A stretch of DNA of 58,652 nt from a virus. Its lineage: Duplodnaviria; Caudoviricetes. How positions within the stretch are numbered: position 1 is the first letter of the stretch; every line of letters starts with the position of its first letter. The notes below the pieces were generated by a model. That model saw only the letters and a program-made list of their open reading frames with translations, was not told where the DNA came from and made no database searches. The translations under genes were made by a program, and so were the position numbers. Positions 1 through 58,652 of the stretch are shown here, one piece after another. The stretch covers positions 1 through 58,652 of IMG/VR virus record IMGVR_UViG_3300025154_000110, one strand, 5' to 3'.

Positions 1-5
1 CATTT

Positions 6-131
6 AAGAATCCCCTGCCAAGTCGCAGGGTGCGGAGCAACCGGCCCCTCCCTCCCCGGTTGCTCCGGTTTTAAATGATATGGTGCGCGAGGCCGCAAGG
101 TGGAAAGGCGCGGCACAGAAGGTTGCCGAGA
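6..131. repeat. Terminal direct repeat, copy 1 (126 bp; circular assembly overlap)
   Basis: AAGAATCCCCTGCC...AAGGTTGCCGAGA is identical to 58527-58652; bases 1-5 do not match the end copy. Confidence 0.95.
33..72 (+). terminator. Perfect 12-bp hairpin plus T-run inside the giant gene (terminator-like)
   Basis: CGGAGCAACCGG (33-44) / CCGGTTGCTCCG (56-67), 11-nt loop, followed by GTTTT. Confidence 0.45.
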
Positions 132-3100
132 CGCTTACCGACAAGAAGGCGCAGCTTGCATTATCCCGCCAAACGACCAAGGGCGACCTTGACGCCTATT
201 TGATGCGCAAGTTCGGAGTTGATGAATCGACAGCGCGGGACGTGAGCAACGAATTGACCCGACAGAATATCCCTGCCGACATGACGGCTGATCCTGCCGA
301 CTTTGCCAGTGAGCCGTGGAATACAAAGCCCACTCCCCCTGCGGTTTCGACCGAGGATCGGGTGGAGACATCCGCCCTTGCTTCTGATGATATGCGTGGG
401 CTGTCTTTCGCCGTAACAAACAAGGCCGGGGCGGTGGTAACGAGCGGAACTGTCCCGGCGCTTGCAGACCAAAAGCACGAAACATCAAAAGCTGAATATT
501 ACAGGGACCTTGCCGACAAGGCTGGCGGGGCGCTTTATATTTCCAGGACACGCGGAGCAAAGGTCTCATCTCCAGAGGAAGGGCTGATATTGGGGCGAAC
601 CTGGCAGCAAATTCAAGATATGCAGGCTGGGAAATATACACCTCCTGGCGTCAAGGCAAAAATGCCTGAAGGCGCGGTTGAGGTTTATTCATCCTCCACG
701 GCCTCCGACCTCCAGCCCCCCGCCCCTGTATCAAAAGGAGCGGAAAGCGAGAAGGAATCTGATCTGCCACGCGCAGAAACAGTCACGGAGCCGTCTACAA
801 AGGCGGCTCCAGCCTTAACGGAGCTTTCCCTGTTCAGAAACGGCGCAACACACACCGTCCCCGTGGAGAATTTGCATAGGTATCTCCTTGAAGAATTTGG
901 CATTGGCGGACAAGTCGAGAATACCCAGCAAGGCGTTGCTGTTGCGATCAATACTCATCAATCGGCAAATACGCTCAGGAAGGCGTTCAGCGACTACGAT
1001 ACAGTTGTCCTCTCGAAGGGCGGCGAACTTGGGCAGTATCTTTTAATTCGTCCAAAGGATGTTCGCAGTGAGGGAAGGAAACAACTTCCAGCCCCGCCAG
1101 CGGATAGTATCCCTGGCCCGACACCGGGGGAGAAATCCCCTGGTGTTTCTCTTGCCGACCTTGAGCAGCAGCTAGCAACCGCAACATCCTTAAAGGATAA
1201 GCGGGAGTTGCGGAAGCAGGTCAAGGAGATGAAGGTTGCACAGGAGGAGCCGAAACAGGCTGAAACCCCTGCGCCGGAATCAACCAATTTCCCCATATCC
1301 AAGCACGGTAGCGCGGCAATCCTCGTATCCGGCAACCCTGACGATATCAAGGCCAAGCTGGCAGCAGCAGGTATAAAGGCCAAGGGCCGGGTAAAGAAGG
1401 GGCGCGGTATGCTGTTCCCTGTGCGGATGGAGGGGGAGATCATGGCGGCACTGGGAGAAGTGAAGCCAATTAAGGCCGTGCCCGAAATGACGAAGGAGGA
1501 ATACCTTTCTAGCCAACAGGGCCGTGGAGATTTGTGGTTCCATGAACAGCAAATTCGCAGGAGGGTAGAGGGCGGTAACTTTATTTCCAAGAATATCCTT
1601 TCCGAGTATCCTGAACTGGTGGTTGAACTTGAGGCCGGGATAAAGTCAGGGGAATACTCAAAGGTTAGGGATGGGGAATTAATCAAGTATGTAAAAGGTG
1701 CTGGCAAGGCGGCGGATAGACGTGCGGCGCAGGACAACCGCATAGTAAAAGATTCAGACCTTGAAACGGCAGAAGATATAGGATCTCGGGTGCAATCAAT
1801 TAGCAAGCAAATTGAGGCACTTGATGATATCCAAAACCCCAAAGATTTCGATAAGCACAACGAGAAATACCGCAAACTTGTTGAACGACGTGAAACATTA
1901 GTAAACAAGGCAAACACCCTAAAGCGTGCCAAAAGTGATACTGTTCAACGCGATCAGGATAGAGTGGATACCGCTGGCGAAACAGAGGTTGCGCAGGCGG
2001 TTTCTGAAGAACCTCAAGGCGGGGAAGAAAAGGGTTCAAGCACAGAAGATGTCGGCCGGGAGCTCTCCTACAACAAGCGGAACCGACTCAAGGGGCTGAA
2101 GTGGTCCGACCTCGAAAAAATGGACCCGTCCCTTCGTGTGCGCGAAGCGGTCAAGAGTAAGGTCTATCCCCGCCCGGACTACCAGGCGATGATTGATTCC
2201 GGCATGAGGCCGCAGGTTGCCCATATAGTCAAGCAGGCTTACGACTCTATTCCCGCAAAACCGAGAAAGACAACGGACGAAGCGATTCAGCAGTACCTTT
2301 CTGCCATCACCATGGCGATGTCCAGGGTAACGGGCTGGGCAGAGTCGGCGGAATCCGATAAGTGGCTTGCCTCAATGGCAGATCGTGCGAGTCGCCGCCT
2401 TCAGCGCGGGGCCGTATCTGTTACCTCGATGATCGAGACGCCAAGCAAGAGCCTTTATGATACCGTGTTCCCCGGAGGGCGGAAAGCACAGGCCGATGAG
2501 GCGCGTATCCTTGGCCGGAAGTTTGTCGCAGCTATTCAGCCTGGACTCGATGAAGTCGTCAAGGCGATGAAGGATATCGAAAAGGGCTGGCCTGGCGCCG
2601 TGAAGGCATGGCAAAAGCGGGGCTTTTCCATTGTTGATGGAGTCGGCGCTACAGCCAGGGTATTCCTGGGGGAGAACGAGCGGCGCGGGAAGTACGCTTC
2701 AATCCATATCGAGATGGGCCGCAGCGGGATTACTGATTACATCATCCTTGATGGGGTGGAGAGCGAGAGCGACCCGGCAATCAAAGAATATATCGACAAG
2801 ACTCTTGCCGGGATCAACGGTAAAAAGTTGCTCCTGAACAAGAACGGCAAGCTGGTAAGCGCCCACGATACACAGGAGTCAGCAGAGGCGGCAGCCGAAG
2901 AACAAACCAAGCGGAAGGGCAAAGAAACGGTTTCCGATAGAGGAATTTCAGTAGAGCAGACGGAGCGGGAAGGGAAGCAACACCGGAAGGAAGGTGAGGA
3001 TATCAGCACTGAGCGGCTGGCTGAGGCCTTCGGATTCTCGGGGGTGAACTTCGGCAACTGGATGAAAGGCCAGGGCAACGCCAAGGAACGGCAACTGCAC

Positions 3101-6100
3101 GTCAATCATGCCTATGATTCATTCATGGACCTTGCCGATATTCTTGGAGTCCCGCCAAAGGCCATTTCGCTGAACGGTCTTCTTGGCATTGCCATTGGCG
3201 CACAAGGGACCGGCCAGTATGCGGCTCACTTCGTACCGGGGGTGAATGAGATCAACCTGACAAGGACCGGCGGGGCCGGATCGGTGGCTCATGAGTGGGC
3301 ACACGCCCTTGATCATTATTTTGCAAGGCAGGCAGGTCTTGAGCGGTCTTCGGTTCCGTTCCTGACAGAAACATTCATGGGTCGGCTGCAGGGCGATATC
3401 AGGCCGGAAATAGTTGGGCATTTCAAAAAGATTGTTGATGCGATGAACCGCCGGCCGATGACCGAAGAGGAGCTTGCGGCAAGACGTGAGAAGTCAGAGG
3501 ACCGCACATCGAGGAATATTGACGGCTGGCTTAAAGAAATTAGGCGCAAGGCGGTTGAGGGGATCGGCCCGGAAATTATGACTTTGCGCGACGGGCAAGA
3601 TGTTCCTGTCGTTTCGGAAGTTGACAGGCTGGTAGAGAGGATAAGGAGCGGTGATTTCGGGGAAGGAACTGTCCAGGTAACGAAGCCGGCGCACTATAAC
3701 GCCATCCCGACATTTCTTTCTCCAGCTGTTGCCGAGTTGCGCGACCTTCACAAGACAATTCAGCGGCGAGCCCCTGCCATTGACGATTACAAGGCGCTCC
3801 AGGCGAATATTGACAGCCTGAACTATCGCAAAAGTTCAGATGAGCAGCAAGCAAAGCATATTCCGCAAACGACAACAGAATATGCGAGCAACGCCGCAAG
3901 GCTTGACAAAGGGAAGGGCGGAAAGAAATATTGGTCAACTGATCTTGAAATGTTCGCCAGGGCCTTTGACGCCTATGTGAGCGACAAGCTGGCTGAGAAT
4001 GCCGCGAAGAATACCTATCTTTCCCATGCCGGAAGAATGGGCGAGACGGTCCCGACGGGAAAAGAGCGCGAGGATATCAGCCTGGCATTTGACAACCTCA
4101 TCAAAATCATAGAGAATAAGGAGACAGAGAAAGGCGTTGCCCTCTATTCTACAAGTGAGGGAACCGGCAAAGACTTCCTGTACTACGACATGGGGGAGGA
4201 CACCAGTGAACAGGCGCAAAAGGATAATGCTAAACTCCGTGCGATATTCACGCCACGTGCTGGCTCTGTCGTGGCGAACTCTATCAAGGTTGTCAATGTA
4301 TCCGGAGCTGTCCGGAACTTTGCCGACCGGATCACAACCGTGTTCGGTAGACGCGCTGTTTTCTATCGAGCGGCACCGGGCGCGGGGCTGCCAAACGGCT
4401 TAATTGACCGCAACGACCCGAAGACCATCTACGTCAACGTAGATTCTGGATTCTCGCCGTCCACCATCATCGGGCATGAAACTCTTCATGCCATGCGCAA
4501 AGAGCAGCCGGCCCTTTACAATTCCCTTCTTCGCGCAGCCAACCGCAATATCAAGGTCGAAGTCTTCAACGAATACCGCGACAAGCTGAAGCGAAACAAG
4601 TTCCTGCAGGGCCGGGACATCAACCAGGACTATGTTGTTGAGGAGATGCTGGCCGACTATCTTGGCGACCAGTTTTCAAAGCCGGAGTTCTGGGAGAGCC
4701 TTGCGGAACAGCGGCCGAGCCTGTTCAAGCGCCTGGTTGCCTTCGTCAAGGCGTTCCTCGATGATGTGATCACAAACTTCCAAGGAATGAAGAACTTCCA
4801 GTCCGATCAGTTCTTCCTCGATGTCCAGAAGATGCGCGATGTCGCGGTCAAGGCCATGGCGCAGTACGGCGGAGCCGAGGCGTTCGTTGGCATGGAGCCT
4901 ATGGATATTCGGTTTGCGGAACAGTTCGGTATTACCGCAGAAGAGGCGCAGCGGCAGTATGATGCGGTCGTCGCCGAGTTCAAAGGTACTGACCAGTGGA
5001 TGAAAGCCCCCAACGGCAAGCCGACCAAGCTGAACGAAAGGCAGTGGGTGCAGGTGCGGACTCCTGCGTTTAAGGAGTGGTTTGGGCCGTGGGATTCTGA
5101 CCCGAAGAACGCCAGCAAGGTTGTGGACGAGAACGGTGAGCCGATGGTGGTGTATCATACTCATGGGAGTGAAACTGAACTGACTGAATTTAAATATGCA
5201 CAGCTTCCTGGTGGTGAGAGTAGGTACGACGCTACTAAGAAGGGCGGGTTTACATTTGCCCTCGAAGGGCTTTCTACTGGGTGGTTTACCAGGAGAGAAA
5301 ATCAGTTCAAAACGTGGAAGAAGGAAGATGGAAGCAATGTAATTTCCGGGTTTGCCAATTTTAAAAACCCAATAGTTATTGAGCCTGGGCCATCAGAGCA
5401 AGCGGAGTTTCTTGATAAGAAGCGAAGATATGCAGAACTGCAGCAGAAACTCAACGCTGTTCGCAGCGGAAAGGAGTATTTGCCATTCAAGAAAGTAGGA
5501 GAGTTGCAGCAGGAGTTGTCCGAACTTGAAAAAGATATCAGGCCGGATTTACAAAAAGAGCGGCAGATACTCGACCTTGATAACCAGATAAACACTGGGT
5601 CGTCGTTATCGAAGACGAAGATAGCCGAGTTGCAGAGACATCTCACTAAGCTGGCTAAAGCAACAGGGTCTCCGAAGGAAATACGAAAACGGCAAACAGA
5701 GCGAGGGTACGCAGACCCATTTTATCAACTCAGCAAGATGGCGAAGTCTGCGCACCGCGAGTTCCCTGAGCTTGTGCCAGGGGCGGCGCTACGCAAGGCG
5801 CTGTTGCAGGAAGGTACAGATGGGATAATTCTCAGGAAGACTAACGCTGATACAACTACATCAGACACAGAAGTAACTGATTGGGTTGTCCCATTAACTG
5901 GGGGGACGCAAATAAAATCCGCCACTGGCAACACCGGCCAATTCTCCCCCTCCACGGATGATATAAGGTACAGCGTCCAGCAAGCAGACGCCGACTACCA
6001 CTCCGACCTTTCCGAAGCGGCCACCAACCTGAAGAACTCCCGCCCGAAGAACGATATTTCACCCTGGGCGCCGATCTATTCCACCATGGATTATATGTCC

Positions 6101-9100
6101 AAGCTGGTCGGCGCGGCACGGCGGGCGTTTCAATCGCAGATGGACCGGCACGACACCCGGGTAAAGTTCGAGCGGAATATCCTCGGGAAACTCGGTGAGG
6201 ATGACGGGCTTATCCATTACCTCGACAACCTCCGGAAGACCGACAAGGCATCTTACGACGAGGGCGGCGGATACCTGCTGGAGACGGACAAGAGCGGCGA
6301 GTCGTTCAGGATCAAGCGGGGCACCGGCTGGCGAGTATTCGACAAGAACGGAGAGAACATGGGCACGGCCGACACTCAGGAGGAAGCCAACGAGCTGGCC
6401 CGCGACCTGTACAATGCCGACAACGCCCACTTCATCACCCGGGTTGAAGGAAAAGACAAAGACGGCAAAGATGTACTGTTCTGGGGGGTTGCCGGGGAGA
6501 AGTTCACCACCTACACGGACGCGCAGCGGGAAGCGGCGAAACTTTCCCGGGAAGAAGGCCGGTACATTAAGGATTATGAGCCGGTAAAGGCCGAGTGGTG
6601 GGACGTGATCAATCCCAAGGGAACCACCATCAAAACCTTTGACGACGAGCAGGCAGCCAAAGTTGAAATGATCCTGGCCGAAGCTGACCAGATGGAGAAG
6701 GACGGCCACGGCGCTGCGGCTATTGAAATGGTTGCGGCCTTCCGGGGCGCTACCAACCGGGCCTTTGATCTCCAGGTCGCGGATATGCGGCAAATGATCA
6801 AGGACGCCGAAGAGCAGGGCCTTGACATGCCGACGGTATCGGGTCCGGATGAATCGCGGCGCTGGGCAATATTTGACCGCGGCCGCAAGCTGGCCGAGTT
6901 TGAATCTCAAGACCTGGCTGAAGAGCATGTCACAGAACTGAAGAAGACGGCGCCACGGTATCAGGGATACACCGTCAAGCGGCAGAAGGACGGCGAAATA
7001 ATGAAAGAGTTCACCATGAAGGAGATGATTTCCCTCATGGGCGACCTGCGGGGATCATACTTCCCCCGGCAGCGCCAGCGCGGCGCCATCGTTCTGAGAG
7101 CCATTCACCCGGAGACCGGCGAGAAGGTCAGGGAGAACTTCGACCTTTACGCCCCAGAGCGGGAGACGGTAGACCCGGAGACCGGGCAGGTGATCAACTC
7201 GAAGACCAGGCAGGCCAGCAATTATATCAAGAAGAAGTTCAACCAGGCAACCGGGCATGTGCCATTTGTGCCGACTCTGGAGAAGCGGGCGCGTGAACTG
7301 CGCCGGCAGGGCTTTGAGATCAGTATCGAGCGCGACCAGGCCATGCCGGAAGCGGTCTTTGAAGCGGCGCACCTGATGGCCTCTGTCCATTCCCTGATGA
7401 CGGACGCCATGAACAAGAGCCAGAAGCAGGCGAACGCTACCATGGGCAAAGCCTACCACGAGTTCAACAAGGTGATGACGGAACAACTCGCCGGTATCTT
7501 CAAGGCCCGCGGCTATCTCTCGTCCAGGTTGCGGCGCTCAGAAGATTACTGGCAGGGGTTCGAGACTGACCCGACCAAGGCTATTGCGCAGTATTCAACC
7601 GGTCTTGCGGCCGGGCTCGCCAAGCGGCAGGCGGTCAAAGAGTTCGTGCTGGCCGTGACCGGGCGCGATGTCTCCTGGAAATCCTGGAAGGAAGAAAACG
7701 AGGGCGGCGATTGGGAAGGCTACCAGGCGTTTGTTGAGGACAGGCGTATTGACCCGGTAAAGCAGCCGAATATGTACAAGGAGACGATGAACTGGGGCCG
7801 CGAGGTATTCCGCAACGAAGAGCAGGCGGACCGGATCATCGGCACCTTGCGCGGCCTGGCCAGCATCAAGTTCCTCGGATTCCGGGTATCGTCCGCCTTT
7901 GTCAACGCCATGAACATGGTGCAGGCCGTGCCGGCGACCATCTCCGCCCTGACCGGAGGCAGCTTGACCGCGGCCTTCGGTTCAATCCGGCGGGCAGCGG
8001 TAGCCTACGGGAAATACCGTATGCAAAAGGGTTCGACGGAAGACCACAAGATTTTCGCCTATATCCACGGTCAGGGTTGGGATGCAGCTCAATTCAACCA
8101 TGAGGCATCGGCGGCGCTCAGGTCGAAGGCCGGCAACGCGATGAGCAATTTCATCGGGGCTTCCATGTGGATGTTTGGCAAAGTGGAAGAAGCGAACCGC
8201 TCCATGACCATTCATGCCGCCTATGACCAGTTCATCAGGCAGGCGAAGGCAAGCGGCGCGGACCTCGATATCGACCCGGAAACCGGTATTGATACTGCTT
8301 TGATGCTCAGGGCAAAGCAGGTATCAGACCAGAGCCACGGCATTTACGACAAGGGCACGGCGCCGGCCTGGACCCGGGGCGCAGCAAACCCGGTGAAGAT
8401 GCTCTACACCTTCATGAAGTTCCAGCACAACTACCTCCTGAACATGGGGGAGATGATCGGCCGCGACCAGTGGAAGCAGGCCGGGTACATGCTCCTTTCT
8501 CCGGCGATCCTTGCCGGGGCCGGGGCCAGCTTGGCGACCAAGGCCCTATTCCTGGCCCTTGGGCTCGGGGGTGACGGTGACGATCCGGAAGAGAAATTCT
8601 ATGCCTGGGCGGAAGAAACATTCGGTTCAGATACGCCTTTCCGGCATGGGCTGGCTGGTTTCGCCGGTATCAACCTGAAAGGCTCCATCCAGATGAACAA
8701 TCCCCTGCCGACTAGGCTTAGTGAAGTTTTTGGAGCACCAGGGGCGATCTTCACCGACACCGCCAAGGGGATCAAGCATTTCACCCGGGGCGAAGTTTAT
8801 AAAGGGGTTGAAGCTATCGCTCCTACAGCCTTCGGCACGATGTCCCGGGCCGTCAGGGAATACCGGGAGGGCGTGACCACTGGCGGCTATGGCCAAGTGT
8901 TCTACGGAACGGAACCGCTCAAGGCTGATGGCATGGACGCGGCGCTCAGGTTCTTCGGGTTCAACCCTTCGTGGATATCCGGGATCAGGGAGAAGCAGTG
9001 GAGCGAGAAGAAGGTTGCAGCCCGGCTCTCCCGGAGAAAAGACGAGATTCATTCCCGGCTCAAGCGGTTCCTTTTGCAGGATCCGGAAGACAGAGATATG

Positions 9101-9274
9101 GGCGATTATGCCGAGATAATGAAGATGGTGGATTCGCTCAACGAGGATATTCTTGCGGTCGGCAGGGCGGATATCAGCCCAATAACCAACAAGAGCCTGA
9201 AGGCGGCAATGAAGCGGGCCTTCCAGCCGAACAGGCGCGAAAAGGTGCGGGCCGCTGAAAATGATGAAGAATAG
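80..9274 (+). CDS. Giant polyvalent internal virion / DNA-ejection protein, C-terminal 3064 aa (continues in frame from 55907 across the junction)
   Basis: LPD5-like segment (KSKVYPRPDY), zincin HEWAH at 3290 with an LPD1-like YWSTDLEMFARAFDAYV, second HETLH at 4475, ART-PolyVal-like region (RTPAFKEWFG...VVYH...KNP...DGII...QIKSATGN), helical C-terminus; position typical of podophage giant genes. Confidence 0.88.
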   Translation: MVREAARWKGAAQKVAETLTDKKAQLALSRQTTKGDLDAYLMRKFGVDESTARDVSNELTRQNIPADMTADPADFASEPWNTKPTPPAVSTEDRVETSALASDDMRGLSFAVTNKAGAVVTSGTVPALADQKHETSKAEYYRDLADKAGGALYISRTRGAKVSSPEEGLILGRTWQQIQDMQAGKYTPPGVKAKMPEGAVEVYSSSTASDLQPPAPVSKGAESEKESDLPRAETVTEPSTKAAPALTELSLFRNGATHTVPVENLHRYLLEEFGIGGQVENTQQGVAVAINTHQSANTLRKAFSDYDTVVLSKGGELGQYLLIRPKDVRSEGRKQLPAPPADSIPGPTPGEKSPGVSLADLEQQLATATSLKDKRELRKQVKEMKVAQEEPKQAETPAPESTNFPISKHGSAAILVSGNPDDIKAKLAAAGIKAKGRVKKGRGMLFPVRMEGEIMAALGEVKPIKAVPEMTKEEYLSSQQGRGDLWFHEQQIRRRVEGGNFISKNILSEYPELVVELEAGIKSGEYSKVRDGELIKYVKGAGKAADRRAAQDNRIVKDSDLETAEDIGSRVQSISKQIEALDDIQNPKDFDKHNEKYRKLVERRETLVNKANTLKRAKSDTVQRDQDRVDTAGETEVAQAVSEEPQGGEEKGSSTEDVGRELSYNKRNRLKGLKWSDLEKMDPSLRVREAVKSKVYPRPDYQAMIDSGMRPQVAHIVKQAYDSIPAKPRKTTDEAIQQYLSAITMAMSRVTGWAESAESDKWLASMADRASRRLQRGAVSVTSMIETPSKSLYDTVFPGGRKAQADEARILGRKFVAAIQPGLDEVVKAMKDIEKGWPGAVKAWQKRGFSIVDGVGATARVFLGENERRGKYASIHIEMGRSGITDYIILDGVESESDPAIKEYIDKTLAGINGKKLLLNKNGKLVSAHDTQESAEAAAEEQTKRKGKETVSDRGISVEQTEREGKQHRKEGEDISTERLAEAFGFSGVNFGNWMKGQGNAKERQLHVNHAYDSFMDLADILGVPPKAISLNGLLGIAIGAQGTGQYAAHFVPGVNEINLTRTGGAGSVAHEWAHALDHYFARQAGLERSSVPFLTETFMGRLQGDIRPEIVGHFKKIVDAMNRRPMTEEELAARREKSEDRTSRNIDGWLKEIRRKAVEGIGPEIMTLRDGQDVPVVSEVDRLVERIRSGDFGEGTVQVTKPAHYNAIPTFLSPAVAELRDLHKTIQRRAPAIDDYKALQANIDSLNYRKSSDEQQAKHIPQTTTEYASNAARLDKGKGGKKYWSTDLEMFARAFDAYVSDKLAENAAKNTYLSHAGRMGETVPTGKEREDISLAFDNLIKIIENKETEKGVALYSTSEGTGKDFLYYDMGEDTSEQAQKDNAKLRAIFTPRAGSVVANSIKVVNVSGAVRNFADRITTVFGRRAVFYRAAPGAGLPNGLIDRNDPKTIYVNVDSGFSPSTIIGHETLHAMRKEQPALYNSLLRAANRNIKVEVFNEYRDKLKRNKFLQGRDINQDYVVEEMLADYLGDQFSKPEFWESLAEQRPSLFKRLVAFVKAFLDDVITNFQGMKNFQSDQFFLDVQKMRDVAVKAMAQYGGAEAFVGMEPMDIRFAEQFGITAEEAQRQYDAVVAEFKGTDQWMKAPNGKPTKLNERQWVQVRTPAFKEWFGPWDSDPKNASKVVDENGEPMVVYHTHGSETELTEFKYAQLPGGESRYDATKKGGFTFALEGLSTGWFTRRENQFKTWKKEDGSNVISGFANFKNPIVIEPGPSEQAEFLDKKRRYAELQQKLNAVRSGKEYLPFKKVGELQQELSELEKDIRPDLQKERQILDLDNQINTGSSLSKTKIAELQRHLTKLAKATGSPKEIRKRQTERGYADPFYQLSKMAKSAHREFPELVPGAALRKALLQEGTDGIILRKTNADTTTSDTEVTDWVVPLTGGTQIKSATGNTGQFSPSTDDIRYSVQQADADYHSDLSEAATNLKNSRPKNDISPWAPIYSTMDYMSKLVGAARRAFQSQMDRHDTRVKFERNILGKLGEDDGLIHYLDNLRKTDKASYDEGGGYLLETDKSGESFRIKRGTGWRVFDKNGENMGTADTQEEANELARDLYNADNAHFITRVEGKDKDGKDVLFWGVAGEKFTTYTDAQREAAKLSREEGRYIKDYEPVKAEWWDVINPKGTTIKTFDDEQAAKVEMILAEADQMEKDGHGAAAIEMVAAFRGATNRAFDLQVADMRQMIKDAEEQGLDMPTVSGPDESRRWAIFDRGRKLAEFESQDLAEEHVTELKKTAPRYQGYTVKRQKDGEIMKEFTMKEMISLMGDLRGSYFPRQRQRGAIVLRAIHPETGEKVRENFDLYAPERETVDPETGQVINSKTRQASNYIKKKFNQATGHVPFVPTLEKRARELRRQGFEISIERDQAMPEAVFEAAHLMASVHSLMTDAMNKSQKQANATMGKAYHEFNKVMTEQLAGIFKARGYLSSRLRRSEDYWQGFETDPTKAIAQYSTGLAAGLAKRQAVKEFVLAVTGRDVSWKSWKEENEGGDWEGYQAFVEDRRIDPVKQPNMYKETMNWGREVFRNEEQADRIIGTLRGLASIKFLGFRVSSAFVNAMNMVQAVPATISALTGGSLTAAFGSIRRAAVAYGKYRMQKGSTEDHKIFAYIHGQGWDAAQFNHEASAALRSKAGNAMSNFIGASMWMFGKVEEANRSMTIHAAYDQFIRQAKASGADLDIDPETGIDTALMLRAKQVSDQSHGIYDKGTAPAWTRGAANPVKMLYTFMKFQHNYLLNMGEMIGRDQWKQAGYMLLSPAILAGAGASLATKALFLALGLGGDGDDPEEKFYAWAEETFGSDTPFRHGLAGFAGINLKGSIQMNNPLPTRLSEVFGAPGAIFTDTAKGIKHFTRGEVYKGVEAIAPTAFGTMSRAVREYREGVTTGGYGQVFYGTEPLKADGMDAALRFFGFNPSWISGIREKQWSEKKVAARLSRRKDEIHSRLKRFLLQDPEDRDMGDYAEIMKMVDSLNEDILAVGRADISPITNKSLKAAMKRAFQPNRREKVRAAENDEE

Positions 9275-9275
9275 T

Positions 9276-9304
9276 TTGATTTTGGCTTGTGTTTTTCATA
9301 TAAT
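9276..9304 (+). promoter_or_regulatory. Sigma70-type promoter
   Basis: TTGATT-N17-TATAAT. Confidence 0.7.
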
Positions 9305-9385
9305 GGGAATAGCGAAATTATACTTTACCCGTACCAGGTAATATAAAGAGGACACGGCCATGTAGCGGACATGACTTTACATCGA

Positions 9386-9483
9386 GAATAACATCGGTTC
9401 CCGAATTTCCCTGCAAGCGCAGGATCGAATGAGGCCCGACAAGCGAAACGGTATCAGCGCCGTTCTTCTTGTCGGGCTTTTTT
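9386..9483 (+). ncRNA. Structured leader/attenuator RNA, copy A
   Basis: GAATAACATCGGTTCC...GAGGCCCGACAAG...CTTGTCGGGCTTTTTT; paralogous to 33702-33798 with compensatory changes. Confidence 0.7.
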
Positions 9484-9513
9484 ATTTTCTAGGCCATCTT
9501 CGAGAGGAGAATC

Positions 9514-10029
9514 ATGAAAAGAAATACCTTGCTTTTGATCGTAGCCCTGCTGGCGCTGCCGTCGCTTTCATTTGCCGGCGGAGCCTGTGTCTTGCAAGAG
9601 GTCGGCGGCAACTACATCTACCAGGGCCAGATGCTCTTCGAATGCACGGCCAGCTCCACAGACGCCTCAATGTCGCACACCTTCGACGGGACACATAGCC
9701 TTGACGCTATTACTATGGCTCTGCTTGACGGCCGGTATGTCAAAGGTGCACTGGCCTATGACGGCGCCGGTACGGACCCCACCACCAATACTTCCCTGAC
9801 AGTTACGGACAGCGACGGCTTCATCTATGTCAACCCGGCCAGTAACGGCCTGGAGGTGATTGATTCCGGAGGGAAAAACTCATTCTACTTCCTGGGGCCT
9901 GACGGGAATGCCGGCTTTCGTAGCCTTCCTGGCGGTAAACCGCTGACCTTCGCCTGGAACGGAAACCTGGTCAATAGCGGGGTCCATTACCTTCTGCTCG
10001 ATGTCACCGGAGAGAGGAACGCGCGATGA
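9514..10029 (+). CDS. Signal-peptide-bearing beta-rich protein (putative virion-associated)
   Basis: MKRNTLLLIVALLALPSLSFA leader; GAGGAG SD; first gene after attenuator A. Confidence 0.75.
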   Translation: MKRNTLLLIVALLALPSLSFAGGACVLQEVGGNYIYQGQMLFECTASSTDASMSHTFDGTHSLDAITMALLDGRYVKGALAYDGAGTDPTTNTSLTVTDSDGFIYVNPASNGLEVIDSGGKNSFYFLGPDGNAGFRSLPGGKPLTFAWNGNLVNSGVHYLLLDVTGERNAR

Positions 10030-11429
10030 AAAAGCTGATAATTCTCTCATCCCTCCTGCTTCTCGCCCTCCCGGCCGTCGCTGCAGAGAAGTATCTGCGC
10101 GTTGACGATTATATCCCGGCCATCCCTCCCCCCTGCCGCGCTCCAATCCCCTACGTGGCTGCATCTTACGATGGGACAAACTGCTACGTACCGGCTGATG
10201 TTTTCCGCGATGTGGTGGAAGCTCTGCCCGCCGCGGTAGTAGTAGACGACACCCCCAGCGAGGGCAACACGACCGAGGCGGCAAGCTCCAACTCGGTGTA
10301 TGACCATACGGTAGATACTACGGATGTCCACGGTCAGACCGATATGGATAATCCCGTTTTCGACAGTGCCACCGTTGAAGCCACGCTTGGGGCCAACGCC
10401 GTGACGATAGATGCAACCTGCACCGGATGGTCTGCTGGTGGAGCCTTGCTTGACTGCGGGGCCGGGAACACAAACGGGTGGTGCTGTAACGCTTCTACCT
10501 CAGTGCAGAAAATCGCGGATGGTACTACTGCGATTACCTACAATGCCGGGGAAGCAGACGGCCAAGATGTTCAGCTTGTTTATACCACAAGTGGCCTGAG
10601 TGGAGGCAATATTAGCGCCTCTGGCGGTGGGATTACGCTGTCTGCTAACTCGACAAACAATACATTTACTGTAAACGGAACATTTACGGGAACAGGGAAT
10701 CTCACATTCACCCCGTCTGTAACAGGTGTGCGGGTAGTCCTCAGTGGTGTTTCAGTAAAAGCGATTACCAACGGCGCGGCAACGACCTATGGGGAAACCT
10801 CGAAGGGTAACTATGTATCGTATTTTGCGGGGACGGAGAAATATAAGAATTTCTATATTGATCCATACAATACTGGTCCAGCAACCACCTCGCCCGGAAT
10901 GTGGCACGATGGCACATATTTCCGTATCGGGTCTGTAGTCGCAGGCGGAGTCCCGGTATATGTGCAGGGAGGTAGTGTCACTTTACAGGCAAACGGCACA
11001 GTTTCGAGCCTTCTATGGGACGGGCAGGGGCTCTACCCGACAGCAGGTGATATGTTGTTTGGTTACAGCAAATTTGGGACAAAATTTCCAGTATACAAAG
11101 TCGCGGTAAGCGATATCGTAAATACCAATAGCGGCGCTGTTCCTGTTTTATCCTCCTGCGGCACGACCCCCGCTGTTGCTACAGGTTCGAGTAATTTTTC
11201 TGGTAAAATAACCTTTGGCACATCTGCCGGCACTCCATCTGCCTGTACATTAACCTGGGGCGTTGCATACACCAATACTCCTGAATGTACCGTAACTGTA
11301 GTCGGCGCAGTTGATGCATATTTACGAATTACAGCAGAAAGCAACACCGCGATGACCGTGACTGCTTCCGGTGCATCTGATTTAAGCAGCACATCCTTTA
11401 ACTACAACTGTGTTGGTTTGAATGAATGA
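10026..11429 (+). CDS. Signal-peptide-bearing tail fibre / receptor-binding-like protein
   Basis: MKKLIILSSLLLLALPAVAA leader; T/G/S-rich beta repeats; Cys-containing C-terminal tip (LSSCGTTP...SACTLTW...FNYNCVG). Confidence 0.7.
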   Translation: MKKLIILSSLLLLALPAVAAEKYLRVDDYIPAIPPPCRAPIPYVAASYDGTNCYVPADVFRDVVEALPAAVVVDDTPSEGNTTEAASSNSVYDHTVDTTDVHGQTDMDNPVFDSATVEATLGANAVTIDATCTGWSAGGALLDCGAGNTNGWCCNASTSVQKIADGTTAITYNAGEADGQDVQLVYTTSGLSGGNISASGGGITLSANSTNNTFTVNGTFTGTGNLTFTPSVTGVRVVLSGVSVKAITNGAATTYGETSKGNYVSYFAGTEKYKNFYIDPYNTGPATTSPGMWHDGTYFRIGSVVAGGVPVYVQGGSVTLQANGTVSSLLWDGQGLYPTAGDMLFGYSKFGTKFPVYKVAVSDIVNTNSGAVPVLSSCGTTPAVATGSSNFSGKITFGTSAGTPSACTLTWGVAYTNTPECTVTVVGAVDAYLRITAESNTAMTVTASGASDLSSTSFNYNCVGLNE

Positions 11430-12124
11430 GTATGGACGAGTGGAATAATTACAACTGGCCGCTTATCTCGTTCGCCTTTGACGATGGTGGGGTGAATACC
11501 TATACCGCTGGGCTGCCGCTATTCCAGGGTTTTGGTGTGCCTGCTTGTGTAGGGATCATTGCAACGTACCCCGGCAACGAGGTTGCAGCAATGACCTGGG
11601 ACCAGCTTCGTGGATTACAGTCCGCGGGGTGGGAGATTTGCAGCCATAGTTACGACCACGATTTGGCAGGCTGGTATCCTCAAAGCGAAGAGTTTATGAC
11701 TACCCAAACAATCGCATCAATGGAAGCTCTGACAGCACAAGGACTGAAAGTAAGTAATTATATTTGTCCGGGTGCTACTCCATTCCCGTATGATGTAGTG
11801 CCGGATTCAGTAAAACATTATCACAGTGCCAGAATGACAAATGTAGGCGTAAATCAGATGCCCCTGGCGTGTCCAGCAGTTTGGCAGTTGAAGGTGCAGA
11901 ACCTTGATGGCAGGGACATTGCTACATGCAAGGCTATAATTGATACAGAGATGGGTTACGCCGCAAAAGGGTCACGACATTGGATTATTTTTTACGGACA
12001 TCAATTTAACGCTGCTGATGTAACATTTTTAACTGAGTTGCTGACATATATCCAGAGTAAAAACCTCGGCATATACACGATTCAGCAGGCGTTAGATATT
12101 GGTGGGGTTGTTCGGAATGACTGA
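11426..12124 (+). CDS. Polysaccharide deacetylase (NodB/CE4 family)
   Basis: FAFDDG, WEICSHSYDH, YICPG and IFYGH motifs. Confidence 0.85.
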   Translation: MSMDEWNNYNWPLISFAFDDGGVNTYTAGLPLFQGFGVPACVGIIATYPGNEVAAMTWDQLRGLQSAGWEICSHSYDHDLAGWYPQSEEFMTTQTIASMEALTAQGLKVSNYICPGATPFPYDVVPDSVKHYHSARMTNVGVNQMPLACPAVWQLKVQNLDGRDIATCKAIIDTEMGYAAKGSRHWIIFYGHQFNAADVTFLTELLTYIQSKNLGIYTIQQALDIGGVVRND

Positions 12125-12711
12125 TGACATCCTGGGATAAATGGGTAGTTATCATAATCATCATGCTGATGGTAACTCTGGCCGTCCAGTCCAGAGGCAC
12201 GGTGATAGAAGGAGCTTTCGAGGATTGCGATTGGGAGTGGCGACCGTGGGCAACAAATGCGAGAGCATGGGATAAACCAGATCAGTTTTACGAGATCGGC
12301 CACGGATACTCCAGAGCGTTCTACCCATACTGCGGGCGGGACATGGTTATCCCTGAAAACATCGCGGCTGGTGGGTACGGCTTTGGCTTCTTTGCATCGT
12401 GCAGCGGCCTTTGCTCCACGGCGGACGGAACTTTTGCCGAATCGGTTGACGAGGCGGTTGGCTACTGCGGAATGGACGAAGCGAGCTGCGCTGAGTGCTG
12501 GCCGCAGACAGTGGCTTGGCAGGATACTTTCTACCGGGAAATGAGCAACGGGGCAGAGGTACAAGAGGCATTTGACGCAGCGATGAACGCGGTCCCGGCC
12601 TGCCTACCCTGTCTGCGTTATCACAAGAAACGTGAGCCGGAACAGGTGAACGAAACGCAGGTTGTACTGGCTACGGTAATCGTTCCGTGGCTGATGCGGT
12701 GGAGAGAATGA
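12124..12711 (+). CDS. Exported Cys-rich protein, putative clan CD (caspase/gingipain-like) peptidase
   Basis: N-terminal hydrophobic leader, GHG and FFASC dyad-like motifs, FY..M..G..V.EAFDAA C-terminal helix, hydrophobic C-tail. Confidence 0.5.
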   Translation: MTSWDKWVVIIIIMLMVTLAVQSRGTVIEGAFEDCDWEWRPWATNARAWDKPDQFYEIGHGYSRAFYPYCGRDMVIPENIAAGGYGFGFFASCSGLCSTADGTFAESVDEAVGYCGMDEASCAECWPQTVAWQDTFYREMSNGAEVQEAFDAAMNAVPACLPCLRYHKKREPEQVNETQVVLATVIVPWLMRWRE

Positions 12712-12908
12712 AAATCAAACTCAGCGGCAAGGTTAAAAGTCCCCTCGGATCATGCCCATACTGCACGAAGCAGATTGTTGGGGAGAAGTTTATCAAGACG
12801 GCTTCTGAGAAGAAACTCATTGGCCCGTGTCCGCACTGCGGTGAACTACTGCGTTATTATATTATCAATCCTCACGTTTTCGTGAAGGTAAAAAGGGGGG
12901 AATCATGA
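12708..12908 (+). CDS. Small zinc-ribbon protein
   Basis: CPYC...CPHC; ATG overlaps the upstream stop. Confidence 0.6.
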   Translation: MKIKLSGKVKSPLGSCPYCTKQIVGEKFIKTASEKKLIGPCPHCGELLRYYIINPHVFVKVKRGES

Positions 12909-13672
12909 AACGACTTATCATTTTATCGCTGGCAATATTCATCACCTGTGGGAGTTGTTCGGCGTACTCCATGGGGTATTTTCCTAAAGACGATCCGGCA
13001 CCTACGCCAACCCCTGTTCCAGTTCCCGATCCGCCAGCGCAGACGGTCACAACTGAGTACGGCGAGCGCAAGGTTTACAACAGCGAGGTGGATTTTCATT
13101 TCACAAAACCTATTGCGGCCTACGGCAAGTTCAACCTCACCATCGCTGGGAAGAAATACACGATCCAGACCAGTTACAAAGACGTCGTAATCGAGGTTCG
13201 CAACTCGCAGACAACCGGCAAGATGGTGGTTATCGCCGGGGCCGGATATAAGGACAAGACCGCGACCGTTACCTATCCTTCGACCGACGCCCTGACCAAG
13301 CCTGACACCACCCCGCTTCCGGTGACGCCCCCGACTGACGGAGCGATTGAATCAAAGCGGTTTGCCCACATCAACCACATGAGTTGGAAGGGCCAGGGAA
13401 CCACCATTGTTTTCTGCGCCGGGGATGATGTTACCAGTGTAACTTTCCATGATACTCCGTTTCATTTTCACATGAAGGACGGCACGGACAAAGGACCGGG
13501 CCGGGAACAGTGGACAAACCATTACTTTCAGAAAAAGAGCGAGACGCAGACCGCAGGCTGGTTTGTATGGACCATCGGCGGGAAAACGCACAAATACTAT
13601 TCTGATGGGCGCGGGGATGGACTGAGTGACTACCAGAAGCATACCGGGGACTGTTACAAGAAATACAACTGA
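12905..13672 (+). CDS. Exported protein with signal peptide and Pro-rich linkers
   Basis: MKRLIILSLAIFITCGSCSA leader; PAPTPTPVPVPDPP linker. Confidence 0.7.
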   Translation: MKRLIILSLAIFITCGSCSAYSMGYFPKDDPAPTPTPVPVPDPPAQTVTTEYGERKVYNSEVDFHFTKPIAAYGKFNLTIAGKKYTIQTSYKDVVIEVRNSQTTGKMVVIAGAGYKDKTATVTYPSTDALTKPDTTPLPVTPPTDGAIESKRFAHINHMSWKGQGTTIVFCAGDDVTSVTFHDTPFHFHMKDGTDKGPGREQWTNHYFQKKSETQTAGWFVWTIGGKTHKYYSDGRGDGLSDYQKHTGDCYKKYN

Positions 13673-13682
13673 GGAGGAAAGC

Positions 13683-13883
13683 ATGAACGTGAATACTGGG
13701 CACCTTGTTAGTAATGACTTTTGGGACACAACACCTACCGCTGACAGGTCGAACTACCAAGAGATCCCCGCGCACCTGAACCGTGCCGCCAGGAGAAAAC
13801 TCGCTGGCAGGAACGAAGCAAAGGTAGCTCTGAATTCTGGTGGCAAGCTGTCACGCTGGGCACGGAAGCAGAGATCAAAGTAA
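13683..13883 (+). CDS. Small basic hypothetical protein
   Basis: GAGGAGG SD before MNVNTGHLV. Confidence 0.6.
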   Translation: MNVNTGHLVSNDFWDTTPTADRSNYQEIPAHLNRAARRKLAGRNEAKVALNSGGKLSRWARKQRSK

Positions 13884-13894
13884 GGAGGGGAAAC

Positions 13895-14104
13895 ATGAAA
13901 CTATTTATTGCTTTGGGATTTGCTCTGATGCTGGCCGGCTGTGCAAACAGTAGCCGGAACTTGACGGTGAAAGTGTACGACGGCGGGACGCTGATGATCT
14001 GTCACTCTACCATTTCCCCGGAGGTCATGAAGTCGAACACGGACGAAAGGGCTACGAACACTCCTGACATCAAGCCGGAAGTTACCATCCCGCTGGTCCC
14101 GTGA
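13895..14104 (+). CDS. Small lipoprotein (possible o-spanin-like)
   Basis: Lipobox LAGC after hydrophobic leader; in the lysis cluster. Confidence 0.65.
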   Translation: MKLFIALGFALMLAGCANSSRNLTVKVYDGGTLMICHSTISPEVMKSNTDERATNTPDIKPEVTIPLVP

Positions 14105-14114
14105 GGCGGAACGG

Positions 14115-14303
14115 ATGTTTCTTAAATTAATTCTCCCAGCAATTTTTCTCAGCGCCGGATGGTTTTTTATCGGGGCATCGGCGGTAATGGCGTCGGTTGA
14201 CTTCACTGATTTCTCTTTCGTTACCGGCGAATCCGTTAGGGTTTGTGCTGTAGGAATAGCATTGCTTGGGCTGGCAGGTTTAAGTTTCTTCTATTTTAAT
14301 TGA
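14115..14303 (+). CDS. Small two-TM membrane protein
   Basis: Two hydrophobic segments. Confidence 0.5.
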   Translation: MFLKLILPAIFLSAGWFFIGASAVMASVDFTDFSFVTGESVRVCAVGIALLGLAGLSFFYFN

Positions 14304-14311
14304 GGGGTATT

Positions 14312-14512
14312 ATGAATATATTTGAGCAGGCATGGGATTTCTTCGACAAAAAGAAAGTCGCAATCGGCTCTCTCCTGATGATGATTGCGATAGTCATGCG
14401 AAATAATCTGCCGGAATATGCAGGGTGGGCAGATGTTATCGAGGAAATAGGTCTTCTGCTTGGTGGCATCGGATTCGCCCACAAAGCTGTGAAGGAGTAT
14501 CGCGGTGAGTGA
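14312..14512 (+). CDS. Holin-like two-TM protein
   Basis: KKKVAIGSLLMMIAIV...LLLGGIGFAHKAVK; GAGGGG SD. Confidence 0.55.
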   Translation: MNIFEQAWDFFDKKKVAIGSLLMMIAIVMRNNLPEYAGWADVIEEIGLLLGGIGFAHKAVKEYRGE

Positions 14513-14927
14513 GTACGACGGTCAGCTAGATACCGAGGTCTATTATCGGGACAACCTCAAGTATGTTACTGCACGGCGTCATGCGTACAAGACCAAGTTG
14601 CGGCCAGGGCGCGACATCTACGGCAAGTTCGTCTCACTCCTGACGTGCGGCGTTTTGATCATCGAGGAAGGCTGCCCCTGGAATGGTGCGAACGTGGTCC
14701 CGGACAGGCGGACAAACATGCGAGCCTCGCTCATCCACGATACTCTCGTTGGCATGATCCAGGCCGGTATCCTTGATCCAAAGTTTAAAACTGAAGTTGA
14801 CGAAGAATATTATGACACCTGCCGCCAGGACGGGATGTGGCTATTCCCGGCAATCACTGAATTTTGGGGTGTTCAGCTTCATACTTGGGAACGAACTCCA
14901 ATCGACGCAATAAAGGTGGCACCATGA
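14505..14927 (+). CDS. DUF1353-like protein
   Basis: W-N-G-A...RASLIHD..., D..Y...C..DGM pattern typical of lysis-cluster DUF1353-type genes. Confidence 0.55.
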   Translation: MSEYDGQLDTEVYYRDNLKYVTARRHAYKTKLRPGRDIYGKFVSLLTCGVLIIEEGCPWNGANVVPDRRTNMRASLIHDTLVGMIQAGILDPKFKTEVDEEYYDTCRQDGMWLFPAITEFWGVQLHTWERTPIDAIKVAP

Positions 14928-15115
14928 AGAAAAACAGCAAGATATATGTTAGCAACACCGGCCTGGACTGGCACAAGCGATATTTCTCTCACTGGCTTGA
15001 CGGACGAGCAATCTGTTTCACTGGTGGCTGCACTTCGTGGTCTGCGGACGGAACTGCTTCATGGGAATTCTGGAAAGATAAACAAGGCAGAATCAAAACG
15101 ATACTAAACAAGTAA
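14924..15115 (+). CDS. Hypothetical protein
   Basis: W..RYFSH..DG...CF.GG.TSWS motif; coupled to the upstream stop. Confidence 0.55.
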   Translation: MKKNSKIYVSNTGLDWHKRYFSHWLDGRAICFTGGCTSWSADGTASWEFWKDKQGRIKTILNK

Positions 15116-15153
15116 GCCTGTGAGCCCATAGGGCCGGGGCAAAGGATGGAGCA

Positions 15154-15471
15154 ATGGAAGCTGGCGAAGCGGCAAGCTATGGGAAACTGGGGGTGCTTGT
15201 GTTTACAGCGTTCTCTGCAGTATCGGCCTTTGTCTGGAAGGCTCATCGGCACGGGGAAAAGATTGAAGATTTGGAACGAGCCGTTTTCCCGGATGAACCA
15301 GGGCGCAAGCTATTAACTCTTGATTGGCATGATCGGATCCAGGCCGAATGTGAGCGGCAGAGGGCAAAAGACATGGAGATTTTGTCAGCTCATATTGTTG
15401 AACAGCTCCGCGATAAACTGGATGAGATCAAGAATGAATTCTGGGAGCGGAGAAGGGAGCCACGGCAATGA
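15154..15471 (+). CDS. Membrane-anchored coiled-coil protein (holin/i-spanin-like)
   Basis: N-terminal TM followed by charged helix. Confidence 0.55.
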   Translation: MEAGEAASYGKLGVLVFTAFSAVSAFVWKAHRHGEKIEDLERAVFPDEPGRKLLTLDWHDRIQAECERQRAKDMEILSAHIVEQLRDKLDEIKNEFWERRREPRQ

Positions 15472-15587
15472 GCAGGCTCACAAAGCAATACCTGGCGATG
15501 GCAGGCGCGATCCTCGGCCCGGTGCTGACGTTCATTTATTTCTGGTTCTGCGGGTATGAACCGGAGTGCTGGTGGTGTTTGCTATGA
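15468..15587 (+). CDS. 39-aa membrane peptide (not in ORF track)
   Basis: MSRLTKQYLAMAGAILGPVLTFIYFWFCGYEPECWWCLL; ATGA overlaps at both ends. Confidence 0.5.
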   Translation: MSRLTKQYLAMAGAILGPVLTFIYFWFCGYEPECWWCLL

Positions 15588-15814
15588 GCGATAATCTGCC
15601 CTGCATCTGTGGGGGAAACTGGAGAAAGATTGTCAATGAAGCAGAAGCATTGCTCGACAAAACGTTCTGCTGCGATGGCAGAAAATATATATTCTACGGG
15701 GTAGTGCACGGCTCCGACGATTATTATTACGGAATGGTTGACTGCGAGAACGGTAAATGCAGGCTTCTGTCATGTGTCGGCTCAATTGAACAGCATGGGT
15801 TTAGCCTAATATGA
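15584..15814 (+). CDS. Hypothetical Cys-containing protein
   Basis: FYGVVHGSDDYYYGM...LLSCVGSIEQHGF. Confidence 0.6.
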   Translation: MSDNLPCICGGNWRKIVNEAEALLDKTFCCDGRKYIFYGVVHGSDDYYYGMVDCENGKCRLLSCVGSIEQHGFSLI

Positions 15815-16143
15815 GCGGCCAGTGGCGGGAGCAGGTTGTAAAGCGGGCCACTAGAAGCAACGGATGGGCCAAGGTAAGGGCTGAACACCTTGAAAAGAAT
15901 CCTGCCTGCGCATGCTGCGGGAAAACGGTGAAATATCTCAAAACGTTTCGGATGCAGGTACATCACAAGATGCCATTCCACATCGTGCCGGAATTGGAGC
16001 TTGACTCGAAAAACCTCATCACCCTCTGCGGAGATCCATGTTGCCACTTCGACAAGGGGCATCCGCGGAACTGGAAATCGCACAACAAGAACGTTGTCCG
16101 GGACTGCGCGGTATGGCTGAGGAAATACAGGAGCAAGCCATGA
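15811..16143 (+). CDS. HNH endonuclease
   Basis: CACCG...QVHH...NLITLC...CHFDKGH. Confidence 0.85.
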   Translation: MSGQWREQVVKRATRSNGWAKVRAEHLEKNPACACCGKTVKYLKTFRMQVHHKMPFHIVPELELDSKNLITLCGDPCCHFDKGHPRNWKSHNKNVVRDCAVWLRKYRSKP

Positions 16144-16727
16144 ACTCCGAAGCGTTCCAACTCGCATTTGCTAGGACCATGAAGCACGAAGGAGGTTTCA
16201 GCCACGACCCTGCCGACCCAGGGGGCATGACGTATCAGGGCATATCAAGGGTGCATTTCCCTGAATGGCAGGGCTGGGAGATAGTTGACCGGCTCCTGCA
16301 AGGATCTTCTACCCCGGCCTTTTCTAACCAGCCTGAACTGGCAGAGATGGTGCGGAAGTTTTATGAACTTGAGTTCTGGACACGCATACAGGGTGACTTC
16401 ATCTCGTCGTTGTCGAAAGACTCTGTTGAGATTGCGGCGGAACTGTTTGACACGGCAGTAAACCTCGGACGGCGCAGGGCGATAGAGATACTCCAATCAG
16501 CGCTGAACCTGCTAAACCGCAACGGACTAGCATACCCTGATATCTGCGAAGACGGCAGGATGGGGTATCAAACGGCGGCGGCACTGGCACAGTATGTAGA
16601 GCGTAGAGGGTTTGAGGTTGGGGCACTGGTCAAACTGATGAACCATCTGCAGGGCTGGCACTACATAAACCTGATGCGGAAATATCCTGATAAAGAGCGG
16701 TTTGTAGGGTGGTTTGCGAGGACATGA
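16140..16727 (+). CDS. Endolysin, glycoside hydrolase family 108 with PG-binding C-terminus
   Basis: HEGGFSHDPADPGGMTYQGIS, FDTAVNLG, RFVGWFAR; start reassigned to MNSEAF. Confidence 0.9.
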   Translation: MNSEAFQLAFARTMKHEGGFSHDPADPGGMTYQGISRVHFPEWQGWEIVDRLLQGSSTPAFSNQPELAEMVRKFYELEFWTRIQGDFISSLSKDSVEIAAELFDTAVNLGRRRAIEILQSALNLLNRNGLAYPDICEDGRMGYQTAAALAQYVERRGFEVGALVKLMNHLQGWHYINLMRKYPDKERFVGWFART

Positions 16728-16730
16728 GGG

Positions 16731-16865
16731 ATGGAGCGGAAGGAGAAAGGCACCGCTGAGAAGAAAAAGCCCTGCAAGATATTAAACCTTGTCCCCGTAA
16801 TCGCACGGCGCAGGGAAGAACAGCGCAAGCGGTTGATGAAGGCGTTGAAGGAAATGAATAACTGA
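16731..16865 (+). CDS. 44-aa basic peptide (not in ORF track)
   Basis: MERKEKGTAEKKKPCKILNLVPVIARRREEQRKRLMKALKEMNN. Confidence 0.45.
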   Translation: MERKEKGTAEKKKPCKILNLVPVIARRREEQRKRLMKALKEMNN

Positions 16866-16896
16866 ACTCCGTCCTACCCCTCCTCGCGGGACGGTA

Positions 16897-16938
16897 GCCC
16901 CACCCGGCAACTCCCTCTCCGGCGTGGGGCGTTTTATT
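16897..16938 (+). terminator. Intrinsic terminator between convergent operons
   Basis: GCCCCACCCGG / CCGGCGTGGGGC then GTTTTATT. Confidence 0.6.
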
Positions 16939-17278
16939 CCGTAGGTGGTTCTGGTAGCGGTTGCCAATGGGTAAAATCAAGGTCAACCCCTGGATTAAAG
17001 TCTATTTTTGCTAAACCTATCTCAATGAACATCCCATCAAACAGGAGAACGGTATCCCCCTTTTTCGGTAGCCTATCCTTTACGCTTATCCACTGAGATG
17101 CGCGGGTGTTCCATGCCTCAATTGCTTCCTGCTCATCTGCAAAGAAATAGTCCACAGGGTACTCGCACAAGCACTGCAATGTATCACACCCAACACGGTA
17201 AGGGAAATCTTCATCGCTTGCATCAGTTACAGAAATATTCCTACTCCCGCAGAACGGGCAGGGTTTAAGGTTTTCCAT
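16934..17278 (-). CDS. Lar-like restriction alleviation protein fused to DUF551-like domain
   Basis: LKPCPFCG...AIEAWNTRA followed by WISVKDRLP...THWQPLPEPP. Confidence 0.8.
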   Translation of the reverse strand: MENLKPCPFCGSRNISVTDASDEDFPYRVGCDTLQCLCEYPVDYFFADEQEAIEAWNTRASQWISVKDRLPKKGDTVLLFDGMFIEIGLAKIDFNPGVDLDFTHWQPLPEPPTE

Positions 17279-17543
17279 TCAGCGCCTCCCTGACCTTGTC
17301 GGCTATCTCTGCGATTAAATTGTATGGGTAGTAATGCCGTGTATCCCCGACATCAATTCCGCAACATATCGCTATTTTATTTATCTCCATCAGCGTCTCA
17401 TCCTTCCTCTTCAGCTCGGCTTCGAGTTGCTGGATGCGGTCGGATTGTTCCTGGGGTGTAGTCTTATCGCATAACTTGCAAAATATCGGCGCTGGATAAT
17501 CAGCCCCGGCCACACAGGCTTCGCATAGGTTCTCTTCTTTCAT
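17265..17543 (-). CDS. Hypothetical protein (Cys motif plus coiled coil)
   Basis: AAGGGG SD; CEAC...CKLC. Confidence 0.6.
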   Translation of the reverse strand: MKEENLCEACVAGADYPAPIFCKLCDKTTPQEQSDRIQQLEAELKRKDETLMEINKIAICCGIDVGDTRHYYPYNLIAEIADKVREALNGKP

Positions 17544-17570
17544 AAATTTATCCCCTTGTAGAGGGTCATG

Positions 17571-17873
17571 TTATTTGCCATACTTTGCGTAAATCTCCAT
17601 CGCTCTCCGCATGGCTCCAGCGGAAATAGGCTTGCTCTTGCTTCCAAGCGAATTGACAGGGTAAAAGGTTATATGGTCAGGCGTGCTTTCCCATGCCATC
17701 CCCTTTGCCGCTTCTGCAAAAGGTTTCAGCGCAGATAACAAATCGCTCAATACCGGACCTAGCGAGGCGGGCGGTTCTGCCGGTGCATACCCCTTGCCGC
17801 CCGTATCAATACACTCCGCTGAATGATGGGCATCGTTTACCGTGCCGCAAAAACTACACCTTCTATCTCCCAT
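17571..17873 (-). CDS. Hypothetical protein
   Basis: GGAGG SD before MGDRRCSFCG; ALKPFAEAA motif common in phage early genes. Confidence 0.6.
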   Translation of the reverse strand: MGDRRCSFCGTVNDAHHSAECIDTGGKGYAPAEPPASLGPVLSDLLSALKPFAEAAKGMAWESTPDHITFYPVNSLGSKSKPISAGAMRRAMEIYAKYGK

Positions 17874-17981
17874 CGTTTTCCTCCGCAAATGAGTTCAGGC
17901 GTTACGGAAACTCTTCAGTTTTTCTTAACGGTTCGGGCACCGCCGTACCTGTTCATTCCTTCTCTGCCTTGGCCCTGCTCC

Positions 17982-18119
17982 CTATGGCAAGCACTTGAAC
18001 CAGATAACCCCACGGGCAAAATTACCGCCGCAGGATGCGCAGTCGTACCATTGCCAACCGATAAGCGCCATGAACGCCAAGATTATCATGATGCCGATGA
18101 TTTCAAATTTTCCTATCAA
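17982..18119 (-). CDS. 45-aa membrane peptide (not in ORF track)
   Basis: TTG start; MIGKFEIIGIMIILAFMALIGWQWYDCASCGGNFARGVIWFKCLP. Confidence 0.5.
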   Translation of the reverse strand: MIGKFEIIGIMIILAFMALIGWQWYDCASCGGNFARGVIWFKCLP

Positions 18120-18258
18120 CTTCCTGCCCCCTTTCTTTTGCTAGCCACTCGTCTATAGCCCGCCTGACCAGCTCAGCCACCGGAACCTTCTTTTCATCCG
18201 CGATTTTGCGCAGGGCTTCTTTCTGCGGCTTAGGCAGGTGGATGTTTGTTCTGATCAT
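18103..18258 (-). CDS. Ribbon-helix-helix (CopG/Arc-like) regulator (not in ORF track)
   Basis: MIRTNIHLPKPQKEALRKIADEKKVPVAELVRRAIDEWL. Confidence 0.8.
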   Translation of the reverse strand: MIRTNIHLPKPQKEALRKIADEKKVPVAELVRRAIDEWLAKERGQEVDRKI

Positions 18259-18292
18259 GCGATTTTGTTATTTTGTCTAGATAATATTGTAG

Positions 18293-18589
18293 TTATCTCG
18301 CACACCAATCACAATGGTGCCTGCCCGTTTTTTCATTGTATCCACCCTCTGTGTAGGTATCGTAAATCTCTTTGCAGGTCACGCACATTTCAAAACGGTC
18401 GGGGAGGATATCCATTTGCTCTTGCAGAAACCAAACTATTGACATGGCTTTTCGTGGTCCAACTTTGGGCGGATATTTAACAATCATCCCTTCCGGCGTT
18501 TCCCCATAAGCCAGGAAGCGAAAAAGCTCTTGCACCTTTTCCAGTGTGATATCCTGGCCTTTCGCATCTTTGGTGTAGTTGTGTCCCAT
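18293..18589 (-). CDS. Hypothetical Zn-binding protein
   Basis: MGHNYT start; CVTC...HCDWC. Confidence 0.65.
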   Translation of the reverse strand: MGHNYTKDAKGQDITLEKVQELFRFLAYGETPEGMIVKYPPKVGPRKAMSIVWFLQEQMDILPDRFEMCVTCKEIYDTYTEGGYNEKTGRHHCDWCAR

Positions 18590-18633
18590 AAAATCACCCC
18601 CACCTGCTAGTAATCTCAATTTCTTATACCTCT

Positions 18634-18661
18634 ATCATACACACTAGGCGACAAAAGTCAA
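18634..18661 (-). promoter_or_regulatory. Leftward early promoter
   Basis: TTGACT-N16-TATGAT on the minus strand. Confidence 0.65.
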
Positions 18662-18780
18662 GGTCAATATTTCTTTGTAATCACTTTCCTGTTTTGCTAG
18701 TATTATTACTTGCCGTCCAGCAAATTAGCTTAACGTCTTAGATTGGACAAAGTTGGACACGGCCTTTTCGCAACTGGCCA

Positions 18781-18811
18781 GCCCCCGTAGCTCAGTGGAT
18801 AGAGCACAGGA
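18781..18811 (+). pseudogene. tRNA-Arg-like 5' half (acceptor strand, D-arm, 5' anticodon stem only)
   Basis: GCCCCCGTAGCTCAGTGGATAGAGCACAGGA; no T-arm or 3' acceptor strand found. Confidence 0.7.
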
Positions 18812-18821
18812 AGGAGTTATT

Positions 18822-19307
18822 ATGTGGAACATAGATAAAATTATTAGTTGCGGTAAGTACAACTATGTGCTGCTGTGGGAACATCCATTTTGCACAAAGA
18901 ACGGATATGTCTTTGAGCATAGGGTGGTCATGGAAAACTTTTTAGAGCGGCTTCTCAATGCAGATGAGATTGTGCATCATGTTGATAACGACGGGAAGAA
19001 TAACGTGATAGAAAACCTGGATTTATGCCTAAAGCCTATTCACAGCAAATTCCATGGGTATCACAAGGGGCGGAAGTTTGTTGAACTGAAATGCCCTAAC
19101 TGTGGTGTAGTTTTCCATAAACCAAAGAACGCTTCATTTTTGCAGAAAGGTTCTAAATATACATGCTGTTCCTCAATATGTAGGGGCAAGTTTTCAAAGG
19201 AAATACAGGCCCACGGGAAAACGCATAAAGTTGAGTTGGCTATATCAAGAAACCTTATAAGAGAGTACCGCAAATATTCAGCCAGCGGCCAATCAATTTC
19301 CACTTGA
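18822..19307 (+). CDS. HNH homing endonuclease
   Basis: HP...NGYVFEHRVVME...EIVHHVDNDGKNNVIENL, C-terminal CPNC...CCS..C; AAGGAG SD; AT-rich. Confidence 0.85.
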   Translation: MWNIDKIISCGKYNYVLLWEHPFCTKNGYVFEHRVVMENFLERLLNADEIVHHVDNDGKNNVIENLDLCLKPIHSKFHGYHKGRKFVELKCPNCGVVFHKPKNASFLQKGSKYTCCSSICRGKFSKEIQAHGKTHKVELAISRNLIREYRKYSASGQSIST

Positions 19308-19331
19308 CAAATCCGGCAAAAAGCTGATAAT
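19304..19331 (+). promoter_or_regulatory. Sigma70-type promoter
   Basis: TTGACA-N16-GATAAT. Confidence 0.6.
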
Positions 19332-19340
19332 AAAATCAGA

Positions 19341-19453
19341 GTACAACTTGTGTTACGGACAAGTTTGTATCCACCGGATCATCCGCAAATCGAACCCTGG
19401 AATACAAAAGCCCTGTGCCGTAACCACAGGCTGAGTATTCCGGGGTTTTTTTT
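19341..19453 (+). ncRNA. Kissing-loop leader RNA ending in a terminator hairpin
   Basis: Hairpin loops GTTACGG (19352-58) and CCGTAAC (19418-24) are exact complements; 13-bp outer stem plus T8. Confidence 0.65.
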
Positions 19454-19787
19454 ATGCCCCTTATATGGCTCAAATACATGCCGAATATAAGAGGTCAAGG
19501 CTGAAAATGGCCCTGGGGCTGATCCTCCCCACGAAAAAGTGACATCAACCCAGATGATACCGTCGGTGCCTTTTGGCGGGATTTGGGGGGGGTGGAAGAC
19601 AATAGCCATAATGTCTCCCGTGCGGTAAATTTAAACCACCTGGGCGCACTATCCCCCTGCACACGGAACGAAGGCCATGAGGCCCTAACCCAAGTGCCAT
19701 GCAAACAACGCGATGTGTTATACTGCATGATAATCCTCCAGCCCAGGGGGATTACTGCGTCCGCTCAATATTACCTGCAAGCTGATT

Positions 19788-20183
19788 ATGGCAAACAACT
19801 TCCTACTATCAACAGCCTGGGCGAAAATACGAAACGACCTGTATTCGATCAGGGGATACAAGTGCGAACGATGCGACTGCAAGAAAAGATTGCAGGTCCA
19901 CCACCTGACCTATGATAGATATGGGGGCGACGAAGAGCCCGAAGACCTCATTATTTTGTGCGGATACCATCACCGTCTTGAACATGGACTGGTGAAGGCC
20001 AGGGCGAGAAAGTCATTTAAAAAGCCAGCTAAGACGGCGAGCGCGAAGGCGTCAAAGAAAAAGAAGAGGAAGCGCGTTAAAAGGGCGATTGCTGGCATTG
20101 AGAGTGCAGCGGAACGTACAGCCATAGCAAAGGCAAAGCAACGAACAGCAGAAAGGATTCAACGGATGAGGGCGACAGAGTAA
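19788..20183 (+). CDS. Small HNH endonuclease with Lys/Arg-rich tail
   Basis: W..IR...CERC...LQVHHLTY...DLIILCGYHHRLEH. Confidence 0.85.
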   Translation: MANNFLLSTAWAKIRNDLYSIRGYKCERCDCKKRLQVHHLTYDRYGGDEEPEDLIILCGYHHRLEHGLVKARARKSFKKPAKTASAKASKKKKRKRVKRAIAGIESAAERTAIAKAKQRTAERIQRMRATE

Positions 20184-20224
20184 AGGGGAGGGGAAAAGAA
20201 AAGTGAAAAATCGCAAAACTTTCC

Positions 20225-20252
20225 TTGACAAATATAACCAGAACTATACAAT
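20225..20252 (+). promoter_or_regulatory. Rightward early promoter (near-leaderless cro-like mRNA)
   Basis: TTGACA-N16-TACAAT; ATG 6 nt downstream, no SD. Confidence 0.65.
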
Positions 20253-20258
20253 TAAATC

Positions 20259-20465
20259 ATGAGAACGCAAAAAGAGACAGCCAAGGCGGCAGGTATCGGG
20301 CCTGCATATTTCAACCATATCCTGCATCGGCGCTGCGCTTGTCCTCCTAAGTTGGCTATTATCCTGGAGGAAGTAACCGGGATAGAGCGGGCAATGTGGG
20401 TATGGGGAGAGAAAGAGGAGCTGGATGCCGCATGGAACAAGTTCACACGGGAGGGCAAGGCATGA
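20259..20465 (+). CDS. Cro-like HTH regulator
   Basis: TQKETAKAAGIGPAYFNHIL...LAIILEEVTGI. Confidence 0.8.
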   Translation: MRTQKETAKAAGIGPAYFNHILHRRCACPPKLAIILEEVTGIERAMWVWGEKEELDAAWNKFTREGKA

Positions 20466-21193
20466 AGGAGCTGGCTAAGTTTGAGCAGGAACCGCACATC
20501 AAGGTAAAAAGTGGTGGACAGGTTGTCACAACTTCCCTTGACATTGCGGAGAATTTTTCAAAGCCGCACAAAAACGTCTTGAAAGCTATCCGGGAGGTTG
20601 AGTGTTCTGATGAGTTTTCGCGGCTACATTTCAAGCCACGAAACTATCACGATGACCGGGGGAAAGTTCAGCCGTATTTCGAGATTACCAGGGACGGATT
20701 TACGTTTCTGGTTATGGGGTTCAAGGGGAAGAAGGCGGCAACCTGGAAGGAAAAGTACATCTCAGCCTTCAACGCAATGGAGAAGGTTCTTTCCAACCAA
20801 GCCAACAACGCATGGCAGGAACTCCGCAAGCAGGGCAAGGGAACCCGTATCGAAGAAACCGACACCATCAAGCGGTTTGTCGAGTACGCCACCACCCAGG
20901 GCAGCACAAAGGCCAACTGGTACTACAAGCATATCACCAACGCCACTTATAAGGCGCTTTTCATCATCAAGGATAAGTCCGGGAAGTCTTTCCGGGACAT
21001 GCTTGACAACATGCAGCTCTCTTTCCTGAACACCGCTGAGTATGTCGCCAGGAACGCGATGGAAGACGGCATGAAGCAGAGGATGCACTACAAGGATATC
21101 TACCTGCTCTGCAAGGACAAGGTTGAGGCCGTCGCTTCGACTGTCGGCGTGACCGAAGTGATCAGCCACAATCCGCAGCTCAGTCTTGTTTAA
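20462..21193 (+). CDS. Rha family phage regulatory protein
   Basis: TTSLDIAENFSKPHKNVLKAIR...ITRDGFTFLVMGF.GKKA..WKEKYISAFNAME. Confidence 0.9.
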   Translation: MKELAKFEQEPHIKVKSGGQVVTTSLDIAENFSKPHKNVLKAIREVECSDEFSRLHFKPRNYHDDRGKVQPYFEITRDGFTFLVMGFKGKKAATWKEKYISAFNAMEKVLSNQANNAWQELRKQGKGTRIEETDTIKRFVEYATTQGSTKANWYYKHITNATYKALFIIKDKSGKSFRDMLDNMQLSFLNTAEYVARNAMEDGMKQRMHYKDIYLLCKDKVEAVASTVGVTEVISHNPQLSLV

Positions 21194-21387
21194 TGACCAC
21201 CCCGACCCGAGAAGACATAGCCCGCCTAGAGAAAAGGCTAGTCTCCATGGAGAAGCAAATCACCGATCTTATTACTGCGCTTTTCCCCAAGGCTACCGTA
21301 GCGGATGAGTTGATGATGGTCGAGGTGCAGGGAGGGAGCAAGGTGGAGCATCTGCGGAAGAAATTTAAGAGGGAGAAGAGGAAATGA
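21193..21387 (+). CDS. Small hypothetical protein
   Basis: Translationally coupled on both sides. Confidence 0.6.
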   Translation: MTTPTREDIARLEKRLVSMEKQITDLITALFPKATVADELMMVEVQGGSKVEHLRKKFKREKRK

Positions 21388-21971
21388 AATTCGAGATCAA
21401 AAACAGGTTTACCGGGGAAGTACAGTTTACGGCAGAGATTGAGGTTGACGAAAACACTAGCTTGGATATGAAAATTGGCCTCGCTGTGCGGTGGGCATAC
21501 AAAGCAAACGCTAATCTCCAGGGCGCTTATCTCCGGGGCGCTAATCTCCAGGACGCTAATCTCCAGGGCGCTTATCTCCGGGGCGCTTATCTCCGGGGCG
21601 CTTATCTCCGGGGCGCTTATCTCCGGGGCGCTAATCTCCAGGACGCTAATCTCCAGGGCGCTTATCTCCAGGGCGCTTATCTCCGGGGCGCTAATCTCCA
21701 GGACGCTGATCTCCTGGGCGCTAATCTCCAGGACGCTGACGGAGAAAAGATCACTATCGAAAAGGCCCCTATCCAAATTTTAACAGATACCTACTCGGTT
21801 ATAATCTTCGACGCCCACATGAAAATAGGATGCGAGTTTCATTCGCTAACCGAGTGGTGGGGATTCGACAACGAGCGCATAGCCAAAATGAATGGAACGC
21901 GGGCGCGGCGGTTTTGGGATACCTGGAAGGCGCCCCTGCAGGCCGTTTGTAAGGCGAATGGGAGGGGGTAA
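21384..21971 (+). CDS. Pentapeptide-repeat protein
   Basis: MKFEIKNRFTG N-terminus, A(N/Y/D)L(Q/R)(G/D) repeats, MKIGCEFH C-terminus. Confidence 0.9.
   Translation: MKFEIKNRFTGEVQFTAEIEVDENTSLDMKIGLAVRWAYKANANLQGAYLRGANLQDANLQGAYLRGAYLRGAYLRGAYLRGANLQDANLQGAYLQGAYLRGANLQDADLLGANLQDADGEKITIEKAPIQILTDTYSVIIFDAHMKIGCEFHSLTEWWGFDNERIAKMNGTRARRFWDTWKAPLQAVCKANGRG
21509..21740. repeat. Tandem 15-bp repeats (about 15 units) encoding pentapeptides
   Basis: CGCT(A/T)ATCTCC(A/G)GG(G/A) units. Confidence 0.9.
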
Positions 21972-22204
21972 TGATCCAGATTGCAGCAGGCATTTTCCTG
22001 GTGGTCGGCGGAATCTCATTGATTTGTTTCGGACTGGCCAACCACCTGGCGGACCCGGCAAAGGTTCGGATCGTCGGGGTCAAGAGCGTGGAACTGGAGC
22101 ACACCAGGTCCGGCCTGACTGAGCAGGTGCAGCCCGAGGAATGGGTTTATATGCGGCCTGGCTCCACAATGACCGTTGCCAATGGCGGGGAGGAAAGGGA
22201 ATGA
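21971..22204 (+). CDS. Small membrane-anchored protein
   Basis: N-terminal TM; GGAGG SD. Confidence 0.55.
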   Translation: MIQIAAGIFLVVGGISLICFGLANHLADPAKVRIVGVKSVELEHTRSGLTEQVQPEEWVYMRPGSTMTVANGGEERE

Positions 22205-22398
22205 CCGCACCGAGCATCTTTGAAGTAATCACCGGCCTGCTGATCCACCACAAGCGGGGCCTGGTCGGCGCTGTGCAGATAGCGCTCATCATGGCCTATG
22301 TCATGGCCGGTTCCTACATCTGGGCAAACAAGGTTTTGCTCCCCCCTGCCGCTGGCTCCCTCCCAGCGGATACCACCAGGGGGGAGGTCTTGCGATGA
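22201..22398 (+). CDS. Small membrane protein
   Basis: MTAPSIFEV start, ATGA coupling, hydrophobic segment. Confidence 0.5.
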   Translation: MTAPSIFEVITGLLIHHKRGLVGAVQIALIMAYVMAGSYIWANKVLLPPAAGSLPADTTRGEVLR

Positions 22399-22416
22399 CC
22401 AAAAAGGAGGTCAACG

Positions 22417-22593
22417 ATGTTCACTAAATGCAGCGGAAAAGATTGCGATTTGCGGCATAGCTGCTGCAGGCATAACGCGCCTGACCGGGGGAAACAGCAA
22501 GGCTGGATTGCCCCGCAGTACGACCGCAGGAGCAACCAGTGCCCGGATTTTCTTGAGGATTACCGGAGTCCGATAGGTGGAGGAAAACAATGA
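22417..22593 (+). CDS. 58-aa Cys-rich protein (not in ORF track)
   Basis: AAGGAGG SD; MFTKCSGKDCDLRHSCCRH...QCPDF. Confidence 0.6.
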   Translation: MFTKCSGKDCDLRHSCCRHNAPDRGKQQGWIAPQYDRRSNQCPDFLEDYRSPIGGGKQ

Positions 22594-23006
22594 ACAGGCT
22601 CATCATAGGCATTGACCCAGGGGTGAGAACCGGCCTGGCCGCATGGGTGCCCTCTGAACGTAGGTTTCAGGCCATTGAAACACTGTCCATCATCCGTGCA
22701 ATGAACTGGATCATGCTGGCAAAGCGCGACGGGCTGCAGGTTGAAGTTCGGTTTGAAGATGCCCGGTTGCGTACTTGGTTCGGCAATGCTGGCAGGGAAA
22801 AGCTCCAGGGGGCCGGGTCAATCAAGCGGGACGCGAGTATCTGGGAAGAATTCTGCGAGTACCACGATATTCCATTCAAAGCGGTCAAGCCTCTGCGGGG
22901 CGGGACAAAGTGGGAGTCGGATTTTTTCAAGAAGGTGACGAAGTGGGAAGGGCGGACCAGCGAACATGCAAGGGATGCCGCCTGCCTCGTATTTGGGGTG
23001 CATTAA
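22590..23006 (+). CDS. RuvC-like (RNase H fold) nuclease / Holliday junction resolvase
   Basis: IIGIDPGVRTGLA...FED...SEHARDAACL. Confidence 0.8.
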   Translation: MNRLIIGIDPGVRTGLAAWVPSERRFQAIETLSIIRAMNWIMLAKRDGLQVEVRFEDARLRTWFGNAGREKLQGAGSIKRDASIWEEFCEYHDIPFKAVKPLRGGTKWESDFFKKVTKWEGRTSEHARDAACLVFGVH

Positions 23007-23033
23007 TCAACAACATAGGGAGGAAAACGACAA

Positions 23034-23381
23034 ATGGAACAAAAAGACTTTACAGACGTATTGACAGACCTGCGGGGCGGAACCGCCCATCATGAACTGT
23101 CAAAGGCGATCAGGACCGTGACCGAGGCCGTGCAGAAGACGGGCAAGGTCGGCAGCCTGACCATGAGCATCAAAATTAAACCGCAGGGCGAGGGCCAGGT
23201 GGAGATCATTGACGAGATCAAGATCAAGGCGCCTGAGCCCGCGAAGCCGTCTACGTTCATGTTCGTGGACGACCAGAACAACCTTACCCGGGATAACCCG
23301 CGCCAGGCTTCCGTTTTCGACCTGAAGGTCGTGGACAAGAAGACCGGCGAGATCAAAGAGGTGGCCAATGTCGGAAGGTAA
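23034..23381 (+). CDS. YfdP-like conserved prophage protein
   Basis: FTDVLTDLRGG...TGKVGSLTMSIKIKP...NLTRDNPRQ; precedes a DUF2303 gene. Confidence 0.7.
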   Translation: MEQKDFTDVLTDLRGGTAHHELSKAIRTVTEAVQKTGKVGSLTMSIKIKPQGEGQVEIIDEIKIKAPEPAKPSTFMFVDDQNNLTRDNPRQASVFDLKVVDKKTGEIKEVANVGR

Positions 23382-24207
23382 TTTCAAGGATATCCTTGCC
23401 GCTGGCGCGAATGGTGTCCAGCATCAGGTAATTGAGGGCGTCCCGGTCATTGTTACCACTGAAGGATACGATGTAACCGAACTGGACCTGGAGCAATACC
23501 AGATTGTCCCTAAACGCTGTCGTGGAATCGTGTGTCTGGAAACGGTTAAATCGTTCACCGACTACATCGCCCGCAACCTGACACAAGGGCAGACTGTTGT
23601 TTTTGCCGACATGGACGCCGCCAGGTTCACGGCTATTTTTAACTACCCTGCAGACGGCATCACTCCTGGCTGGGGCGACAACCGCGCATTGCTCACCCTG
23701 ACGCCAACCGCATCATGGAAACGATGGCTGGAAGGCAATGAAAGGAGAATGGACCAACTCGCCTTCGCTGACTTCATCGAGGCCAACGCCATGGATATAG
23801 TCACGCCGTCCGCCGCCGAGGTTATGGAGATGGTTTCCGCACTGAAGGTGAACAAAAAGGCTGCTTTCCATTCCGTGATCGACAGCAAGACAGGGAGGCA
23901 GAACATTGAATATTCCGAGGAGACCAAGGGCGAGACCCCCAAGGGCAACCTGGAATTCACCGGCCAGCTTGAACTGGCCCTTCAGCCGTACCGGAACCGC
24001 GGAATTGACGTTACGCCGTACAAGGTAAACGCCCGCCTGCGGTTCACCATCATCGAGCAGGGCCAGAACAAGAGCGCACTGCGTGTCCACTACTCATTGA
24101 TCAATCACGATCTGGTGCGGGAATATGCATTCGGGGCGGAGCTGGACGGAATCTACCAGTTCCTCAAGGTCCTGAACGTGCCAATGTTCGATGGGTCGCC
24201 GGCTTAG
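23368..24207 (+). CDS. DUF2303 (YfdQ-like) protein
   Basis: SFTDYI...TAIFNY...PGWGDNRA...MDQLAFADFIE. Confidence 0.8.
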   Translation: MSEGNFKDILAAGANGVQHQVIEGVPVIVTTEGYDVTELDLEQYQIVPKRCRGIVCLETVKSFTDYIARNLTQGQTVVFADMDAARFTAIFNYPADGITPGWGDNRALLTLTPTASWKRWLEGNERRMDQLAFADFIEANAMDIVTPSAAEVMEMVSALKVNKKAAFHSVIDSKTGRQNIEYSEETKGETPKGNLEFTGQLELALQPYRNRGIDVTPYKVNARLRFTIIEQGQNKSALRVHYSLINHDLVREYAFGAELDGIYQFLKVLNVPMFDGSPA

Positions 24208-24226
24208 GGCCGGGGCGATGGTAAAT

Positions 24227-24257
24227 AAAAAGCCCGGCTGCGCAAACAGCCGGGCTT
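24227..24257. terminator. 11-bp hairpin with upstream A-run
   Basis: AAGCCCGGCTG-cgcaaa-CAGCCGGGCTT. Confidence 0.55.
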
Positions 24258-24304
24258 AATCCGGGGACCGTGGAAGTCCTCGTTCATGGTGATGAGGAAA
24301 TAAT

Positions 24305-24505
24305 ATGCCAGAAAACACGAAAAGTCAATACGCCACCGACCAGGCCGGGGACCTTGTGGCCGGAATCAGAAACAACATTCTCACTGCGACAACAGAAATG
24401 GCCCTGGCCCACAAGCGGCTTGATGATCTCGTGAGGCACGTTACCGGCAACCGGTCCAGCATCGACTTTGAAGAGGTCGCGGCCCGGGTGAAGGAGAGGA
24501 GGTAG
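24305..24505 (+). CDS. Small hypothetical protein
   Basis: GAGG SD; helical. Confidence 0.55.
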   Translation: MPENTKSQYATDQAGDLVAGIRNNILTATTEMALAHKRLDDLVRHVTGNRSSIDFEEVAARVKERR

Positions 24506-24508
24506 GTC

Positions 24509-24892
24509 ATGGCCAGACCAAAAGTTAAAAGTACCATCTGCATCATAGACGGACAGGAGATCACCCCCGAATGGCTGGTTGAATACCGGGGAATCAAGCT
24601 CAACACCGCAATCCATCGAATCTACGAATACAACCGGGGCCTGATACCAGCAAAAACCCTGATGTCCCATGGCCCGGCTGACAAATACAAGGGCAAGAGT
24701 AATCCGACCGATGAGTTCCGGCGGCTGCAGGACAAAGAAGCCAGGCCATTGCGCTGCCCTGGGCCTGGAACATGGGAGAGCTTGCATATCCCGGATCGAG
24801 AGCCGGCGGGAAGGTGTCGCGCCGGGAGGCCGCAGGGGGTGCGGGAGGTTCCGGCGTACAGTCACGGACAATTCACATTTTCATTCAGATAG
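24509..24892 (+). CDS. Hypothetical protein
   Basis: GGAGG SD. Confidence 0.55.
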   Translation: MARPKVKSTICIIDGQEITPEWLVEYRGIKLNTAIHRIYEYNRGLIPAKTLMSHGPADKYKGKSNPTDEFRRLQDKEARPLRCPGPGTWESLHIPDREPAGRCRAGRPQGVREVPAYSHGQFTFSFR

Positions 24893-24906
24893 CGAGGGGG
24901 AAAATC

Positions 24907-26886
24907 ATGAGGCTCAGAAGGTTACAGCTTACGAATTTCAAGGGAGTGCGGTCGTTTGTCCTGGACGCCGGCGGGAAGGATTGCTCGATACTCGGTGATA
25001 ACGGCTCTGGAAAAACGACGATAGCGGACGCTATCACGTGGCTCCTTTTCAATAAAGATAGCCACGGAAATTCTGACTTTTCCATCAAGACCATCGACCC
25101 GGAAACTGGCGAGGTCCTGCACGGCCTGGAGCATACTGTCGAGGCTTCATTCGACCTGGATAACATCAAATACATCACCCTGAAGAAGACATACGCGGAG
25201 ACCTGGACCAAGAAACGCGGAAATCCTGTTGCCGAGTTCACCGGGCACACAACGGTTTACGAGGTCAACGGCGTCCCGGTCAAGATGAAGGAGTACAATG
25301 AACAGGTCGGCAAGATCGCTGACCCTGAAATGTTCCGCCTCTTGACGCAGCCCAACTACTTTCCCGAACAACTGCCATGGCAGAAGCGCCGGTCCATCCT
25401 CCTGGAGGTATGCGGCGACGTGTCCGGCCAGGACGTGATTGCATCGAGCGCCGAACTGCAGCCGCTGGCTGAGATCATCGCCGGCCGCTCCCTGGACGAT
25501 CACAAGAAGACAGTCCAGGCCAGCATGAAGAAGATCAACGACGAGTTGAAGCAGATCCCTGTCAGGATTGACGAACTGGCCCGGCAGACTTTCGGCACTG
25601 ATGGCGAGATCAGCCTAGCCGACAACCGGAAGCAGGAGACGGAGACGGTCGCCGCCCTGGACGAGGTCAAAACCAGAATAGCCCGGGCCGACGCCGGCAG
25701 TGAATCGGCAACGCTGAAGAAAGACCTGGCCACGGCCGAGGCATCGGTACTGGACATCGAGAATCTGCACCGGCAGGAATTGAACGAGATCGCCGCCGGC
25801 AAGGAGAAGGAACTGGCCGGGCTCAAGGCATCACTGGTCACGGCAGAGGACCGCCTGCGCGGCGCCCTGCAGGCCCACGCCCGGAAGTGCGGCGAGACGA
25901 TGGTTGACGAACGGCCGGTCATCAACGCAGAAATCGAGAAGCTGCGGGCCGAGTGGTTCGAGGTTGACGCCATGAAGTACCGGCCGGAAGAAAAGAAATG
26001 CCCAACCTGCGGGCAAGATATCCCGGAGGCCGAGGACGCGGAGGAGCAATTCAACCGGCGTCGGTCTGAGCGGATTGAACAGATCGAGGCCATGGGCAGG
26101 GAATTAAAGGGGGTGTTGGCCGAGGCGGAGAGTATGGTCGCATCCGCATCAAAGCGAATTGCCGATGAATCATTCGCTCTGGCCAAGGAGGTAGAGCTGA
26201 TCGAGGCGGAGGTCAAGGGGTTGTCGGCAGTCCGTGACGACCTGGCCGAAGAGATAAGAGTCATCCGTTCCCGGCCGGCAATGGAGCGGGCCGACTACAA
26301 GGAAGCGGCCGTGAAGGTAGCTAACTTGAAATCACGACTCGCCACCGCTCAGTCCGGAAACGCATCACTGGAAATGGATACCCTCACCAGGGAGCGGGAC
26401 CGGCTGACATCCCTTCTGGACCGGATCCGGCAGCGGATCACTCTGGCCGAGACCAAGGAGAAGAACGATGTCAGGGTTTCCGAACTGAAGGCCGAAGAAA
26501 AGCGGCTGGCCGGCGAGTATGAGCGGCTGGCCAATGAGTTGCACCTGATGGAGCAGTTCACCCGGGCCAAGGTCGATATGCTGGAGGATAAAATCAATAG
26601 CAAGTTCTCCATGGCCCGCTTCAAGCTGTTCGAGGAACAAATCAATGGCGGCCTTGCTGATTGCTGTTCTGTAACCGTGAACGGGGTCCCGTACTCGGCC
26701 GGGCTCAACAACGGCGCCAGGATCAATGTAGGGCTCGATATCATCGATACCCTGTCGAAGCATTACGGGGTATCGCTGCCCGTGTTGGTTGATAATGCCG
26801 AGGCAGTTACGGAACTTTTGCCAATCGACGCCCAGGTAGTCCGCCTGGTGGTGTCAGCCGACCACAAAGAACTCACAATCGCATAA
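24907..26886 (+). CDS. SbcC/Rad50-like AAA ATPase with zinc hook
   Basis: LQLTNFKG, Walker A GDNGSGKTT, CPTC hook, LNNGARINVGLD, LVDNAE; start reassigned to MRLRRL. Confidence 0.88.
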   Translation: MRLRRLQLTNFKGVRSFVLDAGGKDCSILGDNGSGKTTIADAITWLLFNKDSHGNSDFSIKTIDPETGEVLHGLEHTVEASFDLDNIKYITLKKTYAETWTKKRGNPVAEFTGHTTVYEVNGVPVKMKEYNEQVGKIADPEMFRLLTQPNYFPEQLPWQKRRSILLEVCGDVSGQDVIASSAELQPLAEIIAGRSLDDHKKTVQASMKKINDELKQIPVRIDELARQTFGTDGEISLADNRKQETETVAALDEVKTRIARADAGSESATLKKDLATAEASVLDIENLHRQELNEIAAGKEKELAGLKASLVTAEDRLRGALQAHARKCGETMVDERPVINAEIEKLRAEWFEVDAMKYRPEEKKCPTCGQDIPEAEDAEEQFNRRRSERIEQIEAMGRELKGVLAEAESMVASASKRIADESFALAKEVELIEAEVKGLSAVRDDLAEEIRVIRSRPAMERADYKEAAVKVANLKSRLATAQSGNASLEMDTLTRERDRLTSLLDRIRQRITLAETKEKNDVRVSELKAEEKRLAGEYERLANELHLMEQFTRAKVDMLEDKINSKFSMARFKLFEEQINGGLADCCSVTVNGVPYSAGLNNGARINVGLDIIDTLSKHYGVSLPVLVDNAEAVTELLPIDAQVVRLVVSADHKELTIA

Positions 26887-26897
26887 AGGAGAAAGCA

Positions 26898-27785
26898 ATG
26901 AAATGTTTTTACCACTCTGCGGACCTCGACGGCCATTGCTCAGGAGCCATCGTTAAAATGATGTATCCGGAGTGCGAAATGATCGGGATCAACTACGGGC
27001 AGCCGTTCCCGTGGAACCGGATCGAAATGGGCGAGACGGTATTCATGGTTGATTTTTGCCTGCAGCCTTTTGACGATATGGAAAGGCTTAATTCATTGTG
27101 CTGCCTTAACTGGATCGACCACCACGCAAAGGGGAGCATTGACGAGGCCAGGGCCAGAAATTTTCACGCAAAAGGCGGCCAGTTTATTGAGGTCGGCCGC
27201 GCAGCGTGTGAACTGGTATGGGATTTTTTCTTTCAACCCAAGAACCCGCCCCTCGCCGTCTACCTGCTGGGCCGGTATGACGTATGGAAGCATGAAGAAA
27301 ACGCGGCCATCCTGCCTTTTCAATACGGGATGCGGCAGTTCTCGGACACATACCCCGAGAACCAGGAATTATGGCAACGCCTGTTTAATGAACCGGATTT
27401 TTGCGCGGGGATAGTTAAAGATGGCGTCGTTCTCCTAAACTATGAAAACTCCCAAAACTCCAAGTTCTGCAAGGCATACGCATTTGAAACAACGATGCCG
27501 ACCGAACCTTGCTACTACCCATTTAATCCTCCCCTGGGCCTGGCCGCAATATGCGCCAACCGAGGATTTACCAACTCAAAAATATTCGATTCCGTCTACG
27601 ACCCTGAGCAGCACGATCTGATGATCACCTTCTGCAGGCTCAAGCCGCCGGCCGGAAAGTGGACGGTTTCCCTTTACTCGACCCGCGATGATGTTGATTG
27701 CGGGGAGATCGCCAAGGCTTTCGGCGGAGGGGGCCACAAGGGCGCCGCTGGCTTCCAGTGTGAAGAATTGCCATTTTCTATCTGA
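26898..27785 (+). CDS. DHH/DHHA1 phosphoesterase (nanoRNase-like)
   Basis: HSADLDG, MVDF, WIDHH and GGGGHKGAAGF motifs. Confidence 0.88.
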   Translation: MKCFYHSADLDGHCSGAIVKMMYPECEMIGINYGQPFPWNRIEMGETVFMVDFCLQPFDDMERLNSLCCLNWIDHHAKGSIDEARARNFHAKGGQFIEVGRAACELVWDFFFQPKNPPLAVYLLGRYDVWKHEENAAILPFQYGMRQFSDTYPENQELWQRLFNEPDFCAGIVKDGVVLLNYENSQNSKFCKAYAFETTMPTEPCYYPFNPPLGLAAICANRGFTNSKIFDSVYDPEQHDLMITFCRLKPPAGKWTVSLYSTRDDVDCGEIAKAFGGGGHKGAAGFQCEELPFSI

Positions 27786-27820
27786 TCATAACCAACTTAA
27801 ACACGAGGGAGAAAAACACC

Positions 27821-28714
27821 ATGACCACGAACAACTCGCCGGCCACCACCGGCAACCAGCAAACAGCAGTCGCACAGAAAACCATCGTTGACACCGTGGC
27901 GGGCCGCGTCCGCCAGTTCATCGCCAACGGAGAACTGCACCTGCCGGCAGACTACAGCCCGGAGAACGCCCTCAAGGCTGCGTACCTTGTCCTGCAGGAC
28001 ACCGTTGACAAAGAAAAGAACCCGGTCCTGCAATCCTGCACGCAGAACAGTATTTCCCTAGCCCTCCTCGATATGATTGTCCTGGGTCTTAACCCTCTCA
28101 AGAAGCAGTGCTATTTCATCGCCTACGGCAAGAATCTGGCCTGCCAGCGGTCATATTTCGGCGCCATGGCCATGGCCAAGCGCCTTGATCAGAGTATTGC
28201 CGACTTCGCCTATGAGGTCGTCTACGAAGGGGATGATGTCGAATACACCATCGTTAAGGGAAAGAAGACCGTCACTGGTCACAAGCAGAAGATGGAGAAT
28301 ATCAAAGACGACAAGATCATCGGCGCCTACGCTATGTCAATCGGCCATAACGGTGAAGTGATGGCCACCGAGTTGATGACGTTTGACCAGATCAAGAAGT
28401 CATGGAGGCAGTCAAAGAGCTATCCATTTGACAACAACGGGAACATCAAGCCCGATTCAACGCATGGGAAGTTCCCCAGGGCAATGTCCCTACGGACCGT
28501 GATCAACAAGCTCTGCAATCCGATCATCAACGCCAGTTCTGATATCAACCTACTGATCAAGTCAGCATCCAACAGGGCCGAGGAGATCTCGGCTGAGGTC
28601 GAATTCCAGGAAGAACTGGAGATCAACGCCAACACCGGGGAGATCATCGACATTGACCCGGTTGCTGATCAGTCGGCGGAGACCGGACCGGAGCAGCGCG
28701 GCCCGGGGTTCTGA
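27821..28714 (+). CDS. recT: RecT-family ssDNA annealing protein
   Basis: YSPENALKAA...GLNPLKKQCYFIAYG...RSYFG...VVYEGD. Confidence 0.85.
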   Translation: MTTNNSPATTGNQQTAVAQKTIVDTVAGRVRQFIANGELHLPADYSPENALKAAYLVLQDTVDKEKNPVLQSCTQNSISLALLDMIVLGLNPLKKQCYFIAYGKNLACQRSYFGAMAMAKRLDQSIADFAYEVVYEGDDVEYTIVKGKKTVTGHKQKMENIKDDKIIGAYAMSIGHNGEVMATELMTFDQIKKSWRQSKSYPFDNNGNIKPDSTHGKFPRAMSLRTVINKLCNPIINASSDINLLIKSASNRAEEISAEVEFQEELEINANTGEIIDIDPVADQSAETGPEQRGPGF

Positions 28715-28716
28715 CC

Positions 28717-29529
28717 ATGGGAGCAAACAGCGGAGTTTCCTGGTGCGATTACTCTCACGGATTCTGGTACGGCTGCCGGAAGGTTTCCCCAGGCTGCGTG
28801 AACTGCTACGCGGAGAGGCAAATGAAGCGTTTCGGCCTGGACTTCGATACCGTGACCCGGGCCAAGGGGTTCAGCAAACCGCTCAGATGGAAAAAGCCGG
28901 GACGTGTATTTGTCAATCCCTGGTCTGACTTTTTCCATGAGGACGCCGACGCCTGGAGGGAGGAGGCGTGGGAGATCATGCGCCGGACCCCGCATTTGAC
29001 CTACATTCTGTTGACCAAGCGGCCGGAGAATATTACTGGCCGGCTACCTCTGGCATACGAGGCTTTTGGTGCGTGTTGGCCTTTACCAAATGTTTGGCTG
29101 GGCGTGACGGCGGAAAATCAGGAGATGGCCGACAAGCGGATACCTCTGCTGCTGTCGATCCCGGCCGCGGTCCGCTTTGTCTCGGTCGAGCCGATGATAG
29201 GGGAAATAAAATTCAATACCTACGCATTAACCGGGCGGCCATGTTTTGTTTGCAAAATTGAGGATGAACTACATGAAAAGCGCGGGACGCAGAGCCATCC
29301 TATTAATTGCGGGTGGAGAAAAGATATTGGGCAAGGAGATGGCGGAATTGACTGGGTAATATGTGGAGGGGAGTCGGGGGTATTCGCCAGAGGAATGAAG
29401 CCGGAATGGGCGCTTTCCTTGAAAGAGCAATGCGCAGCGGCGGGCGTTCCTTTTTTCATGAAGCAGATGAGCGGCCGGCAACCGATACCGGGCTACCTGC
29501 AGGGGCAGGAATTCCCGGTAACAGTATAA
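28717..29529 (+). CDS. DUF5131 (phage Gp37Gp68-like) protein
   Basis: GCRKVSPGCVNCYAER, SDFFH, LTKRP, SVEP, DWVICGGESG. Confidence 0.9.
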   Translation: MGANSGVSWCDYSHGFWYGCRKVSPGCVNCYAERQMKRFGLDFDTVTRAKGFSKPLRWKKPGRVFVNPWSDFFHEDADAWREEAWEIMRRTPHLTYILLTKRPENITGRLPLAYEAFGACWPLPNVWLGVTAENQEMADKRIPLLLSIPAAVRFVSVEPMIGEIKFNTYALTGRPCFVCKIEDELHEKRGTQSHPINCGWRKDIGQGDGGIDWVICGGESGVFARGMKPEWALSLKEQCAAAGVPFFMKQMSGRQPIPGYLQGQEFPVTV

Positions 29530-29563
29530 TTTTCCGAATCAAAACAAAGGAGATCGAGCAAGT

Positions 29564-30277
29564 ATGAAACCAATCCAAATATCCGGCAAAAACCTTGCGG
29601 CTCTGGCCATGCCCGACGCATGTACGCGCTGCTTCTGGATAAAAAACACCGTCAAGCAACTGCCGTATCAGATATTCCCTGGAATTTTTTCCAGTCTTGA
29701 CAGTTATATAAAGAAGGTTGTCCACGCCTATTTCGACAATTACCACCAAGCCCCGCCCTGGCTGCCCGAGCTGCAGAAGGCCGGCGCGGTCAAATACCTG
29801 CCTGCCCTGCACTGGTCAAAATTCAAGCGGCTCGACCCTGCAACCGGCAAGATCGGAAGAGCGTCTGTGGATGACCTGTTCTTGTGCGATGACGGGGCGC
29901 TGGTCCTCCCTGACTACAAGACCGCGAAGTTCACCGAAAACGCCGACAAGCTGCTGCCGCTCTACTTCGGCCAGCTCAATGCGTACCGATGGATACAGGA
30001 CAGTTTCGGTCAGGGCAAGGTCAAAGCATTGCCGCTGATCTACTGCGAGCCGGTGACGGATTTCTCCCCAGAGACGGTGGACGGCCAGCGCTATACCACG
30101 GACGGATATGCCCTGTTGTTCCGGACGAAAGAAGTGCTGGTGGACATGGATGATGGACTGGTGCCCGACCTGCTGGCGCGAGCAAAGGAGATACTGACGC
30201 AGGCGAAGGCGCCTAAAGCTACCGCGGGGTGTAGTGATTGCGAGAAACTGACGACGATGATTGCTATTGCGGCATGA
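29564..30277 (+). CDS. PD-(D/E)XK Cas4/RecB-like exonuclease
   Basis: CTRCFW...VDDL...PDYKT...QLNAY...CSDC. Confidence 0.78.
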   Translation: MKPIQISGKNLAALAMPDACTRCFWIKNTVKQLPYQIFPGIFSSLDSYIKKVVHAYFDNYHQAPPWLPELQKAGAVKYLPALHWSKFKRLDPATGKIGRASVDDLFLCDDGALVLPDYKTAKFTENADKLLPLYFGQLNAYRWIQDSFGQGKVKALPLIYCEPVTDFSPETVDGQRYTTDGYALLFRTKEVLVDMDDGLVPDLLARAKEILTQAKAPKATAGCSDCEKLTTMIAIAA

Positions 30278-30972
30278 TCGACATCAAGACCATAGCCAGC
30301 TCCAGCGCCGGCAACTGCTACCTGATCAGCGACGGGAAAACCTCGCTCCTCCTGGAGGCCGGCGTCAGGGTTTCCAGGCTGCGGCAATCTGTCAATCTGT
30401 CAACACTTGCCGGATGTCTGTGTTCCCATGGCCACAAAGATCATTCAAAGGCCGTGCCGGACCTGATCAAGGCCGCGGTAGACTGCTACATGAGCGCCGG
30501 GACCGCCGGGGAGATCGGCGCAACCGGCCACAGGGTACACCTGATCAAAGCGGGAGAGCAGGTCAAAATCGGCACCTGGACCGTGGTCCCATTCGACACG
30601 ATCCACGACGCTGCTGAGCCTTTCGGATTTCTTCTGGCAAGCGGAGATGATAAGTTGCTTTTTGCAACGGATACAGCCTATATACGGAACAGATTTAAAG
30701 GGCTGTCTAATATAATGATCGAATGTAACTATAATGACGATGTTTTAGCGAGTAATGTCCAGGGCGGAGCCGTGTCGTTGCAGCAGAAAAAGCGGCTCCT
30801 GTTTTCACATATGGGCCTTGCGCAAACGCTTGAATTTCTCCGGGAAACTGATCGCTCACGGCTGCGCGAGGTGTGGTTGCTCCATGCCAGCAGCGGAAAT
30901 TCTGACGTGGCAGAGATGCGGCGCCAGGTACAGGGGGCGGTTGGAGTTCCGGTTTACATTTGTGATGAATAG
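30274..30972 (+). CDS. MBL-fold metallo-hydrolase (YycJ-like exonuclease)
   Basis: SSSAGNCY, SHGHKDH, HDA, ATDT, IECNY, SHM, LLH.S. Confidence 0.88.
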   Translation: MIDIKTIASSSAGNCYLISDGKTSLLLEAGVRVSRLRQSVNLSTLAGCLCSHGHKDHSKAVPDLIKAAVDCYMSAGTAGEIGATGHRVHLIKAGEQVKIGTWTVVPFDTIHDAAEPFGFLLASGDDKLLFATDTAYIRNRFKGLSNIMIECNYNDDVLASNVQGGAVSLQQKKRLLFSHMGLAQTLEFLRETDRSRLREVWLLHASSGNSDVAEMRRQVQGAVGVPVYICDE

Positions 30973-30984
30973 AGGGAGGGGAAA

Positions 30985-31842
30985 TTGAGCCGGTATAGGA
31001 AAATTGATCCGATCATCTGGAACGACGAAAAATTCAGGGCGCTGAACGACAAGGAGCGGCTGTTTTTCCTGTATCTGCTCACGTCGCCGCACTCAACAGC
31101 GTGGGGGGCCTACTTGATCGACGATCTCTACATTCAGGCTGACCTCGGGTACTCCGCTCAGATTGTAAAATCATGTTGGGAAAGTCTGGTTGAGCGTAAT
31201 CTGGTTATTCGTTGCGACTCGACCAGGCTAGTATGCTTCCCCAACTGGTTTAAATACAACCTTCCTGTCAATGAAAAGTCAAAAATAGTCTGCCTGAACG
31301 GGATTCTCGGTCTCCCAAAAAGCAAAGCATTACAACAATTTATATCAAGTTCGGAGTGGGTTATGGAGCAGTTAGCTAACAGGGAGCTAACTGTTAGGGT
31401 ATGGGTAGACAGTGAACAGGAACAGGAACAGGAACAGGAACAGGAACAGGAACAGGAACAGGAACAGGAACAGGAACCCCCTAAAGGGGGTGTAGGGGGT
31501 GTGATTAACGGTCAGCAGGTGAAGATTGTTTTTGATCACTGGAAAAACAGGCTCAATCACACTCACGCTCAACTTGGGGAAAAGCGGAAAAAGGCAATCC
31601 TCGACAGACTCAAAGAGGGCTACTCTCCGGAACAACTCTGCCTGGCAATCAACGGATGTGCATTATCAGCTTTCCACCAGGGGGCGAACGACAAGGCCCA
31701 GGTCTACGACGCAATCGAATTAATCTGCAGGGACGCAGAACACGTTGACAGATTCATCAAAATAGCAACCCAGGGAAACCCGCAACTCTCGCCAGCCGGA
31801 ATAAAGACGGCTATGGCGGCACAGGAGTTCATCAATGGTTGA
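30985..31842 (+). CDS. Lambda O-like replication initiator
   Basis: YRKIDPIIWNDEKF..L...LFFLYLLTSPH N-terminal HTH; EQ linker; conserved C-terminal domain. Confidence 0.8.
   Translation: MSRYRKIDPIIWNDEKFRALNDKERLFFLYLLTSPHSTAWGAYLIDDLYIQADLGYSAQIVKSCWESLVERNLVIRCDSTRLVCFPNWFKYNLPVNEKSKIVCLNGILGLPKSKALQQFISSSEWVMEQLANRELTVRVWVDSEQEQEQEQEQEQEQEQEQEQEPPKGGVGGVINGQQVKIVFDHWKNRLNHTHAQLGEKRKKAILDRLKEGYSPEQLCLAINGCALSAFHQGANDKAQVYDAIELICRDAEHVDRFIKIATQGNPQLSPAGIKTAMAAQEFING
31369..31477. repeat. Inverted repeat plus (GAACAG)x10 in the initiator linker; likely origin region
   Basis: CAGTTAGCT (31369-77) / AGCTAACTG (31385-93); ten perfect hexamers 31414-31473. Confidence 0.7.
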
Positions 31843-32485
31843 TGACGATAAAAAAAGATTTGCAGAAGTGTTGACCGCTACCAGCGAACTGTACGGAAAA
31901 TCATTTTCGATTCCGGCGATGCGGATTTGGTTTGCGGCCCTCATGCAGCACGATATCGGCGCCGTGGCCGATGCGTTCAGCCGGCATGTGGCGTCGCCTG
32001 ACGGGAAGTTTATGCCGGTCCCGGCGGACATCATCAGGCTCATTGAGGGGTCAACCCAGGACGCGGCACTCCTGGCATGGACTAAATTCACCGATGCACT
32101 GGAAAGGGTCGGAACATACCAGACGGTAGTGTTCGACGATCCGATAATCCATACCGTGGCCGACGACATGGGCGGGTGGGTGCAGTTCGGCTCAACGCCG
32201 ATTGACGAGATGAGGTTTCGCGGCCTGGAATTTCAGCGCCGATATCAGGCGTACAAGCAGCGGGCCGGGGATATCCGGTATCCTTCAAAACTGATAGGGA
32301 TCTCCGAGGCTGACAATCGGCAGCGGGGGTACAATGATGCGGTTCCGGAGCCACTCTTAATCGGTGACAGAGAAAAAGCGCAACAGGTTTTATTGGCCGG
32401 AGGCATCGGCCCGAGGCTGGAGATATCGACACTTGGGTCAGCTTTAAAAATGCTCCCGGACATCGAGAGCGATGAGGCCGCATGA
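31835..32485 (+). CDS. DUF6475-type helicase loader-like protein
   Basis: FMPVPADII..IEG...VGTYQTVVFDDPIIH...MGGW; follows the initiator. Confidence 0.75.
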   Translation: MVDDDKKRFAEVLTATSELYGKSFSIPAMRIWFAALMQHDIGAVADAFSRHVASPDGKFMPVPADIIRLIEGSTQDAALLAWTKFTDALERVGTYQTVVFDDPIIHTVADDMGGWVQFGSTPIDEMRFRGLEFQRRYQAYKQRAGDIRYPSKLIGISEADNRQRGYNDAVPEPLLIGDREKAQQVLLAGGIGPRLEISTLGSALKMLPDIESDEAA

Positions 32486-32967
32486 AAAAGACCGTCCACC
32501 TCAACACCGAGGAAACCCGGCAACTGGTCATTGAGATCATCGCCGGGCTCTCTCTGGATCACGATGTGGAGGTAAGGCCGCACCGGGCAGCACGGAGCCT
32601 GAACCAGAACGCACTGTACTGGGAGTGGGTGACGATCTACGCTGAGGCACTCGGGCACACGAAAGACGAATTGCATTTTGATCTGAAGATGCGGCACCTA
32701 AAGCCAATCTTCACCCGGGACGACGAAGCATACGCCGACCTTCTTGAACTGCTCAGGGAGGAGTGGAGCCGGGGAAACAAAGAGCGGGCAAACAGGCTGT
32801 ACCGGAAGCTGATCGAGATGACCAGCACGACCAGGGCCGGCCGGAAGCAAATGGCCGAGTACATGGAGCAGGTGGAGTTAGAGGCGGCCGGCAACAGATG
32901 CGTATTACCGAGGCCGGCCGATAGGCAAAAAGAGTTTGAGGAGACTGCGTATGTCGAAAATCACTGA
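32482..32967 (+). CDS. NinB/Orf-like recombination protein
   Basis: RSLNQNALYWEW...STT...MAEYMEQV. Confidence 0.75.
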   Translation: MKKTVHLNTEETRQLVIEIIAGLSLDHDVEVRPHRAARSLNQNALYWEWVTIYAEALGHTKDELHFDLKMRHLKPIFTRDDEAYADLLELLREEWSRGNKERANRLYRKLIEMTSTTRAGRKQMAEYMEQVELEAAGNRCVLPRPADRQKEFEETAYVENH

Positions 32968-33262
32968 AAGCGCCAACGGTAAGGCCTGCACGGTGCGGCT
33001 CCCCGGCTGCAAGATGGACAACGAAACCACCGTCCACGCTCACCTGCGAATGGCCGGAACAGGCATGGCAAAAAAGGAAATTGACATCCTGGGCGCCAGG
33101 TCCTGCGCATACTGCCATGACGTTGTTGACGGTCGCCGCCGGCCGCCTGACGGATACGAGGGGAGGGACGTGGATATCGCGTTTCATGAGGGGATATTTC
33201 GGACGCAGCGGCAATTGATCGAAGAGGGACTTGTCAAAATAGGGGGCAAAAATGGCAAATGA
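32951..33262 (+). CDS. DUF1364 (YbcO-like) putative nuclease
   Basis: SKITESANGKACTVRLPGC...TTVHAH...CAYCHDVVDGR. Confidence 0.85.
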   Translation: MSKITESANGKACTVRLPGCKMDNETTVHAHLRMAGTGMAKKEIDILGARSCAYCHDVVDGRRRPPDGYEGRDVDIAFHEGIFRTQRQLIEEGLVKIGGKNGK

Positions 33263-33455
33263 TTACGTCGAGCAACGCAACAGGCTGATCCCTTTAGCCG
33301 AGGCTGACGCTAACAGGAGGATGCAAAAACGACTGATCAAATCAGAGAAGCGGAAACATCCGCGGCACGGGCAGATGTATGAGCATGATTTCTGGTGCGA
33401 ATATTTTCACGATGCGATGGAAAAGCTGATGCGGCGGGAGAGGAAAAAGAAATGA
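33252..33455 (+). CDS. Small hypothetical protein
   Basis: RNRLIPLAE.DAN...W...FH.AM. Confidence 0.6.
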   Translation: MANDYVEQRNRLIPLAEADANRRMQKRLIKSEKRKHPRHGQMYEHDFWCEYFHDAMEKLMRRERKKK

Positions 33456-33646
33456 TCCTGACCCCACTCGATGCACGGGAGCGCGAGATAGCAGCAGCCG
33501 CAATCCAGGCAGCGCGAAACGTTAAGGCTGGGAAGTTTACCGGGCAGATCAAAATGATTTTGAATTGTAACGGCGGAGATATCCGTATGCCGCCGCGCTG
33601 GGAGATGAGCGGCGAGGCGTTGATTATTGTGGTGGGGAAAGAGTAG
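33452..33646 (+). CDS. Small protein, DUF2292/YezD-like; candidate late antiterminator
   Basis: KFTGQIKMILNCNGGDI; last early gene, directly before the late promoter and attenuator B (the Q position). Confidence 0.5.
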   Translation: MILTPLDAREREIAAAAIQAARNVKAGKFTGQIKMILNCNGGDIRMPPRWEMSGEALIIVVGKE

Positions 33647-33659
33647 CGTAAAAAATAAT

Positions 33660-33688
33660 TTGACAAGTTCCCGGTTTTATCCGATAAT
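33660..33688 (+). promoter_or_regulatory. Late promoter
   Basis: TTGACA-N17-GATAAT. Confidence 0.75.
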
Positions 33689-33701
33689 TGAATTGAAAAC
33701 T

Positions 33702-33798
33702 GAATAACTTCGGCTCCTGAAGTTCCCGGTAACCAAGCCGGATCAACTGAGGCCCGACAATGCAGCTCCAGCGTGAGTTAGCACTGTCGGGCCTTTTT
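33702..33798 (+). ncRNA. Structured leader/attenuator RNA, copy B
   Basis: GAATAACTTCGGCTCC...GAGGCCCGACA...TGTCGGGCCTTTTT; paralog of 9386-9483. Confidence 0.7.
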
Positions 33799-33818
33799 GC
33801 GTTTATGGGGGTGCGGCA

Positions 33819-33989
33819 ATGGATGACATGGCGGACCTGGGAAAAATCCTGCAAGGCGATTCGATGGCCGATCTGTTCAGCGATGATTTTACCCCGGTCG
33901 AGTCAACACTGCAGCAGGCCAAGGAGATCAACGAGGCCGCGGCCCGCCGGTACGTCCTGGACCAGCGTCCCGAATGGAGAGATGAGTGA
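33819..33989 (+). CDS. 56-aa acidic protein (not in ORF track)
   Basis: GGGGGTG SD; MDDMADLGKILQG...RPEWRDE. Confidence 0.6.
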   Translation: MDDMADLGKILQGDSMADLFSDDFTPVESTLQQAKEINEAAARRYVLDQRPEWRDE

Positions 33990-34090
33990 CAGAGATAGCC
34001 AGTCAGGTCATCTTTCTGTGGCAGCCAGCAATAATCACGTTAGGTATTGCCATAGTCGCAGCAATTCTTGCGTGGATTTATAGCAAATGA
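33986..34090 (+). CDS. 34-aa membrane peptide (not in ORF track)
   Basis: GTGA overlap; MTEIASQVIFLWQPAIITLGIAIVAAILAWIYSK. Confidence 0.45.
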   Translation: MTEIASQVIFLWQPAIITLGIAIVAAILAWIYSK

Positions 34091-34142
34091 ATACAACCTG
34101 TAGCATGACAGATCAAAAATTATCAGCCGGTGGTGTAAAGTA

Positions 34143-34736
34143 GTGGCCGGAGCAGATTACGGCGTCATAGAGCCAGAGTGGAGAGCCGGGATATTGACCG
34201 TCCGGCAGCTTTCCGCGCTTTATGAGGAGAGGACCGGCGGCAAATTATCGCACCAGGCGATAACCAAATATTTCACCAAGTTCGACATCCCCCGTGATCT
34301 CAGCGCAAAGATCAAGGCCAAGGCTGATGCACTGGTTGCCAAAGCGGCGGTTGCCAAAACGGTTGCCAAAGCAACAGAGTCGTCAACCGTTGATGCAAAT
34401 GCACACGCCCAAGCCGATGTCATCCTCTCTCACCGTACTGATGTACCGCAGCAGAGGGAGCTGGTCCGAAAGCTCGCCGCCGAGGTCGATGCCCTGACCG
34501 ACAACAAGGAACTCGTTGAGCAGATGACGCTGGCTCTGGAATCCGGAGACATGGAAAAGCTGGCAGGCGTTGCTCAAAAGGTAGCGAGCTTGCCGATGCG
34601 GATAAAGGGCGCCGTTGAGCTGGTAGGAGCGCTGAAGAGTTTGGTCGAACTGGAGCGCAAGGTGTTTGGAATCGAGAGCCAACCGGCCGGGAATACAATC
34701 GAAGATCTCCTGGAGAAGCTCGATGCCTGCGATTGA
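34143..34736 (+). CDS. Terminase small subunit
   Basis: IEPEWRAGILTVRQL HTH, RDLSAKIKAKADALV, LVELERKVFGI; precedes TerL. Confidence 0.8.
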   Translation: MAGADYGVIEPEWRAGILTVRQLSALYEERTGGKLSHQAITKYFTKFDIPRDLSAKIKAKADALVAKAAVAKTVAKATESSTVDANAHAQADVILSHRTDVPQQRELVRKLAAEVDALTDNKELVEQMTLALESGDMEKLAGVAQKVASLPMRIKGAVELVGALKSLVELERKVFGIESQPAGNTIEDLLEKLDACD

Positions 34737-36219
34737 TGTGCTCCGCGAGCTCAGGAGAAACTATCCGCTCTACGCTTCGCAATACCTGCGGATTAAGGAC
34801 AAGGACGGAAAAATTGTTCCACTCGCGCTGAACCGGGCACAGCAATATGTGCATGAGCAGATCGAGAACCAGTTGCGCGAGACCGGCCGGGTCCGGGTGC
34901 TGGTGCTTAAAGGTCGGCAGCAGGGGATTTCCACCTACACCGAAGGCCGACTTTACTGGAGAACGACGCTGAACGGGGGAAAGACGGCTTTTATCCTGAC
35001 GCATGAGGACAAAGCAACGACCAATATTTTCGGTATGGCCAAGAACTACCACGACAACCTGCCGCCCGCCCTTCGCCCGCACACTGGAGCAAGCAACGCG
35101 AACGAACTGGTATTTGACCGGCTGAAAAGCAGGTATGCAGTCGGGACGGCTAGGACAACCGGGACAGGACGGAGTTTCACCGTTCACTATTTCCACGGGT
35201 CTGAAGCCGCGTTTTGGCTGAACGCCAAAGACCATCTGGCAGGCCTGGGGCAAACTGTCCCCGACCTGCCAGGAACCGAGATCATCATCGAGAGCACGGC
35301 GAACGGAATCGGGAATATGTTCCACACGATGACCATGCAGGCTATGCGCGGAGAAGGCGACTACCGGCTGATATTCGTTCCATGGTACTGGCAGCCGGAA
35401 TACACCCGGGAAGTGCCGGAAGGCTGGTCGATGACCGAGGAAGAGCTTGAATACAAGGCCATTTACGATCTCACAGACGGCCAGATGGTATGGCGCCGGG
35501 CGAAGGTCGAGACGGATTTCCAGGGAGATTCGGGGCTGTTTGACCAGGAATACCCGGCAAGTATCGCTCTGGCGTTTCGGTCCTCAACACTTGGGAGCTA
35601 CCTGGAGCTGCCGCTGATTGAAAAAGCGATGTCCACGGATATTCAGCCGGACGAACAGGCCCCGAAGATTATGGGGGTTGACCCGGCCGAGTACGGCGAG
35701 GATGCCTCCGCGATAGCCTGCCGACAAGGAAGGGTTGTGCTACCTATTGACCGTTACCGCAAGAAGGGAACGATGGAGATTGTTGGGCTGACTGCAATCA
35801 AGGCCGATGCCTGGAAGCCGGACGCTATCAATGTTGATTGTACCGGAATTGGCTCTGGGGTTGCCGACAGGCTCCTTGAACTCGGATACCCAGTGAACAG
35901 GGTCCATAACGGAGAAAGGGCTGTTGAAGAAGCCCTATATATCCGCCGTAAAGAAGAGATGTACGGCGCGTTCAAGAAGTGGCTCGAAGATTCTCCGTGC
36001 TCACTGCCAAACGATGAAGTGCTGAAGACCGACATGGTTGGGCCTACCTACAGTTACGATTCATCAAGGCGACTGGTAATGGAGAGCAAGGAGAAAATGA
36101 AAGCCCGCGGGATACCGTCTCCGGATAGCGCCGATGCTGTAGCCCTGACATTCGCCGTGAGGATAGCCGCGAGGAAGCAGCAACCCCGCCGCGCCCCAGC
36201 AAACTGGAGAGTCGCCTGA
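34723..36219 (+). CDS. Terminase large subunit
   Basis: LKGRQQGIST Walker A, FHGSEAAFW, IESTANG, MGVDPA, SPDSADA. Confidence 0.93.
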   Translation: MPAIDVLRELRRNYPLYASQYLRIKDKDGKIVPLALNRAQQYVHEQIENQLRETGRVRVLVLKGRQQGISTYTEGRLYWRTTLNGGKTAFILTHEDKATTNIFGMAKNYHDNLPPALRPHTGASNANELVFDRLKSRYAVGTARTTGTGRSFTVHYFHGSEAAFWLNAKDHLAGLGQTVPDLPGTEIIIESTANGIGNMFHTMTMQAMRGEGDYRLIFVPWYWQPEYTREVPEGWSMTEEELEYKAIYDLTDGQMVWRRAKVETDFQGDSGLFDQEYPASIALAFRSSTLGSYLELPLIEKAMSTDIQPDEQAPKIMGVDPAEYGEDASAIACRQGRVVLPIDRYRKKGTMEIVGLTAIKADAWKPDAINVDCTGIGSGVADRLLELGYPVNRVHNGERAVEEALYIRRKEEMYGAFKKWLEDSPCSLPNDEVLKTDMVGPTYSYDSSRRLVMESKEKMKARGIPSPDSADAVALTFAVRIAARKQQPRRAPANWRVA

Positions 36220-38513
36220 TGTTTACCACCCTGACCAGGACCATGGACGAAAGCAAGGTGCCGGTGATCATCGACCAAGGCGCCGATGCAACACGGGCGA
36301 ACTCTGACGCTCTGGCCAATGTCCTGGAAGAGATCCGGAACCAGCCGTCATGGCGTGGCCGGGCCGACAAGGAGATGGACTACAAGGATGGCAACCAACT
36401 GGATGCCGATATCCTGCAGCGCCAGCAGGCGATAGGGATACCGCCGGCCATCGAGCCGCTGATTGGCGCGACGATTGACGATATCCTGGGCATGGAGGCG
36501 AAGAACCGCACTGACTGGCAGGTGTTGCCGGATGGTGACGAGAGCGCTGAGGAAGTAGCCGAAGGGTTAAACCACAAGCTCAACAAGGCAGAAAAGAAAT
36601 CGGGCGCGGATCATGCCTGCTCCGAAGCTTACGAAAGTCAGGTATCGGTTGGTATCGGTTGGGTTGAGGTTGCCAAAGAGCAGGACCCATTCAAATTCCC
36701 GTACCGGTGTGAGGCTGTCCACCGCAATGAAATCTGGTGGGATTGGACCGATAAGAGAAAAGACATTTCAGCGGCCCGCTGGCTATTGCGCCGGAAATGG
36801 TCCGATGTAGACATTGCCGCGCTCATGTTCCCTGACAAGGCGGAGCTTATCCGCCGGGTTGGCAATAACTGGGGCGGCACGGATATCACGGAGCTGATCA
36901 GCGAAGGCGGAACAAGTACCGACCTGGCCATGGAATACGAAGCAGAGCGCGGCTGGTCGGTCGAAGAGCAGGAATGGCGCGACCTGATGAACCGGCGCGT
37001 CTGTCTTTTTGAGCTGTGGTATCGTCAGTTCATGCGGGCGGAAATCCTGATGGCTCCTGGCGGAAGGGTAATCGAGTTCAACCGGAAAGACCAATGGCAC
37101 ATGGAAGCCGCACGGTTCGGGAAAGGCTACAAGGTTGTCGAGGCGGTGATCGGAAAGGTTCGGCTGGCGTGGTTCCTCGGGCCTCATTTGCTTATGGACA
37201 TGCCTAGCCCTTACCGACATAACCGGTTCCCTTATATTCCGTTCTGGGGCAAGAAAGAGGACCGGACCGGCGTGCCTTATGGCCTGATTCGCGGCATGAT
37301 GTACCTGCAGGACGAGATCAACGCCCGAATCAGCAAGATGCAGTGGGGCCTGGCCGCGGTTCGGACGATCCGGACGAAAGGTGCCGTGCTGATGGATGAC
37401 GCGACTTTCCGGAACGAGGTTGCGCGGCCGGATGCGGATATCCTCCTGGACGCCCAGGCGATGCAGCAAAAGGGTATTTTCAAGATCGAGCGAGATTTCC
37501 AGTTGAGCGAGCAGCAGGCCCGCCGGCTGGAAGATGCCCGTGAAGCGATCAAGCGCGTTGGCCGGGTAACGGATGCCTTCACCGGAAACGATCCGAAAGG
37601 GCAGTCCGGCGTTGCGCTTTCTCAGTTGGTTGAGCAGTCGGTCCAATCCCTGGCCGACATGAACGACAATTTCCAGTACGGCCGGGCGCTGGTTGGAGAT
37701 ACCCTGTTGAGCCTGATCCTTGAGGACATGAAGGGCAACGAGGAATCAATCTTCATCGAGGGCGACACGATCCAGCAGGCCAAGACCATCAAGCTGAACG
37801 TCCCGACCGTGGACCAAATTACCGGAGTTGAATACCTGAACAACGACACGGAGCGCGTGAAGCTGAAGGTGGAACTGGCCGATGTGCCGACCACTCCGAG
37901 TTTCAGGACTCAGCAGCTCGCCAGTATCTCGGAAGTGTTCAAGTCGATGCCGGCGAACTTCCAAAGCGTGACCCTGCCCTATGTTCTGGACCTGATGACC
38001 ATCCCGCACAAGAAAGAGATCATCGAGGCAATCAGGTCAATGAGCCAACAGGCTACGCCTGAACAGATCGAACAGCAGATCAAGGATGCAGTTGAGAAGG
38101 CGCTGGCCCTGAAGGGCTTTGAGGTCAAGAATCGGGAACTGGATATCAAAGAGCGCGAGACCGACGCCCGGATAAAGAAGCTGGTCCAGGAGACCGTGAG
38201 CCAGGCCATTGACGCCATCTACTCAGCCACGCAGGCCGGGAAAGAGATTGCGGTTGCGCCGGGTGTTGCACCGATTGCTGATCAGGTGTTGAGGTCGGCG
38301 GGGTTCGAGGACCAGGACCAAGCGCCGATAGTGGCCGGGCCTGCAGGAGTCGTGCCGGGCATTGCGCCCCCTGCTCCTCGGCAGAATACATCTCCGATGT
38401 TTCCACCAAGAGCGACGGAGCCGGGGACCCCTCCTCCTGGAATTCCCACCCCGGCTCCGGCCGCTCCCCTAGACGGCATGAACGCCGGAATAGAAGCGCA
38501 GGGGGTTGAGTGA
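36219..38513 (+). CDS. Portal protein (podophage type)
   Basis: WR..ADKEMDYKDGNQL, GIGWVEV, FPYIPFWG, PYGL.RGM...QD..N, SGVA; follows TerL. Confidence 0.9.
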   Translation: MFTTLTRTMDESKVPVIIDQGADATRANSDALANVLEEIRNQPSWRGRADKEMDYKDGNQLDADILQRQQAIGIPPAIEPLIGATIDDILGMEAKNRTDWQVLPDGDESAEEVAEGLNHKLNKAEKKSGADHACSEAYESQVSVGIGWVEVAKEQDPFKFPYRCEAVHRNEIWWDWTDKRKDISAARWLLRRKWSDVDIAALMFPDKAELIRRVGNNWGGTDITELISEGGTSTDLAMEYEAERGWSVEEQEWRDLMNRRVCLFELWYRQFMRAEILMAPGGRVIEFNRKDQWHMEAARFGKGYKVVEAVIGKVRLAWFLGPHLLMDMPSPYRHNRFPYIPFWGKKEDRTGVPYGLIRGMMYLQDEINARISKMQWGLAAVRTIRTKGAVLMDDATFRNEVARPDADILLDAQAMQQKGIFKIERDFQLSEQQARRLEDAREAIKRVGRVTDAFTGNDPKGQSGVALSQLVEQSVQSLADMNDNFQYGRALVGDTLLSLILEDMKGNEESIFIEGDTIQQAKTIKLNVPTVDQITGVEYLNNDTERVKLKVELADVPTTPSFRTQQLASISEVFKSMPANFQSVTLPYVLDLMTIPHKKEIIEAIRSMSQQATPEQIEQQIKDAVEKALALKGFEVKNRELDIKERETDARIKKLVQETVSQAIDAIYSATQAGKEIAVAPGVAPIADQVLRSAGFEDQDQAPIVAGPAGVVPGIAPPAPRQNTSPMFPPRATEPGTPPPGIPTPAPAAPLDGMNAGIEAQGVE

Positions 38514-38869
38514 TGGCATTAGAAATATTCAGGAGAGGCGATATTGTCACGGTTGGGAGAGACCCCCGCTATTCTAATGACAAGTTCATTATTGGAAACG
38601 GGACGGAACAGCTTAGCCCGCTGAAACCGGGGCAACGGTTCAGAGTTATCGAGGATGGAACAATTGACAGCGTTGAGGTCGAGCAGATTGGTGACGTAGA
38701 TTGGTACGGGACCGCTTACGCTGATGTAGACAGTTTCATCGTAGCGAATATTTGCCCACTCGACTGCGGCGGGACGATATGCGCACTGGCTAGGAACAGA
38801 AAGGGCGACAGGGAATCGTTTTACCTAATGTACAAAGGCCGAGAAGTACGGCCATTCAGGGGAAATTGA
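38510..38869 (+). CDS. Hypothetical protein
   Basis: Coupled to the portal stop; lower GC. Confidence 0.55.
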   Translation: MMALEIFRRGDIVTVGRDPRYSNDKFIIGNGTEQLSPLKPGQRFRVIEDGTIDSVEVEQIGDVDWYGTAYADVDSFIVANICPLDCGGTICALARNRKGDRESFYLMYKGREVRPFRGN

Positions 38870-38881
38870 AGGGAGAGGGAA

Positions 38882-39448
38882 ATGATTACGCGGAAATTTA
38901 CAAAGTTTGTTGGACCTGATGTCAGCGAAGAGTCTGCATTGAATGTGGTTGCATGGAACGGACTTACACACGCAGTATTGCGTGGCAATGGCGACTTCGG
39001 GATTCTTGACGAGGTTGAAATAGAAATAAACGTGAGAAAAAAGGCAGCCAGCGGGGGATCGTGTGCCGAACAGCCGAAAGCCAGCCAGAACGATTACCTG
39101 TACTTGCTCGAAAAAATTGAAAACCTGAAGGATAATCGTGTCCCACGTCGCGAGTTTGAACAGTACAAGCACGACACGGAAATGCAGATCGAGCGGCTAA
39201 AGCATGTGGTCAGCACGCTGGAGGGTAAGGTCGAAAGAGAATCAATCCTTCCAAAAGGACCGCCGGCCCCGATCTTCATGGTTGACTGCTCGCAGATTGA
39301 CCACGGGAAAAGAAAGGAAAAATTCGAGAAATGCAGAAAGAGAATGGCCGACCTATTGCCAGGGATAGAGGGCACAAGCCATTTCCGCATAGGTGTTGAG
39401 GCCGCCTTGGGAATCTTCCTTGAGGAATACGGAGACGGCCAGAAATGA
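38882..39448 (+). CDS. Hypothetical protein
   Basis: GGAGAGGG SD. Confidence 0.6.
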   Translation: MITRKFTKFVGPDVSEESALNVVAWNGLTHAVLRGNGDFGILDEVEIEINVRKKAASGGSCAEQPKASQNDYLYLLEKIENLKDNRVPRREFEQYKHDTEMQIERLKHVVSTLEGKVERESILPKGPPAPIFMVDCSQIDHGKRKEKFEKCRKRMADLLPGIEGTSHFRIGVEAALGIFLEEYGDGQK

Positions 39449-39633
39449 AATACGACTACGAGTGCATCAAATGCCGCAAGGTAACGGAGCATGAGTGCAA
39501 GCTGGCCGACAAGCCAAAGAGCCTCGAATGCCCGGAGTGCAAAGGCACAGCCTGGCCGGTGATTTTGACCACAGTTTCAAACCACTTCCCGCAGGGAAGA
39601 TGCAAGGGCGGCTATTTCCGTCCAAACTTTTAA
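39445..39633 (+). CDS. FmdB-like zinc-ribbon protein
   Basis: YDYECIKC...LECPEC. Confidence 0.75.
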   Translation: MKYDYECIKCRKVTEHECKLADKPKSLECPECKGTAWPVILTTVSNHFPQGRCKGGYFRPNF

Positions 39634-39646
39634 CAAGGAGTATGCA

Positions 39647-41029
39647 ATGAAAAAGAATGTGTTTGGCCTGCGAGGAGTAGCCATTTTCGCGGCCCTGGTG
39701 CTGCTGGTTGCCGGGTTTTCTATTCCGGCCTTTGCCGACTACTGGGTAACTTATTCCGGGACCGGTGCGAAAGGACCGATCAGGATTGGCCAGGATGTTG
39801 AGTGGGCAACTGGTGATACCAAGATTGTCAGCGAAGAGGTGATCGGCTGGTACAACGAGAATTCTTCCGTCTTCACTGTGACCGAGGTTACGGCGACAGG
39901 AGCGGAACTGAACAAGCTGGACGGGTTCACTGGGGCTTATACCGATCTGAACGTGATCGATATCACCACCCTTGGAACGGCCCAGGCCAGTAAGGCGCTC
40001 AGTTCCGACGCCAACCTAGACACCACCACAGTACGAAACTTCACCGCGACCGGAACGGTGCAGGCCGAGCAACTGACCAGTACCGATGATATCACAGCCA
40101 CTGATCTGGTGCAGGGCGCAGATGTCACCGCAACCGACGACGTGACGGCAGGAGACGACCTGACCGTTGTCGGTGCCGCTGCCATAGGCGAGACGCTGAC
40201 CGTGACCGGAGCCGTGTCTACAAGCAATGATGTTACGGTTGCCTCGGAGGCTACCGGCGGCAATGCCGGTGCCAGGAATAAGATCGTCGGCCTGCCCGGG
40301 CTCAAACTGAAGTCCATGGGCACGATGGTAAACGGGACCACGGAGACCATCGCCTATATCGACGCCACCCCAACCGGCGAATGGGCGGAAGTGGATGCCG
40401 GGACGAACGTGGCCATTACCGCAGACACCACCTATTACCGGGATGTGACCAACTCGGTCAAAATCGCCTTCGGCGCCACTGCTGTTGAGAATGACGGAGT
40501 GGACGGGACCATTACCCAGGACGACCTGAGCGGTAATGGCCACGTAGGATTTTGGTTGATGACTGACAAGGCCACGGCTTCCGGCGACCTGGATTTGACC
40601 ATTGATGACACCGACGGAACAGATCAAGCTTATGTTCTTCCGGCCACCGCTGCCGGCGTGTGGGAGTGGGTCGAACTGGATGTCTCCGGGTGTGATGCCA
40701 ACTGTAACACTGCCGACGGTATCCAAGTCCTGTTGACTGCGCAGGGGGCTGCCGCTTTCGGCGTGGCCACCGGCGAGACGCTGAATGTCTATCTGGACGC
40801 TATGTACAAGTGGGATGCGGACAATGAAGAGGCCCTCGGGTCCGCCATCGTTCAAGATGGTGTCTTGTCTGTCGCCAAGGTTGTTGTGGCGCAGGACCAG
40901 GTAAACACGCCTGTTGATCTGGCCGAGTACACCGACTATTTCGTGCATTACGAGAGCGGAGTTGACTTCATCGTGACGGTTTCCGATCAGTCGGCCGCCG
41001 CCGGTATCGCCTTGATCGCTACCGAGTAA
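39647..41029 (+). CDS. Signal-peptide-bearing head fibre/decoration-like protein
   Basis: 30-aa leader ending IPAFA; ATGAELNKLDG fibre motif; DVTATDDVTAGDDLTV beta repeats; C-terminal beta-sandwich. Confidence 0.7.
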   Translation: MKKNVFGLRGVAIFAALVLLVAGFSIPAFADYWVTYSGTGAKGPIRIGQDVEWATGDTKIVSEEVIGWYNENSSVFTVTEVTATGAELNKLDGFTGAYTDLNVIDITTLGTAQASKALSSDANLDTTTVRNFTATGTVQAEQLTSTDDITATDLVQGADVTATDDVTAGDDLTVVGAAAIGETLTVTGAVSTSNDVTVASEATGGNAGARNKIVGLPGLKLKSMGTMVNGTTETIAYIDATPTGEWAEVDAGTNVAITADTTYYRDVTNSVKIAFGATAVENDGVDGTITQDDLSGNGHVGFWLMTDKATASGDLDLTIDDTDGTDQAYVLPATAAGVWEWVELDVSGCDANCNTADGIQVLLTAQGAAAFGVATGETLNVYLDAMYKWDADNEEALGSAIVQDGVLSVAKVVVAQDQVNTPVDLAEYTDYFVHYESGVDFIVTVSDQSAAAGIALIATE

Positions 41030-41175
41030 TGAAGGAAGTAGAGGCCCGCCAGCTCGCGGCAGAGATCCGGGAGCTGTGCAAGAAACATGGGGTTTGGCTC
41101 ATCATCGAGGAAGAGCACAAGCCCGCCCTGGCCATGATCAGGGTCAAGGAAATCAGTATCAAGGTGGACAAGTAG
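41029..41175 (+). CDS. 48-aa protein (not in ORF track)
   Basis: TAATG coupling; MKEVEARQLAAEIRELCKKHGVWLIIEEEHKP...ISIKVDK. Confidence 0.6.
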   Translation: MKEVEARQLAAEIRELCKKHGVWLIIEEEHKPALAMIRVKEISIKVDK

Positions 41176-41177
41176 CC

Positions 41178-41390
41178 ATGGCCCTGAAGAAGGTAAGCAT
41201 AAAGGGCGAATCGATATTTGTTGGGCAGGGATATGGGCCTACAGTGCGAATATCCGTGCCGGCAAATTCAGAATACGATTTCAAGAGAAAGGAAACCTTT
41301 ATCGACCTTCCCCTTATGGACAAGGAGGACCTCGAAAACTGGATATCCGCGCTGATGGAAATGAGGGTACTGTTTGAGGAAACATCATGA
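41178..41390 (+). CDS. Small hypothetical protein
   Basis: MALKKVSIKG start after GGTGG. Confidence 0.55.
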   Translation: MALKKVSIKGESIFVGQGYGPTVRISVPANSEYDFKRKETFIDLPLMDKEDLENWISALMEMRVLFEETS

Positions 41391-41433
41391 CTTAGCTTGA
41401 CATGACATAACTATAACCGGACGACCACCAAAT

Positions 41434-41487
41434 AGGGGCGGCGGATTCTCACTCCACACGGAGAGGAATCTTGCCGCCCTTTTTTTT
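41434..41487 (+). terminator. Long terminator/attenuator hairpin before the scaffold gene
   Basis: GGGCGGCGGATTC...GAATCTTGCCGCCC then T8. Confidence 0.75.
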
Positions 41488-41516
41488 ATTGTACCGAGAC
41501 ACCCTAGCGGAAGCAG

Positions 41517-41585
41517 CCCCGGGCGAGATCGGGGAAGGGGTAAATCAAAATAAATTGCGGCTACAGGCGAGATTGTAGCAGGAGG
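41517..41585 (+). promoter_or_regulatory. Twin GCGAGA-loop hairpins abutting the scaffold SD
   Basis: CCCCGG-GCGAGA-TCGGGG and GCTACAG-GCGAGA-TTGTAGC then AGGAGG. Confidence 0.6.
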
Positions 41586-41591
41586 CAAAGG

Positions 41592-42599
41592 ATGGCAACA
41601 GCAGCAGAGTTTTTGGAGCAGAACCAGCAGGACGGGATGATCTCCCCCGAAAAGATGGAAGAACTTCTTTCAGGAGGCTTTGAATTTGAAGGCCACGGGA
41701 AAGACCCTGACGCCAAGGATGAGCCGGAAGTGAAGGCCGAGTCTGAAAAGGCAGCGCCGGAAGCGGCGGAAGAGCCGGAAGCAAAGCCGGTGATCATGGC
41801 CAAGGATGGAGTCCATACCATCGAGTACGAGAAACTGGAGGAAGCCCGCCAGGAAGCGCAAGAGGCGAAAGCCCAACTCGCAGCCCTGACGCAGCAGAAT
41901 CAGGAGATGGCCGGAAAGTTGGCAACGCTCGAAGAACAGTTTGCCGCGGCACAGAAGGTCGATGTCAAGACCGGGACCGACGACGCAACCAGGCAGCTTA
42001 TTGAAGAGGCCCGGGAGATGGAGCCGGAGTTGGTCAAGGCGTTTGAAGCGATGCAGGCGGCCGAAAGGGCGACCTACAAAGCCGAACTGGACGCCCGCGA
42101 CCAGAAGATTGCTGCACTGACCACGAAGGTCGAGTCCGAACTGGAGCCGATCAAGGCGGCCAAGCAGGGGTTGGATGTTGAGAAGCATTTCTCTTCCATC
42201 CGCCAGGATGTTCCTGAGTTCGACGCGATCATGGCCGGCGAGGACCTGGCCAAGTTTGTCGAGAGTAAGCCGTCCTTTGTACGCAACGGATATGTCGACG
42301 TGCTGCAGCGCGGCACAGCGGCGCAGGTAGTAGAGCTGATGAACGACTTCAAGGGGTCGACCTTTTACAAGCCGCCCGCAGGCGAGACAGCGGGAAAGGT
42401 AAAGCCTGAGAAGGAGATAGAGGTAAAGAAGTCCCCTCCTGTCAGCCTGTCAGAGATGCCGGCCGGGACCCAGGCGCACGGCGACCCCGCCGACGCCCTG
42501 GCGAACAGTTCCGGAATCGGAATCCTGTCGGCGCTGGAGGGTAAATCCAAAGAAGAAGTAGACCGGCTCGTTAACCGGGCACTCCGGATGAAGGTGTAA
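41592..42599 (+). CDS. Head scaffolding protein
   Basis: Acidic coiled coil, AKDGVHTIEYEKLEEAR; directly before the MCP gene. Confidence 0.8.
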   Translation: MATAAEFLEQNQQDGMISPEKMEELLSGGFEFEGHGKDPDAKDEPEVKAESEKAAPEAAEEPEAKPVIMAKDGVHTIEYEKLEEARQEAQEAKAQLAALTQQNQEMAGKLATLEEQFAAAQKVDVKTGTDDATRQLIEEAREMEPELVKAFEAMQAAERATYKAELDARDQKIAALTTKVESELEPIKAAKQGLDVEKHFSSIRQDVPEFDAIMAGEDLAKFVESKPSFVRNGYVDVLQRGTAAQVVELMNDFKGSTFYKPPAGETAGKVKPEKEIEVKKSPPVSLSEMPAGTQAHGDPADALANSSGIGILSALEGKSKEEVDRLVNRALRMKV

Positions 42600-42627
42600 C
42601 CCACCACAAAATCAAGAGGTAAGAACC

Positions 42628-43902
42628 ATGACTCATATCCCTTCAGGCAGCGCGCTGGCCAACACCATCAAAAGCGCCGGCCTTTTCGTAAACTGTATGC
42701 AGCGGCCCACCCTGATGAACAGGCTGGCCGGACCGATGCCCCTCCAGAAGGACGCCGAGGGCCACCTGCGCCTGCAGTCGTCCACAGATTACCCCATCGT
42801 TCGTTGCCGGGACCTGTCAAAGAAGGCCACCGATGAAATTTCCTTCGACCTGTTCAACATCATCGGCGGGAAGCCGGCGATGGGCGACACGAAGATCGAG
42901 GGTTACGGCGAGGCCATGACCGGGACCACCGACTCGCTGAAGATCAACCAGTACCGCAAGGCAATCACCGCCGGCGGGAAAATGACCCAGCAGCGGACCC
43001 CATGGGAGCTTGACAAACTGGCCAAGGCGCAGGCGGAAAGCTACATGATGCGCCTGAACGACCAGCTTCCCCTGGTCCACCTGGCCGGTGCCCGTGGTGA
43101 TGCGTACAGCATTGAGTGGGCAATCCCGCTCGCTTCTGATCCCGACTTCGCTTCGATCCTGATCAATACCCTCCGTGCCCCGACCCGCAACCGGCATTTC
43201 ATGTCTACCGGTTCCGGCATTGAGCAGATCGCGGCCGGCGGCAATGAAATCACCATTGCCACAACCGACGTGATGAACACGGACGTGCTGGACGAGATCC
43301 GGATGTATGTGGATGGCATGTCCCTCCCCATGCCCCCGGTGAAATTTGACGGCGACTCGGCGGCGGAAGACTCTCCCCTGCGTGTGCTCATGGTATCGAG
43401 CGAGCAGTACGGAAGCATCAAGAGGTCAACCAACTTCAGGGCACTGCAGGCGCAGGCATATGCTCGCGCCTCCCAGGCGAAGAACCACCCGCTTTTCTTG
43501 GGTGATGCGGCGATGTGGGAAAACATCTTGATCGTCAGGATGCCCAAGCCCATCCGCTTCAACTCCGGGACCGCTATCAACTGGTGTGCACTGACAACCT
43601 CGACCACCGAGACCACCACCGACCTCGTGCCGGCAGCGTTCAGCACCACGCACGCTGTTGACCGGGCGCTGCTGCTTGGCGGCCAGGCATTGGCCCAGGC
43701 GTTCGGAAAGGACACCAGGACCTCCAACCCGTTCTTCTGGTCTGAGAAGTGGCTGGATCATGACAACGAGTTCGAGGTCGCCATCGGCATGGTCGCTGGT
43801 AACAGCAAGATCCGCTTCCTGGTCGATCACGGCGATTCGTCCCAGTACACGGACTACGGTGTCATGGCCATTGACTCGGCCATCGCCCTGGCTGGTCGGT
43901 AA
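42628..43902 (+). CDS. Major capsid protein (N4-gp56/DUF4043 family)
   Basis: PIVRCRDLSK..DEISFDL, GGKMTQQRT, VHLAGARG, HPLF.G, RALLLGGQAL, DYGV..ID. Confidence 0.92.
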   Translation: MTHIPSGSALANTIKSAGLFVNCMQRPTLMNRLAGPMPLQKDAEGHLRLQSSTDYPIVRCRDLSKKATDEISFDLFNIIGGKPAMGDTKIEGYGEAMTGTTDSLKINQYRKAITAGGKMTQQRTPWELDKLAKAQAESYMMRLNDQLPLVHLAGARGDAYSIEWAIPLASDPDFASILINTLRAPTRNRHFMSTGSGIEQIAAGGNEITIATTDVMNTDVLDEIRMYVDGMSLPMPPVKFDGDSAAEDSPLRVLMVSSEQYGSIKRSTNFRALQAQAYARASQAKNHPLFLGDAAMWENILIVRMPKPIRFNSGTAINWCALTTSTTETTTDLVPAAFSTTHAVDRALLLGGQALAQAFGKDTRTSNPFFWSEKWLDHDNEFEVAIGMVAGNSKIRFLVDHGDSSQYTDYGVMAIDSAIALAGR

Positions 43903-43959
43903 TAAAAACAGGGCGGTCCTTATGACGCCCTGAAATTTCAACCTCAAGAGGTACACAAA

Positions 43960-44439
43960 ATGGCAACTGCTACCAAAAAATATCTCCGCCAGGCTTTGAT
44001 CAAGAGCGGAGGGGCATACGGCAACCTGTCGGTTCTGCCGTTTAAGTTCGAAACCACCGCCGCCGGGATCTGCACTGATTCCGACCTGACAACCGCTGTT
44101 GTGAATGGGACCGTTGTACGGCTCGGCATCCTGCCGGCCGGCGCGACCCTGTATGACGGGAACCTGATCGTCAGCAACGCAACCACCAACGCCTGCACGA
44201 TGAAGGTCGGTTTTCAGTATGTGGACGGCGTTGATTCTTCTGCCGTGCCCCAGGATGACGACTTCTTCCTGGCGGCATCCGCGATCAATGCCACCGGCCT
44301 GACCAGGAAATCGGCCGGCTTTGCTCCGGTGAAACTGCCGAAAGAGGCTTACCTGATCGGCACCGTTGAAGGCGCTGATATTGGCGATGCGAGCGCGTTG
44401 GAGTTCGACGTGATTTGCAACCTGGCAGGCCCGGCGTAA
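43960..44439 (+). CDS. Capsid decoration/cement protein
   Basis: YGNLSVLPF...VRLGILPAG...GFQYVDGVD; follows the MCP gene. Confidence 0.7.
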   Translation: MATATKKYLRQALIKSGGAYGNLSVLPFKFETTAAGICTDSDLTTAVVNGTVVRLGILPAGATLYDGNLIVSNATTNACTMKVGFQYVDGVDSSAVPQDDDFFLAASAINATGLTRKSAGFAPVKLPKEAYLIGTVEGADIGDASALEFDVICNLAGPA

Positions 44440-44461
44440 GCAAGAAGCGGCCTGGACGACC

Positions 44462-44497
44462 AATCCTGCGGGGGAATAACTCTCCCGCAGGATTTTA
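44462..44497 (+). terminator. Intrinsic terminator after the capsid genes
   Basis: AATCCTGCGGGGGA / TCTCCCGCAGGATT then TT. Confidence 0.7.
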
Positions 44498-44519
44498 ACC
44501 AAAACGGGGAGGTAAGTCA

Positions 44520-45251
44520 GTGCAACGAAAAGCGATAGCGATGATCTGTCACAGCGCGATTATGGCGCTCCGGTCCGTCCGGGGAATGGATGTCAAGGCG
44601 TGGGATAAAGAGCCGGCCGACAAGCAGGAAAGGTATGTCGCCGGGGTCAACGAGGAGGCGGAAGGCAATCTCCCAACCCTTGAGGAAAGCCACGACTCAT
44701 GGCGGGCCAGGCTGCCGGAAGAACACCCGGAAAAGGGCATCACCTGGGACCAGCTTGACGACCCGGAAAAGGCGGAGCGGGCCATCTTCTCCTACGTTGT
44801 CGCAGCCTGCAACAAGGTCCAGGGCGCCGTGACCATCGTCAAAGACACCGAAAACAACGAGATTCCGACCGAAGCGGTCAAGTACATCGGCCACCGCGCT
44901 TCTTACCGGGACGGCGTGTATGGCACGAATATCACCTGGCAGAAGGGCGAGACGATTCTTGTCCAGGCCAGCAAGGCGCACCTGATGTTTCGGCATAAGG
45001 ATGTCTGGGTGATGGGCGACAAGGCCGACGCTAGGGCACCGGACGTTGACCCGCTCGCCACCGACAAAGAACAGCGTGCCCAAGAAGACAGGATCCAGGA
45101 CGCCCGCGACCAGCTTACCAGGATGGACAAGGACGCCATGGTTAAGTTTGCCACCCATTATTTCCCCGGGCAGAAGTTCCACCCAAACCTCGGGCCGGAG
45201 AAAATGCGGGCGCAGCTTGACAAGATGATCGACCAGTTTGGGCTCATCTGA
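44520..45251 (+). CDS. Virion-associated protein with N-terminal RyR-like domain
   Basis: IAMICH...AW...EESHDSW...HP...WDQL pattern; C-terminal VKYIG.R...D..YGT...W..GET..V. Confidence 0.6.
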   Translation: MQRKAIAMICHSAIMALRSVRGMDVKAWDKEPADKQERYVAGVNEEAEGNLPTLEESHDSWRARLPEEHPEKGITWDQLDDPEKAERAIFSYVVAACNKVQGAVTIVKDTENNEIPTEAVKYIGHRASYRDGVYGTNITWQKGETILVQASKAHLMFRHKDVWVMGDKADARAPDVDPLATDKEQRAQEDRIQDARDQLTRMDKDAMVKFATHYFPGQKFHPNLGPEKMRAQLDKMIDQFGLI

Positions 45252-46225
45252 TGGCAAGCGCAACCCTGCTTGCACTGTTCAGGACCCTGGCGACGGATAC
45301 CGTTGCGCCGTATTTCACTTCGGACGTGCAGGGCTACGCCTGGCTGGCCGAGGCCGAGAAAGAGGCGGCGATACGAAAGCGGCTCCTGCGCGACAGCCGG
45401 ACCATTGAACTTTCAACTCCGGCGGCGCCAACTCTGACTGCGACCACCGGGACCATGCCGGCGACGACCTACTCTTACAAGATTGTCGCCTACAACGATC
45501 TGGGCGTAACTCTTCCGTCAACGGCCGCAACCATAGCAGCCGGGGCAAGCTCGGGCGTGGTCATTACCTGGACCGCTGTCACCGGCGCCATTGGCTACAA
45601 GGTATATGGCCGGACATCGGCCGGGCCGGAAAAGCTGATGGCCACCGTGGACGAGGGAACACTGACCTGGACGGATACCGGGAGCGTGACGCCGGCCGGG
45701 GCATTGCCGACGGCGAACACAACCGCGGATGTTGTCAAGATCGATGTCACCAGTGGCCGGGCACACTATCCCTACCATGCGTCCATATTTGATGTCGAGT
45801 ACGCCTATCTGACGGACGGCACGACTCGGTATGCGCTGGATATCAAGTCTCAGGGCTTGGAGACTCAGGACAACTCGATCTGGCGCGAAGAGACCGGGAC
45901 GCCTACCGCAGTCTTCTTCAACAAGAACCACACCCTGCAGTTCAACAAGATCCCGGACGCGGACCTGACCCTCTACATGGAGGTGTACCGGAAACCGTTC
46001 TACGCGATCAGCAGTTCGGTTGAGCCGGAAATCAGCGCCTTTCACCACGAGCGGCTGATCGACTGGGTACTCTATCGCCATTACCTGAACCGCGATGCGG
46101 ACGTTTACAACCCGGACAAGGCGAAGGGCCACAACCAGGCATTCGCCAACTACTTCGGCGGCGAGGTTGACGCGGACCTTCGCATGGACACCAGAGTTCC
46201 GCAGCGGAACAAGATATGTCTATGA
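45251..46225 (+). CDS. Head-tail adaptor-like protein with inserted FN3/Ig-like domain
   Basis: L..LFR....D.VAPY...EAEKEAAIR..LL, PEI..FHH..L.DW..YR.Y...DAD; insert YSYKIVA...ITW..V.GA.GYKVYGR. Confidence 0.65.
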   Translation: MASATLLALFRTLATDTVAPYFTSDVQGYAWLAEAEKEAAIRKRLLRDSRTIELSTPAAPTLTATTGTMPATTYSYKIVAYNDLGVTLPSTAATIAAGASSGVVITWTAVTGAIGYKVYGRTSAGPEKLMATVDEGTLTWTDTGSVTPAGALPTANTTADVVKIDVTSGRAHYPYHASIFDVEYAYLTDGTTRYALDIKSQGLETQDNSIWREETGTPTAVFFNKNHTLQFNKIPDADLTLYMEVYRKPFYAISSSVEPEISAFHHERLIDWVLYRHYLNRDADVYNPDKAKGHNQAFANYFGGEVDADLRMDTRVPQRNKICL

Positions 46226-47151
46226 CGAAACCAGTCACCATCTACGCGGGCGCTGCTGGGGGGGATAACGCCCACCGCGAAGATGATATCGGGTTCAACT
46301 CTGACACCGGAGTAACGGCGCTGGCCAAGGGCGTCAATGTCGTGATCGAGAGTTCCGGCAAGGGCCGGCCGCGCTGTCGCCGGGCCAATGGATATTCTGA
46401 GCTGTTCGCCGGGGCCTATCATTCCGGGTTCCGCGATACCGGGGACGCCTTTGTGGCCAAGGGGACGTTGCTCTACCGGTTCAAGCGCGAAAGGACGCTG
46501 CAACTCATAGTCTCCGGGTTGACCGGTGCGCGACTCTGCTACGCGCAACACGGTGAGCGGACATTCTACGGGAATGGGACGCAGGGCGGGGTTATCGAAG
46601 GCGGGGTAGCTTCATCCTGGCCGACAGATTCTTACCTTGGCATGGATACCGTCCGGGCCTATTCAGGCGCACCGGTTCCAGGGAAAATGTGCATCCACGG
46701 GGGCCGGATCAACATTGTGACGCCATCAGACCCGAATACCATATATGGCTCAGAATACGGCATGTTCAACACCTTCTTCAAGGCGGAGAACCACCAGAAT
46801 TTTGAATCGAGGGTAATCATGATGGTTGAGGTGGAGACCGGCATGTTTGTCTCTACCGAACACCACACATGGTTCATGCAGGGACAGGGCGCTTTGCGGG
46901 ACATGAAGCTGTTCAACAAGGATGTCGGGCCGGCCTTTGAATGGTCGGAATGGCACCAGAAAGTAGCTGTTGCGGACCTTGGCCTGCCAGGCGGCGGATA
47001 CTGCCGGCTCTGGCGTGGAAAGACCGGGGCAATGGTCGGCTTTGCTGACGGAAGTATTGCGAATTTGACAGACAAGATGATCGACACGAATTGCGGGGGC
47101 CTTGGGGCGTCGTGCTACATGAAACCCCATTTCATTCATTCAGTAGGATAG
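46222..47151 (+). CDS. Tail structural protein (nozzle/stabilisation-like)
   Basis: Position after the adaptor; G.DN...A..VNV.I...G...R..G pattern. Confidence 0.55.
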   Translation: MTKPVTIYAGAAGGDNAHREDDIGFNSDTGVTALAKGVNVVIESSGKGRPRCRRANGYSELFAGAYHSGFRDTGDAFVAKGTLLYRFKRERTLQLIVSGLTGARLCYAQHGERTFYGNGTQGGVIEGGVASSWPTDSYLGMDTVRAYSGAPVPGKMCIHGGRINIVTPSDPNTIYGSEYGMFNTFFKAENHQNFESRVIMMVEVETGMFVSTEHHTWFMQGQGALRDMKLFNKDVGPAFEWSEWHQKVAVADLGLPGGGYCRLWRGKTGAMVGFADGSIANLTDKMIDTNCGGLGASCYMKPHFIHSVG

Positions 47152-47162
47152 GAGAAAAGGAT

Positions 47163-47900
47163 ATGTGGAATTTAAGCACTGGCGCCAAGCTAGCCCTCCT
47201 GGGCCTTGAGTCTGTTAAGAAGCTCCAGAAAACAGCGGTAACTCTCGCTTTTCAAGACGGAACCGGGACAGGCGGCCGAGACAGGATTTTCGATTCTGCG
47301 AACGGGCTTGCCGGGTTTGCCGACTATGTTCATGACTATGTCGGAGTCGGCGGGAGCACCAGCAATAACTTTTGCCCGAAGATACTGGCGGCGGCTGCCG
47401 GTTATATCGAGGTTCCGGCCGGAACATTCTCGACCGAGGCTGAAGGGGACCAGGTTATCCTCAGCGTTCACCGCGGCGGATCGTTCCAGGAAGTATTCAG
47501 AAACTCGGTCCTGCACCTGTTCGCCGTATCGCGGCCAGCTGACGCTGACACCACGGAAGGGGCAAGCCCGCTGGTCATCATCACGAAAGATGGCGGGGCC
47601 TTTGTCTCCGGCTCACCGACGAACGGGATCAACTTCACCGTCGATGTGGACGGGAACGTGGTCATTACCACCGACCCAGCCACCGATGCAGATATGGTCC
47701 TGAAGGGCCTGGGTCTGGTTGCAGGAGACGCCTTGTTCGGTCGGCTCTATGCCAATACGGTTGTCACCGGGAACAGCACAAGCGCCGTCCGGGCAGACGG
47801 CAGGGTTGGCCTGTCCGGGGTCGAGATAAACATGAGCGCCGGAGTAGGTATCACCGTCGGCGTTTATGCAACCGTTACCGATGTCGAAATGTACGTTTAA
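47163..47900 (+). CDS. Tail-associated structural protein, paralog 1 (no signal peptide)
   Basis: MWNLSTGAK start with GGAG/AAGG SD; aligns end to end with the mature part of 47911-48705. Confidence 0.75.
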   Translation: MWNLSTGAKLALLGLESVKKLQKTAVTLAFQDGTGTGGRDRIFDSANGLAGFADYVHDYVGVGGSTSNNFCPKILAAAAGYIEVPAGTFSTEAEGDQVILSVHRGGSFQEVFRNSVLHLFAVSRPADADTTEGASPLVIITKDGGAFVSGSPTNGINFTVDVDGNVVITTDPATDADMVLKGLGLVAGDALFGRLYANTVVTGNSTSAVRADGRVGLSGVEINMSAGVGITVGVYATVTDVEMYV

Positions 47901-47910
47901 GGGGTGTGCC

Positions 47911-48705
47911 ATGAAAGTATTTGAGAAACTCGGGATTATTCTCGCTCTGTTGGTCTTGACATGCGGGACAGCAAGCGCAACCGTCATCCTTTCCAAGCAG
48001 ACGGCGGAAGACCTTGCCGGAGGCCGGGCAGTCGTCAATGTTGTTATCCAGGCTGCGACCATTGCTTATGTTGACGGCGGTGCCGGGAACGACCAGATCC
48101 ACGACTCAGCGAGCGGGCTGGCCGTGTTCCATATTGGGGACAAGGTAACGGTCGATGGATCAACCAGTAATGACGGAACTTACGAAATTCTTGACGTTTC
48201 TGCGACAGATCTTGATGTCGGTACCGGGCTCTTAACAACCGAAGCGGAAGGTGACGCGACAGCCCTTGCCTCTGCCCGGGGAATGAGCCTGTCTGACATC
48301 TTCCGGCGCGGGGTGATCAGGATCTATTCCGGGGCACAACCTGCTTCACCGGAAACAGTTGAGTCCGGGACCCTGCTTTTGGAGATCAGCGAGAGTTCCG
48401 GCGCATTTACCGGCGGGGCAGATGCCAACGGCCTATTGTTCGATGACGTGACCTGCGGGGCCGCTTCCTGTTCTGTCGCCAAGATGGTCAGCCAGGTATG
48501 GAGCGATGCCGGTCTTGATACCGGAACAGCCGCGTGGGGGAGACTGTATGACAACGCCTTCGACACTGGAGCCGATGCTGGCGAGGCGTACCGGAGGATT
48601 GACTTTTCGGTAGGAGTTGCTGGAGACTTGGTGATGTCCCCGTCTGTTACCACCGGTGTCACCAAAACCATTGACGAATTCACCTTGACAGTGCCATTGC
48701 AGTAA
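47911..48705 (+). CDS. Tail-associated structural protein, paralog 2 (with signal peptide)
   Basis: AAGGGGTG SD; MKVFEKLGIILALLVLTCGTASA leader; IRIYSGAQPAS, TGTAAWGRLY. Confidence 0.75.
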   Translation: MKVFEKLGIILALLVLTCGTASATVILSKQTAEDLAGGRAVVNVVIQAATIAYVDGGAGNDQIHDSASGLAVFHIGDKVTVDGSTSNDGTYEILDVSATDLDVGTGLLTTEAEGDATALASARGMSLSDIFRRGVIRIYSGAQPASPETVESGTLLLEISESSGAFTGGADANGLLFDDVTCGAASCSVAKMVSQVWSDAGLDTGTAAWGRLYDNAFDTGADAGEAYRRIDFSVGVAGDLVMSPSVTTGVTKTIDEFTLTVPLQ

Positions 48706-48714
48706 TCAAGTACC

Positions 48715-49881
48715 ATGGCAGACTATATTCCTCAGTACCCGCCGGCACATAGTACAACCTATGTAAAGGCGACGAGTGTATACAATGCGACGTATTATTC
48801 TGCTCATTTTGGAACAGATCCTGGATTGCCACTTACAGGTACTTGGCAGTATAATGAATGGAAATCTGCAAATTTTCTGGCAACGTATGAACAAAAATTC
48901 AATGTCGATCTGGGGTCTGCAAAGACTATAACGAGGATACGGCTCGACAATGCTCATGAATCAGGAGCCAATACTAATCGTGGCATTAAGAATTTTTCTG
49001 TTTACGGGTCTAACTCATCTACAGCCTTTGATAACACTACATACTCAGACACAACCGATCTAACATTACTTGATTCTTTTACAGCGGCCGAGCACGCCGC
49101 AGCAGACACGGCCGATCCGCAATATTTCGTATTGGGCACTACCGGATCGTTTCGGTATTACATCCTTCGTATTGCAGACGCATATATTACCTATGCAAAT
49201 GCTGGCTTCAGGCATATCGAGTTTGAGGCGACTGTTCCGATAGTTGGCGATCTTGATATTAATTCGGTAGGCATCGGTGGAATAGCGAGCGGATTCGGAG
49301 GCGTCACCCTTTCCCCGGTTGTCGCGGAAGGTGATGGAGGCGCGACAGGTGGAATAACTCTAGGGGGCCTATCTGCATCAGGAGAAGGAGAGGTAGGGTC
49401 GCTCCTCGAAGTCACCGGCCAGTTGTTCCAGTTGCAGGGCGGAATTTCTCTCAACACCGAGTCTGTTGCAGAACTGTCCGGGAAGCTCTTTGAACTCAAG
49501 GGCGGGTTCCAGATCGACGAGATCGAGCTCACCGGCCAACTGTTCGAGCTGAAGGGCGGCTTTTCTATTGAGCGGTCAATCGAGGCCGAACTTTCCGGGA
49601 AACTGTTCGAGTTGCAGGGCGGGATTGATGTAGTTGTCGATGCACTGGTTGAACTTGGCGGCCAGTTGTTTGAATTGCAGGGCGGGATGGATGCCGAAAC
49701 ATCCATACCGTTCGAGCTCGGCGGCCAACTCTTTGAACTGAAAGGCACCATGACCGCGGTTGCCGAAGAGCCGGAAGTTGAATTGTCCGGCCAGCTCTTT
49801 GAATTGAAAGGCGGGTTCACCTTCGCCGGGGCCGGAGAATGTTCCGGAGTGCTCTCCTATTCCCCGGGCGCCTCGTGTTAA
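48715..49881 (+). CDS. Tail protein: discoidin/F5-8C-like carbohydrate-binding N-domain plus seven repeats
   Basis: FNVDLGSAKTITRIRL...IKNF.VYGSN...FRYYILRI; EL(S/T/G)G(Q/K)LFEL(K/Q)GG repeats. Confidence 0.7.
   Translation: MADYIPQYPPAHSTTYVKATSVYNATYYSAHFGTDPGLPLTGTWQYNEWKSANFLATYEQKFNVDLGSAKTITRIRLDNAHESGANTNRGIKNFSVYGSNSSTAFDNTTYSDTTDLTLLDSFTAAEHAAADTADPQYFVLGTTGSFRYYILRIADAYITYANAGFRHIEFEATVPIVGDLDINSVGIGGIASGFGGVTLSPVVAEGDGGATGGITLGGLSASGEGEVGSLLEVTGQLFQLQGGISLNTESVAELSGKLFELKGGFQIDEIELTGQLFELKGGFSIERSIEAELSGKLFELQGGIDVVVDALVELGGQLFELQGGMDAETSIPFELGGQLFELKGTMTAVAEEPEVELSGQLFELKGGFTFAGAGECSGVLSYSPGASC
49405..49820. repeat. Seven imperfect ~54-66 bp coding repeats
   Basis: GGCCA(A/G)(C/T)TGTT(C/T)GA(A/G)(C/T)TG(A/C)AGGGCGG-like units. 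Confidence 0.75.
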
Positions 49882-50535
49882 ATGGCCTACCGGAAGATAC
49901 CCCGCAGGCTGATCACCGACAGGGGGGCGCCTATCAGCAGGGCGCTTGCCCACCTGGCAGATATCGAGCTTGCCAAGGTTGAAAATGAGCTTCGACTTTC
50001 ACAGGCTCAGTTTTCGGAGGTCCAGCAGCTTCGCCGTACAAGGAATTTTGGCAATGCGACCATTGAGTGCTTCGCCGGATTTGGCGAGGCTTGGGCGAAG
50101 GTTACCTTCCCTGGAGGAGCGGGCGGGGAGAAGGTTAAGAAGCCAAGAAGGGAATGCTTCTGCCTTCCATGTTTCGCGATGGGTTTTGTCACGGCTGTTT
50201 ATTATGACGACCCGTGCAGTTCCTACACTGTGGAGATCTGCCAGAAAACGACAGAGACTCCAGACCAGATCGGAGAATACGTCGAAGTCGGCAACGTCCT
50301 CGCCCTCGATTACGCGATTTACGAAGTTGGGCAGCCAGTGCTTGTATCCATCGTTCCCTGCTCTTCCGGGCCTTCGTGTGGCTGTTCTACAGGAGTCTCT
50401 ATGTGCGAAATTACGACAGTGTTTCCGCTCCCGTGCAGCCTGATGATCGTTCCGCTTCATCTCAATGGACCTGATGGGTATTTGAGAATACCGAAATGGA
50501 AGACGGTTGAAGACCGTTGGGGGGCGCTGTATTGA
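49882..50535 (+). CDS. Cys-rich tail-region protein
   Basis: ECFCLPCFAMG, DYAIYEVGQPVLV. Confidence 0.65.
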   Translation: MAYRKIPRRLITDRGAPISRALAHLADIELAKVENELRLSQAQFSEVQQLRRTRNFGNATIECFAGFGEAWAKVTFPGGAGGEKVKKPRRECFCLPCFAMGFVTAVYYDDPCSSYTVEICQKTTETPDQIGEYVEVGNVLALDYAIYEVGQPVLVSIVPCSSGPSCGCSTGVSMCEITTVFPLPCSLMIVPLHLNGPDGYLRIPKWKTVEDRWGALY

Positions 50536-52232
50536 GCATAGTTTACCCGCCAAAGGATACAGGAGGAAACTACGGCACTGCGTCCTACGGCGTAGAACTC
50601 AGAGATTTGAAATACTGCTGCCCTGAGCAAGCTACAGTTGTCGGAGTGAACTATGAGGCCAATACTATTGATATTGAGCTTGTCTCCGATTCCACGTCCT
50701 TTACCGGGGTCAAGTATCTTTGCCATACCGACATAGATTATTACTCTTACCTTACGAACGGGCTTGAAATTCCTGACGCTCCAACTGAGGTTTTCAGCCA
50801 CACCTCGCACTGCTTCATGAAAATAGACGGCGACAATACAGTAATCGCCATGGTGGTTCGCCTCCCCGCGGAACTTGGCGGCGATGTTTCATGCACTGTG
50901 GCGATTCCCTACCGAACCGACACCATTGATCCGTGCAAGGGCGAAACCTATTGGGCGTATTATTTTTTCTACGCGCATCTGTATGTGCGAACCGGGGTAT
51001 TCGAGACAAAGATAATCATCTACGACAGGTTCAGGAACAAACTTGCTGATATCGTGAATAACGCAGGGACAGGTCTTGTCACATTTCCCTGTGACTATTC
51101 TGATCTGTCTTCGTGGATGGCGCGGCCGGATACAGAGAAAGTCTCCGAAACAGCCATGACAAGCTACGAGGTTGATCTTGTGCAATATGGGCAGCCACCA
51201 AGCACGGACCCAGCCTCAGAATTGTGGTGGGAAACTACCTATAACGATAGCGATTCAGATCTGAATATCGTTTGCGACCCAGTTTCGTGCGCCAATCCCT
51301 GCTGGGTGACGGAGACTACAGTTTCGTGGTCGGAGCGTACCCGAACCCCGAAAGCGGGGACATATAGCCCGGACGGAGTTACGTATTATACCAAGGATAC
51401 GTATGGCAGCTACCGGCAACGATATGATGCGATTTATATCAAAAAAGGGTGGGCGAATGTTTACGGGATAATTTCAGATTACGAAGTATGGGATGGCCGG
51501 ACCTATACCTGGAGTACAACAATGGGATGCTGTCCGCACACTCCGGCACTTGACTACAACTATGTAGCCTATAGTTTCCTTGGAATAGAGATGGCATCTC
51601 TCAGGACCAAGCAGAACATAGAAAGAAGTGTAGTATGGGGTGACCACTACAATCAGGACTGGCTCGGAAGCATACACGATGGGACACGCAGCGAGACAGA
51701 CACTTCAATATATACTCTGACATACGAGTCGAATGTGGTTGACCATAATTTCTCATATACAGACACTAGCGTAGCAAACTGGACGTATGGCCCAAGCGGT
51801 CTTGATTCTTATTCGCTGGTGCAGGATTCTTCATCTATTACAGAGCAAGTTGCAGCGGGGTGGTTCAAAGGGGCGATAACAACTGACGGTGATTCAGCAG
51901 TGTTGTTCTTATCTTATGCAGTTGCATTCTTGCATTTTCCTATATACAGGACACATACCCATACAGTAAGCGACTATTACGGTGTAATATCCCAAGACAT
52001 TGACTATAATTTTTATGTCGATTTTGTCTTATACGATGCATTTGACTACACGCTGGCCCCGAAAGTTGACCTGCCGCCGCTGATGAGCAATGGCCCGGCA
52101 GAGTTGACAAACTTGATGCAGGATCTTCTGGAGGGCAGGTTTGAAGGTGACGACGGCACAATAGGGGCTTCGTATTTCGATTCTCCGGAAATATGGATAG
52201 CAAAATTTGATAATAGAATACGTTCATTTTAG
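50517..52232 (+). CDS. Tyr/Ser/Thr-rich tail-region protein (start uncertain, possibly TTG 50532)
   Basis: 571-aa ORF overlapping the previous stop; lower GC in the 3' half. Confidence 0.65.
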   Translation: MGGAVLSIVYPPKDTGGNYGTASYGVELRDLKYCCPEQATVVGVNYEANTIDIELVSDSTSFTGVKYLCHTDIDYYSYLTNGLEIPDAPTEVFSHTSHCFMKIDGDNTVIAMVVRLPAELGGDVSCTVAIPYRTDTIDPCKGETYWAYYFFYAHLYVRTGVFETKIIIYDRFRNKLADIVNNAGTGLVTFPCDYSDLSSWMARPDTEKVSETAMTSYEVDLVQYGQPPSTDPASELWWETTYNDSDSDLNIVCDPVSCANPCWVTETTVSWSERTRTPKAGTYSPDGVTYYTKDTYGSYRQRYDAIYIKKGWANVYGIISDYEVWDGRTYTWSTTMGCCPHTPALDYNYVAYSFLGIEMASLRTKQNIERSVVWGDHYNQDWLGSIHDGTRSETDTSIYTLTYESNVVDHNFSYTDTSVANWTYGPSGLDSYSLVQDSSSITEQVAAGWFKGAITTDGDSAVLFLSYAVAFLHFPIYRTHTHTVSDYYGVISQDIDYNFYVDFVLYDAFDYTLAPKVDLPPLMSNGPAELTNLMQDLLEGRFEGDDGTIGASYFDSPEIWIAKFDNRIRSF

Positions 52233-52243
52233 CAACTAAATAT

Positions 52244-52272
52244 TTGGTATTTCGCTGTTATTGTGATATAAT
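52244..52272 (+). promoter_or_regulatory. Promoter for the internal-virion protein genes
   Basis: TTGGTA-N17-TATAAT with TG extended -10. Confidence 0.65.
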
Positions 52273-52292
52273 GCGAGCAGGATAAAGAGAAA

Positions 52293-52778
52293 ATGCAGAC
52301 CCTCATAACAAACATCGAAGTCGGGGAAATGGGATCGAAGGCGACGACCCAGCGGACGGGCTTCTCGTTCAACTCGTTCTTCGAGATGGACGGGTCGTTC
52401 TTCGGGTGTTCCGACGACATGCTTGCGCTGATGGGCGGCGATACTGACGATGGCGTGGATATCGACGCCTACCTGGCCGTTGGCGCAACCGACATGGGCA
52501 TAGGCCGACCGATCCGGCTGGAATATCTCTACGCCTCCCTGGAGACGGACGGGACATTGTACATCAAGACGACTCCGAACATGGACGCGACACGGGCGGT
52601 GACCATTGAGTTCACCCCTTCAGCGGCCGAATATCACCGGCACCGGGAGAAGTTGGGCGAGGGCGATATTGCCGTGCTGTGGGGCTTTGAGTTCGGGAAT
52701 GTGGATGGTGCTGATTTCTCCCTGTCAATGATGGAGATTTTGCCCATCGTCAAAGATGCACGGATGACCAGGTATTAA
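52293..52778 (+). CDS. Virion structural protein
   Basis: FSFNSF...L..M.GD.DDGVDIDA...TD.G...WGFEFGNVDGADFSL. Confidence 0.65.
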   Translation: MQTLITNIEVGEMGSKATTQRTGFSFNSFFEMDGSFFGCSDDMLALMGGDTDDGVDIDAYLAVGATDMGIGRPIRLEYLYASLETDGTLYIKTTPNMDATRAVTIEFTPSAAEYHRHREKLGEGDIAVLWGFEFGNVDGADFSLSMMEILPIVKDARMTRY

Positions 52779-52787
52779 GGTGACAGC

Positions 52788-54161
52788 ATGAGCGACGGGA
52801 ACGGGACATACGTTGATGTACAGGACGGCAGCGTAGAAGATGTCGATTACGGGTGGGTAGCCGGAAGGCAGCTTTTCGGGGATACCTGGACGGCTGCGCT
52901 CGGGACCATAGCAGAGCAAAAAGCGGAGCTGACAACGGCCATCGAGGAAATGGATGAACTGATGCTCACCCAGCTCCCGGCCAACTATCGCACGGTCCTT
53001 GATAATGTCACCATCGACACTGTTGACCCGATCACCGATACCACCGGACGGCCGGTCAAGCCGGTCCTGAACCTTCCTGACGAATGGCCAGATGCCGGAG
53101 ATATCCCGATTCTTGGATACCTTCGCCCTGTTCCGCAGCAAGATTTGACCTACACCAAGCCGACCGTTCCGGCGGACCCGGGCGGAGGGCTGAACTGGAC
53201 GGCCGGAGCCTACACGTCCACGATCCTGGACCCGTTCTTTAACGCCATCTACAACGGGATTGTGAACGGCGGGACCGCCATTGAGGCGTCAGTCATAACG
53301 GCGATGAAGGACCGGGCCAGGGCCGGGCTGAAGACTGTCAACGATGAGAACTGGCAAAAGGGGATTGACGTGGCCAGCACTTCTGGGTTCGGGTTCCCGG
53401 GTGGCGCGGCCGGTGCGGTCCTGACCACCATGGCCAACATTCGCGCCGACCAGGAAGAGAACCTGGAGCGCGATATCATCAAGATCGAGTTTGACCTCAC
53501 CCACGCAACCAAGCTCTTTATGCTGGACAAGGGCCTTGCCCTGGAACAGCTTTTCCGGCAGTTCTTCAAAGACAATGAAGACCGGAGCCTGGATGCAAAG
53601 AAGGCCATGGCTCAGTATGTCCTGGACAAATACAAAGCTGCGGTCCAAATCTACATTGCCCAATGGGAAGGGGTCAAGGCCGAGATTCAGGCAAAGATTG
53701 CGGTTGTCGATCTGGTCCTGAAAGAAAACCAGATGATGCTGGAGAAGTTCAAAGCCCAGATGACCGCCTACACCGCGGAGATTGATCTTGTCGCCAAGAA
53801 GATCAGCGCCATTGTCGAGGGCTACCGGGGCGAAGTTGACGGCTACCGGGCCGAGATTGACGAGAGGGCGGCCTGGTGGCGGGCGCTGACCGACAAGCAG
53901 AAAGCGAAGATCGAGGCGAACCGGCTGGAACTGGAGAAGGCCATTGCTCAAGTCAAAGCCTTCATCGACGGGACCCTTTCTATGAATGGGCTGCGCGGAG
54001 AGCTTTCCAAGACCAAGGGCGGCTTGCTGGCACAGGTCCTCGCCTCCTGCCTTGGCGCATTCAATGCCTCTTTCAGCATTAACCAGTCCGGCAGCGAGAG
54101 CAAGAGCGAGACGCACAGTTTCAGCGCCGGTATCACTGAATCCAAAAACTACGACCTGTAG
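52788..54161 (+). CDS. Coiled-coil virion/ejection protein
   Basis: NGGTAI, GFGFPGG, long amphipathic helices. Confidence 0.65.
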   Translation: MSDGNGTYVDVQDGSVEDVDYGWVAGRQLFGDTWTAALGTIAEQKAELTTAIEEMDELMLTQLPANYRTVLDNVTIDTVDPITDTTGRPVKPVLNLPDEWPDAGDIPILGYLRPVPQQDLTYTKPTVPADPGGGLNWTAGAYTSTILDPFFNAIYNGIVNGGTAIEASVITAMKDRARAGLKTVNDENWQKGIDVASTSGFGFPGGAAGAVLTTMANIRADQEENLERDIIKIEFDLTHATKLFMLDKGLALEQLFRQFFKDNEDRSLDAKKAMAQYVLDKYKAAVQIYIAQWEGVKAEIQAKIAVVDLVLKENQMMLEKFKAQMTAYTAEIDLVAKKISAIVEGYRGEVDGYRAEIDERAAWWRALTDKQKAKIEANRLELEKAIAQVKAFIDGTLSMNGLRGELSKTKGGLLAQVLASCLGAFNASFSINQSGSESKSETHSFSAGITESKNYDL

Positions 54162-54170
54162 GAGAAGACC

Positions 54171-55907
54171 ATGGCCCCACAGAAAAAGTACATCAAGGAC
54201 AAGGACGGGAAAATGGTTGAAGTGCCTGATGGCGCGGCACCTGCGGTTAATCCTAATTCGGTGGCTGGCGCCGCGGTGAACCTCAAGGAAAGCGCTGTCC
54301 AGGGCGTAAAGGATTTTGCCTCCGTCGTGTCATCTCCAGCCGAGACGGCCAAGAGCCTTGGATCAAGGATAGTTGGCGATGTCAAGTCCATTCCGGCCGG
54401 CGCGGTAAATGCGGCGAAGAATTGGGCGAAGGAGGGTATCGCCATTGGCGACAAAGTTGGCGGCGTGTTGCCCTGGGCCGGGAAGACAGCAGAGGCGGTT
54501 GAGGCGGCGAAGGGCGCGACTGAGGCCGGCGGCATTCCAGCCGGTATCGGCGTCGGGCTGCGGAAAACCCCGGGCCTGGTTTTTGAGGCCGCGAAAGATA
54601 CGGTTGGCGGGATCGTCAATGAAGATGTGCGGGCGGCGAATAGAGCAGTCGGCCAGGGAATCATTGATGTTGCATCAACTGCGGCTACCGGGAAGGTCAA
54701 ACCGAAGGCAGAGAGCCCGCCGGCAGGGGCCGTAGCAGCAGAACCGCCGGCCGCTGAGAAAGAAGCAGCACAACCGGCGACCTCTACGCAACCATTACCG
54801 TTTCACGGCACCCCAACGGCCACGTCGGCCGAGAGTGACCCGATGGACGCGGACGGCAGCGCCGGGCAAGGAGGACCTCCACCGGCAACCGCACAGATTG
54901 GAAATTACCAGCAGAACGCCCAGGGCCAGCCGGAAACCAGGCGGTACAGGGACCCAAACACCGGAGACTATACCTATTCGCTCCCAGGCGGGAACATCAC
55001 CGTCAAGGGCGGGGCGGAGAAGATCACCCGCGAGCCCGGCGAGCAGAACATGGGCGGGTACGGTGCCCGCCGGCCGGCCAAGACTGCAGGTTCGGGTGTT
55101 GCTTCTTCGACTGGCGGCTATGGCGCTTATGAGGACCAGAAGGCACGGCTGAAAGAATATCACGACAAGCTGTTCCAGCCGGTAGACGAGGCGAACAGGT
55201 ACAAACCGACCGTCCAGACCAAGTTCCGGAATAAGGAAGACGAGGTTGCGGCCGAAAACGCCAGGCACATTGAAGAGCGGGCCGCGAAGAACGCCGCGCA
55301 AGTTGCGAAGGACAATGCCATCGCCGCGGCGCAGAATGAGGAAGTTTCCCGTAATCTCGCCATCCAGGCGCCGAGGATTGGCGTCATGCAGCAGGAACTT
55401 GTTGATCGGCAGGCGCAGACCGGAATTGATCAGCAGCGGGCAGACATTGAGGCCGGCCGGGCCGGGGTTGACCAGCAGAAGGTGCAGTCTGACATTGCCG
55501 AATCTCAGCTTACGGCGCAGGAAAAAGAAATGATGAATGCGGCCCGGGCCAAGGTGCAGGCAGCGACGACGCAGGAAGAGAAGGACGCCGCCGTACAGGA
55601 GCTTGCCGCATTGAGCGGGAACTTCCCTAAAACGAAAGATGTCAATCCCAGCTGGGCTTTTGTCCCGCCGGAGACGAACGCGGCCGGCGAGGTTGTCAAG
55701 GAAGGGTTCTACTATGACAAGAACAGCCCGACGAATCCGGGGAGAGAGAAGCGCGGCGGCGCTGATGCGGTAGCGGCAGCGGAGCAGGAACTTGGCGGCA
55801 TGGGCGAAGACGTGGCGCAGCAGGCGGCGGCTATCAGGGCGCAGGTGAAGGCAGGAAAGCTGAAAAAGGCTGAAGCACTCAAACGACTCAAAGAATTGGG
55901 GCTGTAA
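54171..55907 (+). CDS. Ala/Gly/Gln-rich internal virion (ejection) protein
   Basis: Low-complexity helical protein before the giant gene; TAATG coupling. Confidence 0.65.
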   Translation: MAPQKKYIKDKDGKMVEVPDGAAPAVNPNSVAGAAVNLKESAVQGVKDFASVVSSPAETAKSLGSRIVGDVKSIPAGAVNAAKNWAKEGIAIGDKVGGVLPWAGKTAEAVEAAKGATEAGGIPAGIGVGLRKTPGLVFEAAKDTVGGIVNEDVRAANRAVGQGIIDVASTAATGKVKPKAESPPAGAVAAEPPAAEKEAAQPATSTQPLPFHGTPTATSAESDPMDADGSAGQGGPPPATAQIGNYQQNAQGQPETRRYRDPNTGDYTYSLPGGNITVKGGAEKITREPGEQNMGGYGARRPAKTAGSGVASSTGGYGAYEDQKARLKEYHDKLFQPVDEANRYKPTVQTKFRNKEDEVAAENARHIEERAAKNAAQVAKDNAIAAAQNEEVSRNLAIQAPRIGVMQQELVDRQAQTGIDQQRADIEAGRAGVDQQKVQSDIAESQLTAQEKEMMNAARAKVQAATTQEEKDAAVQELAALSGNFPKTKDVNPSWAFVPPETNAAGEVVKEGFYYDKNSPTNPGREKRGGADAVAAAEQELGGMGEDVAQQAAAIRAQVKAGKLKKAEALKRLKELGL

Positions 55908-58652
55908 TGGGAATCGCTGAAGACTTACTGGCGGACGTACCGGATGAAGAGGGTGCCGTTGCTCCTTCCATAGCTGAAAGGCTGTTGGCCGATATCCCGG
56001 ATGATGATGTCCCAGAAGGCGCCGTTCCTGAGCGTGGCTTCATGGGAGACGTTGCATCCCGCGCTGCACGCGGCATGGTTGGCCTTGCCGAGACCACGGC
56101 TCAGGCGGCCGATGTCTTTACCGGCGGGACGGAGATAACCAAGACTGCAAAGGATTTCTGGCGCGACCTCCCAGAGAAGGCTGATATCCTGAAGCCTGAT
56201 GTATCGGAAGCGACCGGCCAGGAGGGTTTCGTCAAGCGCGGCGCCATGGGCGCGGTTGAGTCGGCCCCGGTATCGGCGGCGATTATCCCAGCGGCGATGG
56301 CCGGCGCGGCGGCCGGCAGTGTCGTCCCGGGCGTCGGGACAACGATTGGCGGATTTGTCGGCGGCACGCTTGGATTGATCGGACTCTTCGGCGCCGGCAC
56401 CTATGGCAAACAGAAAGACGTTGCCATGGAGGAATTGAAAGCGGCCAGGCCGGATCTTGATGACAAGGCCCGCGAGGACATCGCCCACGAAAACGCCATG
56501 ACCCACGCCTACGCCGAAACACTTGGCGAGGGAGCCGGGGACCTGGCGGCATACCTGATTTTCTCACGCCTTCCCGGTGGAACTGCAGCATACCGCGGCG
56601 GGAAGGAAATACTGAAGAACCTCGTCAACCCGAATTTCGTCAAGACCATCGGTAAGGGGTTCCTCAAGGACGTGCCTTTCGAGGTCGGTTCAGAGGTTGG
56701 GACCTCGTTCTTCCAGGCGGAAGCCGACAAGAAAGCTGGCATCCAGGGCATGAGCACCGGCCAGCAGATGTTGGAATCGATAATCCCGGCCATATTCCTG
56801 TCCGGTGGCATGGGAGTTGTGGTTGGTGGATATTCAGCCTATCAGCGGAAAAAGTCATACGATGGACTGAACCAAGGCACACCGGAAGAACGGGCAATGG
56901 CGGTGAACGCCGTCGCGTCAACCTTGTACGAAAGGGTAGGTGATGAGGCCATCGCAAATGACTGGCGCGACAAGGCCATGTCCTATGTCGTGTCCGGACA
57001 AAAGATCCCGCTCGACCAGGACCTCATCAACTTTGTTGCAGCCAGAGAGGCAGAGAACGGCGTCGATGGCAAGCCGGTCAAAACTGCAGAACCAGCCGGC
57101 CCGGTAACGCGAGCCGTAAACAGAGTAACCCCAACCACGGAGCAAGCAAATGTTCGGAGTATTCGAGAACAAGAAGAAAAAGCAGGCAGAGCAGGCGGCC
57201 GCGGCGAAGAGCAAGGCGGAACTGGACCAGTTGGAACAGTCAGTCAAATCAACGCAGCAGCGGGCGGACAAGATGAAGGCGGACTTCGGGATCGAGGACG
57301 TGGAGAAGTTACCCCCGCCGGCAGCCGGGCCGAAGCCGGTCAAGAAGGGGCCGCCGGAAGGAGTGGCGGAGAGCTTGAAACGGCTGATCAAGGCCAGAAA
57401 CAAGGAAATGGAGCAGGCAAACAGGTAGACGAGTCCAAGCGCGGCCGGGACTGGGCGGACGGAAAATCTCAGTCCTTCGATGCGTCCCCATATTTCCAGG
57501 AGAATCTTGAGAGCCCGGAGACACGGGCGCTTGGCATGGAGCGCAAGGCGGCGGATAAGATCGCCCGGCTGAAGGAAAAGGGCCGGTACACCGATAAGGC
57601 CGGGAAGGTCACGGATAAGGCTTTGTTCTGGGAAGGTGCGCGGGCTAGGGCCAGGGAATTGGCGGCGGAGTCCAGGAAGAACAGCGTGTTCCAGGGCGCC
57701 GAGGACTTGCCGATTGAGCAGGGCCGGCCTGAACAGATTGACCCCGAGACCGGGGAGATCCTCCAGCAGGTTGCCGGCGACATCAACCGCAGCAAAGCGG
57801 ACCCGAAGACCACGGCCGAAGTGCAGCAAATTGTCGAACGGATCAATCAGGCCACGCCAGAGCAGATTACCGCATACCAGGGGAGCATCGGTGAACGGTT
57901 CGAGGCTCGGCCTGACCTGAAGCCGTTTGAGAAGATTATCAGGGATGCGCTGGAGAAGAGGGCGGCGACGACTGCGCCCAGGGCGGCAGAGTCTATCGAA
58001 AATCGGGAGTCGGCGGCGGCCGGCCAGGAGGTGAACACTACCCCCTCGGAGCCGATGAAGGAGAGCGGAAATTACAAGAAGGCCCATGTCTCGGTTGACG
58101 GGCTCGACATTTCCATCGAAAATCCTATCGGCTCATTCCGTTCCGGGAAAGACAAAGGGGGCCGGGAGTGGCGACAGGAGATCAAGGCCGATTACGGTTA
58201 TGTCAAAGGCACCGTCGGCCATGACAAAGACCATGTTGACATCTTCATCAAACCCGGATACCAGGGCGGCGCGAAGACCGTTCATGTCGTCAACCAAGTG
58301 AACAAGGACGGCTCTTTCGATGAGCACAAGGCGGTTCTCGGGGCGGCTTCTCCTGAAGAGGCGATGGAGATTTACAATTCCAACTATGAAGAAGGCTGGA
58401 CCGGGGGCAAGAATGTTATCGAGATGCCGGCCGGCCGGTTCAAGCGGTGGGCGAAGTCCGGGAGGGCGAAGAAAGGTGAATTGACGGCGGCGCAGGCCGG
58501 GAAACAGCCGGCCACGGCAGCGCCCAAAGAATCCCCTGCCAAGTCGCAGGGTGCGGAGCAACCGGCCCCTCCCTCCCCGGTTGCTCCGGTTTTAAATGAT
58601 ATGGTGCGCGAGGCCGCAAGGTGGAAAGGCGCGGCACAGAAGGTTGCCGAGA
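55907..58652 (+). CDS. N-terminal part of the giant polyvalent virion protein (missing from the ORF track because it runs off the end)
   Basis: MGIAEDLLADVPD...; Gly/Ala-rich hydrophobic segments; InPase-like domain GNYKKAHV...SIENP...DYGYVKGT.G.DKDHVD...DEHK; ATG 58601 equals ATG 80, 898 codons from 55907. Confidence 0.85.
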   Translation, partial: MGIAEDLLADVPDEEGAVAPSIAERLLADIPDDDVPEGAVPERGFMGDVASRAARGMVGLAETTAQAADVFTGGTEITKTAKDFWRDLPEKADILKPDVSEATGQEGFVKRGAMGAVESAPVSAAIIPAAMAGAAAGSVVPGVGTTIGGFVGGTLGLIGLFGAGTYGKQKDVAMEELKAARPDLDDKAREDIAHENAMTHAYAETLGEGAGDLAAYLIFSRLPGGTAAYRGGKEILKNLVNPNFVKTIGKGFLKDVPFEVGSEVGTSFFQAEADKKAGIQGMSTGQQMLESIIPAIFLSGGMGVVVGGYSAYQRKKSYDGLNQGTPEERAMAVNAVASTLYERVGDEAIANDWRDKAMSYVVSGQKIPLDQDLINFVAAREAENGVDGKPVKTAEPAGPVTRAVNRVTPTTEQANVRSIREQEEKAGRAGGRGEEQGGTGPVGTVSQINAAAGGQDEGGLRDRGRGEVTPAGSRAEAGQEGAAGRSGGELETADQGQKQGNGAGKQVDESKRGRDWADGKSQSFDASPYFQENLESPETRALGMERKAADKIARLKEKGRYTDKAGKVTDKALFWEGARARARELAAESRKNSVFQGAEDLPIEQGRPEQIDPETGEILQQVAGDINRSKADPKTTAEVQQIVERINQATPEQITAYQGSIGERFEARPDLKPFEKIIRDALEKRAATTAPRAAESIENRESAAAGQEVNTTPSEPMKESGNYKKAHVSVDGLDISIENPIGSFRSGKDKGGREWRQEIKADYGYVKGTVGHDKDHVDIFIKPGYQGGAKTVHVVNQVNKDGSFDEHKAVLGAASPEEAMEIYNSNYEEGWTGGKNVIEMPAGRFKRWAKSGRAKKGELTAAQAGKQPATAAPKESPAKSQGAEQPAPPSPVAPVLNDMVREAARWKGAAQKVAE
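57150..57428 (+). CDS. Putative nested +1-frame gene (92 aa)
   Basis: GGAG 7 nt before ATG; protein-like helical sequence while the host frame becomes G/R/E low-complexity over exactly this span. Confidence 0.6.
   Translation: MFGVFENKKKKQAEQAAAAKSKAELDQLEQSVKSTQQRADKMKADFGIEDVEKLPPPAAGPKPVKKGPPEGVAESLKRLIKARNKEMEQANR
58527..58652. repeat. Terminal direct repeat, copy 2
   Basis: Identical to 6-131. Confidence 0.95.

Follow-up and report, generated by a model that had tools for sequence, protein, structure and literature searches.

The two structured segments at positions 9386-9483 (copy A) and 33702-33798 (copy B) of the analysed DNA are real copies of a phage RNA element that was previously undescribed. 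The family to which they belong comprises 37 distinct sense sequences from 36 phage records, including GenBank MK170447.1, and in each of them a short conserved motif and a bulged hairpin are followed by a strong intrinsic terminator. The element is most likely a conditional stop signal. We favour, at a probability of about 45%, its interpretation as a factor-dependent antitermination cassette, with a linked small protein as the candidate factor.

The window, i.e. the whole stretch of 58,652 nucleotides, is a complete circular phage genome of ~58.5 kb. Bases 6-131 recur at 58527-58652 (the first 5 bases mismatch), and this 126-nt overlap of the contig ends indicates circularity. The giant ORF listed at 80-9274, read across the junction, is open back to 55874 with its first ATG at 55907; the encoded polyvalent protein has ~3,960 aa, not 3,064 aa, and contains LPD1 and ART-PolyVal domains. 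Minus-strand ORFs at 55925-58087 are spurious because the plus-strand frame is open through them. A very stable hairpin with a U run lies at 9-76 (same sequence at 58530-58597), inside the giant ORF; as a candidate terminator signal of the element it was rejected, since it sits within this ORF and is not a transcription signal. A single plus-strand unit spans from 33819 over the circular junction to 9274. The units and the internal terminator discussed below are as follows.

33819-58652, plus strand: late unit, part 1, from copy B to the contig end, assigned by PHROG matches
1-9274, plus strand: late unit, part 2, the rest of the giant polyvalent ORF, with its stop at 9274 just 5' of copy A
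9514-16727, plus strand: genes 3' of copy A, accessory and lysis functions
41435-41487, plus strand: intrinsic terminator without the element (-28.4 kcal/mol, 8 U), within the late unit, 5' of 41592 and of the capsid gene

The first-pass annotation had placed both copies before late operons, and this was right. Downstream of copy B, a 56-aa ORF is followed by terS (34143), terL (34666), the portal gene (36219), the major capsid gene (42628), other virion genes and finally the start of the giant ORF at 55907 (PHROG), whereas the recombination and replication genes (SbcC-like, RecT-like, DnaD-like, NinB) lie 5' of copy B. Copy A precedes the genes for a signal-peptide protein, a 467-aa protein, a protein with a polysaccharide deacetylase domain and others, through the endolysin gene at 16038-16727, and this unit closes at a terminator at 16872-16939. 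Repeats were also observed in the window: a tandem array of at least 14 units of 15 nt at 21464-21767 inside the ORF 21384-21971, which would encode a five-residue repeat and whose PHROG matches are all of unknown function; 63-nt coding repeats at 49408-49822 (ORF 48715-49881); and a GAACAG hexamer array at 31414-31479 within the DnaD-like gene 30985-31842.

Copies A and B show 83% column identity over 106 columns. The shared 20-mer GAATAACWTCGGYTCCYGAA occurs exactly twice in the window when up to 3 mismatches are allowed, compared to 0.02 expected occurrences, and none of 100 shuffles reached two; TGAGGCCCGACAA is exact in both copies. Alignment and 20-mer count thus bear out the sequence blocks that had been reported as common to the two copies. 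In the fold of each copy, a small hairpin at the 5' end and a second one precede the long terminator hairpin; the fold energies are -40.9 kcal/mol (z -5.3) and -45.4 kcal/mol (z -5.8), and none of 200 dinucleotide shuffles was as good. The parts of the two copies and the promoter-like sites before them are listed here.

9276-9304, plus strand: sigma70-like promoter before copy A, TTGATT-17-TATAAT, 10/12, right after the giant gene stop, 81 nt 5' of copy A
9386-9404, plus strand: copy A flank and motif, A-rich GAAUAACAU at 9386-9394 and motif CGGUUCCCGA at 9395-9404
9405-9430, plus strand: copy A bulged hairpin, AUUU-C-CCUGC-[AAGC]-GCAGG-AUC-GAAU, from fold and covariation
9431-9483, plus strand: copy A linker GA and terminator, hairpin 9433-9477, U tract 9478-9483, -25.6 kcal/mol
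33660-33688, plus strand: sigma70-like promoter before copy B, TTGACA-17-GATAAT, 11/12, ending 13 nt 5' of copy B
33702-33720, plus strand: copy B flank and motif, A-rich GAAUAACUU at 33702-33710 and motif CGGCUCCUGA at 33711-33720
33721-33748, plus strand: copy B bulged hairpin, AGUU-C-CCGGU-[AACCAA]-GCCGG-AUC-AACU, from fold and covariation
33749-33798, plus strand: copy B linker GA (33749-33750) and terminator, hairpin 33751-33793, U tract 33794-33798, -27.5 kcal/mol

The stem covariation described earlier for the two copies (CCUGC/GCAGG vs. CCGGU/GCCGG and AUUU/GAAU vs. AGUU/AACU) is real, and both stems belong to a single bulged hairpin. Copy B is partially covered by contigs of other groundwater runs. 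In one of them, copy B is diverged: U33730 is replaced by C, turning the U.G pair with G33737 into a C-G pair, and all other changes lie in the loop. The CAGCG that had been seen in both terminator loops is indeed present in both apical regions of the window, but only 6 of the 37 family members have CAGCG anywhere in the terminator.

The family was assembled with covariance models and a single pattern scan. R1, a model based on the window copies A and B alone, matched two copies in a related 13-kb viral fragment, one in the terL/portal gap (31.0 bits) and one in the scaffold-like/capsid gap (27.7 bits); with cmsearch, the L008 copy scores 31 bits. With model R2, built from six sequences, copies at the same two positions were found in L037, L038, and L042, the sole carriers among 80 IMG/VR portal relatives, and one copy was found 5' of the portal gene of L127 among 80 metagenome loci. 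The pattern scan of IMG/VR matched 74 stretches, and ~30 of the new loci scored 30-55 bits with R2; R2 also detected second, off-pattern copies in already matched records (L214:8524, L186:9403, and L193:734). These three, window copy B, L127, and MetMV are members outside the scan pattern. Specifically, the pattern fixed CGGTYMCNKA, RGCCC, and GGGCYTTTT, and since 30 of the 37 sequences were ascertained by it, the search itself accounts for part of the conservation at these positions. No constraint was placed on the hairpin, the linker A, the A-rich flank, the remaining terminator stem or the gene context.

The GenBank record MK170447.1 was reached by tblastn with the linked small protein, and its element scores 25.3 bits with R2 and 36.6 bits with the family-level covariance model R3. 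This record (L255/L256, "Methanosarcina virus MetMV") carries an archaeal-virus label, yet the small protein and the element are present (14520-14972), and its head module includes a bacterial-type hairpin with a U8 terminator. With filters off, R3 found exactly two copies in the window (60.0 and 55.9 bits); the next match (26.3 bits) is a bare terminator. Among 92 portal-related loci, R3 detected the element only in L037, L038, L039, and L042, with a doubtful match in L030 (26.6 bits), so that the element is patchy among relatives. Nine records hold two copies (the window, L037, L038, L039, L186, L193, L205, L214, and L243). The G+C content at the element ranges from 39 to 57% across the family, and some of the element records are near-identical phages from different samples.

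Other regulatory-looking structures of the window lie outside the family. At 19302-19453, TTGACA-17-GATAAT is followed by a structured leader of ~130 nt and a strong terminator (19391-19453) before HNH-type genes; R3 gave 20 bits, for the terminator part only. On the minus strand, an intrinsic terminator at 24224-24286 within the plus-strand early region is preceded by the motif-like CGGUCCCCGGA; it lacks the bulged hairpin and scored 26 bits with R3. The terminator at 41435-41487 gave no match to R3, and no promoter-like site was seen by eye in the sequence surrounding it.

Neither the whole window nor any of 7 related loci matched an Rfam 15 family at gathering threshold. The top match for 9200-9600 in E-value mode was anti-hemB with 18 bits, compared to a gathering threshold of 49.5 (E 0.076). 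Two of the checks that the first-pass annotation had suggested thus have an outcome: no described Rfam family matches (whole window, 7 related loci), and covariance-model searches do find homologues. Full-text searches of main articles on the motif, on put sites and processive antitermination, and on structured RNAs of phages revealed no description of the element. BLASTN of copy A against GenBank phages returned chance matches only (E about 3). A scan of viral contigs for the exact 20-mer GAATAACNTCGGNTCCNGAA yielded 5 stretches, all of which were judged by eye to be unrelated coding sequence and discarded. Relatives of terS and terL were few (2 loci and 1 locus); before terS of L009, a promoter, a leader and a terminator are present, but the sequence is unrelated.

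From 5' to 3', the element consists of an A-rich flank, the motif CGGUYAC-N-GA, a hairpin with a 3' bulge, a GA linker and an intrinsic terminator starting with RGCCCG. The flank is A/U-rich, mostly A, unpaired, and often reads AUAA(C). At least 35 of the 37 sequences share each of the motif bases C1, G2, G3, U4, C7, and A10, and position 8 is variable (U 23, A 7, C 4, G 3). In the hairpin, a bulge of 1-3 nt on the 3' side lies between the outer helix (3-5 pairs) and the inner helix (3-8 pairs); the loop is free in sequence and 3-10 nt long. The linker is usually GA, with the A present in 36/37. The terminator ends with CGGGCY followed by U5-8 and has a median energy of -26.3 kcal/mol; all 37 members have the G+C-rich hairpin and U tract of an intrinsic terminator, with U5-8 in 35/37 as parsed.

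Covariation was counted on a model-fitted alignment of 38 distinct rows. Paired cells amounted to 93.7%, compared to 73.5% in shuffles, and the covariation score was 0.498, a value that none of 500 shuffles reached, compared to 0.146 in shuffles; sliding the helix partners lowered the score to ≤0.15. In the outer hairpin helix, 11-20 sequences per pair contribute with both sides changing, and in the inner helix 2-14 sequences per pair; most hairpin pairs and 7 of the 9 modelled pairs of the terminator stem show double-sided changes. Two stem-loops, ~45 nt in total, precede the terminator, the first being a mini-hairpin of 3-4 pairs in the motif. This mini-hairpin shows no covariation (its middle pair is G.U in 22 sequences, G-C in 4, unpaired in at least 4, and gapped or unpaired in the rest), and the region is read as conserved sequence, not as a proven helix.

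Some further structural ideas were discarded. The idea that the outer helix's 3' strand and the sequence preceding the motif compete for one pairing partner fits window copy B, L039:8482, and L127 and fails in L214, L193, and L217. That the 3' bulge might be a K-turn, and that CGGUUAC might be complementary to the 3' region of 16S rRNA, were our own assumptions; neither gained support, and both were dropped. Members of the L037-L042 clade have, after both element types, UUUUGGCCAAAAAYCAG (L039:2606-2625 and 8570-8590), which forms a palindrome with the U tract, and in window copy A, GGCCA occurs soon after the U tract (9484-9500).

Every copy lies between co-directional genes of head or late modules. 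The upstream neighbours are the small protein gene, terL, a scaffold-like gene, GroES-like genes or ORFs of 447-451 aa; the downstream neighbours encode portal, major capsid, head-tail adaptor, a 255-270-aa coiled-coil (scaffold-like) protein or small zinc-ribbon-like proteins, with the portal gene downstream in L214, L243, L190, and L039 and the major capsid gene downstream of L039:8592. A co-directional gene with a Shine-Dalgarno sequence starts 4-225 nt downstream in 34/37 sequences. Such an ORF starts ≤30 nt past the 3' end of the model match, which already includes the U tract and a few bases, in 18/37, and the upstream ORF stops ≤15 nt from the element in 21/37. No copy at an operon end or between convergent genes was seen among the 37 sequences. 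In L039, for example, 30 nt separate the scaffold stop from the element with its terminator, and the capsid start codon follows after a further 23 nt.

A second conserved leader of ~90 nt, UCGGGCAGACCGGCC...GGUUCCGAGGAAGGAG, was observed in several relatives and in MK170447.1. It is placed between the terminator of the element and the gene of the 255-270-aa coiled-coil, scaffold-like protein. The window lacks this leader, and no Rfam family matches it. Its locations are given below.

L213:1690-1770: second leader
L248:2345-2420: second leader
L255:3397-3478: second leader
L193, about 6265-6350, minus strand: second leader
L187, about 3955-4035, minus strand: second leader

A sigma70-like site was present ≤110 nt upstream in 9 of 36 members and in 1 of 34 control windows. 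Three of these nine sites match at 11/12 and have the geometry of window copy B: in window B, L188, and L250, TTGACA-17-GATAAT ends 18-22 nt before the motif. The first-pass annotation had put each window copy just downstream of a sigma70 promoter, which holds for copy B and less so for copy A with its more distant 10/12 site. Promoter proximity is not a defining trait of the family, as a close upstream ORF stop is found in 21 of 37 sequences and a promoter-like site in only 9 of 36 members.

The gene spacing often leaves no place for a promoter before or after the element, and essential genes can therefore be transcribed only by read-through. As the capsid gene of L039 and similar essential genes need the passage of a strong terminator, a logic of conditional termination is suggested. 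Any polymerase at the terminator has just transcribed the element. A constitutive terminator that cancels itself would be pointless, which favours a regulated factor acting in trans. Furthermore, the terminator without the element at 41435-41487 stands between copy B and the capsid gene, so that antitermination starting from copy B would need to persist.

A different mechanism had been proposed from the window alone, namely that the 5' UCGGyUC segment pairs with the 5' strand of the terminator (GAGGCCCGA) to give mutually exclusive terminator and antiterminator folds. In such an autonomous switch, a ligand, temperature or kinetics would set the fold. In its favour, a UCGG/CCGA contact with flanking pairs can be drawn in both window copies, and the CGG of the motif and the CCG at the terminator base are both nearly invariant. 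The pairing is weak, however, with -6.8 and -7.5 kcal/mol compared to -25.6 and -27.5 kcal/mol for the terminators, and no stronger than chance when the 5' segments are shuffled (z -0.78 and -0.85). Across the family, the 5' segment against the 5' half of the terminator gave a mean z of -0.11, with 2 of 37 sequences below -2, and the median duplex energy was -5.2 kcal/mol vs. -26.3 kcal/mol for the terminator. In terminators starting with GAAGCCCAGC or GAAGCCCACC, the CCG partner is wholly absent, and by inspection the bases flanking CGG and CCG do not covary. The antiterminator pairing thus amounts to a near-invariant contact of 3 bp (CGG/CCG) with an extension that is inconsistent in relatives, and exclusive folds find no conserved alternative pairing to rest on. 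Additionally, a typical ligand pocket would require a larger stretch of unpaired conserved sequence. Given chance-level complementarity, missing CCG partners and the rarity of CAGCG, an autonomous two-fold switch is not supported, and we regard it as very improbable; the evidence points to a trans-acting factor instead. The role akin to nut, put or qut sites, which had been suggested together with the switch, stays plausible for a structured, covarying RNA before late genes.

The best candidate for a trans-acting factor is a small protein, on the basis of its co-occurrence with the element and its adjacency. Its gene in the window is located directly before copy B.

33452-33646, plus strand: small-protein gene, 64 aa from an internal ATG, ORF as listed 33395-33646

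The window protein has an N-terminal helix, followed by a beta segment with ...TGQIKMILNCNGGDI... The family to which it belongs comprises proteins of 50-85 aa with an N-terminal helix and a C-terminal TGK..I.I.vN.SQGG(I/L)GDvY signature. An HMM was built from 12 of these proteins and searched against all ORFs of 254 loci and the window. It matches the window protein at 2.5e-14 and hits 27 ORFs at E<0.01, all in element-bearing loci, six of them in loci outside the HMM building set. In the ~210 element-free loci, there was no match at E<0.01, and relaxing to E<50 added nothing credible. The protein is present in 26 of 36 element records, and in 16 of 37 sequences the end of its gene lies ≤110 nt before a copy. 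The 10 element records without a homologue are all fragments, and include L037 to L042, the closest element-bearing relatives of the window. MK170447.1 and several relatives carry the gene not at an early/late boundary but within the head module, where terminase and portal precede it and the scaffold gene follows. Shared ancestry of head modules may account for part of the co-occurrence.

No Pfam, PHROG or PDB match was found for the small protein. Its Atlas matches are unnamed clusters only, with scores below 0.9, and in a collection of 5.8 billion proteins it matches 25 clusters, none of which has a Pfam domain and which are annotated as "hypothetical" save for two apparent automatic mislabels. 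The AlphaFold model is weak (pLDDT 61) and shows a helix and then a beta hairpin. The protein may resemble small proteins of the YezD/DUF2292 type.

In the factor-dependent reading, the A-rich flank, CGGUYAC-N-GA and the bulged hairpin would form the recognition part of a module that is completed by the GA linker and the strong intrinsic terminator. By default, polymerase would terminate ~100 nt past the copy-B promoter or, for internal copies, where the preceding gene ends. At late stages of infection, binding of a trans-acting factor to motif and hairpin on the nascent RNA would let polymerase pass. The factor would probably leave polymerase resistant to termination, because a terminator without the element lies further downstream in the late unit. 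A role that is only local or structural would be just as compatible with the invariable 2-nt distance to the terminator. The 50-85-aa protein, often encoded directly upstream, is the candidate for this factor, and the arrangement would mirror that of lambda Q beside PR'-tR'. A more specific version seems possible but doubtful: a new antitermination system in which the 50-85-aa protein recognises motif and hairpin at the fused terminator and makes polymerase processive, with two loading sites gating head and late genes.

Next in rank, and on the whole unlikely, is a constitutive leaky terminator or RNA-end module that sets the ratio of upstream to downstream message or provides stable ends without any antiterminator, the conserved motif being a site for a host factor, e.g., RNase, Hfq or ProQ. 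The terminator is always part of the unit, at a fixed 2-nt spacing and with a conserved base, the 5' flank is A-rich and unpaired, and attenuation is plausible where copies follow large structural genes (the 447-451-aa ORFs of L193 and L197, the scaffold gene of L039). Against this, terminators of such strength (median -26 kcal/mol, U5-8) precede capsid and scaffold genes without promoter space, which is the opposite of what stoichiometry needs; the element is never seen at an operon end or between convergent genes and nearly always has a co-directional gene downstream (34/37); and the linked small protein is left unexplained. A put-like element, in which the folded RNA itself would bind RNA polymerase and confer termination resistance without a phage protein, appears improbable. 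Such an element would agree with the presence of two similar copies in a genome, with the pair of small stem-loops and the compensatory changes found in each, and with the element-less terminator downstream in the late unit; one copy is promoter-proximal and one farther away, as described for putL and putR (PMC9378689). The part before the terminator, however, has ~45 nt with a mini-hairpin of 3-4 pairs instead of two stem-loops of ~30 nt, many copies are far from any promoter, and the linked protein would be a coincidence. Moreover, the element always abuts its own terminator, which constitutive activity would render useless.

Lower still in our ranking, although ahead of the autonomous switch, we place the idea that the copies near a promoter (window B, L188, L250, and others) encode trans-acting small RNAs of ~100 nt, with the internal copies as 3'-end-derived versions. 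The 11/12 site 18-22 nt before the motif and the strong terminator would indeed produce a discrete RNA of ~100 nt in window B, L188, and L250. A promoter-like site is found in only 9 of 36 copies, though, all copies are co-directional and in front of genes, and the conserved single-stranded segment has 10 nt, for which no target complementarity was found. Thus, the factor-dependent antitermination cassette is ranked above the leaky terminator, the put-like RNA, the small-RNA gene and the autonomous switch, in this order.

To our knowledge, few processive or terminator-specific antitermination systems are understood, namely N/nut, Q/qut, put, RfaH/ops, LoaP, and conAn-type systems. Each of the understood systems has informed on the control of RNA polymerase. 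The module described here is compact (~100 nt), defined by sequence, present in at least 36 phage records and located directly before essential capsid and portal genes, and as a candidate partner protein of ~60 aa accompanies it, the question is directly testable. For annotation, the motif flags late or structural transcription units, and the "hypothetical" small-protein family provides candidate regulators.

Among known systems, lambda Q with qut and PR'-tR' resembles the arrangement in window B, L188, and L250, where promoter and terminator follow each other within ~100 nt directly 5' of late structural genes; a small gene for a candidate regulator directly upstream and more terminators inside the late unit add to the likeness. 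However, qut belongs to the promoter DNA, where it functions together with a promoter-proximal pause that depends on sigma, whereas the conserved part here is transcribed RNA with covarying helices, and most copies lack a promoter. A promoter location of the qut type was not found as a rule, with a promoter-like site ≤110 nt upstream in 9/36 and an ORF stop ≤15 nt upstream in 21/37. As the small protein has no Pfam match, it does not belong to a Q family represented in Pfam.

BglG/SacY-RAT and ANTAR systems are similar in that a protein-binding RNA structure is set directly against an intrinsic terminator in a leader. In their targets, the bound structure overlaps the 5' strand of the terminator, whereas in the element 2 nt separate the hairpin from the terminator stem, and a conserved alternative pairing is absent. 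A search against Pfam revealed no CAT/PRD or ANTAR domain in the small protein. With lambda N/nut (boxA-boxB), the element shares a conserved single-stranded segment followed by a hairpin on nascent RNA and more than one copy per genome. In contrast, neither the length (3-10 nt) nor the sequence of the hairpin loop is constant across the 37 members, so that there is no conserved loop of the boxB type, and the conserved segment is presumably unlike boxA.

The putL and putR sites of HK022 are, according to PMC9378689, two similar structured RNAs acting in cis, one promoter-proximal and one farther downstream, with stems kept by compensatory changes ahead of terminators, and the put RNA is described there as acting alone on the beta' zinc-binding domain of RNA polymerase, without a protein factor. 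The element is similar in having two structured RNAs per genome, promoter-proximal and downstream, with compensatory stem changes. Compared by description, put has ~70 nt, two substantial stem-loops, no protein and no fusion to a terminator, whereas the element has ~45 nt before the terminator, a 10-nt conserved motif and a linked protein gene. The sites nut, put, and qut load far from terminators; the element differs from all three in standing at a constant distance of 2 nt from its own terminator.

Follow-up and report, generated by a model that had tools for sequence, protein, structure and literature searches.

The window, that is, the whole 58,652-nt stretch of phage DNA analysed here, contains at positions 9276–16727 a late transcription unit that we read as linking the lysis genes to a portable cassette whose products are exported and directed at the envelope. 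With a probability of about 0.5, the cassette products would act as late exported helpers that are tied to lysis and directed at the host envelope or its glycans, and would not be docked on the particle. This reading is favoured because export signals lie on five of seven genes under a shared leader and terminator, because the order of the cassette is kept among phages with unrelated virion genes, because the enzyme slot holds interchangeable, signal-less sugar enzymes, and because the four Cys of the fibre knob are near-invariant over 106 family members and published analogues exist.

Late transcription unit and its leader

Three regulatory elements were identified in the window:

9276–9304, plus strand: sigma-70-like promoter (TTGATT, 17 nt, TATAAT; 10 of 12 matches), immediately 3' of the giant virion gene's stop codon
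9386–9488, plus strand: conserved leader element and intrinsic terminator (stem at about 9431–9443/9467–9479, T-run to 9488)
33660–33798, plus strand: duplicate set of promoter, leader and terminator, upstream of the terminase/head operon

A ribosome-binding site, GAGAGGAG, lies at 9502–9509, downstream of the first leader. Positions 9386–9442 matched 33702–33760 at 80% over 59 nt (E = 1.3e-8), and the terminator stems of both leaders were near-identical, with two compensatory pairs. These matches bear out the proposal of an earlier note on this DNA that the cassette and the terminase/head operon have a leader RNA in common. The leader reached the gathering score of no Rfam family. Both leader-headed units would be opened together, late in infection, by antitermination.

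The open reading frames of the earlier note were recovered at the same positions. Overlaps of 4 nt were found for 9514/10026, 10026/11426 and 12687/12905 (genes are named by their first position), and one of 1 nt for 11426/12124. A search of the DNA of the whole region against phage records gave no match.

Export signals

The genes considered for export, and their partners, were as follows:

9514–10029, plus strand: 171-aa small protein, predicted exported, with signal peptide, conserved Cys25 and a beta-sandwich (Atlas model)
10026–11429, plus strand: 467-aa fibre-like protein, predicted exported, with 10 Cys, a signal peptide called by our script and fibre-like features
11426–12124, plus strand: 232-aa CE4 polysaccharide deacetylase (PF01522), signal-less, its start overlapping the stop of the fibre gene
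12124–12711, plus strand: 195-aa protein, predicted membrane-anchored or exported, conserved across the four phage types; nine Cys and a hydrophobic C-terminal tail are invariant
12687–12908, plus strand: 73-aa zinc-ribbon protein with no export signal and a weak Lar-like PHROG match
12905–13672, plus strand: 255-aa protein, predicted exported, containing Pro-rich linkers and likewise conserved across the four phage types
13895–14104, plus strand: 69-aa lipoprotein with lipobox LAGC, possibly an o-spanin or Cor-like, conserved at the DNA level in other phage types
39647–41029, plus strand: 460-aa fibre-like protein, predicted exported, inside the head module
47163–47900, plus strand: tail-module protein without signal peptide, tandem paralogue of 47911
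47911–48705, plus strand: 264-aa paralogue with an extra 23-aa signal peptide, its C-terminal half resembling KPP25 gp07 (a 'virion structural protein' by the database record's own annotation)

Signal peptides were called with a crude script of our own, not SignalP, which looks for a basic n-region, an uncharged hydrophobic core and small residues at −3/−1. The script flagged five of 75 called ORFs (9514, 10026, 12124, 12905 and 39647), and also 13895 and 47911 once these were given their own starts. The signal peptides that the earlier note had read on the first four, the lipobox on 13895 (L-A-G-C is present) and its count of at least six late genes predicted to be exported, including 39647 and 47911, therefore held in this test, with seven genes flagged; the N-terminus of 12124 may be an uncleaved signal anchor. 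Within the seven consecutive genes of the cassette five carry export signals, and elsewhere only 39647 and 47911 do. This clustering (five of seven vs seven of about 77 overall) had a hypergeometric probability of 2.1e-5, or 1.5e-3 after multiplication by 71 gene windows, the run having been chosen post hoc. The description of the exported proteins as Cys-rich stood in part: they showed a modest excess (32 of 1881 residues, 1.7%, vs 180 of 15437, 1.17%, in the remainder), but some signal-less tail proteins were richer in Cys. The product of 39647 matched nothing in phage records or in the records of four relatives (L020 not among them). The discoidin-domain protein 48715 is a candidate receptor binder without a signal peptide.

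Fibre, knob domain and deacetylase

The C-terminal part of the fibre forms a distinct domain:

11118–11426, plus strand: C-terminal knob of the fibre, with four conserved Cys, an H-type-lectin/fibre-tip-like fold and a predicted homotrimer

A single-sequence fold of the whole 10026 fibre was unusable (pLDDT 34). For the knob, the best match of the predicted fold was to the R1 pyocin fibre 6cxb (Z = 7.5, rmsd 3.5 Å over 87 residues), followed by the Pam1 tailspike (7.3), LKA1 gp49 (7.2), Helix pomatia agglutinin (7.0, rmsd 2.5 Å over 75 residues) and AP22 gp53 (6.9); all Z values were below 8, where the tool warns that they may reflect just a common arrangement. Foldseek matched the knob to an H-type lectin at E = 0.019, and Pfam H-lectin gave no match at E up to 0.1. 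In the trimer test, the knob scored 0.91 against 0.12 for the best control, a mark attained by 20 of 30 solved pairs and one of 23 single chains. A trimer test, of the sort proposed in the earlier note, was passed by the knob, and the note's description of the 10026 product as a tail-fibre-like protein with a Cys-bearing tip agrees with the fibre-like features, the four conserved tip Cys, the fold and the trimer.

The knob belongs to a family of approximately 100 residues with 893 clusters at 50% identity, in which the four Cys were invariant or nearly so over 106 members. A Pfam scan of these 106 proteins assigned no family to the knob, and found elsewhere in them only seven pectate-lyase-like matches and one beta-helix; a PDB sequence search with the knob profile gave nothing significant. 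Of the 42 complete knob proteins from viral contigs, 35 have a signal-peptide-like N-terminus. Signal-bearing knob proteins often adjoin tail genes, some lying directly 3' of baseplate or tail genes, and in a PHROGs check four of the 10 listed knob loci adjoined baseplate, tail or virion genes. Judging from sequence, the four-Cys knob appears to define a large family that marks exported fibres, both phage and bacterial.

At the other end of the fibre, a Pro-rich motif right behind the signal peptide is common to the fibres of 10026 and L007 and to a further signal-bearing fibre candidate in L077, in phages whose tails differ. The N-terminal part of 10026 showed no similarity to proteins of relatives L002–L006, nor any sign of being matched to the phage's own tail, and an exact-peptide search for the 10026 fibre in viral contigs gave no match. 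A homologue of 9514 precedes the big exported protein in both L007 and L020.

The coupling of the fibre to a CE4 deacetylase, as claimed before, was supported by the 4-nt overlap with 11426 and by the match of 11426 to PF01522 (E = 2.6e-10, 40.7 bits, cut-off 23.1). CE4 enzymes contain Asp-Asp and His-x3-His motifs with metal or catalytic roles. F-D-D-G and H-S-Y-D-H are readable in the translation of this predicted deacetylase and align to BpsB. The protein scored below the NCBIfam equivalog cut-offs for HfsH (27.2 bits vs 400) and PgaB (21.5 vs 321.9).

Back half and lysis genes

The exported proteins of the back half are followed by the lysis region:

14115–14303 and 14300–14512, plus strand: two small two-helix membrane proteins, the second (holin-like) conserved in L007 and L016
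14505–14927, plus strand: 140-aa protein that accompanies the block in L016 and L020 at the DNA level
15154–15471, plus strand: 105-aa protein, i-spanin-like by eye: a single helix at the N-terminus, then charged, coiled-coil-like sequence
16038–16727, plus strand: endolysin (GH108 plus PG_binding_3)

The products of 12124, 12905 and 13895 showed no similarity to families in Pfam, PHROGs, NCBIfam or PDB sequences, apart from two weak matches of 13895: Pfam LPAM_1 (E = 0.008, 17 bits, below the cut-off of 20) and a Cor-like match (E = 0.0035). PDB sequence searches with the 12124 and 12905 family profiles gave nothing significant, and the ESM Atlas held no usable match for the 12905 product. 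Caspase-like or YkuD-like assignments of 12124 by His...Cys spacing, and a PEP-CTERM-like assignment of its C-terminal tail, were dropped as motif resemblance alone. The lipobox of 13895 is kept in the L007 homologue. By eye, 15154 and 13895 fit an i-spanin/o-spanin pair; the two genes are not adjacent, and 15154 matched nothing in PHROG or NCBIfam.

The cassette in other phages

Co-occurrence in related uncultured phages, which the earlier note had proposed as a check, was found: the cassette recurs, its gene order kept, in three further phage types (L007, L016 and L020) whose virion genes are unrelated, and three cassette-family profiles matched only these phage types among all loci compared. 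Its conserved back half consists of 12124, 12905, the lipoprotein, the holin-like protein and the 14505 product, and adjoins the endolysin gene. In the L007 type, which has a tape-measure-like gene, identity was 71% for 12124, 67% for 12905 and 62% for 14300; the lipoprotein and 14505 genes were matched in other phage types at the DNA level. The front half is variable, with large exported proteins and cytoplasmic sugar enzymes; the 9514 family accompanies the conserved block in three of the four phage types. The enzyme slot holds CE4 here, GDSL in L007 (E = 2e-10) and GT2 plus an O-methyltransferase in L016, all of them non-homologous sugar enzymes without signal peptides.

The cassette is absent from the five loci that have the giant virion protein in common with this phage, and different genes lie at that spot; L002 and L006 carry fibre-like genes without signal peptides at the position of the fibre gene. 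Neither the 12124-family profile nor the knob profile recovered a relative from genome contigs that could point to a host. The cassette would move between unrelated phages, presumably of one host group.

Comparison with known systems

The earlier statement that no characterised system of this kind is known was too strong, XepA of PBSX and the stx/nanS-p slot being close analogues. As in these, the cassette has the lysis genes on one side and the late control element or tail genes on the other, and its products are predicted to be exported. Stx toxin subunits are Sec-exported and glycan-binding, and the capsid protein of the present phage is a member of a family present in Stx-converting phages. 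For the stx/nanS-p slot of Stx-converting lambdoid phages, the published account describes products freed at lysis and a sugar O-acetylesterase gene that comes next (PMC10462455). In contrast, we found neither toxin-gene homology nor any hint of toxicity, and the present cassette has a fibre as cargo and CE4 as enzyme. XepA of Bacillus subtilis PBSX is described as produced late after induction, exported past the cytoplasmic membrane and absent from mature particles; its gene is flanked by the tail genes and by those for holin and endolysin (PMC6834076). By analogy, the present cassette would resemble it in having late exported products encoded between tail and lysis genes; however, no sequence relation was seen, the PBSX host is monoderm, and XepA is a single pentameric protein, in contrast to the several genes here, which include a lectin-tipped fibre and a sugar enzyme.

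In its modelled fold and predicted homotrimer, the knob resembles the tips of R-pyocin and phage fibres and H-type lectins (Z = 6.9–7.5), but all Z values fall below 8 and Pfam H-lectin is unmatched. The solved fibres 6cxb, Pam1, LKA1 gp49 and AP22 gp53 are not known to carry signal peptides. In small lipoproteins and membrane-anchored periplasmic proteins encoded beside lysis genes, the back half recalls two-component spanins and lambda Bor/Lom-type proteins; 12124 and 12905, however, are larger, Cys- or His-rich, and match no PHROGs spanin family. The MAT fibres of Bdellovibrio bacteriovorus have a signal peptide, a conserved N-terminal part, a trimeric form and swappable adhesive tips, the latter shown on the cell surface (PMC10769870). 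[quoted passage not shown]

Discussion

We propose that the signal-bearing proteins would cross the inner membrane via Sec and then form periplasmic disulfides. The lectin-like trimer would bind a host surface glycan, precursors of which would be altered by the cytoplasmic enzyme, and the set would act on the host envelope in late infection and lysis, for instance by masking or modifying receptors or by aiding release. Against such a role, it is not apparent how a periplasmic protein would reach the cell surface.

The earlier note, whose observation was confirmed and whose interpretation was partly supported, had also raised periplasmic maturation and joining of virions during lysis. Spelled out as a two-compartment assembly, this would have signal-bearing fibre and decoration proteins acquire their disulfides while maturing in the periplasm. 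Docking on completed particles would follow once the holin has breached the inner membrane, no later than the failure of the outer one. We regard this as possible but unlikely. Some of the data fit it too, because the knob fold is a true tail-fibre-tip fold, because the fibre gene occupies the position of the signal-less fibre-like genes of L002 and L006, and because signal-bearing knob proteins elsewhere follow baseplate or tail genes. The passed trimer test, the tail-fibre position of the gene here and in L007, L077, L042 and L036, the many signal-like starts among viral-contig knob proteins, the structure of 47911 as a tail-module protein plus exactly a 23-aa signal peptide, and co-transcription with virion genes point the same way. 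Docking is less favoured because the cassette, including the fibre N-terminal motif, is common to phages with unrelated tails, so that the fibre N-terminus does not follow tail type, because relatives sharing the giant virion protein are cassette-free, and because the exported 47911 has a signal-less tandem paralogue, 47163. The phage has other candidate receptor binders that lack signal peptides, such as 48715, and literature searches on signal-bearing or exported phage fibres and virion proteins, and on exported homologues of receptor-binding proteins in superinfection exclusion (most matches judged without full text), yielded no report of a Sec-exported virion fibre in a tailed phage. It is similarly doubtful, if conceivable, that the knob family marks a widespread class of periplasm-matured fibres in some diderm-host phages.

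The back half (12124, 12905 and 13895) could instead simply belong to the lysis machinery, as a new means of breaching the outer membrane or some additional layer of the envelope, with the front half as unrelated passengers. This seems improbable to us: the back half always adjoins holin-like and endolysin genes, it is what the four phage types conserve, and its combination of a membrane anchor, a Pro-rich exported product and a lipoprotein recalls spanin topology, but it resembles no known family, 15154 and the lipoprotein already form a candidate spanin pair, and the 9514 family travels with the block. Slightly less probable still are ordinary, unrelated morons or lysogenic-conversion genes (surface proteins, exclusion lipoproteins) expressed from a prophage. 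Phage morons frequently encode exported proteins near tail-fibre or lysis genes, 13895 has its weak Cor-like match, and in L002, the closest relative, one gene looks integrase-like when its N-terminal sequence is read by eye; start–stop overlaps, a terminator-bearing late leader and an order kept in four phage types speak against it, and no integrase was found in the present 95%-complete record. That the signal peptides are false positives, namely hydrophobic N-termini of cytoplasmic proteins, is very improbable. The calls came from a crude script whose background was 72 flagged in 459 ORFs, the knob proteins being among those counted, but all five show by eye the full n/h/c layout with small −3/−1 residues, homologues retain a signal-like start despite sequence divergence, and conserved Cys pairs suit an oxidising compartment.

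If the fibres join particles, it could no longer be assumed that virion assembly in tailed phages is entirely cytoplasmic, and receptor-binding-protein pipelines that discard signal-bearing proteins would miss a class. If the products are non-virion helpers, as we favour, the cassette would be a portable, multi-gene late export cassette moving among unrelated phages, and its lectin-like fibre with swappable sugar enzymes would be a candidate means by which phages manipulate receptors or the envelope as infection ends.

The phage genome and the position of the cassette

The virus record in the window comprises 58,652 bp, with an estimated completeness of 95%. Positions 6–131 and 58527–58652 are identical, so the window is a circular permutation of a 58,521-bp unit. 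An open frame at 55907–58651 continues in frame into 80–9274, and the last 17 residues of the former are the first 17 of the latter. By sequence similarity, the head genes place the phage with the podophages having a 933W/F116/Epa33-type capsid, its capsid protein being at most 46% identical to those of cultured phages.

Major head protein: phrog_334, E 1.3e-106
Portal: phrog_156
Large terminase: among the head genes used for placement
55907–58651 joined to 80–9274: polyvalent virion protein of approximately 3,960 residues, spanning the ends of the permuted contig

LPD1, ART-PolyVal and InPase domains are present in the giant protein, which lacks cysteine altogether. The cassette of exported-protein genes (9514–14104; genes are named by start coordinate) begins 240 nt past the stop of the giant gene, and is followed by small membrane proteins and then the GH108 endolysin at 16038. 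Three further genes lie dispersed about the early region and the lysis region, one encoding an HNH endonuclease (18753–19307, PHROGs) and two encoding products judged HNH-endonuclease-like by eye only (15811–16143 and 19788–20183). A tandem array with a 15-nt period (21464–21767, 14 overlapping copies listed) lies between a Rha-like regulator gene and recombination genes, and could represent iterons or regulator sites; a run of GAACAG repeats (31414–31479) is present within a DnaD-like replication gene.

Probable late control

The leader of the cassette and its second copy consist of the following elements.

Directly after the giant gene: promoter-like TTGATT-17-TATAAT
Approximately 130 nt past this promoter: extended, G+C-rich hairpin and T-run, followed by the start codon (ATG) of 9514 behind a strong ribosome-binding site
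33702–33760: second leader copy, behind TTGACA-17-GATAAT and ahead of the terminase/head operon

The segment 9386–9442 recurs at 33702–33760 with 80% identity over 59 nt (E 1.3e-8), the terminator stems of the two copies are near-identical, and the joint fold of both leaders retains two upstream hairpins with two compensatory pairs. The sharing of a leader between the cassette and the terminase/head operon, proposed in the earlier note, was thus confirmed by sequence repeat, terminator stem and joint fold. No Rfam family matched the leader. By analogy with lambdoid late operons, these leaders may act by antitermination.

Export signals in the cassette

The ORF positions reported earlier were reproduced, with start/stop overlaps between ORFs. 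Signal peptides were assessed with a crude rule set of our own rather than SignalP, which asked for a start that is basic, a hydrophobic core free of charged residues, and small side chains at −3/−1. Five of the 75 called ORFs were positive (9514, 10026, 12124, 12905 and 39647), as were 13895 and 47911 once read from their own start codons. The signal peptides claimed for 9514, 10026, 12124 and 12905 therefore stood, together with those of the outlying genes 39647 (head module) and 47911 (tail module), and the lipobox of 13895 is a textbook one; the N-terminus of 12124 may be an uncleaved anchor. Exported products account for five of seven consecutive genes in the cassette, against seven of approximately 77 overall (chance 2.1e-5, or 1.5e-3 after 71 windows, in a post hoc comparison). 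The description of the exported set as Cys-rich held only in part, since its Cys content (1.7% vs 1.17% for the rest) is modestly raised and two signal-less tail proteins are richer. The region 49882–52232 encodes two signal-less, very Cys-rich tail-module proteins (11 Cys in 217 residues and 12 in 571).

The last approximately 35 residues of the 12124 family, compared between 12124–12711 of the window and two other viral contigs (L007, 11709–12290; L016, 7926–8516), are nearly invariant, though overall identity is only 56–72%. This tail consists of a charged stretch, approximately 12 hydrophobic residues and basic residues, a layout that looks like a sorting or anchoring signal.

The fibre and its C-terminal knob

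The 10026 product is a putative fibre of 467 residues with a C-terminal four-Cys domain, the knob. The whole protein retrieved seven proteins including itself at E ≤1e-3 among 8,000 candidates, one of these few relatives matching at the N-terminus only and one over 76% of the length. The last 103 residues, the knob, retrieved 893 proteins at E ≤1e-3 and 19 at 1e-10 (HMMER, 1.84 billion representatives), carried by proteins of approximately 120 to 1,800 residues. Among the best 150 of the 893, nearly all matches leave only a few C-terminal residues uncovered, one stopping 27 short. The four Cys are invariant or nearly so across 106 members, in all of which the knob was unmatched in Pfam. The sequence starts with M in 136 of 149 knob proteins examined, and 103 of these 136 have a hydrophobic N-terminus.

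The knob was predicted to fold as a beta-sandwich (69-row alignment, mean pLDDT 82.7), most 10-residue blocks from residue 31 averaging pLDDT ≥90. Foldseek gave only weak matches in the PDB, the best being Helix agglutinins (E 0.019), followed by R-pyocin fibres and a cyanophage tailspike; among viral models, the best were uncultured Caudovirales proteins (E 1.9e-5, TM 0.64), and the matches include proteins named H-type lectin or tail fibre. In a structure search other than Foldseek, the top match was the tip of the R1 pyocin fibre (Z 7.5, rmsd 3.5 Å, 87 residues), followed by Pam1 tailspike (7.3), LKA1 gp49 (7.2), R2 pyocin fibre (7.1 and 7.0), Helix pomatia agglutinin (7.0) and AP22 gp53 (6.9), all of these Z values being below 8, a range where a match can reflect a common arrangement. 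The predicted kinship of the knob to fibre tips and lectins rests on the consistency of the match list. Prediction of a knob homotrimer scored 0.91 (best control 0.12), with contact agreement between runs of 68% or more and pLDDT of 79 or more. Of 30 solved pairs, 20 attain the mark used, as does one of 23 single chains; these counts are only rough because our own alignment and three copies were used. Since similar trimers have already been solved, the predicted trimer would indicate likeness to them.

Knob proteins in other viral contigs

Scanning viral contigs with the knob alignment identified 68 loci with 48 distinct tips. The 5′ end was complete for 42 of the 48, and 35 of these 42 were positive in the crude signal-peptide test, compared with a background of 72 of 459 ORFs in the same loci, knob proteins themselves included. 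For 32 of the 48 tips, no more than five residues separate the end of the knob from the stop. Neighbouring genes were listed in ten larger loci, and ten neighbouring proteins from four of them were searched against PHROGs. The knob gene lies downstream of baseplate hub and wedge genes in L077, with wedge directly upstream. In L042 its neighbours encode a distal tail protein and a J-like central fibre; in L036, an internal virion protein and a capsid of the family found in the window; and in L070, a virion structural protein. At several loci the fibre adjoins a small protein with a signal peptide. The myovirus-like contig L077 encodes, after the baseplate genes, a 174-residue and then a 633-residue exported protein (8394–10822); the latter is a second fibre candidate with the same Pro-rich motif after the signal peptide as the fibre of the window.

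Recurrence of the cassette in other phages

The co-occurrence analysis proposed in the earlier note was performed, and the cassette was found to recur as a unit in other viral contigs (L007, L016 and L020). L007 lies on a 66.6-kb contig with a 1,295-residue tape-measure-like gene, which implies a tail of a kind other than that of the window. Its 702-residue knob protein, P0148, resembles the 10026 product both in the knob (48% over 98 residues) and in the motif that follows the signal peptide, and the gene order of L007 is that of the window.

Cassette genes of L007, in order
Small exported homolog of the 9514 product: 31%
Exported fibre: P0148
GDSL/SGNH hydrolase, signal-less: PF13472, E 2e-10, in place of the CE4 enzyme
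12124 homolog: 71%
12905 homolog: 67%
Zinc ribbon, then lipoprotein
14300 homolog: 62%
SleB-like lysin: by sequence motif

The 12124 and 12905 families are also present in L016 and L020 (54–56% and 43–50% identity), where the gene in front encodes an unrelated exported protein (672 or 694 residues), and a 9514-family protein was found in L020 too. At the DNA level, all three other phage types keep the lipoprotein gene, L016 and L020 both keep the 14505 gene, and L016 additionally keeps the 14300 gene; the profiles of three families match only these phage types among all loci compared. L016 carries GT2 and rhamnosyl-O-methyltransferase genes; upstream of its cassette (1087–4641) lie a GT2 glycosyltransferase–rhamnosyl O-methyltransferase fusion and a second GT2/methyltransferase-like gene. 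Five loci have the C-terminus of the giant virion protein in common with the window (35–51% identity), and these five contain no homolog of any cassette gene; the closest has a different lipoprotein and a different exported protein ahead of the lysis genes. From this comparison across phage types, the unit consists of two halves: a conserved back half bound to the lysis genes, and a variable front half of large exported proteins and cytoplasmic sugar-modifying enzymes.

In the window, the enzyme slot is occupied by 11426, whose assignment as a CE4 deacetylase was upheld (PF01522, 40.7 bits vs a cut-off of 23.1). The named models closest to it are HfsH and PgaB, for which it scores far below the cut-offs. 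HfsH works in the cytoplasm. Neither 11426 nor any other enzyme of the variable slot has a signal peptide. Together with the cytoplasmic location of HfsH, this suggests that the slot enzymes act on glycan precursors inside the cell, with the lectin-like fibre outside the inner membrane.

Exported genes outside the cassette

The C-terminal half of the 47911 product resembles gp07 of Pseudomonas phage KPP25, a 'virion structural protein' by annotation (31.7%, E 6e-7). A related record encodes a full-length, signal-less ortholog at the same tail-module position, and the first 23 residues of the 47911 product align as an insertion before the start of this ortholog. The window itself encodes a paralog.

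47163 (ATG) to 47900: signal-less tandem paralog just upstream of 47911, with its own ribosome-binding site

The two products are 36% identical over 236 residues (E 7e-24). The ortholog and paralog both being signal-less, the exported 47911 copy is an extra one. Also in the tail module, 48715–49881 encodes a signal-less protein with a discoidin (F5/8 type C) domain below the Pfam cut-off, a candidate receptor binder; six repeated 43-nt segments (49408–49822), mostly 63 nt apart, encode a Leu/Gly-rich motif in it.

The 39647 product had no match in cultured phages or in the records of four relatives. Its homologs in viral contigs comprise one full-length protein at 84% identity and three more types at 50–56% over part of the length. 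All four homologous ORFs with a complete 5′ end have a hydrophobic start; a fifth, with its frame open to the contig end, begins alike, and a sixth is truncated at the 5′ end. The gene sits after head genes in L092 and L094/L095; in the unrelated phages of L092 (4052–5323) and L094 (4029–5798) the homologs follow these genes directly and have hydrophobic N-termini.

Discussion

We considered whether the signal-bearing fibres join particles at lysis. Virion fibres are favoured by the fold and predicted trimer of the knob, by gene position, by late co-transcription, and by 47911, a tail-module protein to which a signal peptide has been cleanly added. Fibre N-termini normally track the tail to which they attach. 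However, the cassette and the fibre N-terminal motif move among phages with unrelated tails, phages with the same giant virion protein lack the cassette, and the conserved half goes with the lysis genes. Furthermore, the exported tail-protein copy is spare, and other candidate signal-less binders exist, such as the discoidin-domain protein 48715. The accessible literature on phage fibres, virion proteins and receptor-binding proteins that are exported or bear signal peptides did not yield any description of a tailed phage whose virion fibres pass through Sec. Docking on the particle is a tentative reading, to which we give about one chance in four.

The association of the back half with lysis genes would also suit a conserved half of pure lysis machinery and a front half of unrelated passengers, which we regard as unlikely. 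That the genes are ordinary morons, despite recurring as a unit, seems slightly less probable again, and false signal peptides would be very surprising.

The reading we favour, with a probability of about 0.5, is a late, exported helper cassette directed at the host envelope or at glycans and tied to lysis. Cell-encoded, signal-bearing fibres with swappable tips are described for Bdellovibrio (PMC10769870). XepA of PBSX is described as an exported protein that is missing from particles, with its gene lying after those of the tail and before the lytic cassette (PMC6834076). In Stx phages, the stretch from the Q-controlled late start to the lysis cassette holds the nanS-p esterase gene as well as the toxin operon, and their products are set free at lysis (PMC10462455). 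Late exported non-virion proteins at this position have published precedents in XepA and the Stx-phage cargo.

Follow-up and report, generated by a model that had tools for sequence, protein, structure and literature searches.

Phage-type fibres with predicted export signals and lectin-like heads encoded among capsid genes

Background

To our knowledge, the particles of tailed phages are thought to assemble entirely in the cytoplasm. This extends to their head fibres and decoration proteins: phi29 gp8.5, T4 Hoc and lambda gpD are assembled in the cytoplasm and we know of no export signal in any of them. Those phage proteins that are exported tend to be small factors for exclusion or lysis, encoded away from the capsid genes. 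Llp of T5 and Cor, for example, are exported exclusion proteins, often lipoproteins. Within the infected cell's envelope they act on the receptor, and they shield progeny from debris. They are small, are not fibres, bind protein receptors, and their genes lie beside those of receptor-binding proteins.

Two further systems are relevant to the gene described below. As presented in the part of the source used here (PMC10769870), the mosaic adhesive trimer (MAT) fibres of Bdellovibrio bacteriovorus comprise a signal peptide, a conserved N-domain, a trimeric shaft and swappable tips. The turret head protein gp31 of HFTV1 (PDB 8qpg) is trimeric and contains a beta-sandwich of the galactose-binding-like or carbohydrate-binding-module (CBM) type, for which binding of host glycans has been proposed according to the portion of the report consulted (10.1101/2024.12.09.627619).

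This study concerns long, modular fibres with predicted lectin heads that form a large viral family without a name. They almost always carry a predicted export signal and yet are encoded among the capsid genes of many unrelated phage lineages. No known assembly route explains this combination of export signal and gene placement. The initial annotation of a single gene had pointed to a head-fibre-like protein with a signal peptide; this feature could be confirmed and proved to be more widespread than had been seen there, and it is best described as a phage-type fibre that is probably exported and carries a lectin-like head.

Results and discussion

The gene and its surroundings

The window, i.e. 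the whole stretch of DNA analysed, comprises an entire IMG/VR virus record (58,652 bases), whose completeness is rated at 95%. In its head module the large terminase (34666-36219) is directly followed by a P22-type portal (36219-38513). Further along, a gene of scaffold type (41592-42599; phrog_479) precedes that of the major capsid protein (MCP; 42628-43902; PF13252/phrog_334), after which come a phrog_8260 virion protein (43960-44439), the gene at 44520-45251 and an SU10-type adaptor. The open reading frame under study (39647..41029; coordinates written with two dots are on the + strand) encodes a protein of 460 amino acids plus stop, P0001. It is a real gene: the ribosome-binding site AAGGAG (39636..39641) can be read directly from the sequence, 6 nt ahead of the ATG.

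Three small ORFs occupy the gap between the portal and this gene. One small ORF follows it, and then a strong intrinsic terminator (41430..41487), consisting of a hairpin of -31.5 kcal/mol (z -6.4; its stability was matched by none of 200 shuffles) and a U8 tract, separates the unit containing the gene from the scaffold and MCP genes. The capsid protein of the window shares about 46% identity with its counterparts in podoviruses of Pseudomonas, Shewanella and Pseudoalteromonas. The cultured relative KPP25 has no gene between the portal and the gene occupying the scaffold position, which precedes the capsid gene. Because the KPP25 portal adjoins the scaffold-position gene, the block 38510-41390 of the window represents an insertion relative to KPP25. 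A close relative, locus L001, has the same head module and a homologue 84% identical to P0001, again ahead of the scaffold and capsid genes; a small zinc-ribbon gene lies on the opposite side of the fibre gene in L001 as compared with the window.

Elsewhere in the window, further ORFs with leaders surround a polysaccharide deacetylase gene. The N-terminus of the protein encoded at 47866-48705 is hydrophobic, and its C-terminal half resembles a virion structural protein of KPP25. A lysis-like cluster encodes a small lipoprotein and a type II membrane coiled-coil protein, and suggests a host with two membranes.

The leader and the N-domain

In the N-terminus of P0001, MKKNVFGLRGVAIFAALVLLVAGFSIPAFA, a basic n-region precedes a hydrophobic core and an A-x-A motif. 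The basic residues are K2, K3 and R9, the core is VAIFAALVLLVAGF, and the c-region SIPAFA ends in A28-F-A30. It thus has the features expected of a signal peptidase I substrate, namely a basic n-region, an h-region of 10-15 residues and small residues at -3 and -1. On the basis of hydropathy scans and the conserved junction, residues 1-30 (39647..39736) are predicted to form a Sec-type signal peptide cleaved between A30 and D31. In all ten proteins that share the following N-domain, small-x-A ends the leader immediately before a conserved [DN][YW]WVT, while the leaders themselves vary freely in sequence and length. The cleavage reading is at its strongest here because divergent leaders all end in small-x-A at the conserved mature end, and we infer from these sequences that P0001 is probably exported by the Sec system with cleavage of its leader. 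The leader ending in AFA that had been described initially is thus borne out, n-, h- and c-regions included. The mature protein would start after AFA as had been proposed; its predicted first residues are DYWVTYSG, however, and not VTY, the residues DYW having been skipped.

Two other ways of reading the N-terminus were rejected. A leaderless start would call for a start codon near codon 31, where the sequence contains no in-frame ATG, GTG or TTG. A SAR-type signal fits less well than a classical one because the core is strongly hydrophobic and A-x-A is conserved.

Residues 31-78 (39737..39880; DYWVTYSG...FTVTEVT) form a lineage-specific N-domain with 26 invariant positions in ten proteins. 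A search with this domain returned seven database matches only, all bearing a leader, and among the stored matches the module of leader plus N-domain was found in just ten proteins, every one with its leader. Four different C-terminal heads are joined to this one module. The AlphaFold2 model of the N-domain is of low confidence (pLDDT 55-66). Its sequence conservation at the mature end is such that it could be a docking module for a specific partner, possibly the capsid.

A capsid-docking role had been argued initially from a resemblance of the mature N-terminus to part of the 44520-45251 product. This resemblance did not rise above chance level in BLASTP, hhalign or a window-wide ranking. BLASTP of P0001 against the 44520 product aligned 15 residues with an E value of 1.9. 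Comparison by hhalign of profiles built from 10 N-domain and six 44520-family sequences gave a probability of 1.1% and a P value of 0.048, the latter for a single comparison of a pair chosen post hoc. When the 72 other window proteins were searched by BLASTP with residues 31-80, the 44520 product fell outside the 12 best, and the top match was another ORF with an E value of 2.4. The residues invariant in this segment of the 44520 family (Y122, G124, R126, D131, Y134 and T136) are mostly unmatched in P0001, and the segment is modelled with a pLDDT of 30-38 from a three-sequence alignment, compared with 55-66 for the N-domain. The regular expression on which the resemblance had been based matches only the two proteins from which it was derived and none of 200 shuffles; as it is circular, it was given no weight. 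Since the similarity is a chance one, it yields no evidence of a common capsid-docking domain.

A predicted trimeric shaft

Residues 79-224 (39881..40318) constitute the fibre shaft, an ELNKLDG-type repeat followed by T/D-rich beta repeats. The motif TGAELNKLDG, which had been taken initially as a sign of a fibre, is indeed part of a repeat (residues ~79-160) that occurs in known fibre-type proteins. This region matches 10 tandem stretches in each of P0172 and P0192, two long leaderless fibre proteins, the first of which carries Peptidase_S74, a chaperone typical of tail fibres. An intramolecular chaperone of this kind at the C-terminus was considered for P0001 as well and dropped, as the protein has no Pfam match. 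A related repeat in the family member P0059 matches a protein annotated as a tail fibre in a cultured phage. Between two near-identical loci there is a difference of 100 residues, made up of 50-residue shaft repeats.

A homotrimer prediction for residues 31-232 in three copies scored 0.85, whereas the best control scored 0.00. In calibration, 20 of 30 proteins solved as pairs of one chain scored this high, as did one of 23 solved as single chains; these counts hold only roughly here, as calibration was done with two copies rather than three and the alignment of P0001 was custom-made. The trimer runs agreed in at least 86% of contacts with a partner pLDDT of at least 74. The interface extended over residues 79-224, the chains being offset in register by about six residues, and residues 31-78 were nearly free of contacts. 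The shaft is accordingly predicted to be an intertwined homotrimeric fibre, and the fibre nature proposed at the outset is favoured over a monomeric, non-fibrous fold.

The C-terminal head

The AlphaFold2 model of P0001, computed from a 110-sequence alignment, had a mean pLDDT of 80, with values of 81-98 from residue 161 on and low values before. After a conserved N-terminal wrap (residues 190-228) the chain forms a CBM-like beta-sandwich (residues ~229-393; 40331..40825) with a pLDDT above 90, and a C-terminal beta subdomain (residues 394-460; 40826..41026; pLDDT 92-98) with strands between residues 401 and 459. VIA-align superimposed the head on CBM30 (2c24_A) with a Z score of 15.1 and an rmsd of 2.1 over 147 aligned residues within 232-393, and on the turret head of HFTV1 (8qpg_TC) with a Z score of 13.5 and an rmsd of 2.7 over 141 residues. 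Other matches of the fold were CBM22, CBM11, CBM4 and CBM29. Foldseek found the same families, together with predicted viral structures labelled as tail fibre or CBM, and the ESM Atlas contributed CBM-like leads only, with scores below 0.85. The C-terminal domain is thus confidently modelled as a beta-sandwich of the carbohydrate-binding-module type. At the sequence level, no family among the Pfam CBM models matched P0001 at E values up to 0.1, and a PDB sequence profile search with P0001 gave no match at E values up to 1.

Near-invariant residues of the head are W339, W341, W389, D239, D321, D384, D390 and E394. These tryptophan and acidic residues are no more than suggestive of sugar binding, and the fold by itself does not establish a function. 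The C-terminal domain with a CDANC motif noted initially is modelled as a distinct domain; the motif (residues 349-353; 40691..40705) is invariant only among the 16 closest relatives, and both of its cysteines are present in 37 of the 108 rows of a wide alignment. A need for disulfide formation was therefore rejected as the general reason for export, the pair being found in just those 37 rows.

A viral family whose N-termini nearly always carry a predicted export signal

A search of 1.84 billion representatives (clusters at 50% identity) with P0001 gave 724 matches at E values up to 0.001, 319 at up to 1e-10 and 161 at up to 1e-30. The conserved part of the family is the C-terminal module, approximately residues 190-460, which stands at the very end of proteins 174 to 1536 residues long and is joined to many different N-terminal parts. 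Relatives are conserved to their last residues, the end of the C-domain lying a median of one residue from the end of the protein.

Export signals were surveyed in the best 196 of the 724 matches, 182 of which carry the C-terminal module. Assignment was by simple rules (a basic residue, a hydrophobic core and regular expressions for motifs) together with hydropathy. An N-terminal export signal, defined as a basic residue plus a hydrophobic core, was present in 172 of the 182 module-bearing members. By regular expression these comprised 33 proteins with a lipobox (about 28 of them convincing by eye), 134 with a small-x-small motif and five with other hydrophobic N-termini. One of the remaining ten has a weaker but similar signal, and nine are fragment-like or short. 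In several members a conserved G-V-x-Y-P-L-P follows the helix and there is no cleavage site, which suggests that these N-termini may serve as signal anchors. Whatever the mode, leaving the cytoplasm appears to be the sole constant N-terminal feature of the family.

Neither Pfam (E up to 0.1) nor PHROG (E up to 0.01) contained a family matching P0001, the named decoration and head-fibre families included. When P0001, P0059 and P0136 were compared by tblastn with 50,697 records of cultured phages, no match to the C-domain was found; only the shaft repeat of P0059 matched, in two of these records. The family was encountered in 12 IMG/VR loci, in one locus of a GTDB pattern scan and in two of 301 Chloroflexota genomes. 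A cellular gene family was rejected in view of the single GTDB locus and the two Chloroflexota genomes, and the family is almost purely viral and without a Pfam or PHROG name.

These data bear on the most conventional interpretation, according to which P0001 would be a head or tail fibre assembled in the cytoplasm, its hydrophobic N-terminus being a trimerisation or anchoring helix. Such a fibre would be at home within the head module, its shaft repeats are common to leaderless proteins of the tail-fibre type, and the protein at 47866-48705, half of which is KPP25-like virion protein, has a hydrophobic N-terminus too. On the other hand, however much the leaders diverge, a basic start, a hydrophobic core and the small-x-A junction are retained in all of them, about 28 of the 172 signals contain convincing lipoboxes, which we estimate (without computing it) to be far above chance for so rare a residue, and residues 31-78 have hardly any contacts in the trimer model. 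We consider this interpretation very improbable.

Association with capsid genes

Genes for decoration proteins and head fibres usually sit near the MCP gene, whereas exclusion and moron genes usually lie elsewhere. For members of the present family, a position no further than three genes from the MCP gene was observed in 13 distinct loci, namely the window and 12 others (L001, L002, L005, L007, L009, L010, L011, L012, L014, L027, L028 and L037). The loci were drawn from IMG/VR, GTDB and metagenomes, and all 13 that had nameable neighbours and entered the count show this synteny; outside the count were L022, L031 and L032 (no nameable neighbours), L023, L033 and L035, and others that were duplicates or too short. 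The MCPs of the 13 loci belong to seven PHROGs (334, 10, 29, 212, 3990, 247 and 371). Most often the gene lies directly downstream of the MCP gene; two lineages have it ahead of the scaffold gene. This placement in the head module suggests a link with the capsid. The type of N-terminus does not track the MCP PHROG (L002 compared with L011, and L007 with L010). In L022, L023 and L027 a neighbouring gene also begins with a leader.

A link with the capsid would follow directly if P0001 were, in keeping with the initial idea, a genuine head fibre, maturing in the periplasm and docking on finished capsids via the N-domain bared by cleavage, after holin lesions have mixed the compartments and before the outer membrane breaks. 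The head-module synteny in 13 of 13 loci with nameable neighbours and across seven MCP PHROGs argues for it, as does the architecture of an N-domain that starts exactly at the predicted cleavage site and is combined with four swappable heads, as in fibres attached to virions. Conserved acidic and aromatic positions, with a cysteine pair in a third of the members, would suit folding outside the cytoplasm. There is also a capsid that carries a CBM-type domain for the first contact with host glycans, namely that of HFTV1, as far as its description was available in part (10.1101/2024.12.09.627619). Several observations point the other way. About 28 of the 172 signal-bearing members are lipoproteins by their sequence and others have putative signal anchors; held in a membrane, these could not decorate a capsid. 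The N-terminal type does not follow the MCP PHROG, and the similarity to the 44520 product is due to chance. Moreover, a literature search, mostly at the level of abstracts and with subscription journals outside its reach, did not turn up any tailed phage in which a virion protein is exported by Sec. Docking after export might apply to cleaved, soluble forms like P0001, where it would explain both the synteny and the conserved mature end; we regard it as somewhat unlikely.

The more general proposition would be that some tailed phages build part of the virion outside the cytoplasm, with a Sec-exported, periplasm-folded head fibre that snaps onto finished capsids through an N-domain bared by signal peptidase, between the formation of holin lesions and the breakage of the outer membrane. 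This is an unlikely proposition on present evidence. If it were true, the family would mark a widespread and unrecognised assembly route.

A possible role in the envelope of the infected cell

The two lines of evidence diverge: the position of the gene points to the capsid, and the sequence of the protein points to export. The explanation we prefer, with a probability of a little under one half (about 0.45), is that P0001 is a trimeric lectin fibre, built like the MAT fibres of Bdellovibrio, whose place of action is the infected cell's envelope. Its cleavable signal peptide (residues 1-30) would carry the chain out of the cytoplasm, and the mature protein would begin at D31 with the small lineage-specific N-domain. 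This would continue into the intertwined beta shaft (residues 79-224), which in turn would end in the CBM-type beta-sandwich head and the small beta subdomain. Across the family the N-terminal end may be held in the envelope by a lipid, by a membrane helix or, in the lineage of P0001, by the N-domain, so that the projecting head could bind envelope polysaccharide. As to purpose, we think it most likely that surface glycans would be occupied or masked late in infection; masking would block superinfection and would keep progeny from being lost on cell debris. The site of action, the binding of sugar and the purpose are all inferred.

The envelope is preferred because the lipoprotein and anchored forms cannot decorate a capsid free of membrane, and work outside the cytoplasm is proposed because export is the only N-terminal constant of the family. 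It is further favoured by the other leader-bearing ORFs of the window, which suggest that this phage exports additional proteins. There are arguments against this explanation. The first is the synteny with capsid genes, observed in 13 loci and across seven MCP PHROGs. The conserved mature N-domain looks like a docking element, and the head has no Pfam CBM match. Furthermore, the proposal leaves without explanation how a periplasmic fibre would reach past the outer membrane to surface glycans.

A fibre in the envelope might also serve a different end, either as a lysis accessory spanning the periplasm or as an adhesin by which infected cells would stick to neighbouring cells or to particles. 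An N-in, C-out topology and a long fibre shape would be compatible with this, and the window contains the lysis-like cluster that suggests a two-membrane host. However, family members of 174 to 1536 amino acids do not fit a fixed periplasmic span, the gene was never found beside lysis genes in the loci examined, and nothing points to adhesion specifically. We therefore judge such roles to be improbable, and a spanin-like function was dropped on account of the range of lengths and the position of the gene.

If the preferred explanation is right and the fibres act in the envelope, phages would have a new kind of tool for dealing with host surface glycans; if their destination is the capsid, a new assembly route would be revealed. 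In either case the family provides a defined set of sequences for direct tests and a candidate source of new glycan-binding modules.

Comparison with known systems

Known CBM domains share their fold with residues ~230-393 of P0001: CBM30, CBM22, CBM11 and CBM4 align with Z scores from 15.1 to 11.5, rmsd values of 2.1-3.3 and sequence identities of 8-14%. P0001 goes beyond the CBM fold with the N-terminal wrap (residues 190-228) and the C-terminal subdomain (residues 394-460).

With phi29 gp8.5, T4 Hoc and lambda gpD the protein has in common that its gene adjoins the capsid genes and that it would be a fibre with an outward-facing binding head. T5 Llp and Cor are similar in being encoded by phages and in bearing an export signal; the difference is that here a long fibre is encoded beside capsid genes.

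Like gp31 of HFTV1, P0001 has a CBM-type beta-sandwich and is trimeric (by prediction in the case of P0001), with a sequence identity of 8%. Only gp31 has a deacetylase domain and is seated on a turret base on the capsid, and the portion of the HFTV1 report consulted describes no export signal for it.

The closest parallel in architecture is provided by the MAT fibres, to the extent that they are covered by the part of the source used here. Like them, the lineage of P0001 combines a predicted signal peptide, an N-domain, a predicted trimeric shaft and variable heads. The likeness is one of architecture; the N-domains are about 50 amino acids long here and about 130 in MAT fibres. Some relatives of P0001 have putative lipid or helix anchors, unlike MAT fibres. 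MAT fibres are displayed outside the cytoplasm, as is proposed for P0001. Finally, they are encoded by chromosomal genes of a predatory bacterium, whereas the gene described here lies in the head module of a phage.

Genomic setting of the fibre-like gene and its homologues

The gene for the signal-peptide-bearing, fibre-like protein (39647-41029, 460 aa) belongs to a unit with the terminase and portal genes, which is parted from the scaffold and capsid genes by a strong intrinsic terminator at 41430-41487. This terminator consists of a hairpin with a folding energy of -31.5 kcal/mol (z -6.4) and a U8 tract behind it; it was not picked up by a simple terminator scan. A four-cysteine zinc-ribbon gene (62 aa) is located upstream of the fibre-like gene in the window (39445-39633) and downstream of it in L001 (1661-1846), the locus encoding a close relative, with 77% identity between the two zinc-ribbon genes. 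The cassette with the fibre-like gene therefore occupies a slightly different position in each phage.

Homologues of the fibre-like protein differ in shaft length even between near-identical loci: those of L004 (9029-10798) and L005 (9329-10798) are 589 and 489 aa long, the difference being two 50-residue copies of a shaft repeat. In three further loci the genes adjoining the family member also have leader-like starts (L022 4963-5487, L023 2783-4618 and L027 5181-5741). Judging from these starts, the head modules of these phages may hold small clusters of genes for exported proteins.

Other gene clusters of the window

Leader-bearing open reading frames also occur in a cluster spanning 9514-13672, on both sides of a gene for a polysaccharide deacetylase (11426-12124; PF01522, E 2.6e-10). 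They are located at 9514-10029, 10026-11429, 12124-12711 and 12905-13672, the last being lipobox-like, and none of the four had a match in Pfam or PHROG.

A lysis-like gene cluster lies at 13895-15471. Its first gene encodes a lipoprotein of 69 aa (13895-14104), and the next two, at 14115-14303 and 14300-14512, encode small membrane proteins. A type II membrane protein of 105 aa with many charged residues, taken as a coiled coil, is encoded at 15154-15471. This composition suggests that the cluster holds holin and spanin parts, which in turn would suggest a host with two membranes.

Both ends of the window are occupied by genes for large proteins. The first (80-9274) encodes a polyvalent protein of 3064 aa with LPD1 and ART-PolyVal domains; the last (55907-58651), open at the record end, encodes at least 915 aa matching DarB-like, endolysin-like and minor-head PHROGs. 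Both are probably injected together with the DNA.

Products with relatives in other phages

The 47866-48705 product has a hydrophobic, leader-like N-terminus (read from an internal Met: MKVFEKLGIILALLVLTCGTASA), and its C-terminal half resembles ORF006 (147 aa; phrog_3758), a virion structural protein of the related cultured phage KPP25. Upstream, 47091-47900 looks by eye like a candidate paralogue lacking the hydrophobic start.

Relatives of the 44520-45251 product of the head module occur in Pseudomonas phage 8P, a Bacillus phage and a Shewanella phage, where their genes are always flanked by structural genes. Two records, those of the Shewanella phage and of a Pseudoalteromonas phage, name it alanyl-tRNA synthetase, a label that looks like a mis-annotation.

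What the first reader, a model, noticed from the sequence alone, without database searches (positions are those of the whole stretch)
47163..48705. Tandem tail-protein paralogs, one with an added Sec signal peptide
Seen: 47163-47900 and 47911-48705 align along their length (AVTLAFQDG/AATIAYVDG, RDRIFDSANGLA/NDQIHDSASGLA, GSTSN, TEAEGD, RGGSFQEVFR/RGMSLSDIFR, GRLYAN/GRLYDN). The second has a 23-aa n-h-c leader ending ASA. Its predicted mature start (TVILS) lines up with Met1 of the first (MWNLS), and it has an extra Cys pair (TCGAASC). Established: tailed-phage virions normally assemble in the cytoplasm, so their structural proteins lack signal peptides. Inference: one copy of a virion protein is exported, possibly for disulfide folding and addition to particles at lysis, or as a periplasmic/surface decoy.
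Basis: partly seen in the sequence, partly recalled or inferred. Interest (0 to 1): 0.85.

Follow-up and report, generated by a model that had tools for sequence, protein, structure and literature searches.

The report
Phage fibre bead with export signal
Two neighbouring genes of an uncultured short-tailed phage encode related "bead" subunits of a chain-like tail fibre, and one of them begins with a conserved bacterial secretion signal, so part of the virus's host-recognition gear may mature outside the cytoplasm where tailed phages are normally built.

Summary
ORF A (47163-47900) and ORF B (47911-48705) are paralogs (36% identity, E 3e-30). B starts with a 23-residue n-h-c leader ending ASA.

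Both belong to the bead subunit family of podophage "chain-like fibres" (A1002 gp40 / KPP25 gp07, PDB 44NX). In A1002, bead dimers dock on a "rope" protein. A rope-like gene with seven ~21-residue repeats follows B.

The leader is not an annotation artefact:
- It uses the same ribosome-binding site and ATG as leaderless orthologs, and is a clean in-frame 66-69 nt insertion or deletion.
- Nine distinct leaders keep Ala at -1 (9 of 9) and Ala or Val at -3 (9 of 9), while -2 varies.
- Leaderless relatives begin with Met exactly at the predicted cleavage site.

The leader is rare in the family. It is patchy among B orthologs, never found on A-type copies, and appears once on an unrelated branch (P0023). 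Mature B is as conserved as its leaderless orthologs.

Export and cleavage were not tested by a trained predictor or by experiment; I put them at about 0.8. The fate of exported B is open: late loading onto the fibre (about 0.33) or an exported receptor mask (about 0.27).

This scan has noted export signals on phage fibres before on other DNA. This case is an unusually clean with/without comparison.

The parts
45251..46225 (+). Head-to-tail adaptor gene (context)
   Evidence: Pfam PF24175 SU10_adaptor, E 1.1e-11, 46 bits against a cutoff of 27.
46216..47151 (+). Nozzle-base-like gene (context)
   Evidence: PHROG 8040 'head closure Hc3', E 1.9e-12. KPP25 gp09 carries the same label and sits directly before that phage's two fibre bead genes. 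In A1002 the 398-residue protein at this position is the nozzle base gp42 (PMC13730344 section 9).
47163..47900 (+). ORF A: leaderless, more divergent bead paralog (245 aa)
   Evidence: 36% identical to B, E 3e-30. PHROG 3758, E 2.8e-3. AF2 pLDDT 88.1 with the same order of elements as B. It keeps 24 of 38 family-conserved columns. The 10 closest relatives are 245-247 aa and all start M(A)WN.STG without a leader.
47899..47904 (+). Shine-Dalgarno AAGGGG of B, overlapping A's stop codon
   Evidence: Read. There are 6 nt to the ATG at 47911. The same TAAGGGGTG context precedes the ATG of leaderless orthologs L086 and L088.
47911..48705 (+). ORF B: bead preprotein (264 aa)
   Evidence: phmmer against PDB 44NX chain B, E 9.8e-11. 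Profile E 1.7e-29. PHROG 3758, E 6.7e-12. AF2 pLDDT 89.5, pTM 0.78.
47911..47979 (+). 23-codon Sec-type leader (n: MKVFEK; h: LGIILALLVL; c: TCGTASA)
   Evidence: AF2 gives helix 2-17, then pLDDT below 50 at residues 18-22. It is a clean in-frame indel relative to leaderless orthologs.
47980..48702 (+). Predicted mature B (T24 to Q264)
   Evidence: The start of the mature part coincides with residue 2 of leaderless orthologs.
48031..48279 (+). Inserted small beta-barrel domain of B (about residues 41-123)
   Evidence: It is absent from the 147-aa KPP25/A1002 bead; the profile match skips positions 18-101. Only weak Foldseek matches to the E1 FCCH and F1-ATPase N-terminal barrels (E 0.1-1). The same domain is repeated 10-15 times in giant proteins.
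48286..48696 (+). Bead core domain of B (residues 126-262)
   Evidence: Aligns to 44NX_B residues 18-145 and to KPP25 gp07 (hhalign probability 99.6%). Foldseek hit to 9rkv_A: E 8.4e-5, target-normalised TM 0.64.
48454..48471 (+). Cys182...Cys187 pair in a 4-residue insertion
   Evidence: Present only in B, P0003 and P0004.
48715..49881 (+). Rope-like protein (388 aa): lectin-like head, Gly-rich linker, repeats, C-terminal C...C
   Evidence: Sub-threshold F5/8 type C matches (E 1.2e-5, 26.3 bits against a cutoff of 27.8). A gene of the same plan follows B in L083, L084, L085, L086, L088 and L089.
49417..49839 (+). Seven ~18-22-residue repeats with core G(Q/K)LF(E/Q)L(K/Q)G: candidate docking sites for bead dimers
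   Evidence: Regex hits at residues 235, 256, 274, 295, 316, 337 and 359. In A1002, 11 dimers dock on the rope by beta-augmentation (PMC13730344 section 11).

Best explanation
A and B are two bead subunits of a chain-like tail fibre. In this fibre type, bead dimers sit side by side on a repeat-bearing rope protein, here the next gene (48715-49881). B is the more canonical bead.

B is made as a preprotein with a Sec-type signal peptide. The inferred route is:
1. B crosses the inner membrane.
2. Signal peptidase I cuts after ASA23.
3. The product begins T-V-I-L-S. This is equivalent to a leaderless bead after removal of its start Met (A/S-V-x-L-S).
4. Mature B therefore folds in the periplasm.

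My committed reading of what follows is that the periplasmic bead pool is loaded onto free rope sites only when the envelope is breached at lysis. The fibre would then be completed outside the cytoplasm.

Shown: paralogy, family membership, gene order, the real start codon, and the conservation, rarity and patchiness of the leader. Inferred: export and cleavage (about 0.8). More weakly inferred: late loading (about 0.4 given export).
For: Family:
- B against 44NX_B, E 9.8e-11; profile E 1.7e-29.
- The A1002 paper shows this 147-aa protein as fibre I dimers on the rope, traced from residue 2 (PMC13730344 section 11).
- Gene order is nozzle-base-like, bead, bead, rope-like.

Leader:
- Same SD and ATG as leaderless orthologs, and a clean 66-69 nt indel.
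- In 9 distinct leaders, -1 is Ala in 9 of 9 and -3 is Ala (8) or Val (1). Position -2 is S, G, D or E. A Gly, Pro or Asp sits at -4 to -6 in 9 of 9.
- Leaderless B orthologs have ORFs that open only 8-10 codons upstream of their Met, and that Met sits at B's position 23.
- P0023, on another branch, carries an unrelated leader ending VSA at the same junction. None of its 119 listed relatives has one.
- Six other proteins of this phage have similar short leaders, one with a lipobox. This fits a Gram-negative Sec system.

Still a working bead:
- Leader-bearing B forms keep 31-34 of 38 columns conserved in single-copy relatives. Leaderless B forms keep 29-35 and A keeps 24.
- N-half and C-half trees disagree, so leader-bearing and leaderless B genes exchange halves.
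- Ropes with seven repeats follow both kinds of B.
Against: - No trained signal-peptide predictor and no experiment. My hydrophobicity rule is crude.
- No mechanism is known for adding parts to a tailed phage after export.
- The rope and A have no leader, so A could fill all seven sites in the cytoplasm.
- 76 of 80 related IMG/VR loci manage with one bead gene.
- The leader is dispensable in close orthologs: at least 2 changes of state within the B clade.
- The Cys pair that would fit periplasmic folding is in only 3 of 9 leader-bearing forms.
- B alone carries the solved-structure match. A alone gives no PDB hit by sequence or fold.
Confidence: 0.33

Rival explanations
1. Exported non-virion copy. 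B is exported and cleaved as above but never joins the particle. As a soluble periplasmic copy of a receptor-binding bead, it would mask the receptor or its periplasmic precursors (for example pilin or glycan intermediates). That would give superinfection exclusion or protect progeny from sticking to debris. A alone would build the fibre.
For: A leaderless paralog lies next door, and 76 of 80 related loci have a single bead gene. The patchy presence of the leader suggests an accessory role. Exported phage proteins that block receptors are known (T5 Llp, Cor; recalled, not looked up). The A1002 authors propose that both bead types recognise receptors (PMC13730344 discussion, read). A KPP25-like phage, Cootes, was tested on pilA mutant and pilin-glycosylation backgrounds alongside pilus-dependent phages in a preprint (passages of 10.64898/2026.03.17.712343). 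This is only a lead for this distant relative.
Against: Mature B shows no relaxation. It keeps 32 of 38 family-conserved columns against 24 for A. It swaps halves with leaderless orthologs that presumably are virion beads. Periplasmic proteins do not normally reach surface-exposed receptor epitopes. No hit in PADLOC.
Confidence: 0.27
2. The leader does not drive export of the functional pool. B folds, dimerises and docks on the rope in the cytoplasm faster than Sec can take it. The leader is then tolerated, removed by another protease, or serves as a transient membrane tether or assembly aid.
For: Tailed-phage assembly is cytoplasmic as far as is known. Leader-bearing and leaderless B forms are interchangeable in evolution. 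The A1002 authors suggest that about 30 N-terminal residues of the second bead, gp41, may be removed proteolytically (PMC13730344 section 11).
Against: Conservation of Ala at -1 and Ala or Val at -3, with a free -2, is the signature of signal peptidase I, whose active site faces the periplasm (established knowledge). A positive n-region followed by 10-13 hydrophobic residues predicts translocation of the C-terminal part. The KPP25 gp08 N-terminus is not hydrophobic, so the gp41 case is not a parallel. In the solved homolog the N-terminus is ordered from residue 2. A retained 23-residue hydrophobic extension would therefore be awkward.
Confidence: 0.15
3. Annotation or assembly artefact. The true start lies downstream, or the leader is a chance upstream extension.
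For: One relative, P0211, does carry a miscalled upstream extension.
Against: No ATG, GTG or SD-backed start lies between 47911 and the mature part. The leader is conserved in 8 related sequences at 58-86% identity to B, from independent contigs. In leader-bearing genes position 23 is Ala, not Met.
Confidence: 0.02

Closest known systems
Fibre I bead gp40 of Pseudomonas podophage A1002 (= KPP25 gp07, 147 aa; PDB 44NX chain B)
   Same: The core domain is homologous (E 9.8e-11 for B alone, 1.7e-29 for the profile). Both have the conserved N-terminal M-A-x-(K/R)-x-S segment. Both phages have two bead genes in tandem after a nozzle-base-like gene, followed by a rope gene. In the virion, dimers dock on rope repeats (paper sections 9, 11).
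   Different: The window beads carry an extra ~85-residue beta-barrel between the N-terminal segment and the core. A and B are close paralogs (36%) of the gp40 type. KPP25 gp08 (fibre II) is not detectably related (hhalign probability 0.4%). The rope here is a separate 388-aa protein with a lectin-like head and 7 repeats, rather than the 620-aa nozzle-rope with 11 sites. B has a Sec-type leader; gp40 has none.
Fibre bead proteins gp80 of Ralstonia phage GP4 (PDB 8JOU) and gp11 of Vibrio phage VP1
   Same: The A1002 paper describes them as the same monomer fold and as dimers forming chain-like fibres. GP4 has a separately encoded rope, as this window appears to have.
   Different: Not compared here by sequence or fold. 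This rests on PMC13730344 section 11 only. No leader is reported.
Structural protein chain A of Agrobacterium myophage 7-7-1 tail fibres (PDB 9RKV, 141 aa)
   Same: Best solved fold match to B's core (Foldseek E 8.4e-5, target-normalised TM 0.64; profile E 1.5e-4). The paper describes 36 homodimeric 'garland' proteins around the fibres (passages of PMC12796354).
   Different: It comes from a myophage baseplate, not a podophage rope. That chain A is the garland protein gp014 is my inference from size and entry title. No leader.
Exported phage superinfection-exclusion proteins (T5 Llp, phi80/N15 Cor) and Sec-exported endolysins (recalled, not looked up)
   Same: Phage-encoded proteins that use host signal peptides and act in the envelope.
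   Different: They are lipoproteins or enzymes unrelated to virion parts. B is a close paralog and ortholog of a virion fibre subunit, has no lipobox (Thr at -1; Cys absent in 7 of 9 leaders) and no PADLOC hit.
Earlier findings of this scan: export signals on phage tail fibres on other DNA (e1-371983, e1-3444272, e1-3288081 and others)
   Same: Sec-type leaders on host-recognition parts of uncultured phages. Nearest in print according to those notes is Matrishin 2023 (PMC10367356). In the passages I read, that paper mentions signal peptides on capsid, spanin and unknown genes, and the term 'tail fiber' does not occur in its text.
   Different: In those cases whole fibre sets carry leaders. Here only one of two paralogs does, close orthologs differ only by the leader, and a homolog's place in the virion is solved.

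Membership tests
Chain-like-fibre bead subunit (A1002 gp40 / KPP25 gp07; PHROG 3758) | Sequence homology to the solved bead | tested here: met
   B: phmmer E 9.8e-11 to 44NX_B, profile E 1.7e-29, PHROG 3758 E 6.7e-12. A: only through B (E 3e-30) and PHROG 3758 at E 2.8e-3. A alone finds no PDB relative (best E 0.45).
Chain-like-fibre bead subunit (A1002 gp40 / KPP25 gp07; PHROG 3758) | Bead fold | tested here: inconclusive
   The B model (pLDDT 89.5) matches 9rkv_A at E 8.4e-5 and target-normalised TM 0.64. The A model (pLDDT 88.1) has no Foldseek PDB hit at E <= 1e-3. 44NX is not in the fold library (entries up to April 2026). The VIA libraries were unavailable.
Chain-like-fibre bead subunit (A1002 gp40 / KPP25 gp07; PHROG 3758) | Gene neighbourhood: after the nozzle-base gene, before a rope gene with repeated docking sites | tested here: met
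   PHROG 8040 gene at 46216-47151, as in KPP25. The downstream 388-aa protein has 7 repeats. Its plan is conserved in 6 related loci.
Chain-like-fibre bead subunit (A1002 gp40 / KPP25 gp07; PHROG 3758) | Homodimer docked on the rope by beta-augmentation; present in virions | not testable with these tools
   Needs cryo-EM, pull-downs or virion mass spectrometry.
Sec / signal peptidase I signal peptide | Positive n-region, 10-15-residue hydrophobic h-region, helix breaker, small uncharged residues at -3 and -1 | tested here: met
   B has K2 and K6, h-region LGIILALLVL, G19, and A21 and A23. Across 9 distinct leaders, -1 is Ala in 9 of 9 and -3 is Ala or Val in 9 of 9.
Sec / signal peptidase I signal peptide | Positive call by a trained predictor (SignalP 6, DeepSig) | not testable with these tools
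Sec / signal peptidase I signal peptide | Demonstrated translocation and cleavage | not testable with these tools
   Needs reporter fusions, cell fractionation or N-terminal sequencing.
Lipoprotein (signal peptidase II) signal | Lipobox [LVI][ASTVI][GAS]C | tested here: not met
   B has V-L-T-C with Thr at -1. The Cys is absent from 7 of 9 leaders. The lipobox pattern is recalled.
Tat signal | Twin-arginine motif in the n-region | tested here: not met
   No RR in any of the 9 leaders.
Known anti-phage or superinfection-exclusion families | Match to a PADLOC model | tested here: not met
   0 families for A and for B at E <= 0.01.

The most novel reading that the evidence does not exclude
A tailed phage routes one of its own tail-fibre subunits through the host Sec pathway. 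Signal peptidase creates the subunit's native N-terminus in the periplasm. The fibre is finished outside the cytoplasm when particles and the periplasmic bead pool meet at lysis. On this reading, gain or loss of 23 codons switches a virion part between cytoplasmic and extracytoplasmic assembly.
Probability: 0.3. Interest if true: 0.85.

Novelty: new variant of a known kind. Interest (0 to 1): 0.62.

Why it matters
Textbook assembly of tailed phages is wholly cytoplasmic. A virion subunit with a selected, cleavable export signal would imply one of two things. Either there is an unrecognised late, extracytoplasmic step in virion completion, or phages turn copies of their own receptor-binding parts into envelope-located masks.

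This locus is a favourable test case for four reasons:
- A homolog's place in the virion is solved.
- The leader is the only systematic difference between close orthologs.
- A leaderless paralog sits beside it as an internal control.
- The predicted cleavage product is easy to recognise by mass spectrometry.

It also extends the newly described chain-like-fibre architecture to a large uncultured group. The family has 4421 50%-identity cluster representatives at E <= 1e-3.

Tried and rejected
- Complex prediction. Two copies of mature B (residues 24-264) with rope residues 228-340 gave no verdict (score 0.00, controls not run). It counts neither for nor against binding.
The contexts of P0006, P0009, P0011, P0013 and P0023 therefore could not be seen. 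Only 3 leaderless B orthologs (L086, L088, L089) are verified at DNA level.
- Fold search libraries pdb_via_wide and pdb_via were not installed.
- The genome-contig scan with A2 found no relative, so there is no host from prophages. The host is inferred as Gram-negative only from short leaders, a lipobox protein and a lysis-like cluster, and from source labels 'Geobacter sp.' and 'Deltaproteobacteria' on relatives.
- Viral-contig scans with P0023 and A2 added nothing new.
- KPP25 gp08 (fibre II) is not related to A or B, and its N-terminus is not hydrophobic. The cleavage suggested for A1002 gp41 is therefore no precedent.
- Alternative or dual starts inside the leader: no in-frame ATG or GTG and no SD-backed TTG. 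Rejected.
- Lipoprotein and Tat readings rejected (see the membership test).
- Pfam, NCBIfam and PADLOC gave nothing for A or B.
- A single origin of the leader with strict vertical descent is rejected. The quick tree needs 4 changes overall, and well-supported branches force at least 2 in each half. These are quick IQ-TREE searches with SH-aLRT support only.
- Literature. Four full-text searches listed no paper on an exported paralog of a tail-fibre subunit. I read listings and abstract starts only. Supplements were closed and may hold virion proteomics that bear on this.
Full report
**What is there.** The window is a whole IMG/VR virus record, about 95% complete. It has terminase, portal and capsid genes (PF13252), an SU10-type adaptor and a nozzle-base-like gene, all on the + strand. 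ORF A (47163-47900, 245 aa) and ORF B (47911-48705, 264 aa) follow the nozzle-base-like gene.

**What the proteins are.**
- Pfam has nothing for either protein. PHROG 3758 'virion structural protein' matches B (E 6.7e-12) and A (E 2.8e-3).
- Among 50,697 phage records, only 6 records of KPP25-like Pseudomonas podophages match, over B residues 127-262.
- B alone matches PDB 44NX chain B (147 aa) at E 9.8e-11. A profile of 33 relatives matches it at E 1.7e-29, and matches 9RKV chain A at E 1.5e-4.
- The AF2 model of B (pLDDT 89.5) has one significant solved match, 9rkv_A of the phage 7-7-1 tail fibres (E 8.4e-5).
- The paper that reports 44NX is PMC13730344; I read sections 6, 9, 11 and 12. It shows that this 147-residue protein (gp40, fibre I) forms dimers. 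[quoted passage not shown] This makes six chain-like fibres. gp40 is traced from residue 2.
- KPP25 has the same gene order: nozzle base, gp08, gp07, then a 620-aa rope.
- In the window, the gene after B (48715-49881) has a weak discoidin-like head, a Gly-rich linker and seven 18-22-residue repeats with core G(Q/K)LF(E/Q)L(K/Q)G. Genes of the same plan follow B in six related metagenome loci. Their repeat motifs differ from phage to phage.
- I read A and B as bead subunits and this gene as their rope.
- Compared with gp40, both window beads carry an inserted ~85-residue beta-barrel. Both are of the gp40 type; KPP25 gp08 is unrelated.
- A is the more divergent copy. A alone finds no solved relative by sequence or fold.

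**Is the leader real?**
- B's first 23 residues have K2 and K6, a 10-residue hydrophobic core, G19 and A-S-A. AF2 makes helix 2-17, followed by a low-confidence hinge.
- At DNA level, the A stop codon, the AAGGGG ribosome-binding site and the ATG are shared with leaderless orthologs. The window reads TAAGGGGTGTGCC-ATG plus 22 leader codons. L086 and L088 read TAAGGGGTGAAGCT-ATG, followed directly by the mature part. The leader is therefore a clean in-frame indel, read from the same start.
- Nine distinct leader-bearing sequences exist: B, P0003, P0004, P0005, P0007, P0008, P0010, the L084 copy and P0023. Position -1 is Ala in 9 of 9. Position -3 is Ala in 8 and Val in 1. Position -2 is S, G, D or E. 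A Gly, Pro or Asp lies at -4 to -6 in all nine.
- Leaderless relatives begin with Met exactly where B has A23. Their next residue is small (A, S or T), as is the residue after the predicted cut. Cleavage would therefore reproduce the N-terminus that leaderless beads have after Met removal. That N-terminus is ordered in the solved homolog.
- There is no lipobox and no twin-arginine motif.
- No trained predictor was available, so export and cleavage remain an inference, which I put at about 0.8.

**How common is it?**
- By a crude rule, 7 of the 37 other proteins found with B have a leader.
- None of the bead-sized proteins among the 149 other best cluster representatives has one. The one rule-positive protein, P0185, is a 589-aa lipoprotein-like protein that contains only the middle domain.
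- None of the 119 listed relatives of P0023 has one.
- Among 80 IMG/VR loci, 1 has a leader (L071). 76 show one full-length bead gene within the flanks, and 4 show two in tandem.
- Of 8 JGI metagenome loci, 4 carry a leader-bearing B, 3 carry a leaderless B and 1 is cut. All 7 usable loci have an A-type gene just upstream. The tandem pair is therefore older than the leader.
- The 10 closest A relatives are 245-247 aa and have no leader.

**History.** A quick maximum-likelihood tree of 45 rows gives an A clade (5 rows) and a B clade (21 rows: 8 with a leader, 13 without), both strongly supported. It needs at least 4 changes of leader state, one of them for P0023 on a distant branch. Trees of the N-terminal and C-terminal halves disagree. 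B's N-half pairs with P0005, and its C-half pairs with P0003 and P0004. Each half still needs at least 2 changes on well-supported branches. So B genes are recombination mosaics, and the leader has been gained, lost or transferred repeatedly. P0023's leader has an unrelated sequence and looks like a second invention at the same junction. P0023 is a single sequence from one contig, and I could not inspect that contig.

**What the exported protein does.** I defined conserved columns from 15 single-copy-type relatives only. Leader-bearing B forms keep 31-34 of 38 such columns, leaderless B forms keep 29-35, and A keeps 24. Ropes with seven repeats follow both kinds of B. The mature part of B thus looks like a fully constrained bead that is interchangeable with leaderless orthologs. 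For that reason I commit, weakly, to late loading of a periplasmic bead pool onto the rope at lysis (0.33 overall).

Against this reading:
- The rope and A have no leader.
- Most relatives need only one bead gene.
- No such assembly step is known.
- The Cys pair is present in only 3 of 9 leader-bearing forms.

The main rival (0.27) is an exported copy that never joins the virion and masks the receptor. A third reading (0.15) is that the functional pool stays in the cytoplasm. An annotation artefact is nearly excluded (0.02).

**Relation to earlier work.** Four full-text searches listed no paper on an exported paralog of a fibre subunit (listings only). This scan has repeatedly noted export signals on phage fibres on other DNA. 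Later checks there put the bold reading at 9-30 in 100. Those notes are unchecked leads, not support. The paper they name as nearest in print (PMC10367356) mentions signal peptides on capsid, spanin and unknown genes, and the term 'tail fiber' does not occur in its text. My crude rule agrees for 9514, 10026, 12124, 12905, 13895 and 39647.

**Verdict.** This is a real, conserved, Sec-type leader on the canonical one of two tandem chain-like-fibre bead paralogs. It is a new variant of a newly described kind of tail fibre. Its consequence for assembly is untested.

Noticed in passing
48715-49881; L083, L084, L085, L086, L088, L089 downstream of the bead genes: The rope-like protein has seven near-identical repeats within each phage, but the repeat motif differs between related phages (GQLFELKGGF, GTLPRLSGGF, GDLGFxMESGI, GTIPYTITGGF). 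This suggests concerted evolution of the docking sites, perhaps together with the beads.
   Followed up: partly
9514, 10026, 12124, 12905, 13895, 39647 (starts of + strand ORFs): Six further proteins of this phage have signal-peptide-like N-termini by a crude hydrophobicity rule. 13895 has a lipobox (LAGC) and a weak Cor-like PHROG match. 39647 lies between the portal and capsid genes. 11426-12124 is a polysaccharide deacetylase.
   Followed up: partly
80-9274 and 55907-58651 (open at the 3' end): Both large ORFs match the same 2900-position PHROG 30335: the later ORF at profile positions 724-905, the earlier ORF at 1825-1901. They may be two parts of one giant internal virion protein cut by the ends of the record.
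   Followed up: no
P0105, P0175, P0180, P0186, P0185: The inserted beta-barrel of the beads occurs as 10-15 tandem copies in proteins of about 2000-3000 aa, and three times in a 589-aa protein with a lipoprotein-type N-terminus.
   Followed up: no
47911-48705 and orthologs: The B gene is a recombination mosaic. Its N-terminal half groups with P0005 and its C-terminal half with P0003 and P0004.
   Followed up: yes
13895-16727: A likely lysis cluster: a lipobox protein, two small membrane proteins (14115, 14300), a protein with an N-terminal membrane helix (15154) and an endolysin (16038-16727, PHROG 315). This fits a Gram-negative host.
   Followed up: no
L046, L047, L050: Other phages have independent tandem duplications of the bead gene, with no leader on either copy.
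   Followed up: no
L001 7421-7936 (KPP25 gp08): The A1002 paper suggests that the first ~30 residues of fibre II may be cleaved off. The KPP25 ortholog's N-terminus is not hydrophobic, so that processing, if real, is not Sec-type.
   Followed up: partly
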